38,502 nucleotides of DNA from a virus (Duplodnaviria > Caudoviricetes): the IMG/VR virus record IMGVR_UViG_3300022777_000105, positions 1 through 38,502 of that record; one strand, 5' to 3'. Under the pieces are notes generated by a model. It was given only the letters and a program-made list of their open reading frames with translations, had not been told where the DNA came from and did no database searches. Position 1 is the stretch's first letter; each line of letters starts with the position of its first letter. Below are positions 1 through 38,502 of the stretch, piece after piece. The translations under genes and the position numbers were made by a program.

Positions 1-127
1 AGACATCGGGCAGCGCGTCGCCGAGAACAGCGAACGCATCGACGCGATGGCTGAACGGTTCGAAGAACTCGACGACGGGTCCAGCCTGTCGGAGTTGTTC
101 GATACCGTTTCTGAGATGACCGAGCGC
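1..127 (+). repeat. 127-bp direct repeat identical to 38376-38502 (circular contig overlap)
   Basis: AGACATCGGG...GACCGAGCGC is present at both ends, and the reading frame from 37327 continues through the join. Confidence 0.97.
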
Positions 128-322
128 CTGGAGACGCTGGCCGACGCCGATGACGTTGAAGAATTGGAGCAGCGACTCCAGGCCATCGAAGACGAGCCGC
201 AGGCACCGACCTCCCTGGCTGACGTGGACGGGGACGAACAGACAGCGGCGGACGATGATGACAAAGTCCGCCAGGAGATGGGGCTGAACGCACCCCAGAA
301 ACCCAGCGTTCGGAGACTCTGA
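1..322 (+). CDS. C-terminal acidic coiled-coil (scaffold) part of the wrap-around protease-scaffold ORF
   Basis: In frame with the 37327 ORF across the overlap; the track ORF 47..322 is only its tail. Confidence 0.75.
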   Translation, partial: DIGQRVAENSERIDAMAERFEELDDGSSLSELFDTVSEMTERLETLADADDVEELEQRLQAIEDEPQAPTSLADVDGDEQTAADDDDKVRQEMGLNAPQKPSVRRL

Positions 323-329
323 CAACACA

Positions 330-713
330 ATGAGTGACGTCTTCGTGGGCGGCGTCGAGAACATCGACGGCCAGCTCCACGCGAACGGAAGTATCAGTCA
401 AAGCGACCTGGTGGAACTCACCGGCGATGACCAGGTCGAAGCAGCAAGCACGACGGGCGCCGACGGCTACGGCGTCGCCATGTACGACGCGAGTTCTGGC
501 GACGCGGTGGCGGTCGCCACCGTGGGCGCAAAGGTGGTCGTCAACTCCACCGGCGTGTCGGCGGGCGACCTGGTGACGTCCAACGGCGGCAACACGGCCG
601 GCCAGGTCCAGACGGCGAACTCGACCGGTGACGAGATCGTCGGGCGCGCCCTCACTGGGACGTCCAATGGGACGTGTGAAGTCCTGCTCGCCATGGGCGG
701 GGAGATCAACTAA
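330..713 (+). CDS. head decoration/cement protein (DUF2190-like)
   Basis: 127 aa, Gly/Ala/Val-rich beta protein (GVAMYDASSGDAVAV, AGDLVTS, IVGRAL) directly upstream of the capsid gene. Confidence 0.65.
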   Translation: MSDVFVGGVENIDGQLHANGSISQSDLVELTGDDQVEAASTTGADGYGVAMYDASSGDAVAVATVGAKVVVNSTGVSAGDLVTSNGGNTAGQVQTANSTGDEIVGRALTGTSNGTCEVLLAMGGEIN

Positions 714-1897
714 TGACGCGACTCAAAGCACAGCGACTGCTGCGGAATCACGGACAGGACGGCAACTGGCGGTTCAAGGGCCTGCTGCTGGCGACGCTGC
801 CGGGCTCGCCGGTGTCGAAAGACGACGTCGCCAAGGCGTGGCCGACCAAGCGCTCGGAGTACCAGTTCCTCCAGGCCAACCCCACCTACGACGCCGAGGT
901 CGAAGCCAAGCGGACGGCGACCGTCGAGGAGGGCAGCGAGGAGTACCACATGCTGTCGGACTTCGCGGGCGACGACCTCGAAGCCGTCAACGACGACGTC
1001 CACGAGGCGCATCTCGACAGCGCCATCCAGCACACCCTCTTTGCGGCGGCGACGCCGGAGGAGATCGACGTGCTGTTCCGCGACCAGATTGCGGATGTCG
1101 TGGCCGAAGGCGCCCAGCGCCGACAGATGGCCCGGGACGGGTCGTTCATCTTCAACGCCGACACCAACACCGGCGACATCACCGTCGCCGAAGACCAGGC
1201 CTACGAGTACGAAGACGGGTCTGACGGACTCGCAGAGGGTGGGATCATCCCCGACGAGCGCGAAGACTACTCGACGGTCTCGTGGGACTGCAAGAAGGTC
1301 GGCACCGGCGCCCGCATCACCGACGAGATGGTGCGCCACGCCCGCGTGGACCTCATCGAACGGCAGGTCCAGTGGGTCGGCGCCGTCGCCGAAAACGACA
1401 TGAACCGCATCTGGATCAACACGCTGGTCGACGACGCCAACCAGAACTTCGACACCACCGGCAGCAATCAGGGCGTGCCGGCGGCCAACGGCGCCGTCAC
1501 CCAGGTCGACAAGCAGGACTTCCAGGCCGACAGCCTGGTGACCCACCCCGAAGCGCGTCAGGTGCTGTTCGACGACTCCAACCTCGTCTACGCCAACCGG
1601 TCGGGCACTGACGACACGTTGCGCGACCGCGAACTCGGCGGCCCGCTGATGGGACTCCAGCACTACCCCATGAACGACGCCGCCTACGACTCCAGTACGA
1701 ACACCTGGGGGTACAACGCCGACGGCGAGTTCGGCATGGTGGCCTACCAGCAGGACCACATCTGGCTGGTCATCGAACAGGACATCCAGGTCAAAGACTA
1801 CGAGGACCCCATTCGGGACCTGCAGGGCGTCAACTCACGGGCCTGGGTTGACGCGACCTACGCCCAGACCGACGCTGCCGCGACGGTCGAGTTCTGA
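713..1897 (+). CDS. major capsid protein (HK97 fold)
   Basis: 394 aa with KKVGTGARITDEMVRHARVDLIERQVQWVG-type HK97 segment; position after scaffold/decoration. Confidence 0.85.
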   Translation: MTRLKAQRLLRNHGQDGNWRFKGLLLATLPGSPVSKDDVAKAWPTKRSEYQFLQANPTYDAEVEAKRTATVEEGSEEYHMLSDFAGDDLEAVNDDVHEAHLDSAIQHTLFAAATPEEIDVLFRDQIADVVAEGAQRRQMARDGSFIFNADTNTGDITVAEDQAYEYEDGSDGLAEGGIIPDEREDYSTVSWDCKKVGTGARITDEMVRHARVDLIERQVQWVGAVAENDMNRIWINTLVDDANQNFDTTGSNQGVPAANGAVTQVDKQDFQADSLVTHPEARQVLFDDSNLVYANRSGTDDTLRDRELGGPLMGLQHYPMNDAAYDSSTNTWGYNADGEFGMVAYQQDHIWLVIEQDIQVKDYEDPIRDLQGVNSRAWVDATYAQTDAAATVEF

Positions 1898-1921
1898 CGC
1901 CACCACCACACTCAGATCACC

Positions 1922-2206
1922 ATGATGTTCGACCGATCCGACAAAGGCGCAAAGTCACTCGACCGGCGGTGGGTCAAGAAAGCACGCATCGCCAAGCGAA
2001 CGACCGACGGGCTGGAGGACTGGTCGAACAGAGAGATCAACCGATGGGACCTGGACGACGAGGGCCGGACCCCGACGGGCAAGAAGAACCCGCGGACGTG
2101 GGACTACGAGAAGCCACTCCGCCAGGTCAATCGGGTGTCCGACAACAACCGGCTGGTCGACCCGCGAGACAGTCCGCAGATTCGTGACGGAGGGCCCGAG
2201 CGATGA
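1922..2206 (+). CDS. hypothetical head-module protein
   Basis: 94 aa ORF in operon, ATGA overlap with the next gene. Confidence 0.6.
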   Translation: MMFDRSDKGAKSLDRRWVKKARIAKRTTDGLEDWSNREINRWDLDDEGRTPTGKKNPRTWDYEKPLRQVNRVSDNNRLVDPRDSPQIRDGGPER

Positions 2207-2343
2207 CGCAAGTCCCACCGCCGACCAGTCGCGCGATGGGCAGCCCCGACGACGACGTGTGCACCGAGATTATCACGTCGGGCGACCGCGAGGGCGACAT
2301 CTGCGGTCGGGACCTGCCCTGTCGCTTCCACGGAGACGAGTAA
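2203..2343 (+). CDS. 46-aa CCCH-type zinc-binding microprotein
   Basis: MTQVPPPTSRAMGSPDDDVCTEIITSGDREGDICGRDLPCRFHGDE; ATGA-coupled, stop 3 nt before next ATG; not in ORF track. Confidence 0.6.
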   Translation: MTQVPPPTSRAMGSPDDDVCTEIITSGDREGDICGRDLPCRFHGDE

Positions 2344-2346
2344 CGC

Positions 2347-2718
2347 ATGGTCAGCATCAACGTCAGCGACATCCAAGACGTCTACGGCGAACAGACGCCG
2401 TCGCTGTCATCCAGCAAGCAAACGGCGTTGAAAGACATCGCCGAGCGACTGACCGATAACGTGTTCGATGGGCGCGTCTCTCGCTTTGGCGAGATCGAAG
2501 GCGACAAGCAAGACTTTACCGCCTATCTCGGGGCCTATCTCTGGGACGTCGCCGAACGCAAGCAGTTGAACGATGAGTTTCAGACCGGGTTTAGCAACGA
2601 GATCGAATCAATCCGCAGCGAGCCCAGTAGTGCGCTGTCGGGGAGCCCCTACGGCGAGGTCTGCTTACTGATGCTTCGCGGCCGGGCGAGTGTCGGCATT
2701 GTCCGGGCTGATTACTAA
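2347..2718 (+). CDS. putative head-tail adaptor
   Basis: 123 aa with C-terminal SPYGEV motif; first neck position. Confidence 0.55.
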   Translation: MVSINVSDIQDVYGEQTPSLSSSKQTALKDIAERLTDNVFDGRVSRFGEIEGDKQDFTAYLGAYLWDVAERKQLNDEFQTGFSNEIESIRSEPSSALSGSPYGEVCLLMLRGRASVGIVRADY

Positions 2719-3212
2719 TGTCGCTGCCCGACTTCGTCCAAGAGACGATTGACCTATTGCAAACGCAGGGTAACGGTGGTAACTGGAGTGCGGCCAACTA
2801 CTCGCCACACCCGACACTGATTGATGGCGACGAGATGCGCCTCCAGTCCGGGGGCCGTGCCCGAAGCGTCGACATCGTCAACGAAAACGTCGTCACGGTC
2901 AGCTCGTCACCGACGGGCATCAACGAACCCATCGGCACCGAGTTTGACTTCCGCGTTGAACGGCCGGTCAGCGTCGAGATCGAAGGCTACCATCAGGACG
3001 GTGGCGGGCAGATCACCGACAAGGACGACTTTGACTCACTCGTCGCTGAGGCGCGGCGGGCAATCCTCGCCAGTCGGACGTTCCCAACGAGCGGGGACAT
3101 TACGAACCTCGAAATCACGGAAGAAAACGACCTGTCGCCCGATGACGGCGACGCGAATTACTTTCGGTACCAGTTTGACGTCACTTACAAAGGGTACGAA
3201 GAACTCCCATGA
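2718..3212 (+). CDS. putative tail terminator/neck protein
   Basis: 164 aa ending in beta strand FRYQFDVTYKG; position in neck module. Confidence 0.5.
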   Translation: MSLPDFVQETIDLLQTQGNGGNWSAANYSPHPTLIDGDEMRLQSGGRARSVDIVNENVVTVSSSPTGINEPIGTEFDFRVERPVSVEIEGYHQDGGGQITDKDDFDSLVAEARRAILASRTFPTSGDITNLEITEENDLSPDDGDANYFRYQFDVTYKGYEELP

Positions 3213-3781
3213 GTCCCGCGACGACGCCACGGACGCCAGCTGAGGCCGAACAGGCCGCCATTCAGTTCAGCGCCAGCCTTGAGACGGACCCTGTCGGGTT
3301 CTCCCTGACGGCGGAGATCGCCGACCGACTGCCGGGGCCGGCCGGCGACGCACTGCTGTCCGATGTCCGCGAGCGCCTGGTGGACGAGCAGGGCAACCTC
3401 ATCTTTCAGTCGATCCGGGTCGCCCACGGGACACTCCGAAGTTACGGGCAGCGCAACGACTACAACGTCGAACCCATCACCGAGTCGGTTGAGGTGCTGG
3501 ACGTCACCGAACGCGGCCGGTCGGTGTCCGTGCGCGTGGGATGGGACCATCCCGGCGCCCGGCACTTTCAGTTTGGCGTGAGCCCGCACACGATCAACGG
3601 CAATCCCATCCTATCCTTTATCTGGGAGGACGCGCCACAGGAAGTCCGCGAGATGTTCGCCAATACCGAGCGCGTCGGCGGCGACCCGCGGGTGTTTTTT
3701 CAGTCGGTTGATCACCCCGGCATCCCGGCATCGCGGTACGTGCAGGCAGCCATCAACTGGTTGCGCCAGGAAGTGGCGTGA
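3209..3781 (+). CDS. neck/tail completion protein (HK97 gp10-like)
   Basis: FQFGVSPHTI...VDHPGIPASRYVQAA resembles the gp10-family GT.PH.I...V.HPG pattern. Confidence 0.6.
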   Translation: MSPATTPRTPAEAEQAAIQFSASLETDPVGFSLTAEIADRLPGPAGDALLSDVRERLVDEQGNLIFQSIRVAHGTLRSYGQRNDYNVEPITESVEVLDVTERGRSVSVRVGWDHPGARHFQFGVSPHTINGNPILSFIWEDAPQEVREMFANTERVGGDPRVFFQSVDHPGIPASRYVQAAINWLRQEVA

Positions 3782-4048
3782 CTACTCGCCGCTGTCGAGC
3801 TGGATACTGACGGCGATGGCGGCCCCGAGAAACACCATCGGCAGCGCGGCCCAGTTGCGCGTCAGCCAGATGGTCGCGTCGGGATAGTGCACCAGCAACC
3901 ACCGCGCCTGACTGTCGAACGTTCGGACCCACGTTCCGAACGGGACCACCGACGTCGCCAGGAACAGCAGTGCCAGGACCGCCGTCGCGTTGGTCGTGCG
4001 CCAGTAGACGTCGCCGAACAGGTGTGCGCCGTCGTCTGTGTTGCCCAT
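3782..4048 (-). CDS. small two-TM membrane protein, antisense within the tail operon
   Basis: MGNTDDGAHLF..., 88 aa, two hydrophobic segments; TATA-like TTTATCAA (rc of 4071-4078) about 25 bp upstream. Confidence 0.6.
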   Translation of the reverse strand: MGNTDDGAHLFGDVYWRTTNATAVLALLFLATSVVPFGTWVRTFDSQARWLLVHYPDATIWLTRNWAALPMVFLGAAIAVSIQLDSGE

Positions 4049-4104
4049 ATACTGACTATGTGTGGACTGGTTGATAAACACTGACCCGCTGACAAACTTC
4101 ACCA

Positions 4105-4623
4105 ATGGCTACCTACGACAAAGTCGAGATGACACTCCCCGACGGCACCACGTTTGTCGGGACCAAGAACATCAGTGTCACGGAGAGCCAGCAACCCTTC
4201 TGGCTGTTCGATGGCGCGAAGCGACTGCGAACACTCGGCGAGGCGGCCGGCCTGGTCGAGAGCGACACCTCCCAGGCGTTCGTCGGCAGCGGGTCACGCG
4301 TGCGGACGTTCACCGTCGAGTTCGTCCAGTTCGAGGGGTCAACCGATAGCTGGGGCGACGCAGCAAGCAGCGATGATGTGCTGGTGAAACTCAACGAGTT
4401 CGGGAACGAACTCGCCAATGCAGACGTCGACTCGACCAACCCAGCGACGCTTGAGTACGGCGAGTACACGTCCGGCGGCACCCACTCGGCGCTGACCGTC
4501 GTCCCCGGTGAGGTGACACTCCCCGCCGAGTTCGGTGTCGAACAGTCCGCGACGACCGCCCGCCCAACGATCCAGTGGCTCGACGCCGCCGACCTGGATA
4601 GCGTCATCCACAGCGCCCCCTAA
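4105..4623 (+). CDS. tail-module protein
   Basis: 172 aa acidic beta-rich ORF in the structural operon. Confidence 0.55.
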   Translation: MATYDKVEMTLPDGTTFVGTKNISVTESQQPFWLFDGAKRLRTLGEAAGLVESDTSQAFVGSGSRVRTFTVEFVQFEGSTDSWGDAASSDDVLVKLNEFGNELANADVDSTNPATLEYGEYTSGGTHSALTVVPGEVTLPAEFGVEQSATTARPTIQWLDAADLDSVIHSAP

Positions 4624-4625
4624 CC

Positions 4626-5021
4626 ATGGACGACGACCTTGACATCACGCCGGTCGGAGAAAGTACGCCGAAGGTGCGGGTCTATCGTGACTCCGTCGAC
4701 GTCATCCCACGCGAACAACCCCACGAAGTACAGCGCCAGGCGACCCAGGTATCCAATCCATCGGCGTCGGACACGTCGGGCATCAACCCGGCGGACATCG
4801 TCATCCAGGGCGACTGGGTGGGGAGCGACGCCAGCACACTCGCCGACCGCCTGGAGTCAATTCTTGATGATGACGACGTCGACCGGGTGGACGTGTCGGG
4901 CGCCAACAACACGACGCGCTACGATGGGGAGTACCGACTCGCCGAGCGCGTCAGCAACACCGAAGAAGCGCCACAGACCGACCTCGTGTTTTCATACGAG
5001 ATCGGGCTCATCGAAGACTAA
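4626..5021 (+). CDS. tail-module protein (distal-tail/hub-like)
   Basis: 131 aa acidic ORF ending FSYEIGLIED. Confidence 0.5.
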   Translation: MDDDLDITPVGESTPKVRVYRDSVDVIPREQPHEVQRQATQVSNPSASDTSGINPADIVIQGDWVGSDASTLADRLESILDDDDVDRVDVSGANNTTRYDGEYRLAERVSNTEEAPQTDLVFSYEIGLIED

Positions 5022-5058
5022 ACTATGACGATACCAGACACAACCCACGGAGGAACCG

Positions 5059-5973
5059 ATGCCCGGTGCCGGTAGTTCGACGGTCGCGTTCGTCCCCGAG
5101 AGTAGTTACAATACCACTCCGGGCTCGCCGACCTACTACCTGCCGGGAACCAACATCCAGGTCGAGACGGCGGAGATCGACCGGAACCTGTTGCGGCTGT
5201 CGCTGCCGGGCAACGTCGAAGACGACGACGCGATTGCCCAGCGACTCGACGGGCAACTCAGCGTCTCCTTTGTCGCCCAGAACGACGACTTCCATCGCAT
5301 CTTGTTCAACGACAGCAATACCGGCTTCACCAGTGGTCGCAGCGCAAGTGCAGAGTGGTATCTCGGCGTCGACCTGCTGGATGGGTCGACGGTCGAACGG
5401 CAGATTCAGGGCTGGTCGCCGACCTCGGCGGAAATCACGTACAGCGGGTCGACCGAGGCCGTCCGCGTGACGATGACCGGCTTCTACGCCGAGGAAGACA
5501 CAAACACCAGCATCACGCCGGGGAGCATCACCAACAACTCCACCGGCAACGAGGTGCCGGGCCACGGGGCCAAGCTGGAGTTCGACAGCACGACCGTCTC
5601 GAAACTGGAGAGTGCGACCGTCCGGTTTGAGAGTATCAGTCGCCCGCTGTTTGACTCGACGGACCCCATCGCCACCGACGCCGTCACAGGCGACGTCCAA
5701 GAGACGGTCAACATGACCGGCGTCTTTGAGGGCAGCACATACCTCGAATACGCCTACGGGTCATCGGGGGCGTCCACGATTGAAGACTTCGTGAGTTCCA
5801 TCTCGTCGACGCTTACCTTGGACCACGACGGCAGTACCATCGCGGACTACTCCTTTACCGACGCCAAACCCCGGACCTACAACTGGGAATCGTTGGTCGA
5901 CAACAGCGCCGACCTCTCCGAGCCCGTCGAGTGGTGGGCGACCGGCGTGACGGCGAGTGACCCGACCGCATGA
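5059..5973 (+). CDS. major tail tube protein
   Basis: 304 aa starting MPGAGSSTVAFVPESSYNTTP, typical of siphovirus tube proteins; precedes chaperone and tape measure genes. Confidence 0.75.
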   Translation: MPGAGSSTVAFVPESSYNTTPGSPTYYLPGTNIQVETAEIDRNLLRLSLPGNVEDDDAIAQRLDGQLSVSFVAQNDDFHRILFNDSNTGFTSGRSASAEWYLGVDLLDGSTVERQIQGWSPTSAEITYSGSTEAVRVTMTGFYAEEDTNTSITPGSITNNSTGNEVPGHGAKLEFDSTTVSKLESATVRFESISRPLFDSTDPIATDAVTGDVQETVNMTGVFEGSTYLEYAYGSSGASTIEDFVSSISSTLTLDHDGSTIADYSFTDAKPRTYNWESLVDNSADLSEPVEWWATGVTASDPTA

Positions 5974-6389
5974 CAGACTGGGACTACCCGCCGAGTCGGA
6001 CGGTCACGCTCGGCAGCGCGCTCGATGACGTCACCGACGAGCTGGCGGGGCTGGATGACGACGCCGAGGAACGTGCCACACTCATCCGTCACCAGACCGG
6101 GCTTGAGTGGGCCGTCAGCACCTTCGGCGAGGATGCGACGGTCACACTCCAGGGCTACACCACCAACACGCGGTCACGGACAGCAGACGCGTTCAACGAC
6201 GCCACCGTCAACGCCGGGCAAGCGGAGTTCGACGACTGGCTGGCGGCCGCGGGCGTCGTTGAGGCGCCGTGGTACGACGACACGGACATCACGGCGCGGG
6301 CCATCGCCCACGGCCAACTCCCGCCGGAACTCGCGGACTGGCTCGTCGACGAACTCGCCGACCTGAACGACCTCTCAGCGGGAAACTGA
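5970..6389 (+). CDS. tail assembly chaperone (gpG-like)
   Basis: 139 aa between tube and tape measure genes; ends in GGGAAAC-TGA. Confidence 0.75.
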   Translation: MTDWDYPPSRTVTLGSALDDVTDELAGLDDDAEERATLIRHQTGLEWAVSTFGEDATVTLQGYTTNTRSRTADAFNDATVNAGQAEFDDWLAAAGVVEAPWYDDTDITARAIAHGQLPPELADWLVDELADLNDLSAGN

Positions 6390-6565
6390 CGACGACGCGG
6401 CGGCTGGCACAGGGCGTCGATGCCGGCCCCGCGTATGCCGACCTCGTTCGGTTTGCCGTCGCGGCGGCCATTGACGCCGGCCACGATCCACGGGACGTCC
6501 GGCAGTGGGCAGAGAGTGATTTGCTGCATTATGTCGCATACAAGACACAGGTAACACATGGCTGA
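6380..6565 (+). other. -1 programmed frameshift site GGGAAAC (6380-6386) and gpT-like extension
   Basis: XXXYYYZ heptamer just before the stop; the -1 frame is open (GKLTTTRRLAQG...HYVAYKTQVTHG) to 6565. Confidence 0.75.
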
Positions 6566-7730
6566 CTTTCAATCCACCGGGCGCGTCGTCATCGAACGCA
6601 TCGAAGCGGGGCAAAACCTGAGTGCGGACCTCGGGAGCATCCCCGTCGAGTTCGACGCCGAGGGCGGCGGCGGGCCGGCGGGTGGCGTCGCCGGGGCGAC
6701 CGGCGGCAGCGGCCGGATGCAACGGCTCGGACGCCAGTCCTTCCGGGCGACCATCAACTCCGAGGCCGAACTCGCCCAACAGACGGCGCTGCTTGAAGAT
6801 GCCGTCGGGTTGCTTGATGATGGTGTCTCGCCCGGTGGCGGTGGTGGTGGTGGTGCTGGCGGCGGTGGCCTGTCCGATGCACTGACGGGCGGGCTGCTGG
6901 CGCGGACACTCGGCGGCGGCGGTGGTGGCATCCTCGGCGGACTCCTCGGTGGCAGTGCCGCCACACTCGCGGGCGCAGGTGGCCTGGGCGCCCTGCTTGG
7001 GTTGGGCGGCGTCCGCGCACTGCAAGAGACGGGCGTCACCGACGACGTCCGCGAGGCTGGCGAACAGACTGGCGACACACTCAACGACGTGCCCGGCGGT
7101 GAACAGGCCGCCGACCTTGCGCCGTTCGTCACGGCCGGCGGGGCCGACGTCGGCGCTGCTGCTCGGGACCTGGCATCTGGCGACCTGTCGTTTAGCAATT
7201 TCCGCGAACTCCAGCAACAGCGCGCGAACATCCTTGCAGAGAACAGGAACGAGGACCCGCCGGGCGAACTCGGCGGCCGGGGGCAAAGTGCGCGTGCCCA
7301 GGCAGCGGCGGACAGCAACCGGCCCGGCGCCGACCCGCCGTTCATCGGCCCCGGCGGTGATGGTGGCGCCGAAGACCCGCCGTTCTTCCGGCCGCCCGGT
7401 CTCGGCGTCGTCGATGGCCCCGGCAACCAGACCGCCACAACGCCAGTCAGCCAGCGCGACGGACTCATCGGCGCGGCGACGGACGCATCCACACCGGGCG
7501 GCACCGCCACGGCCGGTCGCACCCGACTCCCTGACTCGGTCAGCGGTGGCGACGTCAGCGTCGACGCGCCGGTCAACGTCCAGATTGAGGCGAGTATCGA
7601 CAACCTCGACCAGGAACTCGACCGCCAACTCCAGCAGATCAAGACCGAAATACTCCGCGAAGTCCAACAGGAGGAGACCACAAGCGGCATCTCACAGCGC
7701 CAGCAGCGGACGCTTCGCCGGGGGATTTGA
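6558..7730 (+). CDS. tape measure protein (short, Gly-rich)
   Basis: 390 aa, Gly/Ala/Leu-rich, directly after the frameshifted chaperone. Confidence 0.6.
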   Translation: MADFQSTGRVVIERIEAGQNLSADLGSIPVEFDAEGGGGPAGGVAGATGGSGRMQRLGRQSFRATINSEAELAQQTALLEDAVGLLDDGVSPGGGGGGGAGGGGLSDALTGGLLARTLGGGGGGILGGLLGGSAATLAGAGGLGALLGLGGVRALQETGVTDDVREAGEQTGDTLNDVPGGEQAADLAPFVTAGGADVGAAARDLASGDLSFSNFRELQQQRANILAENRNEDPPGELGGRGQSARAQAAADSNRPGADPPFIGPGGDGGAEDPPFFRPPGLGVVDGPGNQTATTPVSQRDGLIGAATDASTPGGTATAGRTRLPDSVSGGDVSVDAPVNVQIEASIDNLDQELDRQLQQIKTEILREVQQEETTSGISQRQQRTLRRGI

Positions 7731-9142
7731 TGACGCTCACGCTCGACATCGCGGGGTCAACGATCACGCCGGTCATCGACGCCCGGACGGTGTCGGCCGA
7801 AGGGCTCGACACTGGCGAGGCGACCGTCACCGTCCGCAACACAGCGACCAACCGCAGCGTCAGCCCCGGCGACGAAGTGACCATCGACTGGGACGCCGGG
7901 CCGCAGTGGAATGGCGAGCTGGTCGAACTCCAGAAGGAGCCCGGCGAACGCCTGACCTACGTCGCCGAAGGCGAGGCGTTGCCACTCAAGCACGAACAGG
8001 TCTACCGCGTGTTTTACGAGGCAGACTCCGGCGACGTCGTCACCGACCTCGTCACGGAGTCCGTCGAAGAACTCCCGCTGACGGAAATCCACAGTGGCGA
8101 CGACCCGAGCAACTGGGCGAGTATCGCGCCGGTCGCCGAACCCTACAGCGGGGGCCGGGCCGGCCTGTATGACTTCGGGACGGACCTCCTCTTTCTGGGG
8201 TGTCGTGCCAACCACGAGTCGGAACTCCGCACGACCTACAGCAGCGTCCCCACGGACGCCATCGAAGACGGCTTTTTCGAGCTTGAAACGCGCATCATCG
8301 CGCCGTTCGTCGCCGAATGGGACCTCACGGTCGAACTCAAGACCAGCGGCGGCGACAGCTACCGCTGGCAACCCGAGTTACAGGAGGGCGCGAACACCTA
8401 CGTCCTGGTCGCCGAGGATGCCGACCCACAGGACAGCGGACTCTCGGGCGGGGAACTCCGATACCGCTTTCAACCCAACGGCGTTGTCGCGCAAAACACA
8501 GGGTTCTTTCTCGACCACGCGGCGACCGTCCCGTTTCGGACATCGGCACGCAGCACTGACCTGGATGCCAACGACGTCCCGACGACGGGCCGGACCATCA
8601 CGCGGCGCTTTGACGAGTCGGTCGGGGAGGCTATCGACACGCTGGCGACCGAAGACCAGGCGGCGTGGTACATCGATAATAATACCGTCACCTACGAACC
8701 GGGCACGCCACCGACCGACACCAGCGTCCCGACCATCACAGAGGGGGCGACGCCCGTCGTCAACACCACCGAGGATCGGGATTTCGAGAGTATCGTCAAC
8801 GAGATCGTCGTCGCCGGGGGCGAGGGCGTCGAACACGTCGCCCGCGACCAAGGCAGCATCTCACAGTACAACCGCAAGCGCCCCGACCGCGTGGGCGACC
8901 CGCAACTCCGCACCGAGTCGGGCGCCGAAGCCCGCGCCGATGGGGAGCTGGCTGACCGCGCCTACGACGACGCCGCGGTCACGTTCGACATCGCCGATCT
9001 CTCATATGCCGGGCTGACCGCCGGGCAGCGCGTCGACATCGACTATTCGAGTGTCGACATCACGAGCGAACGGCAGGTGCTGGCGGTGGAAGCCACACTC
9101 AACGGCATCTGTTCGGTGACGGTCGAAGATACCACAGTCTAA
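7727..9142 (+). CDS. baseplate hub/tail tip protein
   Basis: 471 aa; C-terminal DRDFESIVNEIVVAG...ARDQGSISQY...AEARADGEL is typical of hub proteins. Confidence 0.65.
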   Translation: MMTLTLDIAGSTITPVIDARTVSAEGLDTGEATVTVRNTATNRSVSPGDEVTIDWDAGPQWNGELVELQKEPGERLTYVAEGEALPLKHEQVYRVFYEADSGDVVTDLVTESVEELPLTEIHSGDDPSNWASIAPVAEPYSGGRAGLYDFGTDLLFLGCRANHESELRTTYSSVPTDAIEDGFFELETRIIAPFVAEWDLTVELKTSGGDSYRWQPELQEGANTYVLVAEDADPQDSGLSGGELRYRFQPNGVVAQNTGFFLDHAATVPFRTSARSTDLDANDVPTTGRTITRRFDESVGEAIDTLATEDQAAWYIDNNTVTYEPGTPPTDTSVPTITEGATPVVNTTEDRDFESIVNEIVVAGGEGVEHVARDQGSISQYNRKRPDRVGDPQLRTESGAEARADGELADRAYDDAAVTFDIADLSYAGLTAGQRVDIDYSSVDITSERQVLAVEATLNGICSVTVEDTTV

Positions 9143-9144
9143 CG

Positions 9145-10185
9145 ATGGATACGAACCCCAGTCTGGAGCCCAAGACCAAGGAGTTGTGGGCCGGCATCCG
9201 GTCCACGACGTCCAAGCAGTCGACCATCCAGCGGTACATCACGGAACTCCGGTCACGAGTCAGTGGCATCGTGGCGTTGCAGGCGATGCTCGAACAGTCA
9301 TCGACCGACAGTTTCAGCGCCTACGAGACGGAACTCAAAAGCAAGACCGACGTCCGCGCCGTCAGTGACAGCGACGCCGAGGAAGCCCGCGACATCGTGG
9401 AAAACGAGAGTTCATTCAGTTCCTACAGCGACTACGCGGGCGATGCCGGCAACGGGACTGGCGTCCACAACCAGAGTGACTACGACGCCTATCGGGGCTA
9501 TCTGACGAGCAACGGCGTCGGAAACGTGGATGCCGACGTTCACAACCGGACGATCAAGCGACTCTACACCCCTGGAGATACGTTCATCGACCAGGTGGTC
9601 AACGAGAGCACGAGTTTCGACGAGTTAGAGACGTGGCTGGATAACCAGGGGTTCGCCAGCGAGGACGCCACGGCGTTCCGCGACGAACTCGAAGGCGAGT
9701 TCGCAGACTGGAGTTCCTTCGAGACGTTTCTCGACAACGCCGACAGCATCGAAGCGTTGCTTGATCGGTACGCGCACACCGAGACTGCGACCACGGGCAT
9801 CGAGTACGACGAAGATACCGGGACGCTGTACTTGCGCTACGAGACCGAACTCCGGATGCAACAGTGGCCCAGTGAGAGCGTCGACAACCCCGACGAGACG
9901 GCCAGCATCTCGTTTAGTAACGTGTCAGTCTCCGATACGACACCCGTGGTGGACACGGAGATCACGGTCTCGGCGGATGCCACCAACAGCGGTGGCAGTG
10001 CGGGGACAGCGGGGTCGGTGCTCGTCGTCAACAACGCGACGCGGGACTGGCAGACGGTGGACGTCCCGGCCAACAGCACGCGCACCGTCCGCTATACGGT
10101 GTCCTTCGACAGTGTGGGCGAGTACGACGTCCGCGTGAACGACGCCAGCACAGTAACCGTGACGGCCATCCCGCCGAATATCTGA
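9145..10185 (+). CDS. tail protein with C-terminal CARDB/Ig-like domain
   Basis: ITVSADATNSGGSAG...FDSVGEYDVRVN is CARDB-like. Confidence 0.6.
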   Translation: MDTNPSLEPKTKELWAGIRSTTSKQSTIQRYITELRSRVSGIVALQAMLEQSSTDSFSAYETELKSKTDVRAVSDSDAEEARDIVENESSFSSYSDYAGDAGNGTGVHNQSDYDAYRGYLTSNGVGNVDADVHNRTIKRLYTPGDTFIDQVVNESTSFDELETWLDNQGFASEDATAFRDELEGEFADWSSFETFLDNADSIEALLDRYAHTETATTGIEYDEDTGTLYLRYETELRMQQWPSESVDNPDETASISFSNVSVSDTTPVVDTEITVSADATNSGGSAGTAGSVLVVNNATRDWQTVDVPANSTRTVRYTVSFDSVGEYDVRVNDASTVTVTAIPPNI

Positions 10186-11369
10186 TGACGACCGACAGCA
10201 CCATCCTCGTCAACGGGTCGGAGTTGGCTGTCGGCAGTCCCGTTGAGAACAGCACGGTCTATGCGAACGATACGCTGGTCGATGACGGCGACGACTCAAC
10301 GGAGGTATTTATCAACGACCGCGGCATCGGCGCTGGTGCAGTCATTGACACCGTGTATTTCGGCAGTTTCGACAACGATGTGTATGCAGTCAACCCCAGC
10401 GACGGCTCGCAGCGGTGGTCATATTCAACCGGGGCCGGCATTGAGTCGTCGCCCGCGGTCGCTGATGGCACCGTCTATATCGGGAGCAACGACAACAAAG
10501 TCCACGCGATTGATGACTCGGATGGGACAGAACAATGGACAACGACAACCGGCGGGTCGGTGGTGTCGTCGCCGGCTGTTATTGACGGGACGGTATACGT
10601 CGGCAGCAACGACAACACCGTCTATGCGCTGGCGGCCAGTGACGGGTCCCAAGAGTGGAGTTTTTCGACGGGCAACACCGTTGTCTCGTCGCCGGCAGTG
10701 GTAGACGGCACCGTCTACATCGGAAGCTACGATAATAATGTGTATGCGCTGGCGGCCAGTGACGGGTCCCAAGAGTGGAGTTTTTCGACGGGCGATTTAG
10801 TGCGATCCAGCCCTGCCGTTGTGGATGGGACGGTATACGTCGGCAGCGACGACGGGAACGTGTATGCGCTGGCGGCCAGTGACGGGTCCCAAACGTGGGC
10901 GACCGCGACCGGCGACGACGTGGCGACCCATCCAGCAGTGTCGGGCGGGAGTGTCATCGTCGGTAATAACGGCGGCGATGTCTACTCTCTTGCAGCCAGC
11001 GATGGGTCTCAGGAGTGGACGTTTACAACAGGCGCGATAGCTGTGTTGTCAAACCCGACCGTCGTTGATAGTTCTGTGTTTATCGGCGACCAGGACGGAA
11101 CTATCTACTCTCTTGCAGCCAGCGACGGCTCCGAGGAGTGGAGTGTATCAACGGGCGACACAATCCGGAGTAGTCCGGCCCACATATCCGGCGTGGTCCA
11201 CACCGGCTCAGATGATAGTAGCGTGTACGCCCTGAACACGAGCGACGGCTCTCAAAAATGGACGTTTTCGACGGGCGGGCTTGTGAAATCATCCCCCATC
11301 GGCGGGGCTGATGGATGGGCGTTTACGAACCGACCCGGCCGATTGAATGAAAACGCGGACCCGCTCTAA
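10185..11369 (+). CDS. PQQ/BamB-like beta-propeller virion protein
   Basis: About eight 40-aa repeats SSPAVVDGTVYVGSxDxxVYALxASDGSQEW. Confidence 0.85.
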   Translation: MTTDSTILVNGSELAVGSPVENSTVYANDTLVDDGDDSTEVFINDRGIGAGAVIDTVYFGSFDNDVYAVNPSDGSQRWSYSTGAGIESSPAVADGTVYIGSNDNKVHAIDDSDGTEQWTTTTGGSVVSSPAVIDGTVYVGSNDNTVYALAASDGSQEWSFSTGNTVVSSPAVVDGTVYIGSYDNNVYALAASDGSQEWSFSTGDLVRSSPAVVDGTVYVGSDDGNVYALAASDGSQTWATATGDDVATHPAVSGGSVIVGNNGGDVYSLAASDGSQEWTFTTGAIAVLSNPTVVDSSVFIGDQDGTIYSLAASDGSEEWSVSTGDTIRSSPAHISGVVHTGSDDSSVYALNTSDGSQKWTFSTGGLVKSSPIGGADGWAFTNRPGRLNENADPL

Positions 11370-12289
11370 TGCCACGCGACATCACCGACGAAGTCAAGGC
11401 CAACCGCCAGGGCGTCGGGCGGGCACTCGCCAGCGACCGCGAGCCCCCGACGAACACCGAGCGCACGCTGACGACAGCGCCGGTGCCCGTCGATGTGTCC
11501 GTCACCGTCACCGTCTACACGCGCCGGCTGAACGACTCACTCATCGTGGGCCATCCCGACGGCGGGACGCACGGCATCGGTCGGGGCACGCTCGGCGACC
11601 ATCGGGGCGCGTGGACCCAGCAGGACCAGACCACCACATCGCTCGCCCACGACGGGCAGCGCGCCATCGCCGAGGCGCTGACCGGCAGCAACGTCACGGT
11701 CGCCGAGGCGTCGGTCGGCGATGGCACTGTCAACGCGTGGCAGATCGACGACGCCAACGACACCACACGCGCCCGGTCGAGTTATCGGTTCAACGAGTCC
11801 CCCGACTCCATTACGACGCCCGAGTTGCAGGACTCCGCCGGCCGGACGATGCTGACGGCGAGTCTCGGCGGCGTCTCGGCGGACGAAACCGTCGAAGCGC
11901 GGGCGGACTTCTCGCTGACGTTTTCGGACGCCAGCGGGAGTGACGCCGCCATCACGGACCTGGGCACCATCGTGGATGCGCTGGCGGACAACGGCGACAC
12001 CCGACTCCAGTCGCTGGCGGTCGGGACTGACAGCACCAGCCCCACACAATCCGATACCGGCCTGGGCGACCAGAAGCTCGAAAAGGACGCCCAACAGTCC
12101 GCCGTCGGGTCGGTCGCCCGCCTGTCGATTATCGCGTTCCGGTCGGAGCCGGGCAGCCAACCCCACGACTTCGTGGAACTCGCGTTGTTCGACGACACCG
12201 ACACCCAGATCGCCCGTCTCGTGTTCGGCGCGGAAACCAAAGACGACCGCATCCGACTCCGGGTGCGGGGCGGGATCGACATCCAATAA
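11369..12289 (+). CDS. baseplate/tail-collar protein
   Basis: LAVGTDSTSPTQSDTGLG...ELALFD...IARLVF resembles DUF3751-like fibre N-terminal domains. Confidence 0.6.
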   Translation: MPRDITDEVKANRQGVGRALASDREPPTNTERTLTTAPVPVDVSVTVTVYTRRLNDSLIVGHPDGGTHGIGRGTLGDHRGAWTQQDQTTTSLAHDGQRAIAEALTGSNVTVAEASVGDGTVNAWQIDDANDTTRARSSYRFNESPDSITTPELQDSAGRTMLTASLGGVSADETVEARADFSLTFSDASGSDAAITDLGTIVDALADNGDTRLQSLAVGTDSTSPTQSDTGLGDQKLEKDAQQSAVGSVARLSIIAFRSEPGSQPHDFVELALFDDTDTQIARLVFGAETKDDRIRLRVRGGIDIQ

Positions 12290-12291
12290 TT

Positions 12292-14706
12292 ATGCCAACA
12301 TCACCAGCCATCGACGCGAACGGACAACCGCTGTTTGACATCCAACTCCGGGCGCTCTCGGAGGGTCGTGACGGCAACGGCGTCGCCGGGCAGAGTGACC
12401 TGAAAGTCACCGACGGGACCGGCGACAACGAGAGTGACATCGCCAGTGGGACGGCCTACTATGATGGGTCATCGGGGTCCATCGGCAGCACGACAACCAA
12501 GACCCACAGCGACGGCGACGGCAGTAACGACCGCTGGGACCTGATTGCCTTCGACGTCTCCAGCGACTCCGTTGTCTTGCGCGAGGGGACGGCCGCCGCC
12601 GACCCGGTGCCGCCGGACTTGCAGAGTAACGAGGTGCTGCTGGCACTCGTCTATATCGAAAGCAGTCAGACCGACTTTGGGAGTGGCGACATCGTCAACT
12701 GGCGGATACTCGGCGGGACGGGCATCGTTGCCAGCAACGGCGGGACCACAGTCGTCGACCGTGTGACCGAGATCGACGCGAAGGCCGGGCTCACAGGCTC
12801 CGATGACAGCGGCGGCGTCTATGGACTCAAACTGACGAACGATACCGTCACGGTCGCTGGGAATAGCGTGCCACTCGGCGGCTCGTCGGCCATCGACCAC
12901 GCGGACCTGTCGAACATCGGCGCGAACGACCACCACCAGGACCCCGCCGCCGGCACCGGACTCACGGACGAGGGCACCAACCAGTTCGGCATCGCAAGCA
13001 GCGGCGTCACGACGACCGAGCTGGACCTGTCCATCGCGCCGACATGGACCGGGACGCACACGTTCACCGACGGAAGTGTCGCGCTCGACCTTGGCGACCA
13101 GGCTGCCGATCCCAGCGCGAATGGGGAGATAACCCGCAACGGGACGGACGTCAAAATCCACTCCGGCGGAAGCGTCAAGAACGTCTCGAATATCGGCGGC
13201 GGCAGTACGTCGCCCGGCGGGTCGGACACACAGTTGCAGTACAACAACGGCGGGTCGTTCGGTGGCATCAGTGGGTTCACCTACGATGGGAGCAACCTCT
13301 CCGCCATTCCGGGCCTGGATGCGACGTTTCAACTCATCGACCAAGCTGCGGACCCGTCTGCGAACGGAGAGATACAGCGCAACGGCACCGACGTCAAGGT
13401 CTACACCGGCGGTACGGTTCGGAACCTCTCGCTAAATAGCGTCACCGTCGCGGGCAATAGCGTGCCACTCGGCGGCAGTACGGCCGTTGACTACATCGAC
13501 CTCAACGACACAGGTAGCAGTTTCCCGATCCCCAACAGCGACCTCTCAAACAGCAGCGTTACGGTCGCTGGCAATAGTGTCTCGTTGGGTGGGTCGACAA
13601 CGGTCGATTATGTCGACCTCAACGATACAGGGTCATCGTTCCCCATCCCCAACGCGGACATCAGCAACTCGTCAGTGACCGTCGCCGGGAACAGCATCAG
13701 TCTCGGCGGGTCGTCAAGTATCGACCACGCGGACCTGTCGAGTGTCACCGCCAACCAGCACCACCAAGACCCGACTGCTGGCACCGGCATCACGGACGAA
13801 GGGACCAACCAGTTTGGCATTAGTAGCGGCGGCGTCACGACGACGGAGCTGGATTTGAGTATCACGCCGACGTGGACAGGCACACACGTGTGGGACACCG
13901 GGGCGAACGCCAACCTCCAGGTAGACGAGTCGGGCATCTACTATAGCACGTCGAACGCCGAGGCGCTGGACATCCGTAACGCCGGCACCGGCAGCGTGGA
14001 CCTGCAAACCGACGGCGCCAGCGTTGTCGACGAGAACCGCACCCTCTCGACGGGCAACGCACTCACTGGCGGCGGCGACCTGTCGAGTGACCGGACGTTC
14101 GACGTGACGACGTCACCCAGCACCGACACGCCCGTCGGGACGACGCGCACCCTGACCGGCGGCCACGCCATTCAGTCGGTCGGGGACCTCTCGACTGACC
14201 GTACGGTGGCCGTCGATGCGACCGACCTCTCGGGCGACGGACTCAAAGACTCTGGCAGTTCCACGGCGTTAGACATCGAACCCGCAGACTTCGCGGGCAA
14301 CGCCTTGGAGGACGACGGCAGCGATGACCTGGCGGTGTCGAGTGACAGCATCAACACTGATGAGCTGGCGAGTGGCGCGGTCACGGACACCGAGGTCTCC
14401 TCGTCGACGAGCATCTCGCGTGATAAACTCCAAGGCAAGTGGACGACCGTCACCAAGACCAGCAACTACACGGCGGCGAACTACGAGAACGTGCTCGCGG
14501 ACGCATCCAGCAGTGCGCTGACGGTGACGCTGCCCGCCGCGGCGACGGACCTGATGGTGACGGTCAAGGCGACCGACGCGACCAACACGGTCACGATTGC
14601 GACGCCCAACAGCGAGACCATCGACGGCGACAGCAACCGGGCCATCGACCAGGACAACGTGAGCCTGACGATCACCAGCGACGGCAGCAACTACTTCATC
14701 GTGTAA
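12292..14706 (+). CDS. long tail fibre with internal repeats
   Basis: 804 aa; N-terminal DRWDLI...ADPVPPDL...LLALVYI anchor, VTVAGNSxxLGGS x4, duplicated blocks, C-terminal TVTLP...ETIDG...SDGSNYFIV domain. Confidence 0.8.
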   Translation: MPTSPAIDANGQPLFDIQLRALSEGRDGNGVAGQSDLKVTDGTGDNESDIASGTAYYDGSSGSIGSTTTKTHSDGDGSNDRWDLIAFDVSSDSVVLREGTAAADPVPPDLQSNEVLLALVYIESSQTDFGSGDIVNWRILGGTGIVASNGGTTVVDRVTEIDAKAGLTGSDDSGGVYGLKLTNDTVTVAGNSVPLGGSSAIDHADLSNIGANDHHQDPAAGTGLTDEGTNQFGIASSGVTTTELDLSIAPTWTGTHTFTDGSVALDLGDQAADPSANGEITRNGTDVKIHSGGSVKNVSNIGGGSTSPGGSDTQLQYNNGGSFGGISGFTYDGSNLSAIPGLDATFQLIDQAADPSANGEIQRNGTDVKVYTGGTVRNLSLNSVTVAGNSVPLGGSTAVDYIDLNDTGSSFPIPNSDLSNSSVTVAGNSVSLGGSTTVDYVDLNDTGSSFPIPNADISNSSVTVAGNSISLGGSSSIDHADLSSVTANQHHQDPTAGTGITDEGTNQFGISSGGVTTTELDLSITPTWTGTHVWDTGANANLQVDESGIYYSTSNAEALDIRNAGTGSVDLQTDGASVVDENRTLSTGNALTGGGDLSSDRTFDVTTSPSTDTPVGTTRTLTGGHAIQSVGDLSTDRTVAVDATDLSGDGLKDSGSSTALDIEPADFAGNALEDDGSDDLAVSSDSINTDELASGAVTDTEVSSSTSISRDKLQGKWTTVTKTSNYTAANYENVLADASSSALTVTLPAAATDLMVTVKATDATNTVTIATPNSETIDGDSNRAIDQDNVSLTITSDGSNYFIV

Positions 14707-14707
14707 C

Positions 14708-15187
14708 ATGACTTACCATCCAACAGACTCCGACGACGACGGCACCGTCGAGGCAGACGTGGACAACACGAACACTGACGCGGCCAACCTCGGCAACAAC
14801 GGGTCAGCTGTCTCGGTCGGCGACGACCTGGACCTCCAGAGCAACCAAGAGGTCAAAAATGCCTCGGCGGTCAGTACAGACAAACAAAACATCAAAAGCA
14901 GTACTATCCAGTCAATAACGATAGATGGAGATTCGTCGGCAACTTTGTCGTTTGAAGATAATAACGGGTTACTGATAGTTTCAAAAGTATCTGGAGGGTC
15001 TGAGTCAGGCCTGTATCTCATTAAGGGTGGCGAAGACTCGGTTGAAAAAGTTGGAGGCTCAAGTACCTTCGTCAACTCAGCACCATCGAGTGACGAGGTT
15101 GGAGTTTACCATGACGGCTCGGACTATATTCTTGAGGATAATGATAGTGGGACCTTCGAAGTAACTGCTACATACGTCGGTAGGTAA
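14708..15187 (+). CDS. small tail-tip/adhesin-like protein with AT-rich C-terminal part
   Basis: 159 aa, last gene of the late operon; DNA becomes visibly AT-rich after about 14880. Confidence 0.55.
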   Translation: MTYHPTDSDDDGTVEADVDNTNTDAANLGNNGSAVSVGDDLDLQSNQEVKNASAVSTDKQNIKSSTIQSITIDGDSSATLSFEDNNGLLIVSKVSGGSESGLYLIKGGEDSVEKVGGSSTFVNSAPSSDEVGVYHDGSDYILEDNDSGTFEVTATYVGR

Positions 15188-15370
15188 TGAGGTCTTGTAA
15201 CTGGATAATTCTCCCCAGCGCGCCTGAAAAATAGGCGGACAGGACAATACTATTCTCCTGATAGTTAACCGCCCAGTCCCAACAGTGTCGCCGGGAGTGG
15301 ATCGACTGCAGCGCCTTCCGGGTCCGGTCGCCCGAACGCCGGACGTTTCTCGCCGGGACTCAGAAACCGC

Positions 15371-15386
15371 CCAGAGGCATCTCTGG
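15371..15386. terminator. hairpin between convergent operons
   Basis: CCAGAG-gcat-CTCTGG just past the stop of the minus-strand operon. Confidence 0.3.
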
Positions 15387-15389
15387 CGA

Positions 15390-15674
15390 TTAGTCAGTGT
15401 CCGTGTCTACTGATCGACACTCTCTGAGATGTTCAGCCGCAGTGCGGGACTTGATGAACCGATCTCCACAACTGCACTCGTATGACCTACGTAATTCTTC
15501 TACTACATCCAGACCAGCCCCAACATACCGTTTCTCTCCGATTAAGTTGACGTGCTCCTTCTTACCGAGTAGGCGGTCAGGGTCCGCTACATCACCTTGA
15601 TGTTTGAGGACCTTCGTGATAGTGATGATGTGTTCAGTCCCGTCTGAAGACTGACCGGCCGCGCCGTCACGCAT
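15390..15674 (-). CDS. cassette-borne C2H2-like zinc protein (94 aa)
   Basis: MRDGAAGQSSDGTEH...YECSCGDRF...AAEHLRECRSVDTDTD; start lies in the junction repeat. Confidence 0.6.
   Translation of the reverse strand: MRDGAAGQSSDGTEHIITITKVLKHQGDVADPDRLLGKKEHVNLIGEKRYVGAGLDVVEELRRSYECSCGDRFIKSRTAAEHLRECRSVDTDTD
15392..15415 (-). repeat. cassette 1 downstream (R-type) palindromic site
   Basis: Minus strand GATCAGTA-GACACGGA-CACTGACT. Confidence 0.6.
15632..15656 (-). repeat. cassette 1 upstream (L-type) palindromic site
   Basis: Minus strand GGTCAGTC-TTCAGACGG-GACTGAAC. Confidence 0.65.
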
Positions 15675-15885
15675 CGTCCGATCCCTCCCGTGGGTCCCCG
15701 ACACGCGCGCCGTGGCCGCCGAGCACCACCGCCGGATCGACACGACCGTTGTTCCATTCGAGATCGCGCACCTCGGCCCCGACGCAATCGTGGATCGCGC
15801 CGCTCCCGATGAAGTGGACTGCCCGGTCGCCGTCAACGTCGTCGAGAAACGCGCGGAGATCGGCGACGGTTAGCGGCTCAGGCAT
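15667..15885 (-). CDS. hypothetical protein (72 aa, ends EGSDDA)
   Basis: MPEPLTVADLRAFLDD...; GGAGG RBS in junction repeat. Confidence 0.65.
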   Translation of the reverse strand: MPEPLTVADLRAFLDDVDGDRAVHFIGSGAIHDCVGAEVRDLEWNNGRVDPAVVLGGHGARVGDPREGSDDA

Positions 15886-16077
15886 CGTCCGATCCCTCCG
15901 CGTGGTCGACCCTGAACGATACGTCGACGTCTGTCGACCTCCAGTCGACGGCATCAAATTCTGTGTCGAAGATCCCAACGACCGCGTCCAGTTCTTCAAT
16001 CACGTCCAGTATCTCGCCGACAGTCTCATACCGTTCCTCGTGTGGCGTTTCAGACTCAGGCATCGTCCGATCCCTCC
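15671..16077 (-). repeat. three identical 18-bp gene-junction repeats GGAGGGATCGGACGATGC
   Basis: Plus-strand GCATCGTCCGATCCCTCC at 15671-15688, 15882-15899 and 16060-16077. Confidence 0.9.
15878..16063 (-). CDS. hypothetical acidic protein (61 aa, ends EGSDDA)
   Basis: MPESETPHEERYE...; GGAGG RBS in junction repeat. Confidence 0.65.
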   Translation of the reverse strand: MPESETPHEERYETVGEILDVIEELDAVVGIFDTEFDAVDWRSTDVDVSFRVDHAEGSDDA

Positions 16078-16544
16078 AGCACCCGCGCAACGTCTTCGAC
16101 GGCGGTTCGGCCGGGCACATCATCGGGGAGTTCGGCAAGCGCACGAGCGGCCGCCTGGCGCGCGTCTGCGACGACGTCTGGATCGACGCCGTCCGCCGCT
16201 GCGAGTTCGTCACGGCAGTCTTCGAGCGCAGCCTGGAGATCGTCGCGTTCGTCGCGTAGCTCGTCGAGCTGCTCGCGGAGTGTGGCGACGTCGTCTGTGT
16301 CGGCGGCGTCCCCGCGCGGGTCGTTGCGGAGTTCGTACACGCCAGTTTCATCAAGGTTCTCCAGGTGGTCGTGTTCTTCGAGCCGGCGGAGGCGCTGATT
16401 GATGTAGCCCGCGCTGGGGACGTCGTCAGCGTCGCGGACCTTCTGCAACCGCCCCCGGAGGAGCTTTGGTGTTGAGCGATTCCGCGCAAGTTCGTCAAGC
16501 AACCACTCATCGAGGTCGTTCAATTGCCGTGGTTCCAAGCTCAT
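16056..16544 (-). CDS. winged-HTH repressor (phiH1 repressor-like) with coiled-coil tail
   Basis: LNDLDEWLLDEL...STPKLL...YINQRLRRLEEHDHLENL..GVYEL; divergent from the early operon. Confidence 0.65.
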   Translation of the reverse strand: MSLEPRQLNDLDEWLLDELARNRSTPKLLRGRLQKVRDADDVPSAGYINQRLRRLEEHDHLENLDETGVYELRNDPRGDAADTDDVATLREQLDELRDERDDLQAALEDCRDELAAADGVDPDVVADARQAAARALAELPDDVPGRTAVEDVARVLEGSDDA

Positions 16545-16569
16545 CAGTGGGTGTGTGTTGCGTGGCACG

Positions 16570-16670
16570 GGTGTTAGTTGTACCCATTAGTATAATAAAT
16601 TTGTGCCACTAACTTGTTCACCGAGTTAGGATACCTAACATTTATATACTATGCACCCGTATGTATAGAT
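16570..16670. promoter_or_regulatory. divergent promoter/operator region
   Basis: AT-rich; rightward TTTATATA 16641-16648, leftward TATA (rc of 16591-16600), palindrome GTTAGG-ATA-CCTAAC 16625-16639. Confidence 0.65.
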
Positions 16671-16743
16671 AGGAAGCGCGGGACGCCGGGAAAATCCGGC
16701 CGGTGTTTCAGGCACCGACCGCGCTCCTCGGAGTTGAGAAGCA

Positions 16744-16917
16744 ATGGCGACTACGCAATCCACGACTGAAACGGTTTCGGAACCGAGTATCGAACGCACC
16801 TACGGCACGAACGCCTACGGCGACCGCTACGCCTACCACGTCTGTACGGGCTGTGACGTCGAGGCCGGCGCGCGCTGGCAGGTTCGGGTCGAGTGTACCT
16901 GCGGTGGTCAGGCATGA
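16744..16917 (+). CDS. 57-aa Cys-rich microprotein
   Basis: MATTQSTT...HVCTGC...ECTCGGQA; first gene after promoter, ATGA-coupled to next. Confidence 0.55.
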   Translation: MATTQSTTETVSEPSIERTYGTNAYGDRYAYHVCTGCDVEAGARWQVRVECTCGGQA

Positions 16918-17030
16918 GCAAATGGACGCGCGACGCCGACGAGCTGGAGCGCGAGATCGCGCGGGCGCTCATCATTCAGGAGTACCACGACGACGAACAG
17001 GCGACCGACCACATCGGGCGGGACTGGTAA
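16914..17030 (+). CDS. 38-aa hypothetical protein
   Basis: MSKWTRDADELEREIARALIIQEYHDDEQATDHIGRDW. Confidence 0.5.
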   Translation: MSKWTRDADELEREIARALIIQEYHDDEQATDHIGRDW

Positions 17031-17032
17031 CA

Positions 17033-17191
17033 ATGACTTATCAAGCAGACTGCAAGGACTGCGGGTACACGGCGGAGTTCGCACACGAATCGAGCGCAGA
17101 GCGCGCGCAGTATCAGCACGAGGGGCAGACGGCCCACGAGGTCGCTGTCGACGAAGTGACCGACGACTCGACGGGGGTGCAGGACCTGTGA
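17033..17191 (+). CDS. 52-aa C2H2-like zinc microprotein
   Basis: CKDCG...HEGQTAH. Confidence 0.6.
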   Translation: MTYQADCKDCGYTAEFAHESSAERAQYQHEGQTAHEVAVDEVTDDSTGVQDL

Positions 17192-17376
17192 CGGGCGTTG
17201 CGACGACGTTCGACGCAGTACTGTCCTACGGCGACGACTGCCCGGTCTGTGGTCGAGCGGTCAAGAGTACCGTCGAAGGTGGCAACGGGACCAGAGCATA
17301 CAACAGCGAGTGTTCGCAGTTCGACACCGATAACGCTCGCGTGCGGTACATCTTCCACCAAGAGGGTCCGAAATGA
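17188..17376 (+). CDS. CPxCG zinc-finger microprotein
   Basis: CPVCG; overlapping start/stop on both sides. Confidence 0.55.
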   Translation: MTGVATTFDAVLSYGDDCPVCGRAVKSTVEGGNGTRAYNSECSQFDTDNARVRYIFHQEGPK

Positions 17377-17594
17377 CGGACGCCACGCACCACATCAACG
17401 AGTCGGCGGACAAGATCACGGTCAAAACGAAAGTCACCAGGGGCGAGGGTACGCGCGACCAGGACAAGCTCGACGTCAAGGTAAAGGGCGACGACCCCGA
17501 CGACGTCGTCGCGCGGTTGAACGCAGTGCTGTCAAACCTGGAGGACACGGCCGACGACCTGCGGGCGATGCAGCCCGGTGATGACGATGAGTGA
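17373..17594 (+). CDS. small halovirus-type protein
   Basis: KTKVTRGEGTRDQDKLDVKVKG followed by a helix. Confidence 0.6.
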   Translation: MTDATHHINESADKITVKTKVTRGEGTRDQDKLDVKVKGDDPDDVVARLNAVLSNLEDTADDLRAMQPGDDDE

Positions 17595-18192
17595 GTGGAC
17601 CGTCGTGGGCGAGAAGCCGACCGGCGAGACGGTCGAACAGACGGCCGGCTCCCGAGCCGAGGCCGAAGAAATGCAGGCCAACGCCGAAGGCGTGGGGCTG
17701 ACCGACGTCGAGATCATCCCGCCGAGTGAGACCGACGGCGGCAACCCCACGGCGGACGTGGTCGAAGTGGACGAGGTCGAGACGCCTGCAGATGCCGCCG
17801 ACGCAGCCGAGGCCCAGCTCGACGAGCGGTCGGTCGCCGAGGATCCCCTGAACTGGGTCCCCGGCGAGTTCGTCGACGAGATCGACGGGACGCAGGCGAT
17901 CAACCGCAAGGGGTTCGAGGTCCTGTCGCACTTCTACGACGTCGACATCGAAACGGAGATCGTGGTGCCGCCGGAGGAGACCGGCCACGAGTACTGCCGG
18001 GCGACCGCCACGGCGACCACGCCGGACGGGCGGGAGTGCGTGGCCCACGGCTCGGCCCACGTTGACCGTGACGACGACTCGTTCCTGCTGCTGGAGATGG
18101 CTGACACGCGCGCCCGGAAGCGGGCGTTGAGTATCGCCACGGGCGTTGGTGCTGTGGCTGTCGAAGAGCTAAAGAATGAGGTGGGTAACTGA
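17587..18192 (+). CDS. putative Rad52/Erf-like single-strand annealing protein
   Basis: INRKGFEVL, beta strands CRATATATTPDGRECVAHGSAH, helix EMADTRARKRALS. Confidence 0.55.
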   Translation: MSEWTVVGEKPTGETVEQTAGSRAEAEEMQANAEGVGLTDVEIIPPSETDGGNPTADVVEVDEVETPADAADAAEAQLDERSVAEDPLNWVPGEFVDEIDGTQAINRKGFEVLSHFYDVDIETEIVVPPEETGHEYCRATATATTPDGRECVAHGSAHVDRDDDSFLLLEMADTRARKRALSIATGVGAVAVEELKNEVGN

Positions 18193-18449
18193 TGTCCGAA
18201 GTCGTCGCGCTCTCGCAGTACTACGACGCCGCCGAGACGTTCGAGCAGCTCCCCGGCGTCCGCGCGGTGGACGTCATCGACGACGACCCGCGGCTTGACC
18301 GCCCGTGCATCGAACTCGTGATCGGACCCGCCTTCGAGCGGGTGCCCCCTCGGGTGCATGGCGTGATCCGCGACCACGACATGGGGACGCGGCCGGACCT
18401 CTCGGGTGCCCAGGGCCGGCCCCGCCACTGGATCTTGGTGGTGGTCTGA
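18192..18449 (+). CDS. hypothetical protein
   Basis: 85 aa, coupled to upstream gene. Confidence 0.55.
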   Translation: MSEVVALSQYYDAAETFEQLPGVRAVDVIDDDPRLDRPCIELVIGPAFERVPPRVHGVIRDHDMGTRPDLSGAQGRPRHWILVVV

Positions 18450-18494
18450 TGCCTGGCGCTGGCAAGCGCGGGAATGATACGACTGGCGATGGGA

Positions 18495-18524
18495 GTGGTC
18501 AGTATGAGTGACGGTACTGACCAC
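18495..18524 (+). repeat. cassette 2 L-type site, perfect 10-bp inverted repeat
   Basis: GTGGTCAGTA-TGAGTGACGG-TACTGACCAC. Confidence 0.75.
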
Positions 18525-18555
18525 ATCTCAGAAAGTTGTGTTGTGGGTGAATATG

Positions 18556-18570
18556 GGAAAGATTTAAGTG
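18556..18570 (+). promoter_or_regulatory. BRE/TATA promoter for leaderless 18593 gene
   Basis: GGAAAGATTTAAGTG about 25 bp upstream of the ATG. Confidence 0.6.
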
Positions 18571-18592
18571 AGTATGGGTACAAGTGTGTAGT

Positions 18593-18949
18593 ATGGCACA
18601 GAACACTGCCATCGAGACGGAATCGGGAAGCCCAATTGAGAGCGGTATTGATCGGACGTGGGACCACTACGCCTACGCCGATGACGGCGAGTACGCGATG
18701 GTCGTCGGCGTCGGCCGCGCGGAGGACCGCGACATGGAGGACGGCCTTGAAAACGGCTGGGCCGTCGAGTACGCCGTTTACGTCTGCGAGGCGAGCCTTG
18801 TCGACAAGCTCAAAGGTCCGTCGACGCGCCGGTTCGAGCCGCGGCCGAACAACCTCACGGACGCCGCGAAGCAGATCCTCGAACAGCTCGCCGAGGAGGA
18901 CGGCCGCGACCCCATCGAGGCGGCAGAGGACTACTGGAGCAACGAATGA
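18593..18949 (+). CDS. hypothetical protein (cassette 2, gene 1)
   Basis: MAQNTAIETE..., 118 aa, acidic. Confidence 0.65.
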   Translation: MAQNTAIETESGSPIESGIDRTWDHYAYADDGEYAMVVGVGRAEDRDMEDGLENGWAVEYAVYVCEASLVDKLKGPSTRRFEPRPNNLTDAAKQILEQLAEEDGRDPIEAAEDYWSNE

Positions 18950-19074
18950 AGGTCGAAGTCAGCGCGAAGGACATCGAGGAGAAGAAAGCGGACGACCGCG
19001 GCCGCGTGACGATCGGCGCAGAGTACGCAGACAAGACCGTGACCGTCGCGGTGCTCGACGTCGAAGACGAGTAG
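18946..19074 (+). CDS. 42-aa AbrB/DUF2080-like DNA-binding protein (cassette 2, gene 2)
   Basis: MKVEVSAKDIEEKKADDRGRVTIGAEYADKTVTVAVL; followed by TCTTTT. Confidence 0.65.
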   Translation: MKVEVSAKDIEEKKADDRGRVTIGAEYADKTVTVAVLDVEDE

Positions 19075-19095
19075 CTGTCTTTTCGCCGCTCAATC

Positions 19096-19120
19096 GTTCA
19101 CTACAAACGGATACTGACCA
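19096..19120 (+). repeat. cassette 2 R-type site
   Basis: GTTCACTA-CAAACGGA-TACTGACCA; the right arm TACTGACCA is identical to that of the L site. Confidence 0.7.
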
Positions 19121-19131
19121 GGGGCCCACCG

Positions 19132-19341
19132 ATGAGTAACGGCCACGCAGAGACGGGCGTCCGCAGCGCCGTCGACCCCGACGTCCACGCACTCATCGTC
19201 CAGCGGCCGGACAACCAGCCCGACTATCTCGCCTGCCCGACGGAGGAGTGTGCCGCGTACGTGAAGATCGACGCCGACCCGTCGACGCCGGGCTGGACCG
19301 AGCTGGATCACGATCCCGACTGTCCCTACCGGACGGACTAA
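19132..19341 (+). CDS. small Cys/His protein
   Basis: CPTEEC...HDPDC, 69 aa. Confidence 0.6.
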   Translation: MSNGHAETGVRSAVDPDVHALIVQRPDNQPDYLACPTEECAAYVKIDADPSTPGWTELDHDPDCPYRTD

Positions 19342-19474
19342 CTCTTTTGCGGCCCCGTCGTCGCTGGCTGGCACGAACCCGGCAACCCGGAAGCACCCCA
19401 GCCAGACTCAAACCACACCCACTGCATACTGACGAGTATGCGACACGACCCCAGGCGCACGATAGTCCACTCAG

Positions 19475-19657
19475 TCAGCCATCGGCGTCGCCAGCCTGAC
19501 CAACATCCTCGTGAAACGGCGTCTTGGTTTTCCGATTGCAGCGCGGACACGTCGCGTTCCACAACTCGCCTGAGTACATCCAGACGTACCCGCAGTTCTG
19601 ACATTCTACCTCGGTGTCATCATCTCCATCGGCGTCTGAGTTGCACGTCACACTCAT
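19475..19657 (-). CDS. CxxC-W-Y-CPxC zinc-finger microprotein (leftward)
   Basis: VECQNCGYVWMYSGELWNATCPRCNRKT. Confidence 0.7.
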   Translation of the reverse strand: MSVTCNSDADGDDDTEVECQNCGYVWMYSGELWNATCPRCNRKTKTPFHEDVGQAGDADG

Positions 19658-19778
19658 ATAAACTACTACTACGACCAGTGATTAAAGCATTGGGTCGCGC
19701 TGAACAGAACTTTTATAGTGGTGGTGGTAGTGGTATGCAAATGTGGGACTTGGTAGTAGTAGTAACAGAGACCACGAC
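19658..19778. promoter_or_regulatory. divergent promoters with GTA/GTG triplet operators
   Basis: ATTAAA 19681-19686 (leftward TATA), TTTTATA 19711-19717 (rightward); ACTACTACTAC 19662-19672, GTAGTAGTAGT 19753-19763, TAGTGGTGGTGGTAGTGGTA 19716-19735. Confidence 0.65.
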
Positions 19779-19919
19779 ATGACAGACGTTACCTGCACCC
19801 ACTGCGACTATCGGTGGGAGTACGGCGGCGACCTCCAGTACGCGACCTGTCCGAGCTGTCGCAGCAAGACCGCAGTGGACAGGGGCGACGGTTCGTCAGA
19901 GGTACCGGCAGAGAACTAA
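19779..19919 (+). CDS. CxxC-W-Y-CPxC zinc-finger microprotein (rightward paralogue)
   Basis: MTDVTCTHCDYRWEYGGDLQYATCPSCRSKTAV..., 46 aa; not in ORF track. Confidence 0.7.
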   Translation: MTDVTCTHCDYRWEYGGDLQYATCPSCRSKTAVDRGDGSSEVPAEN

Positions 19920-19920
19920 G

Positions 19921-19976
19921 CCACTGTCGCGCGGGATCGTGCAAGGCCCAACCTGTCCGATCCCGCGCGGTGGTGG
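19921..19976 (+). other. strong GC hairpin
   Basis: CGCGCGGGATCG 19928-19939 pairs perfectly with CGATCCCGCGCG 19958-19969. Confidence 0.7.
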
Positions 19977-19993
19977 ATCCACGACCACACCGA

Positions 19994-21322
19994 ATGATGT
20001 CAAATCGTGAATCCGGCGGCGACTACAACGCCGCCAGTGAAAGGCGTATCGACAACGAAGATGAGAGTCCGCCAGCAGAGCCCGACGAGACCAGCGGGTC
20101 TGCTGCGTCCGACAAGACGGTCGCCGGCCTTACCTCTCTTTGGGAGACCGACGCCCCGCAGGCACAGCGGGTCCTCCGGCATCTCCTCAAAGAGACCACC
20201 GAGACGACGTTCTACAAGTCCGCGGACGTCGCCGAGGAGCTGGACATCACCACCAAGCAGGCCGCCCACGCGCTGCGGGCGATCGCCGATGCCGACACCC
20301 GGCACATCTCGGTCGAGCAGTGGACCAACACAACGACGCCGACGACCTGGCGCGTGACGCTGCCCGACCCCGGCAGCCCGGAGCGCCGCCTGACCGAGGC
20401 CGCCAAGCAGCTCACGCTGGCGAGCGCGGACATCGACGACGCCGAGGCGGTGGCCGAACTCGCGGGCGCGCTCGGCGCGATCGAGCGTGCGGAGAGCGCA
20501 CTGGCGGATGAGGAGGTGGTCACCGACGGCGGCTGGGAAGACGTCGGCACGCTGCCACCGGAGAAAGAGCCGGAGTATGTCGGCGCGCACAGTGGCGCCG
20601 AGAGTGTTGAGTGTCGCAACTGGCTTGAGCCCAACGCCGACGGGCAGTGTGGCGCTCCGGCCACCCACACCGTCGTCATGTACCACGGCGAACTCAGCGA
20701 GATTCCGATGTGTAACGGCTGTGGCGAGCCCGAGGATGTCGACGCCTGGGACCGGGAGTGGTCCGCCGAGGAACCCGATGCTGTCACCGACGGCGGCGAG
20801 CAGTTTTACGTCGTCGACGAGGATCGCCGTCGGATCGTCGCCGGCCCGTTCCCCGACCGCGTCACAGCACAGGCCGACGAGCGAGCGCGCCAGCCCGCCC
20901 ACATCGTCGTCTCCGGTCGGGCGCTGGACCTCGCCCGGCAGGACGGCCCGATCCGCGACGAGACAGGCGACGTCGACGTGGTGACCGACGGCGGGACGAT
21001 CCCGGTCTGTCCGGCGTGCGATCGGACCAACATCTGCCCGTCGGCCCGCAGCCAGGGCTGGTACTGCAAGGACTGCAAGGAGACATTCACCGACCCACCG
21101 CGGCGCGAGAGTCGCCAGGAAACCGGGCTGCCGAGTGCCGAGGCCCAGGCGCTCGACGACATGGACCCCGAGGAGTTCGATGAGCTGCTGACCGATGGTG
21201 GGCAGATCGTCACGGTCAAAACCGCCGGCGACGACTTCGCGCGGTGCATAACGTGTGGTGCCACTGGGGAGACGCCCGACACCGTCGACCACCACGACAG
21301 CTGCTCAGGGGGCGAGGACTGA
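19994..21322 (+). CDS. modular wHTH/zinc-finger protein with TDGG linkers (442 aa)
   Basis: N-terminal wHTH (FYKSADVAEELDITTKQAAHALRAI...TWRV), three Cys modules and four TDGG motifs. Confidence 0.7.
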   Translation: MMSNRESGGDYNAASERRIDNEDESPPAEPDETSGSAASDKTVAGLTSLWETDAPQAQRVLRHLLKETTETTFYKSADVAEELDITTKQAAHALRAIADADTRHISVEQWTNTTTPTTWRVTLPDPGSPERRLTEAAKQLTLASADIDDAEAVAELAGALGAIERAESALADEEVVTDGGWEDVGTLPPEKEPEYVGAHSGAESVECRNWLEPNADGQCGAPATHTVVMYHGELSEIPMCNGCGEPEDVDAWDREWSAEEPDAVTDGGEQFYVVDEDRRRIVAGPFPDRVTAQADERARQPAHIVVSGRALDLARQDGPIRDETGDVDVVTDGGTIPVCPACDRTNICPSARSQGWYCKDCKETFTDPPRRESRQETGLPSAEAQALDDMDPEEFDELLTDGGQIVTVKTAGDDFARCITCGATGETPDTVDHHDSCSGGED

Positions 21323-21444
21323 TGCCGGGCACTTGCCAGGAGTGTCAGTCTCCGTGTCGCGGCGGGCTGTGCAAGCAGTGCGAACTGGAGTTGGCCCACG
21401 GGACGCCCGAGATGCCCGACAGTGCGAGGGATGCCGATGACTGA
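21322..21444 (+). CDS. 40-aa zinc-finger microprotein
   Basis: CQECQSPCRGGLCKQC. Confidence 0.55.
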   Translation: MPGTCQECQSPCRGGLCKQCELELAHGTPEMPDSARDADD

Positions 21445-21604
21445 CAGACTCGTTGCGTGTGACGACTGCGGCGCTGTTTTCGTCCGCAGGAACGTTCCGA
21501 CAGCAGCGTGTCCGACGTGTGAACGGACAACAAAAGACCGCAAGCAGGTTCCCAAGCTCGGGTGGGTGCGAAAGTGGTGGTCGGAGGTGAGTGCCCGTGC
21601 CTGA
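21437..21604 (+). CDS. 55-aa zinc-finger microprotein
   Basis: CDDCG...CPTC. Confidence 0.55.
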   Translation: MTDRLVACDDCGAVFVRRNVPTAACPTCERTTKDRKQVPKLGWVRKWWSEVSARA

Positions 21605-21767
21605 GTGCGACTGCGGCACCGAGATCACCACCAAGAACGCGGCGGGCCACTACCGCGACCGCTGTGCCGAGTGCATCGACGACGCCGCGCCTGATGTCGG
21701 CCGCGAACGCCGGGATCCTGCAACGTGGCTCGCCGAGGAGGACGCGCCCGAGGGGTGGTCAGAGTGA
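21597..21767 (+). CDS. 56-aa zinc-finger microprotein
   Basis: GTG start; ECDCG...RCAEC; GTGA-coupled to next gene. Confidence 0.5.
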   Translation: MPECDCGTEITTKNAAGHYRDRCAECIDDAAPDVGRERRDPATWLAEEDAPEGWSE

Positions 21768-22300
21768 GCGACGACGCCAGCGTCGACGACGGCCTGCTCG
21801 ACGACCTGCAGACGGAGTTTCGCGAACGCCACCACAAGCGCCGCCACCGCGACGACTACGACCAGGCCGACCAGGCGATCACCAGCGGCGAACTCGCGGA
21901 CACGTACGGTATCGAAGACGCCGAGGGCAACCCAAAGACCCGCGAGGCGATCAAGATCCTCAAACGCGAGCGCGGGCTGCCGATCGTCGGGCAGAACAAC
22001 GGCTACTACATCCCGGTGACGGGCGGCCCGATCGAGGACTACATCGAACGCCTCGAAGGTCGGATCCAGGGCATCCGCGAGAACCAGGACCTGATGCGGC
22101 AGAACTGGCAGTCGTGGCAACAGCGCGAGCGCGCCTACAGCGCCGGCGCGGCCGACGTCGAGGCGACGGTCGTGGATCACAGTGCCGAGTGCGACGGCGG
22201 TGATCGGGAGCTGACCGACGCGGAGCGCGAGCGCGTCGAGAACGATCCCGTCCTGACCGTGGAGGACGTCCTCCAGCGCCGCGGAGGGGGGTCGGCATGA
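21764..22300 (+). CDS. winged-HTH protein with coiled coil
   Basis: ITSGELADTYGI...TREAIKILKRERGLPIVGQNNGYYI. Confidence 0.6.
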   Translation: MSDDASVDDGLLDDLQTEFRERHHKRRHRDDYDQADQAITSGELADTYGIEDAEGNPKTREAIKILKRERGLPIVGQNNGYYIPVTGGPIEDYIERLEGRIQGIRENQDLMRQNWQSWQQRERAYSAGAADVEATVVDHSAECDGGDRELTDAERERVENDPVLTVEDVLQRRGGGSA

Positions 22301-22584
22301 GCGGGCAGTCCACAGACGGTACCGAGCGATTTGAGTATCTCGTCATTGCCGACTGCGGACACTGCGGTCAGGAACTCAAGTACGTTGAGGAGTTCGACGA
22401 ACCCGCCCCACTTGACTACGGCGTCGAAATAAAGTGGGGTCGCTGTCCGTACTGCCAAGGGCCTATGGCCCCCGCTTGGTGGGATGTGAAATCGGAGTAC
22501 GAAATCGAGCGTGTGAAACCCACTCAAGAGCGGTCACTACAACCGGGAACTGACCGATCTGGAGGGGCCGACGATGCAGCGTGA
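22297..22584 (+). CDS. cassette-borne zinc-finger protein (cassette 3)
   Basis: MSGQSTDGTER...CGHCG...CPYC...RSLQPGTDRSGG. Confidence 0.65.
   Translation: MSGQSTDGTERFEYLVIADCGHCGQELKYVEEFDEPAPLDYGVEIKWGRCPYCQGPMAPAWWDVKSEYEIERVKPTQERSLQPGTDRSGGADDAA
22303..22327 (+). repeat. cassette 3 L-type site
   Basis: GGGCAGTC-CACAGACGG-TACCGAGC. Confidence 0.6.
22531..22556 (+). repeat. cassette 3 R-type site
   Basis: CGGTCACTA-CAACCGGG-AACTGACCG. Confidence 0.7.
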
Positions 22585-22720
22585 GCGCTACCGTCGCGAC
22601 GAGGCCCGCGCCGCCCGCCGCCACGGCCAGCGCGTCGATCAGGGCGCGTGCCCCCACCGGAGTCCCGGCGACCTCCCCTGCTCGCTCGACTGCTTCGCGG
22701 GGGGTGAGTCCCATGCCTGA
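22574..22720 (+). CDS. 48-aa Cys-containing microprotein
   Basis: MQRERYRR...CPHR...PCSLDC; GGAGG upstream. Confidence 0.45.
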   Translation: MQRERYRRDEARAARRHGQRVDQGACPHRSPGDLPCSLDCFAGGESHA

Positions 22721-22820
22721 GCTGACGCCCGCCCGCGTCGGCATCGCCACGCTCACACTCGGGCTGCTCGGCGGGCTCGGTCTCGCAACGCTGGTCATGA
22801 TGGGGGTGTGTCTGCCATGA
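22713..22820 (+). CDS. 35-aa single-TM peptide
   Basis: MPELTPARVGIATLTLGLLGGLGLATLVMMGVCLP. Confidence 0.5.
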   Translation: MPELTPARVGIATLTLGLLGGLGLATLVMMGVCLP

Positions 22821-22951
22821 GCACGCTCGACACAGACCCCGAAGACCTGACCGATGACGAACTGCTCGAACGGCTTGCCGCAGAAGATCCCGAGGAGATT
22901 CCGCTGGCGACCCACTGCCAGCGCGTTATTCAGGAGGGTGACGAATCATGA
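22817..22951 (+). CDS. 44-aa acidic microprotein
   Basis: MSTLDTDPEDLTDDELLERLAAE...; converges on the integrase 3' end. Confidence 0.45.
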   Translation: MSTLDTDPEDLTDDELLERLAAEDPEEIPLATHCQRVIQEGDES

Positions 22952-24195
22952 TTGTCGTCGAGGAACCGCTCACGGAACTCGGCGTCCGATTTGAACCGGC
23001 GGCGGAACTCGGCGACGAGGTCCTCGTTGGTGATGTCGGCGTTGGTGGCGGACTCGAAGGTATCGTCTTCGATCTCGTCGACGCGGTCGGCGGCCTGCTG
23101 GCTGAGTGGGGCTGCACAGCCAGGGCAGAACCGCGCGCCGTCACGCAGCGGCGTCCGACACTGGTTGCACTGGGTGAGTTCCGGCGACTTCTCGCCATCG
23201 TCGTCGACGATGCCGTGATCGGCGAAAATCTCGTCGTTCATCTCCTCGTCGGAGACCATCGAGTACCGCGAGAGGACGCGACTGTCCTCGACCAGCGTCG
23301 CCCGGTGTTTGATCTTCTGCTCGCTGGCGCCCTGGCGGATCCACTCGGAGATGGCCGTCCCGCGGAACAGATGCGCGTGGATGCGCTCGCTGTCGATGCC
23401 CGCCGCCTCGGCGATCTTCGTGACGCGCCGGCTGGCGTACTGCTGGCGGAGGGCGGCCGTGCTGTCGGCGTCCCAGCGCCGCGTCTTGTGAAAGAGTGCG
23501 ACGTCGTCCTCGCTGGGCCGGGGATGGACGTCGAGCCAGTTGGCGACGTGGCCCCGACTCCAGGTCAGCGGGCGCTCGCCGTGGGCGCCCTTGACGTTGG
23601 CCTCCTCGTTGATCGTGATGGTGGCCTTCGGCGGCTCCAGGTCGATATCGCCGACGCACAGCGAGAGGACGGCGCCGATCCGGAGGCCGGTATCCCGGAG
23701 GACGGCGATCATCGCCTTGTCGCGGGCGGCCGCATCGAACTCCGCACAGGCCGCAAGCATGGCGTCCAGCTCCGCCTCGGTGATCTCGTCGGCGGGGTCG
23801 TGCTTGTTCTGGATCGGCGCACCGATGGTGATGTCCTCGGCGAAGGGGGAGTTCTGCCAGTCGAAGAACTTCTTGATGCCCTTCTTGTAGCCGCGGATGG
23901 TCGACTCGGCGAGGCCGTGCTCGTCTTCGAGCAGCAGTTCCAGAGCGTTGACGTCGTCGATGGTCTCGAACTCGGTGAGGGGCATCGTGGAGCGTTCGGC
24001 ACACAGTCGGATGCGGTTGAGGTGGCCGACGATCGTCCCCAGCGACTCGATATCCGCGTCGTTGGTCCGGAGGTAGGCGATCCACCGTTTGATGGCCGTG
24101 CGGTCGGCCTCGGTCAGGCCGTCGCTGTCTTCGAGGAGTTGCTTCTGGTTGTCGAACTTCGTGGCGTAGCCTTGGACGTCGTTGACGTCGGCCAT
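22930..24195 (-). CDS. int: tyrosine integrase with C-terminal zinc ribbon (SNJ2-like haloarchaeal type), 421 aa
   Basis: DTGLRIGA (R), NVKG (K), HAHLFRG (HxxR), SRYS (Y), CNQC..CPGC; start placed at MADVNDV. Confidence 0.9.
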   Translation of the reverse strand: MADVNDVQGYATKFDNQKQLLEDSDGLTEADRTAIKRWIAYLRTNDADIESLGTIVGHLNRIRLCAERSTMPLTEFETIDDVNALELLLEDEHGLAESTIRGYKKGIKKFFDWQNSPFAEDITIGAPIQNKHDPADEITEAELDAMLAACAEFDAAARDKAMIAVLRDTGLRIGAVLSLCVGDIDLEPPKATITINEEANVKGAHGERPLTWSRGHVANWLDVHPRPSEDDVALFHKTRRWDADSTAALRQQYASRRVTKIAEAAGIDSERIHAHLFRGTAISEWIRQGASEQKIKHRATLVEDSRVLSRYSMVSDEEMNDEIFADHGIVDDDGEKSPELTQCNQCRTPLRDGARFCPGCAAPLSQQAADRVDEIEDDTFESATNADITNEDLVAEFRRRFKSDAEFRERFLDDNHDSSPS

Positions 24196-24425
24196 ATGCC
24201 CCAGAATGAGTGGTGGGATTATAGACTTGCTCCTCGTAACCCAGCCAGGGCTACTAATTATTCTGACATAACCCAACCCACCGAGAGTGGCCACCTTGCC
24301 GATACTTGTCGCGGTGCAACCCCTGGGGTTCGGGTGGAGACATCGGCCTCGCGCGGTGGTGGGCGTGTCGGTGATCGTGGAGTTACACCACATGACGCGA
24401 TAGGAAGTCCGGGGGTGGTGGCCGG

Positions 24426-24746
24426 ATGAGAGTGTCGCCCGTCGACGACGCGGCGATCCTGCACGCAATCGACGACGCGATCGACGCCGGCGACGTCTGC
24501 ATCAACGGGCAGCCGTCGGCACGCGACATCCGACAGCATCTGCCCCCCAGCAAGCGCCTCACGCCCCGCCGGATCTCGGATCGGCTGTCCGACCTCGAAG
24601 ACCAGGGCGAGGTCGAGTGCTCGCGCACGACGCGGATCAACGGGCATGGCGACGTCAAGACCGCGGTGCGCGTCGACGGGAGCGAGGTGGGCGACGCCCC
24701 GGCGTGGGACCGCCACTCGCTACGGAACAGGGGCGGTCAGGCATGA
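24426..24746 (+). CDS. winged-HTH protein
   Basis: PSARDIRQHL...TPRRISDRLSDLEDQGEVE. Confidence 0.6.
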   Translation: MRVSPVDDAAILHAIDDAIDAGDVCINGQPSARDIRQHLPPSKRLTPRRISDRLSDLEDQGEVECSRTTRINGHGDVKTAVRVDGSEVGDAPAWDRHSLRNRGGQA

Positions 24747-24892
24747 TCCGGCCCGACCTCGGTCGGTGCCCGGCCTGCGGGACGATCGTCCACTGCGACG
24801 GCGTCGTCGAGTGTCCGTCGCCGGCCTGTCGCTACCAGCCCGACGCCGTGCAAGCGCTGCGTGCGGCTGGCGAGGAGGTGCTGCAGTCGTGA
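24743..24892 (+). CDS. CPxCG microprotein
   Basis: MIRPDLGRCPACG...ECPSPAC. Confidence 0.55.
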   Translation: MIRPDLGRCPACGTIVHCDGVVECPSPACRYQPDAVQALRAAGEEVLQS

Positions 24893-24894
24893 GT

Positions 24895-24920
24895 GACGAG
24901 TCTGGGGGCGGGACTGAGCG
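24895..24920 (+). repeat. cassette 4 L-type site
   Basis: GACGAGTC-TGGGGGCGG-GACTGAGCG (reads ESGGGTER). Confidence 0.5.
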
Positions 24921-25001
24921 AACCCCAACCACAGGGATTAGTATAGGTCAAACCAATAGGTTTAATAGGCTGGGTCTATATTGTCTAAGTGTAGAAGGAA
25001 G

Positions 25002-25517
25002 ATGTCCCAAGAAATCACCGTCACGAAAGTCGAAGACCACTACGAAATGCAGTTCGACGGCGGCGACGCCTACCCTGTTCCGACGAACGCCATCGACAAG
25101 CTCGACGACGACCTCACGCCCGAGGAGGTCGGCGAGTCGGTCACGTTCACGGGCGACTACGGCGGTCACAAGCACGCCAAGACCTTCGACGTTGAGGAAG
25201 TCATTGAGACGCCCGGCGACGACGAAGACGACAGCGAAGGGGGGGCCGAAGACGGCACGGGCAGAGACGCAGAGCTGACTCCCGAGCATGTCGAGGAGGT
25301 TGGCTACCACACTGCCGCGGGCCAGGCCCAGCAGATCGAGGCGCAGCGGTTGTTTGACCTCGGAGAGAAGAGAGATTTCCAGCGCGACGCTTCCGAAGAG
25401 GGCTTCGATTACGTCTGCCCCCATTGCGGCGGCGACGCGAACAACTCGACGGAGAAGCCGTACTGCTCGAAGGATTGCGCCCAGACCGATCTCGCTGACG
25501 TGGAGGTTCAGCCATGA
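25002..25517 (+). CDS. hypothetical acidic protein with C-terminal CPHCG..YCSKDC (cassette 4, gene 1)
   Basis: 171 aa; upstream TTTAATAG TATA at 24961-24968. Confidence 0.65.
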   Translation: MSQEITVTKVEDHYEMQFDGGDAYPVPTNAIDKLDDDLTPEEVGESVTFTGDYGGHKHAKTFDVEEVIETPGDDEDDSEGGAEDGTGRDAELTPEHVEEVGYHTAAGQAQQIEAQRLFDLGEKRDFQRDASEEGFDYVCPHCGGDANNSTEKPYCSKDCAQTDLADVEVQP

Positions 25518-25936
25518 GCCACTCGACGAACCATCCGCGCGAGTTCGTCGGTTGCCCGGACTGTGGGGCCAGCGCGCCCGACGCCTGGGAGAAGAAGCGG
25601 TCGCTTCCGCAGGTCGGCCAGACCTACGAGTGCGAGAACTGCGGACGCGAGGTCTACATCTACGACGCGGGCGATCCTGGCGAGACGACCAGGCAGTGGC
25701 GACCCGTCACGGACAGCATGGCGACGAACCTGCAGTTCTTCGACGAGGTCGGCGACTGGCCCGACAGCAAGCTCTCAGACCTGTACAAGCAGGGCCTGGA
25801 GCGTATGGAGGCTATCGACTACCGGATTGTCGAAGCCGAGGGCCTGTCGCAAAACGAGTGGGCGCGCCGGACAGAACGGTCGCAACCAACCATCTCCGAG
25901 AACGTTGCGAAAGCAAAGCAGAAACTCGGCGAGTAA
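25514..25936 (+). CDS. zinc-finger plus HTH regulator (cassette 4, gene 2)
   Basis: CPDCG..CENCG and GLSQNEWARRTERSQPTISENVAKA; followed by CTTCTTTT. Confidence 0.7.
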   Translation: MSHSTNHPREFVGCPDCGASAPDAWEKKRSLPQVGQTYECENCGREVYIYDAGDPGETTRQWRPVTDSMATNLQFFDEVGDWPDSKLSDLYKQGLERMEAIDYRIVEAEGLSQNEWARRTERSQPTISENVAKAKQKLGE

Positions 25937-25968
25937 CCTTCTTTTCAGGTCGGTCGGGGCGAACTGCC

Positions 25969-25994
25969 CGCGCCGTAGGACCGGACGGCGACCA
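25969..25994 (+). repeat. degenerate cassette 4 R-type site
   Basis: CGCGCCGTA-GGACCGGA-CGGCGACCA (reads RAVGPDGDQSGG, compare RSLQPGTDRSGG). Confidence 0.35.
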
Positions 25995-26012
25995 GTCGGG
26001 AGGTGACGCCTG

Positions 26013-26582
26013 ATGTCCTCCTCACTCTCCCGCGCCGAGCTGGAGGCGATGGACCACGAGGAGTTGGTTGCGACTGTTGAGTGGTTGCAAGACCGCGTCG
26101 ACGACCTCGAAGCCGAGACCGACCGTCTTGATGCCCTGGTCGTCAAGGCCCACGAGAAACTGCAGGCGGTCGACGAGCTGGCCGGCCGCGTCGACGACCT
26201 CGAAGCCGAGAACGAGCGACTCCGCTCACGAGTCGACGGCGCGGACAGCAAAGACGAGAAGGTGGCGGCGATCGTCGAGCACGCCACCAACCTCCGGGAT
26301 CCTGGCGACCGGGCGGTGAAGCTCACGGCGAAGCACATCAAGGGTGCGACGGGCGTCTCGCGACGCTACGCCTACGACCTGATGGATCCTGCAGACGACA
26401 ACAGCCTGGTCAACCAATACGACTGGATCCTCACGCCTGCAGAGATGCAACAGTACGGCAGCCTGGAGTTGGACCTGAGCGGGCAGCAGAAGTGCATCGC
26501 CATCGACTTTGAAGGAGTTCACAGCGCGGGGTGCCCTGTGAACAAGTTCACCACAGCGGATGGAGGTGAGTCCGGCGAATGA
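26013..26582 (+). CDS. coiled-coil plus HTH protein, candidate replication initiator
   Basis: RVDDLEAE twice, LTAKHIKGATGVSRRYAYDLM; adjacent to iteron-like repeats. Confidence 0.55.
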   Translation: MSSSLSRAELEAMDHEELVATVEWLQDRVDDLEAETDRLDALVVKAHEKLQAVDELAGRVDDLEAENERLRSRVDGADSKDEKVAAIVEHATNLRDPGDRAVKLTAKHIKGATGVSRRYAYDLMDPADDNSLVNQYDWILTPAEMQQYGSLELDLSGQQKCIAIDFEGVHSAGCPVNKFTTADGGESGE

Positions 26583-26751
26583 CGGCCCATTTCGGGAGTG
26601 GTCTTCCACCTCCCTGACACGTGTAGTTAGTTGCGCTTGCAGTACTCTGAAAGCAAGTGTACGGCTACTGGTGAGTGAACCCACTCCCTCGCCTCCATCG
26701 CCAGATGGCGGCGATGTTCACAGGCAATCTCGGTGTGGTGAACAAGTTCAA
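26517..26751. repeat. duplicated GTTCACAG-N13/14-GTGAACAAGTTCA element
   Basis: Copies at 26517-26550 and 26716-26750, with an extra GTGAAC at 26675. Confidence 0.7.
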
Positions 26752-26762
26752 CCCTCGGCTTC

Positions 26763-27146
26763 ATGACACAAACGAAATCAAACGACGATCGGACGGATCA
26801 CGAACAGCGCAAACAGATCTACGAGCGCGTCCTTTCCTGCGTCGATGCACAGACCTCGTCCCAGCAGCCGCCGGGCTGTACGCCCGAACAGGTACGACTC
26901 CATCTGGTCGAACACGGCAACTGTGACGAAGAACCCATCCGGCGGGCCATCCAGGCGGTCCGCGAAAACGGCGACCTGGTGGCATGGCGTGGCCCCGATG
27001 GCGACCGGCGACTGACGCGGGCGACGCCGGCCCGACTCCGCCGGGCGACCCGCTGGCTGGGGGCGCGCACTGACGACGCGACCCCGGCAGTCACGCGGGG
27101 GATGGGCCGACTCAACCGGGCGCTACAGGAGTGTGATCGGGAGTGA
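26763..27146 (+). CDS. hypothetical HTH-like protein
   Basis: 127 aa, IRRAIQAVRENGDL. Confidence 0.55.
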   Translation: MTQTKSNDDRTDHEQRKQIYERVLSCVDAQTSSQQPPGCTPEQVRLHLVEHGNCDEEPIRRAIQAVRENGDLVAWRGPDGDRRLTRATPARLRRATRWLGARTDDATPAVTRGMGRLNRALQECDRE

Positions 27147-27277
27147 CTGACCGCCGCCCGTGGGAATGGCCGGACTGCCCCGAGTGCGGGGGCCATGCCT
27201 ACGTCGCGGGGTCGAACGGCACCGAGGCGTACCTGTGCCACCGCTGTGACCGCCACTTCAATGATGAAGTACGTTGA
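27143..27277 (+). CDS. 44-aa CPxCG microprotein
   Basis: MTDRRPWEWPDCPECGG...YLCHRC. Confidence 0.55.
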   Translation: MTDRRPWEWPDCPECGGHAYVAGSNGTEAYLCHRCDRHFNDEVR

Positions 27278-27458
27278 AGTTCGAATCGGGCAAACTCCGA
27301 AACAGGCCCGATTCTGTCCCGATCTGCCCGGTCGGCCCCGCCGGTCACGGCGGACGGCCAGCAACGAGTCTTCGAATCGTCACGAATCCGGAGAAAAACA
27401 GCCGCATCGACGAGAGCTGCCGCTCACGAACTGCAAGCCCGAGGAAAAGAGTCAGTCG

Positions 27459-29093
27459 CTATCCGTAGTCCACCTTGAGGACCTTCTTGATGAAGTTCCC
27501 AAGTGTGACGGCCCCTCGGTCCTGCGGTCGGTGGTTCGGGAACTCCTCTCTGAGGAACGTCCGCGTGAGCATCCAGCCGTTGTACAGGAGTGTGCTGAGC
27601 CAGAACAAGAAGACGCGGACGCCGTGGTGACGCGACCCGGTACGCGCCATCAGCTTGGTCTTCTTGTCGGCGTAGGAGTTCTCAACACGCCAGCGAAGCT
27701 TGTGGCGTCGGATGATTTCCTCGGCCCCATCCTCGTAGTTGAGTGTTCCGTACGGGCGTCGCGCCTTCCAGAAGATGCTCGGAACCTCATCGAGGTCGAG
27801 CACGTCGGGGTCGTCGCCACCAGTGAAGTCGTCAAGCGACTGTTGTTTGCTGCTGATGACTGTGTCGAAGTCCTTCTTCGTAGCGTTGTTCCAGTCGGGC
27901 TCCGCCACGACGCGCACCTTCTCAGTGAGGTTGTGCTTCGAGGAGGTCAGTGGATAGGGCTCATAGTCGTCGTACCGACCATCCATGGCAGCGAGCGCCC
28001 CCTTGAGTTCCTCAGCACGACGCTTCAGCCGAACCGAGGGGACGATGTCTCGGTCCTTGCAGAACTTCACGATACGGGCCGACGCGAAGTCCGAGTCCAG
28101 GCGGAGCGTCCCGATGGAGCAGTACTGTTCGGCCTGCTCGACGAGACGCGTCACGAGGTCGTACGGCCTGAGGTCTTGCGTGTAGGGCTCGACGGCGGCC
28201 GCGACATCCTTGTCGTGCTCTTCGTCGTGGACAACGAGCGTGGCGAAGTGGAAGCCGTAGGTCGTTCCGTTCTTCGGCTCTCCCTGCCGGTGTCCGTCCG
28301 GCGGGCTGTCCGTGGTCGGCCAGATCGGGATGACCGTGATGTCAACGTAGGCGTCCAGGTCGCCCTGGAGCATCCCGGCACCGGTCGCCGCGTTCAAGAT
28401 GCGGCTGTTGATGCGCTGGAACTCCTCGTGCCAACCGTTGCCGTCGCGCTGCTTGACGGCGTTGAACGCGGTCTTGATGGCGAAGTCGTGGTTGTTCTCG
28501 TCGATGACGTTCGCCGGAGCGTTGCCCTCCTGGCAGGCTTCGAGGAACGGGTCGAGGATGGAACCAGCACCGTATTTCGTGTTGCTGGCCCGGTTGAAGT
28601 CGGTCTCCTCCAGCATAATCGCCTTCACGTGACGGATCTTCTCGTCAATTGCCTCTTCGGGAATCTCCGGCAGCGGCTCGGACCTGCTGTCCGTACTCGG
28701 CGTTTCGAGGTGCGGGCCGAAGAGGTCGTCCGAGAACTTCTGATGGAGGCGGTCGCGGATGTAGTCGGCGTGGCTTTCGAAGAAGGGTTCCATCCCGGTG
28801 AATTGCTCGCGCATGGAGTAGGAGAACGTCGAGTGGTCGGGCACGTCCTCAAGGCCGAGGATATCTCGGATGGACGGGAATCGGTCGAGGTGTTGCTCCA
28901 GCTCGAAATACGAGCGCCCGGTCAGGAGGCGGTAAATGTGCGCCTGCGCGACGGCTTGGGGATTCTCGTCCCCACCACCGTCAAATCCGTCTTCGAGGTC
29001 GTGGCTGAGCGGCCCGGGCTCGTCGGCAATCACCTGCGCGATAGCCTGCTCGCCAAGAAGCGGGTCGAGCGTCGCGCGGGTGGCGGCAGTCAC
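27459..29093 (-). mobile_element. IS4-superfamily (ISH3-like) DDE transposase, 544 aa
   Basis: VDITVIP (D), LRLDSDF (D), HKLRWRVENSYADKK (YREK-like E), N-terminal VPDHSTFS; element ends not resolved. Confidence 0.8.
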
Positions 29094-29179
29094 ACACGAA
29101 GGATGTTCGGACTAATTGATAAATCTTCGGTAGAACATGGCCAGAATTCCACGACCAACAGGACACAAGAGGTGATAGC

Positions 29180-30067
29180 ATGACAAACAGCATTCAGAGC
29201 ATTGAGTCAGGTAAAGCAGTGATGAACTATCCAGGGGCAAAAGCCCGTCTCGCACCCTGGATTATCGACCATCTGCCGGAGCACAACACGTACGTCGAGG
29301 TGTTCGGTGGCTCCGCAGCGGTCTTAGTCCACAAGCCGGAGTCCATCAACGAGGTCTACAACGACATCGACGACGACCTGGTAGAGTTCTTCGAGGTGCT
29401 GCGGGACCGGCGCGACGAGCTGCTCGACTGGCTCCAGCACACGCCATACTCCCGGACACTATACAACCGCTTCGCGGACGCCTACCACGAGGGTGACCGT
29501 GCCGACGACCCTGTGGTTCGTGCTGGCCGCTTCTGGTATCTCGTTCAAGCAGGTTTCAACGGAGACCTCACGAAGCGGAATTCGTTCAGCACATCGACAT
29601 CGGCGCGCGGTTATCCGTGTGATTCGCAGGCCCGGAACTACCACCGCTCCCGTGAGCGTCTTGACGCCTTCGCGGAGCGATTCCAGGCTGTCACTATCGA
29701 ATGCCTCGACTGGCGAGAGGTTATCGACCGTTACGACTCCGCGACAACTGCGTTCTACGTCGATCCGCCGTATCCAGCAGTCCGTTCGGAGGGGTACTAT
29801 CCCCACCACGACCTTGACCACGCCGCGCTCGTTGAGCGATTGACCGAGATCGAAGGTGAGGCCGTCATCTCTTACGGAGAACTACCGGACTGCCCGGATT
29901 CGTGGGAACTCCGCGAGCGAACGGTCACGTCTACGCTGTCACGAGCGAACGGCGAGGACAAGGATTGCCCCGAGAGATTGCTGCTGACCTTCGACCCGGA
30001 CGAGATGCCGTTGTTCCAGTCTGCTCAGCAGCAGACTCTCCAGGCGCTAACGGAGGGCGAAAGATGA
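29180..30067 (+). CDS. Dam-family N6-adenine DNA methyltransferase
   Basis: YPGAK, YVEVFGGSA, EVYNDID, FYVDPPY motifs. Confidence 0.9.
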   Translation: MTNSIQSIESGKAVMNYPGAKARLAPWIIDHLPEHNTYVEVFGGSAAVLVHKPESINEVYNDIDDDLVEFFEVLRDRRDELLDWLQHTPYSRTLYNRFADAYHEGDRADDPVVRAGRFWYLVQAGFNGDLTKRNSFSTSTSARGYPCDSQARNYHRSRERLDAFAERFQAVTIECLDWREVIDRYDSATTAFYVDPPYPAVRSEGYYPHHDLDHAALVERLTEIEGEAVISYGELPDCPDSWELRERTVTSTLSRANGEDKDCPERLLLTFDPDEMPLFQSAQQQTLQALTEGER

Positions 30068-30354
30068 CAGAGAAAAATTCAAACAATGACGTTCGTCAAA
30101 AAACCGGTTCAACGTACGGGATGAGTGAGACACCACTCCCCGACGACTGTACCGACCTCCGACTCTCGGCGCGCTTTGTCTACCGCGAGCTGCAACGCGC
30201 CGACGGCAGCCTGCCGGTCACGACACTCCGCAACCGGATGGCGTGTGACCCCTCGACCATCCGGCGGGCAGTCACGGCACTGGAAGACGCGGACCTCGTC
30301 GAGTCACGCTGGCAGGCGACCGACCCCCGCGTGCGAATCATCGAACTCCGGTAA
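30064..30354 (+). CDS. winged-HTH transcription regulator (possible late regulator)
   Basis: SARFVYREL...STIRRAVTALEDADLVES...DPR. Confidence 0.7.
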   Translation: MTEKNSNNDVRQKTGSTYGMSETPLPDDCTDLRLSARFVYRELQRADGSLPVTTLRNRMACDPSTIRRAVTALEDADLVESRWQATDPRVRIIELR

Positions 30355-30485
30355 CGGCGCGTGCGTATTGCACGGTATCGTGGTTGTTGATAGGTACAAC
30401 TCGCGTACACAGCACAACGAGCGTCCCGACAGCGCCGCGACCAGTTCGTGACCAACCGAGAGTGGGCCACAGCCGTTCCTCTCCC

Positions 30486-30974
30486 ATGACAGCGTTTCAA
30501 GAACTCATTCTCAACGACCCCGCAGTGTGTAACAACTGCCTGGGGCCGATCCGTCGGGAACGCGCACAGACCCAATCGCGCGACCCGCGCAACCCCACCA
30601 GCGTCGAGAAGTCACCGTACACCCGCCACGAACGCCGGACGTCCGTCGAGCACGTCCCCGGTGGCGATGGGTGCACGCAGTCGGTCGCCGTCTTCTGTGA
30701 GTGCGGCGTCGAGTCCGCGTTCATGCGTCTCTGGGACGATGGCGACGACCGCTGCCTTCGGATGGGGCGGTTCAAGGACCTCCTGAAGCGGGCCATCCGC
30801 ACGATGGAAGCCAAAGAGGTGACACTCGACCGGGCGACCGCCGTCCGGCTGGCGTTGCATCACTACCGCGAGGACCACGACGCCAACGACGCACTCGACC
30901 AGGCGTTTGAGGCAGCCATCGAAACGGCCGCAGCGACGAGCGGGCAGAGCAAGACGGCAGCACTGTCGGACTGA
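30486..30974 (+). CDS. zinc-binding hypothetical protein
   Basis: VCNNC...FCECG, 162 aa. Confidence 0.6.
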   Translation: MTAFQELILNDPAVCNNCLGPIRRERAQTQSRDPRNPTSVEKSPYTRHERRTSVEHVPGGDGCTQSVAVFCECGVESAFMRLWDDGDDRCLRMGRFKDLLKRAIRTMEAKEVTLDRATAVRLALHHYREDHDANDALDQAFEAAIETAAATSGQSKTAALSD

Positions 30975-30975
30975 C

Positions 30976-31121
30976 ACAGCGCCGACACGCGAGAGTGGAG
31001 GGCCGACAGCCACACGTCTCCCGGCACCGGAACGCAACGCCATGGGTGGCGGTGTCGGGCCTGCCATCACGCTGGCGTCGGCCCATCCGCCATTCCTCTC
31101 CCCACACACAACGCTGTTTTT
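30976..31121 (+). ncRNA. candidate structured RNA/leader
   Basis: Nested stems ACAGCG/CGCTGT, GAGAG/CTCTC, GGGCCGAC/GTCGGCCC, CCCGGCACC/GGTGTCGGG, ending in a T-run. Confidence 0.4.
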
Positions 31122-31130
31122 CCATACACA

Positions 31131-31331
31131 ATGAGTTCCGAATCCGCGTTTGCATACGACGGTCCACTCAGCACCTACCGCGAGTGGGATGCACTGCTGT
31201 ACGGCATCGCCGCCGGCATCGTGGCCGCAACGACACCCATCCCACGGGACGCCGGCCGGGAACCCTCGAAGGCCATCGCTGGCGTGTTCGTGGGCTACGC
31301 ACTCGCACGGAAGTACATCGGAGGTGGGTGA
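31131..31331 (+). CDS. small two-TM membrane protein
   Basis: ALLYGIAAGIVAA and AIAGVFVGYALA. Confidence 0.6.
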   Translation: MSSESAFAYDGPLSTYREWDALLYGIAAGIVAATTPIPRDAGREPSKAIAGVFVGYALARKYIGGG

Positions 31332-31624
31332 ATGTGGCGTGGCGTCGCCAACTCAGATTCGAGCTGTGGTGTCTCCGACGGGTTGTGAATCCAACCGTGA
31401 ATGGCGGCAACTCTCCCTACGCCAAGATTGCCTATCTCGCGTTTGTGGCTGTGTGGGCTCTCCTGGTCTTGGACCTCACGACAGCCAACCCGCCGCAGTG
31501 GTTGGTCGTTGTGCTGACTGGGCTGAATGGCGTCATCCTGGGGAAGATGTGGGACGTCGAAGTCAAATACTGGATCGAACGCTTCGGCCAAGTCACAATC
31601 ACAGTGGGGGATGACGATGAGTAG
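31328..31624 (+). CDS. two-TM membrane protein (holin-like)
   Basis: GTGA-coupled; IAYLAFVAVWALLVL and WLVVVLTGLNGVIL. Confidence 0.6.
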   Translation: MNVAWRRQLRFELWCLRRVVNPTVNGGNSPYAKIAYLAFVAVWALLVLDLTTANPPQWLVVVLTGLNGVILGKMWDVEVKYWIERFGQVTITVGDDDE

Positions 31625-31976
31625 CGACGACCTCGCCGACGCGGACCTCGAGGCCGCCGCCGACGACGTCGAAGACATCGACGAGGACCGCAGCCGCTGG
31701 GACAAGGCCCCCTACTGGGCGTGGCTCCTCCTGGTGTTCGGTGGCGCGACGGCCATCATCGGGGGCGCCATCGCCACCGGGCGCTTTGACTTTGCCTTCA
31801 CCTTCACCGGCACCGTCGATGCCGGCCAGGCACTTGAGGAACTCCTCGTCTGGGGGGTGCGCATCTTCCTGTTCGTGACGCTGGTCGCAGCGCTGGTGGT
31901 CGCACCGGGGGACTACCTCGCGGCCATCCTGCGGTTTCTGGACGGCATCAGCTACAACACTGATGATGAGGAATGA
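31617..31976 (+). CDS. two-TM membrane protein
   Basis: YWAWLLLVFGGATAIIGGAIA and LLVWGVRIFLFVTLVAALVVA. Confidence 0.65.
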   Translation: MSSDDLADADLEAAADDVEDIDEDRSRWDKAPYWAWLLLVFGGATAIIGGAIATGRFDFAFTFTGTVDAGQALEELLVWGVRIFLFVTLVAALVVAPGDYLAAILRFLDGISYNTDDEE

Positions 31977-32125
31977 CTGACGATCCGGCGACGGCCATCG
32001 CAACGCTTGCGGGACTCACGCTTGTCGTGCTGGGGCTGCTGTACGCGACGCCGTGGGTTGTCGGACTCGGGCTGGCGACGTATGCCGTCATCGCACTCCT
32101 GCTGTACCCAGACACAGGCCCATGA
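31973..32125 (+). CDS. 50-aa two-TM peptide
   Basis: MTDDPATAIATLAGLTLVVLGLLYATPWVVGLGLATYAVIALLLYPDTGP. Confidence 0.6.
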   Translation: MTDDPATAIATLAGLTLVVLGLLYATPWVVGLGLATYAVIALLLYPDTGP

Positions 32126-32481
32126 TGCACCAGGTCAGCAAGGCGACGCCACAGTACGGTCGCAGCACGGCGTCGAGTTCGTCGTCCACCATCGACAAGT
32201 GCGACATCTGGGACCCGATGGACGCCGACACGCATCACCAGTTCGTCTCGGGACAAGTCTACCCCGACGAACACGACGACGCGCCGGATCGGTGGAAGAT
32301 CAAACTCCACCGCGACCCCTTCGACGAGTCGGGTCTGCCGAGCGACGTCACGGGGTATCAGTTGTTTTGCACGGACGCCGACGACGAGACGTACACCGAG
32401 ACCATCCAAGAGTGCAACGCCCGAGCGCGGCACGTCTATCTGTACATCCCACAGGAGTCCCCGGCGATTTTCATTCCATGA
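32122..32481 (+). CDS. soluble hypothetical protein
   Basis: 119 aa, ATGA-coupled on both sides. Confidence 0.55.
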   Translation: MMHQVSKATPQYGRSTASSSSSTIDKCDIWDPMDADTHHQFVSGQVYPDEHDDAPDRWKIKLHRDPFDESGLPSDVTGYQLFCTDADDETYTETIQECNARARHVYLYIPQESPAIFIP

Positions 32482-32573
32482 CCGGTCCCCGACGCGACGC
32501 CCGCGCCGTCCGCTGGCTCGTCCGCACACTGCCCCTGGCGGCACTGCTTGGCGTGCTGGTGGTGGCGCTGTGA
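32478..32573 (+). CDS. 31-aa single-TM peptide
   Basis: MTGPRRDARAVRWLVRTLPLAALLGVLVVAL. Confidence 0.45.
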   Translation: MTGPRRDARAVRWLVRTLPLAALLGVLVVAL

Positions 32574-32586
32574 CCGTCTTTCGTGT

Positions 32587-32686
32587 GGGTCGCTCGGTGC
32601 CGCCAACAACCCCCTGCGGTGCCGATAGCCACCCGAGTCGGGCGGTTTTCCACGGGGTTTCCTCGCCCGACGAGGCGACGCGGCCC
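32587..32686 (+). ncRNA. candidate structured RNA upstream of terS
   Basis: Two hairpins (10 bp with two G-U pairs; 8 bp perfect) closed by GGGTCGC/GCGGCCC. Confidence 0.35.
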
Positions 32687-32709
32687 CCATACCGGTATCA
32701 CGAGTATCA

Positions 32710-33210
32710 ATGACTGATGATGACATCTGCGGCTACGAGGGGACAACGACGGGTAAGCCATGCCAGCACCCGGCCGGTTCGTGCCCCGTCCCGTCGCACG
32801 CCGATGAAACTGCCGACAACCCACAGGGGCGTGACTTTTCACTATCCGATGACGACCACGAAGCCATCTTGAACGCGGCCCGCCAAGGCTTTTCAGAAAC
32901 CGGTTGTGCGCGGGCTGCTGGCGTTTCGTGGCCAGAGTTAGACCGTTACCTACAAGCCCACCCTGAATTCCGTAGCGCCTTCAGACGCGCGCGGCACGAA
33001 GGCGAGAAAACACTGGTCCGCGGCCCTCTCATCAACAACCCAAACGAGATGGACCCAAGCGCAACTGAGATTGATGGGCAACACGCCCGCTTCTTGCTGG
33101 CATCTTCGTTTGACTACAAGAAAACTGAGACGCGGGAGGTGACTGGCGAGGATGGCGCCCCCATTGCAGTCACATCAGACGTCGTTGAAGTCACGGAGTC
33201 AGACGAGTGA
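32710..33210 (+). CDS. terS: terminase small subunit
   Basis: HTH (GFSETGCARAAGVSW), C-terminal EVTGEDGAPI; directly upstream of TerL. Confidence 0.8.
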   Translation: MTDDDICGYEGTTTGKPCQHPAGSCPVPSHADETADNPQGRDFSLSDDDHEAILNAARQGFSETGCARAAGVSWPELDRYLQAHPEFRSAFRRARHEGEKTLVRGPLINNPNEMDPSATEIDGQHARFLLASSFDYKKTETREVTGEDGAPIAVTSDVVEVTESDE

Positions 33211-34511
33211 GCCCCAAAACCCTCACCCTCACGTGGAAACTCTCTCCCAAGCAACGGCAGTATTTCGAGTCACCGGCGAAGTACCGCACACTCGTCGGGG
33301 GGCGACGCTTCGGGAAGAATACGGTCGGGCTCGCCAGCCAGATCGACTTTGCGGCCCGGCCACACACGTATGACTGGGGCCGGGATGACAATGTTGTCAC
33401 CTGGTGGGTGGCGCCCACGTACAACCAGGCCAAGAAGTACGGCTTTGAGACAGCCCTGGAGATGCTGCCCGACCGACTCATTGACGGCGACCCCAAGCGG
33501 ACAATCCCCTTCGAAATCCCACTCGACACCGGCGGGCGCATGGAGTTCTACAGTTACGACCGGCCGGAGAGTCTCGACGGCGCTGGCGTCGACGACATGG
33601 TCATTGACGAGCGCGGGTATATGCCCGATGACGTCTGGGAGTCCAACCTCGCGCCGATGCTACTCGACACGAACGGCCGGGCGGCGTTCATCGGCAAGGC
33701 CGCCTACTCCGAGCACTTCGTCGAGTGTTTCCGCCGGGGGCAGAGTGGCGACCCACGGTATGCGTCGTGGCGCGCAACCAGTTACGACAACCCATTCATC
33801 CCCGACGAGCGGATTGACGACCTCTTTGGAGACCTCCCCGAACCCGTCTACCAGCGCGAGATCATGGCGGACTTCGACGCCGGGGGCGAGTACCTGACTG
33901 GGGAGATGCTAACCTTCGTCACGCCGGACGCGCTTGATGACCGCGAACTCTCGTGGACGGTCACGGCGGACCTGGGCATCGAAGCCGACCCCGAGAAGGC
34001 ACGGTCGAACGACACGGACTACTGGGCGGCGGCCGTCGTCGCCTACGATTCCTGGGAGCAAGAGGCGTTCCTCGTCGACATCGCACGGACGCGGGGCATG
34101 ACCAAAGACCAGGGCGTCGGGTGGCTACGGTCGATCATGGACCCGCTGCCGACGAATACGGTGGGCATCGAAGCGAACCAGGCACAGCGGTGGTTCCTGC
34201 AAGACGCCCAGAAGGCGGGCCTGGATGCCTACGGCATCACGAACGACCGCAGCAAGGAGGAACGCCTCACCTATCTGTCGGTCCCCTTCGCCAACGACAG
34301 CGTGCGGATCGTCAACCACGACGACGCCGACGAGCGCCCGAACGGGCAGCGTCACGACGCCCGGTGGGACCCATTCGTCAGCGAGTGGCTGTCGTTCCCC
34401 ACGGGCGACCACGACGACCTACTCGACGCGACGGAGATGGCAGTGCGCCAGCTCAACTTTGGCGGGAGCATCGGTGACGTCGAAGGTGGCATGGCCTACG
34501 GAGACAACTGA
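33207..34511 (+). CDS. terL: terminase large subunit
   Basis: Walker A GGRRFGKN, Walker B MVIDE, ATSYDNPFI, nuclease DLG..TDY and FPTGDHDDLLDA. Confidence 0.93.
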   Translation: MSPKTLTLTWKLSPKQRQYFESPAKYRTLVGGRRFGKNTVGLASQIDFAARPHTYDWGRDDNVVTWWVAPTYNQAKKYGFETALEMLPDRLIDGDPKRTIPFEIPLDTGGRMEFYSYDRPESLDGAGVDDMVIDERGYMPDDVWESNLAPMLLDTNGRAAFIGKAAYSEHFVECFRRGQSGDPRYASWRATSYDNPFIPDERIDDLFGDLPEPVYQREIMADFDAGGEYLTGEMLTFVTPDALDDRELSWTVTADLGIEADPEKARSNDTDYWAAAVVAYDSWEQEAFLVDIARTRGMTKDQGVGWLRSIMDPLPTNTVGIEANQAQRWFLQDAQKAGLDAYGITNDRSKEERLTYLSVPFANDSVRIVNHDDADERPNGQRHDARWDPFVSEWLSFPTGDHDDLLDATEMAVRQLNFGGSIGDVEGGMAYGDN

Positions 34512-34801
34512 TGGCCGACATCCCCACCTTTTCAGACGCAAGCGATGCAGCGACGACCGTCAGCGACGCCGTCCGCGACCACGGCCGGACGCTGCTGCCG
34601 TGGCTGCCCGACCCGCCACAGTGTGACTGCGGTGCCCTCATGTATGCCGACGAGACGTTCGACCCACGGCAGGCCATGTACGTGAATAGCTGGACTTGTC
34701 GCAACTGCGATGCGCCCGACCGCTACCGTGACGACCCGGACGTCCCCGAGCCCGAGCCACCCAGCGACGGGTCGCCCACACTCCGCGAGGTATTTCGATG
34801 A
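34511..34801 (+). CDS. zinc-binding hypothetical protein
   Basis: QCDCG...WTCRNC. Confidence 0.6.
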   Translation: MADIPTFSDASDAATTVSDAVRDHGRTLLPWLPDPPQCDCGALMYADETFDPRQAMYVNSWTCRNCDAPDRYRDDPDVPEPEPPSDGSPTLREVFR

Positions 34802-37059
34802 GTAACGACGACACACGGCGGTTCCACCGTCTTCGATCCGCGCTTGGGACGACCAGACAGCTCGCCGGCACGTGGGCGAAGGCCAAGACCCACGCCTTGC
34901 AGGCCCGCCTGGAGACGCCCGACTCGTGGATTGCCGGCGGCGGCAGCGAGGACCGCACGCGCTGGCAGGAACGCCACGCCGACCGCGACCAGCTCAACGA
35001 GTACCACACCATCCGACAGGATGGCGGCGTCGTTGCCACCCTCCTCGAAGCCCGTGCGCTGATGGTCTTTGGCCCCGGCGGGCAGTTCACCAGCGAGGAT
35101 GACGCCGTCGCGGAGTGGCTCAACGACACCCTCAATGACCGGGACTCACTCATCTTCGACCTGGGGTGTGACGCCTACTTCTACGGGTATGCCCTCTCGG
35201 AAATCCGAGAAACCCGCGGCGGTGACTTCGGCGAGATCACACCCATCCAGCCGTGGACGACGACGCCGACGCTGTCCGCCCAGGGCGAGATCGACCAGTG
35301 GGAGCAGGAGATCGAAACGCCTGGCGGCAGGCGGTCGTCACAGACGTTCGCCCCCGACGACATCCAGCACTTCAAAGTGATGAAAGCGTCGGCACGCGAC
35401 CCCGTGGGCATGAGTCTACTGGGCCGGGCGATGGACGAAGCCCAGTCCTATCACGACCACCAGGAGGCCATCAACAACGCCATCCAACTCCAGGGCTTTC
35501 CGAAGTTTCACGTCAAACTGGGCCGCGAGGATGGCGCGGTCATCGACGACAACGAACTCCGGCGTGCCCGGCCCAAGTTCGACAACATTCACGAACTCAC
35601 GAAGTGGGTCACAGGGCGGGACGTCGACATCGACGTCATCGAAGCCGAGAACTTCGAGTTCGAAGGCATCACCGAGCATGACCTCTCGAAGCTGGCGATT
35701 GCGTTCATGCTGCCCATCGAACTCACCCAAATTGGTGGCGGCGACGGACTCGGCACCGGGTTCCCCGCGAAACTCCGCCGGCAGTTGTTCCTCTTGGGGG
35801 CGCGTGCCCACCAGCGCCTGCTTGGCGACCAGCTCGTCCAGCAGCTGGGCCGGCCACTCCTCGAACGGTACGCTCCCGACGAGATTGCAGCCGACGCCGA
35901 GGACGTCCCACTTGAGTTTACGTTCAACGACCCCGTCACCGACATCGACGAACTCGCCACGCAGATCAACGCCATCGGGCCGGACATGACCGTCGACGAA
36001 CGCCGAGACCTGTTCGACCTCTCGCCACTGGATGACAAAAGCGTGGGCGACGACTACGAGCCGCCGGGTCGGGCCGACCAGACGCCACCGCCGGGCGCCG
36101 AGGATGGGTTCGGGGGCGCCCAACTCCAGGCGGACAGCTTGAGCGCGGACGTCATCTCGTGGATCACCGAGTATGCTGAGTCTGACCGGGGCGCCGTGTC
36201 CAACCCCATCAGCAACTATCTGGCGTGGGTGGATGACGTCAGTGACACGCCGACCGACGCCATCCAGCGCTCGCAGACGGCGCTGACGCTGTTTGCTAAC
36301 AGCCAGGGCATCCAGGTGGCGGATGCCCTCGAACAGCCGGTCGAGAACCTGCTGCAATACCTCCAGCGCGAGCGCAATTTGCAGGCACCGAGTGACACGA
36401 CACTCCGCGAAGAATTGGCTGCCTACCGCCGCGGCTTTGAAACCATCGTGTGGGGCGACCGCCACGACTTGTCTGACCCAGCGTTCGCCCAAGACGAAGA
36501 CGTGCCCGCGAACGTCCAGAACCGGATCGAACGCGCGGCCGACCGCATTGACTGGAGTGATACCGACGGCGCCCCACCGCAGAACCTGCGGGAGTTGTTT
36601 ACCGACAAACTCCAGCAACCTCGGGGCTGGTCAATCAACAGCCTGAGTCGGAACATCGAAGACCGCTTCGGTATCGAATCCGACCGCGCGGAAAACGTCG
36701 CCCGGACAAAGAGCGCGCAACTGCTAAACGAGGCGACCGACCAGGCTGTCGATGACCTCGCGGACGGCATCGACGGCGAGGTTCGCATGGCGTGGGTCGG
36801 GCCACTCGACGACGACACCACCGACCCCTGCACGAACTTGCAGGAGGAAACCGACCCCGATCATGGCGGGACGCCACTGCCTCGGTCGGAGTTTGAAGCC
36901 CGCAAGGCAGAACTGCAACAGGAGTTCTTCCCCGAGTTCGATGGCGACGAGGCGATTCACTGGCAGGAACGCCACCGAAAAGAGCCGTTCCTCCCCAACG
37001 GGAATGGCCTTGAAGCGGTCGCTGACGCTGGCACGGCGGGCGCTGCGGGGGATGATTGA
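34798..37059 (+). CDS. portal protein fused to MuF/SPP1 gp7-like minor head domain
   Basis: Portal-like N-terminal part (DAYFYGYA, IQHFK..DPVGMSLL, MTVDERRDLFDL); C-terminal RAENVARTKS...WVGPLDDDTTDPC...HWQERH. Confidence 0.8.
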   Translation: MSNDDTRRFHRLRSALGTTRQLAGTWAKAKTHALQARLETPDSWIAGGGSEDRTRWQERHADRDQLNEYHTIRQDGGVVATLLEARALMVFGPGGQFTSEDDAVAEWLNDTLNDRDSLIFDLGCDAYFYGYALSEIRETRGGDFGEITPIQPWTTTPTLSAQGEIDQWEQEIETPGGRRSSQTFAPDDIQHFKVMKASARDPVGMSLLGRAMDEAQSYHDHQEAINNAIQLQGFPKFHVKLGREDGAVIDDNELRRARPKFDNIHELTKWVTGRDVDIDVIEAENFEFEGITEHDLSKLAIAFMLPIELTQIGGGDGLGTGFPAKLRRQLFLLGARAHQRLLGDQLVQQLGRPLLERYAPDEIAADAEDVPLEFTFNDPVTDIDELATQINAIGPDMTVDERRDLFDLSPLDDKSVGDDYEPPGRADQTPPPGAEDGFGGAQLQADSLSADVISWITEYAESDRGAVSNPISNYLAWVDDVSDTPTDAIQRSQTALTLFANSQGIQVADALEQPVENLLQYLQRERNLQAPSDTTLREELAAYRRGFETIVWGDRHDLSDPAFAQDEDVPANVQNRIERAADRIDWSDTDGAPPQNLRELFTDKLQQPRGWSINSLSRNIEDRFGIESDRAENVARTKSAQLLNEATDQAVDDLADGIDGEVRMAWVGPLDDDTTDPCTNLQEETDPDHGGTPLPRSEFEARKAELQQEFFPEFDGDEAIHWQERHRKEPFLPNGNGLEAVADAGTAGAAGDD

Positions 37060-37248
37060 ATGGTCGATGAAAACACGCCACAGTCCATCCCACCATTCAA
37101 CCCGTGGGACGGCGGCAAGGCCAGCATCTCCGCGGCCAGTTCATCCGGCAACCGCGAACTCTACCCCGGCGACATCGCGCTGTTTCTCGTGGACAGCGAC
37201 ACGCTGGGCGAGGTTGAAACCGACCTCATCACAGAACACAACAGTTAG
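37060..37248 (+). CDS. hypothetical protein
   Basis: 62 aa directly after portal. Confidence 0.45.
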   Translation: MVDENTPQSIPPFNPWDGGKASISAASSSGNRELYPGDIALFLVDSDTLGEVETDLITEHNS

Positions 37249-37326
37249 CAGCCGATCCGCCCCGGTGCCGGGGGCGTAACAAATCCGGGCAGGGTGGTGG
37301 ACGGGCGACAGGCGGGCACATCCTCT

Positions 37327-38502
37327 ATGGACCTCACAGACCAAGAGTTACAACAGATTGCCGACGAGTTGGGCGTCTCCAAGTCCGCACTCCAGTCCGA
37401 CGCCGTGAAGGATTGTGCCGAGTCGGTGAAGCGGGACAACCCGGACATGAGCAAATCCCAGGCGTTCGCCGTCTGCCAGGAGATGGAAAACGAAGGGCAA
37501 CTCGCCCACATCACGCTGGCGGAACTCCAGAACCCCGGCGCCATCAGTCGCACGGAACAGCCCGACGGCACCGTCCGGTATGAGAACGTGCTGTTGCTGG
37601 CGCCCGGCGTCTGGGGCGACGCAGGCTCGGGCCGACACATCCTCTACTCGGAGGAGGGCATCGCCAACTCGGCGGACAACTGGGCCGACACCACCGTCAA
37701 CCTGTTTCACGAGCGGGACAACGAAACGGCGGCCGTCGGCGACGTCGACACCGACTCCATCTTTCTCGGCGACGACGACGGCGGCCTGTACGGCGACATC
37801 GTCCTGCACATGGACAACCCGGCGAGTGAGTTCGCCGACGAAGCGCTGCAAGAGGCGCTGGAGACGAACGGCCGGGAGGGGCTACAAGGCCCCAGCGTCG
37901 AGTTGCGGGGCGAAGACTACCGTTGGAACGACGACCACGGCGTGCACGAACTCGTCGAGGGGACGTTCAACGGACTCGGTCTGGTCGGCCTTGGCGTGTC
38001 GCCGGGGCCGGGGTCCGAGGATGCTGCCTTTGCTGAGCAAACGAGAGAGCGCGCGGTCGCACTCGCCAGCAGTGGCGAGGCGAGCGTGCTCACGCCGGAT
38101 ACCACAACAGACACACATGAGACAATGAACCCCACTGAATTGCGCGAGCGGCTGGCTGCCGAGGATGCCCCCATCGACGTCGATGGGACCGATGACGACG
38201 ACCTCCGGCAGTTGGCTGCCGCGTTCGACATCGAACTGCAAGACGAGGACGACGAGGACGAAGACGAGGCTGACGAGTCGGGTGGCGAGGGCGATGGCAT
38301 GGATGGCGACGAGCCGGACGAGGGAGACGAGGATGACGTCGACATCAACCTCGAAGACGTCGCCGCCCAGGTCGAAGACATCGGGCAGCGCGTCGCCGAG
38401 AACAGCGAACGCATCGACGCGATGGCTGAACGGTTCGAAGAACTCGACGACGGGTCCAGCCTGTCGGAGTTGTTCGATACCGTTTCTGAGATGACCGAGC
38501 GC
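37327..38502 (+). CDS. prohead protease-scaffold protein, N-terminal part (continues at 1-322; about 456 aa in total)
   Basis: Missed by the ORF track because it runs off the end. ATG 37327 gives MDLTDQELQQ...VLLLAPGVW...VNLFHERD...GPSVEL...GLGLVGLG, then an acidic/coiled-coil region; lies between portal and capsid genes. Confidence 0.75.
   Translation, partial: MDLTDQELQQIADELGVSKSALQSDAVKDCAESVKRDNPDMSKSQAFAVCQEMENEGQLAHITLAELQNPGAISRTEQPDGTVRYENVLLLAPGVWGDAGSGRHILYSEEGIANSADNWADTTVNLFHERDNETAAVGDVDTDSIFLGDDDGGLYGDIVLHMDNPASEFADEALQEALETNGREGLQGPSVELRGEDYRWNDDHGVHELVEGTFNGLGLVGLGVSPGPGSEDAAFAEQTRERAVALASSGEASVLTPDTTTDTHETMNPTELRERLAAEDAPIDVDGTDDDDLRQLAAAFDIELQDEDDEDEDEADESGGEGDGMDGDEPDEGDEDDVDINLEDVAAQVEDIGQRVAENSERIDAMAERFEELDDGSSLSELFDTVSEMTER
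38376..38502 (+). repeat. second copy of the terminal 127-bp repeat
   Basis: identical to 1-127. Confidence 0.97.

What the first reader, a model, noticed from the sequence alone, without database searches (positions are those of the whole stretch)
15390..25994. Accessory gene cassettes bracketed by paired L/R palindromic recombination-like sites: candidate haloviral cassette-exchange system
Seen: four accessory blocks each start with an L site (GGTCAGTM-N9/10 ending CGG-KACTGASC; 15632-15656 minus, 18495-18524, 22303-22327, 24895-24920). Each ends with an R site (CGNTCASTA-N8 containing CGGR-HACTGACY; 15392-15415 minus, 19096-19120, 22531-22556, degenerate 25969-25994). L and R are always co-oriented. 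In cassette 2 the L site is a perfect 10-bp inverted repeat and TACTGACCA is identical at both ends. The sites translate as GQSxDGTE/D and RS(L/V)x(T/P)xTD, but they also occur outside real coding frames (cassettes 2 and 4), so they look like DNA-level signals. Established: inverted arms around a short spacer are the architecture of tyrosine-recombinase sites (dif, loxP, pdif modules). Inference: a recombinase (the viral Int or a host Xer-family enzyme) inserts and swaps cassettes at these sites, analogous to pdif modules or integron cassettes. I know of no description of this for haloviruses.
Basis: partly seen in the sequence, partly recalled or inferred. Interest (0 to 1): 0.88.

Follow-up and report, generated by a model that had tools for sequence, protein, structure and literature searches.

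The report
Paired gene-swap sites in haloarchaeal viruses
Viruses of salt-loving archaea, from two unrelated virus groups, carry the same pair of short palindromic DNA sites that bracket small slots holding different genes in different viruses, and these sites likely serve a host recombination activity, not yet identified, that swaps what lies between them.

Summary
The sites are real; six of the eight score well, L2 has an odd spacer and R4 is barely recognisable. L (27 bp) and R (26 bp) are DNA-level dyads of one half-site, CGDTCAGTA. They recur, paired and co-oriented, in other tailed haloviruses, a plasmid provirus and SNJ2-like pleolipoviruses. In one slot sampled in 71 loci by its upstream gene alone, 19 carry both sites around mostly unrelated 130-820 bp cargo. 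Flank homology stops at the sites, the same cargo turns up in other slots, and the L-to-R reading frame stays open even through antisense cargo. I found no single hybrid 'empty' site, no shared viral integrase, no host dif-like site and no attC-like hairpin, and some junctions use other short linkers. The best reading is replacement of the interior with both sites kept, likely by a host recombinase with relaxed specificity (0.45); short-homology repair is a close rival (0.35). My eight literature searches found no description. The scan had noted the same junction modules in another halovirus (e1-3292940).

The parts
15392..15415 (-). R1 site (10-nt spacer), end of cassette 1
   Evidence: 30.3 bits
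15390..15674 (-). cassette 1 ORF, about 94 aa, one CxC/C-H zinc-finger-like small protein read in frame through L1 and R1
   Evidence: translation; no Pfam hit
15632..15656 (-). L1 site (11-nt spacer)
   Evidence: 31.9 bits
18495..18524 (+). L2 site, perfect 10-bp arms, 12-nt spacer containing a start codon
   Evidence: below threshold with the 11-nt matrix
18593..19074 (+). cassette 2 cargo: two small genes (118 and 42 aa) behind an AT-rich promoter-like stretch, in frames other than the open L2-R2 frame
   Evidence: no Pfam hit
19096..19119 (+). R2 site
   Evidence: 37.1 bits
22303..22327 (+). L3 site, two codons after ATG
   Evidence: 26.9 bits
22297..22584 (+). cassette 3 ORF, 95-aa CxxC protein read in frame through L3 and R3
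22532..22555 (+). R3 site, followed by a Shine-Dalgarno-like sequence and the next start
   Evidence: 34.4 bits
22930..24195 (-). tyrosine integrase with C-terminal zinc ribbon; not shown to act on L/R
   Evidence: PF00589; only 29% over 80 aa to SNJ2 Int
24895..24919 (+). L4 site
   Evidence: 21.4 bits
25002..25936 (+). cassette 4 cargo: two genes (171 and 140 aa) with own promoter-like stretch and T-run
   Evidence: first gene has a homolog without L upstream
25970..25993 (+). R4, degenerate, weakly supported
   Evidence: below 13 bits

Best explanation
L and R are paired, co-oriented DNA sites at operon gene junctions of haloarchaeal viruses whose interior differs between viruses while the sites stay, and the swap is likely made by two crossovers inside the sites, likely by a host-encoded tyrosine-type recombinase that tolerates unlike spacers and poor partner sites. 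Shown: the sites, their pairing, the unrelated cargo in one slot, the breakpoints, the open frame. Inferred: that a protein binds the half-site CGDTCAGTA; that exchange is L with L-like and R with R-like DNA (replacement, not excision to a single site); that cell-derived genes enter at look-alike half-sites, which are common at haloarchaeal gene ends; that the frame is kept open because the next gene needs a ribosome stopping over its start (translational coupling; recalled, no paper read). The enzyme is not identified.
For: Pairing: with an L matrix trained only on the window and one other virus, an L of 10 bits or more lay within 1.5 kb upstream on the same strand for 13 of 19 independently found R sites, against 1 of 19 upstream on the other strand, 4 of 20 and 2 of 20 downstream (22 R sites, windows under 300 nt dropped). 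Slot: 71 loci picked by the upstream gene only; both sites 19, L only 10, R only 5, neither 37. Breakpoints: upstream-flank homology ends at L positions 22-31 in 186 of 311 pairs, downstream-flank homology starts at R positions -7 to +4 in 27 of 41 pairs (pairs are not independent). Same cargo in other slots, homology starting inside L: L144/L210, L196/L353, two copies in one plasmid provirus. DNA level: ACT is 14 of 19 Thr codons at the L arm, picked without a matrix, against 5% in viral genes and 8 of 46 at a control Thr. Information is confined to 27 and 26 nt and the same half-site occurs four times. Three cellular homologs of one cargo show a half-site look-alike where R's inner arm sits. 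A contig in the source sample matches the window up to 15402 (inside R1) and again from 15634 (inside L1) (weak, see against).
Against: No enzyme found: window Int, SNJ2-type Int, BJ1-type Int and a small 223-aa recombinase each occur in only some site-bearing elements, and G002 showed none of the four. L and R spacers differ in length and sequence, and the outer arms do not sit at equal distance from the shared CGG, unlike classical core sites. L's outer arm is often replaced by a start-codon context. Paired arm positions are complementary in only 23 of 61 R and 19 of 62 L sites. Some junctions lie outside the sites: at a 9-nt CGAGGACGG match without R and at the ribosome-site/ATG linker. 37 of 71 slot alleles have neither site called. 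Ten homologs of the gene after R4 had no R upstream. Codon bias within one slot can reflect shared ancestry. The joint is one contig at 80% likeness with 37 letters on the short side and unknown interior; the tool warns that such joints often come from other organisms or repeats.
Confidence: 0.45

Rival explanations
1. L, R, the DGG motif and the ribosome-site/ATG stretch are portable linkers used by short-homology recombination (strand annealing or microhomology repair). They spread because genes bearing them swap more easily, and no dedicated recombinase binds them.
For: Junctions at other linkers; unlike spacers; no hybrid sites; no shared recombinase; the half-site resembles common gene ends and dyads of it with spacers of 6-14 nt occur in 52 of 101 chromosomes. 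PeSL cassettes work by recombination between repeats (PMC2839356, abstract).
Against: Sharp 26-27 bp information boundary with the same half-site four times and symmetric tolerance; shared homology is often under 15 nt and mismatched; the viral annealing-protein homolog at 17587-18192 is present in four viruses without site pairs and was not detected in the other site-bearing elements.
Confidence: 0.35
2. The sites are operators for a DNA-binding regulator at gene starts and ends (like mycobacteriophage stoperators; recalled). Cargo is replaced by any means and the sharp borders come from selection to keep the operators.
For: Dyad symmetry, orientation with transcription, position at gene starts and ends, repetition at each gene of arrays.
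Against: The same consensus occurs in unrelated virus groups; 37 of 71 alleles of one slot lack both sites; the same cargo moves with breakpoints inside the sites.
Confidence: 0.1
3. R plus ribosome site plus L form one attC-like folded site and the arrays are integron-like.
For: Tandem arrays of L-gene-R units with R followed by L within 39-61 nt; spacers differ by one base.
Against: Seven such junctions fold no better than shuffles on either strand (z -1.7 to +1.7); no covariation; no circle-type or empty-type hybrid; no integrase tied to the arrays.
Confidence: 0.06
4. The motifs are conserved peptides (N-terminal ...GTER, C-terminal RSLQTGTDR).
For: Both sites keep one reading frame and several variable positions are third codon positions.
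Against: Rare codons dominate and amino-acid changes keep the third base; the frame often reads antisense nonsense between the motifs.
Confidence: 0.04

Closest known systems
pdif (dif) modules of Acinetobacter plasmids (PMC6449649, PMC7399989; search listing and start of abstract only)
   Same: Accessory genes flanked by a pair of dyad sites, moved between replicons, with a host recombinase proposed.
   Different: dif is 11-6-11 (PMC8371274, passage); L and R have 11- and 10-nt spacers between 7-8 bp arms, differ from each other, lie in coding frame, and no matching chromosomal site was found.
PeSL cassettes of T4-type phages (PMC2839356, abstract and outline)
   Same: Short repeated elements at which accessory genes are inserted, deleted and replaced.
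   Different: PeSLs are one promoter-plus-terminator element and make mini-circles; here two unlike sites bracket the cargo, show no stable hairpin across junctions and are translated.
Deletion-coupled insertions of Haloquadratum walsbyi (PMC3119063, passages)
   Same: [quoted passage not shown]
   Different: The passages read name no flanking site for them; they are chromosomal and up to 100 kb. Whether they carry L/R was not tested; the paper's supplementary tables were not opened.
Integron cassette arrays, including archaeal ones (10.1101/2022.02.06.479319, passages)
   Same: Tandem arrays of small unrelated ORFs separated by a recurring site.
   Different: No attC fold, no IntI seen; the word 'Halo' does not occur in that paper's main text.
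SNJ2 Int/att system (PMC5861418, passages)
   Same: SNJ2 itself carries an L site and a partial R around the end of gp24.
   Different: att is a 14-bp direct repeat in a tRNA gene; 'inverted repeat' does not occur in that paper's main text, and L/R lie elsewhere in the genome.
PATEs and IS605-type ends of haloarchaea (PMC3119063, passages)
   Same: Palindromes near both ends, no target duplication.
   Different: Here the sites stay with the flanks while the interior changes; PATE sequences (Table S9) were not compared.

Membership tests
dif/pdif (Xer) modules | two 11-nt arms around a 6-nt spacer | tested here: not met
   26- and 27-bp dyads with 10- and 11-nt spacers between TCAGT and ACTGA; definition from PMC8371274
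dif/pdif (Xer) modules | a matching chromosomal site in the host | tested here: not met
   strict dyad in 52 of 101 Halobacteria genomes with spacers spread over 6-14 nt and no common site among the listed matches; a more divergent site is not excluded
dif/pdif (Xer) modules | recombination by Xer | not testable with these tools
   needs binding or recombination assays
dif/pdif (Xer) modules | cargo flanked by site pairs found in different contexts | tested here: met
integron cassettes | attC folds as a single-strand hairpin | tested here: not met
   z -1.7 to +1.7 for 7 junctions, both strands
integron cassettes | IntI next to the array or in the genome | tested here: inconclusive
   no recombinase family shared by site-bearing elements; no IntI profile was run
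integron cassettes | tandem array of same-strand small ORFs with a recurring site | tested here: met
   six units in G002, arrays in a Natronorubrum plasmid provirus
integrase attL/attR pairs | identical overlap in both sites and a single hybrid site in the empty allele | tested here: not met
   spacers differ within cassettes; 70 L and 69 R hits against 8 and 8 unconvincing hybrid hits; empty slot alleles lack both sites
PeSL-type regulatory cassettes | promoter plus terminator hairpin in the repeat | tested here: inconclusive
   no stable fold across junctions, no Rfam match; promoter activity not testable
TIR transposons/MITEs carrying cargo | target duplication at outer ends, ends travelling with the cargo | tested here: not met
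   no adjacent duplication by eye; whole sites are shared with the flanks

The most novel reading that the evidence does not exclude
A dedicated, host-encoded site-specific system, shared by tailed viruses, pleolipoviruses and plasmid proviruses of haloarchaea, captures whole small transcription units from cellular DNA and swaps viral genes between two unlike sites (natural cassette exchange), with survivors filtered for an open reading frame.
Probability: 0.3. Interest if true: 0.9.

Novelty: new variant of a known kind. Interest (0 to 1): 0.72.

Why it matters
It gives fixed, named DNA sites for the mosaic accessory regions of haloarchaeal viruses and for gene flow between virus groups and from cells into viruses. 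It makes the open question of how unrelated DNA lands at identical positions in haloarchaea (PMC3119063) testable in SNJ2 and Natrinema J7, a cultured system with genetics. If an enzyme is found it would be a new cassette-exchange tool for halophiles.

Tried and rejected
Codon-degenerate scan of all GTDB contigs gave 120 loci, almost all chance; one of the 80 titled was a haloarchaeon. A loose dyad pattern over 401 Halobacteria genomes (132 with a match) was mostly noise and served only to pick leads. Searches for close relatives of the window in IMG/VR with the integrase and one flanking gene found none (one search used a wrong frame), so breakpoints for the window's own four slots were not tested against relatives. 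A small 223-aa tyrosine recombinase next to an L..R array looked like a candidate enzyme; in 30 loci from 28 of 151 genomes it was not consistently next to sites and was cargo in one. The viral Int and the viral annealing protein were rejected as sole agents. attC-like folding rejected. Hybrid empty or circle-type sites not found. A TACTG match at the L end of one cargo homolog was the end of a repeated insertion-sequence-like stretch, not an L arm (IS family recalled). Searches for near-identical cellular donors in 61, 61, 81 and 91 genomes gave two cassette-type copies and seven gene-level homologs only. Cultured viruses: no pairs above background in HRTV-4, HRTV-29, BJ1, HFTV1, HSTV-1, CGphi46, SNJ1, phiCh1 (whole) or the scanned parts of phiH1, ChaoS9, HRTV-DL1, HCTV-2, HHTV-1. 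No RNA holder listed. The interior of the contig joint at cassette 1 remains unknown.
Full report
Context. The window is a whole IMG/VR virus record with direct terminal repeats. It encodes a capsid-like protein, a portal, a tyrosine integrase, a DDE transposase and a D12 methyltransferase, and its DNA and protein hits are to haloarchaeal viruses. The finding lies in the accessory region between the tail genes and the packaging genes.

Observation. All eight stretches exist as described. Six score 21-37 bits with refined matrices; L2 has a 12-nt spacer and R4 is below 13 bits (where background was 15 hits of 13 bits or more in 413 kb of other haloarchaeal loci). From 62 L and 61 R non-redundant hits of 18 bits or more (9 L and 11 R that looked like chance were dropped by hand before the matrices), the consensus is R = CGDTCAST-A-S-A-S-A-CGG-R-W-ACTGAHCG and L = CGRHCAST-C-Y-W-CG-RR-CGR-T-ACTGAMCG. 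Information falls to near zero on the cargo side of both. The four arms share one half-site, CGDTCAGTA. L follows a start codon or the motif DGG; R precedes a ribosome-site-like stretch and the next start.

Spread and pairing. The same pairs occur in IMG/VR viruses G002 and G403, in proviruses (G195, G071, G050, G060, G369), in metagenome contigs, in a Natronorubrum plasmid provirus and in plasmid pHTUR02. With an L matrix trained on the window and G002 only, L lay upstream on the same strand for 13 of 19 R sites found by R patterns; the three control windows gave 1 of 19, 4 of 20 and 2 of 20. G002 holds a tandem array of six L-gene units, five closed by an R of 13 bits or more. Of fourteen cultured viruses scanned in whole or part, only SNJ2 showed a pair.

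One slot in depth. The upstream gene of a slot in SNJ2-like proviruses was found in 401 genomes; I took 70 of the best matches plus SNJ2. A matrix trained on sites outside this slot called L at the expected offset in 29 of 71, R in 24, both in 19, neither in 37. Cargo is 129-823 bp and mostly unrelated. It is either a small virus-type ORF fused in frame to L and R, or an AT-rich antisense unit with its own start, often with the stop codon touching L's inner arm. Empty alleles join the two flanking genes directly and lack both sites. Flank homology ends at the inner arm of L and restarts at the inner arm of R. The same cargo occurs in other slots with homology starting at L position 7, 8 or 18 and, in another case, running through R's inner half.

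DNA or peptide. Without using a matrix, 37 of 71 loci had the DGG anchor. At the Thr position of L, ACT was 14 of 19 Thr codons, and ATT, AAT, AGT and TCT kept the third base; ACT is 5% of Thr codons in window and SNJ2 genes and 8 of 46 at a control Thr in the same gene. In matrix-picked R sites TCA was 19 of 21 Ser codons against 13%. These loci share ancestry, so the counts are not independent; the same codons recur in unrelated slots.

Open frame. For 17 hand-picked cargos whose protein-like gene is not in the L frame, that frame was still open to R in 15, against 4 of 34 for the other frames. Length was a multiple of three in 13 of 17; one search printed 14 because one L was placed one base off. 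Cassette 2 of the window and the last G002 unit behave the same way. I infer selection for translation ending over the next start codon (recalled principle; no paper read).

Donors. Homologs of a YHS-domain cargo sit in ordinary halocyanin/UspA-like neighbourhoods without paired sites (names from my reading of the translations), and three of three show a half-site look-alike where R's inner arm sits. Against a strict site rule: another cargo joins its flank at a 9-nt CGAGGACGG match with no R, and a duplicated block starts in L but ends at the ribosome-site/ATG linker.

The window's own slots. No close relative was found. In the run that may be the source sample, one contig at depth 8 matches up to 15402, inside R1, and from 15634, inside L1, with unknown interior. 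That fits a different cargo between the same flanks, but it is one contig at 80% likeness. Ten homologs of the gene after R4 had no R upstream, and a homolog of cassette 4's first gene had no L.

Mechanism. Not met: hybrid empty or circle sites, shared overlap between L and R, attC fold, arm covariation, chromosomal dif-like site, shared viral recombinase. What remains is replacement with both sites kept, by a host activity. The sharp, four-times repeated half-site shared across virus groups tips me to a protein-recognised site with relaxed partners (0.45). Short-homology repair at portable linkers is close behind (0.35). No step of the chemistry is shown.

Literature. Eight full-text searches found no description of such sites. 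I saw passages of PMC5861418, PMC8371274, PMC3119063, PMC10599561, PMC7230728, PMC13532300 (which reports no known Xer site consistently found in its haloarchaeal plasmids) and 10.1101/2022.02.06.479319, the abstract of PMC2839356, and listings only for the pdif papers. No supplements were opened; Tables S4 and S9 of PMC3119063 could bear on the comparison. Most subscription papers are outside the library. The scan had earlier noted the G002 array as portable junction modules (e1-3292940); that is the same data as my G002, not independent support.

Verdict. Real, widespread and apparently undescribed. It works like pdif modules or PeSL shuffling but fails membership of dif, integron and att systems. 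New variant of a known kind; interest 0.72.

Noticed in passing
window 19994-21322: One ORF carries four TDGG motifs between small zinc-finger-like modules; the same motif precedes many L and R sites elsewhere and may be a third linker.
   Followed up: partly
window 27459-29093 (-): DDE transposase inserted just upstream of the D12 adenine methyltransferase (29180-30067); D12 methyltransferases are L..R cargo in G002 and G050.
   Followed up: no
window 10185-11369: PQQ-type beta-propeller with eight 120-nt repeats among the tail genes.
   Followed up: no
window 97-121 and 38472-38496 (-): L-like hit of 14.8 bits inside the 127-nt terminal repeat; no partner seen, may be chance.
   Followed up: no
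L407 8598-18634 (Natronorubrum daqingense plasmid unnamed3): At least eleven L/R hits in three arrays and a two-gene block duplicated at 90% identity in opposite orientations.
   Followed up: yes
L357-L376, just downstream of the 223-aa recombinase genes: A loosely conserved motif (TATTCAGCAG ... ACTGA) 30-60 nt after the stop codon in one clade; could be that enzyme's own site.
   Followed up: partly
L353 1263-1780 (pHTUR02): Two cargos known singly from other viruses sit in tandem between L, R, half-L and R on a megaplasmid.
   Followed up: yes
window 15667-15690, 15878-15900 and 16056-16079 (-): Three consecutive genes start behind the same ribosome-site/ATG stretch (GGAGGGATCGGACGATGC), another repeated linker.
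   Followed up: no
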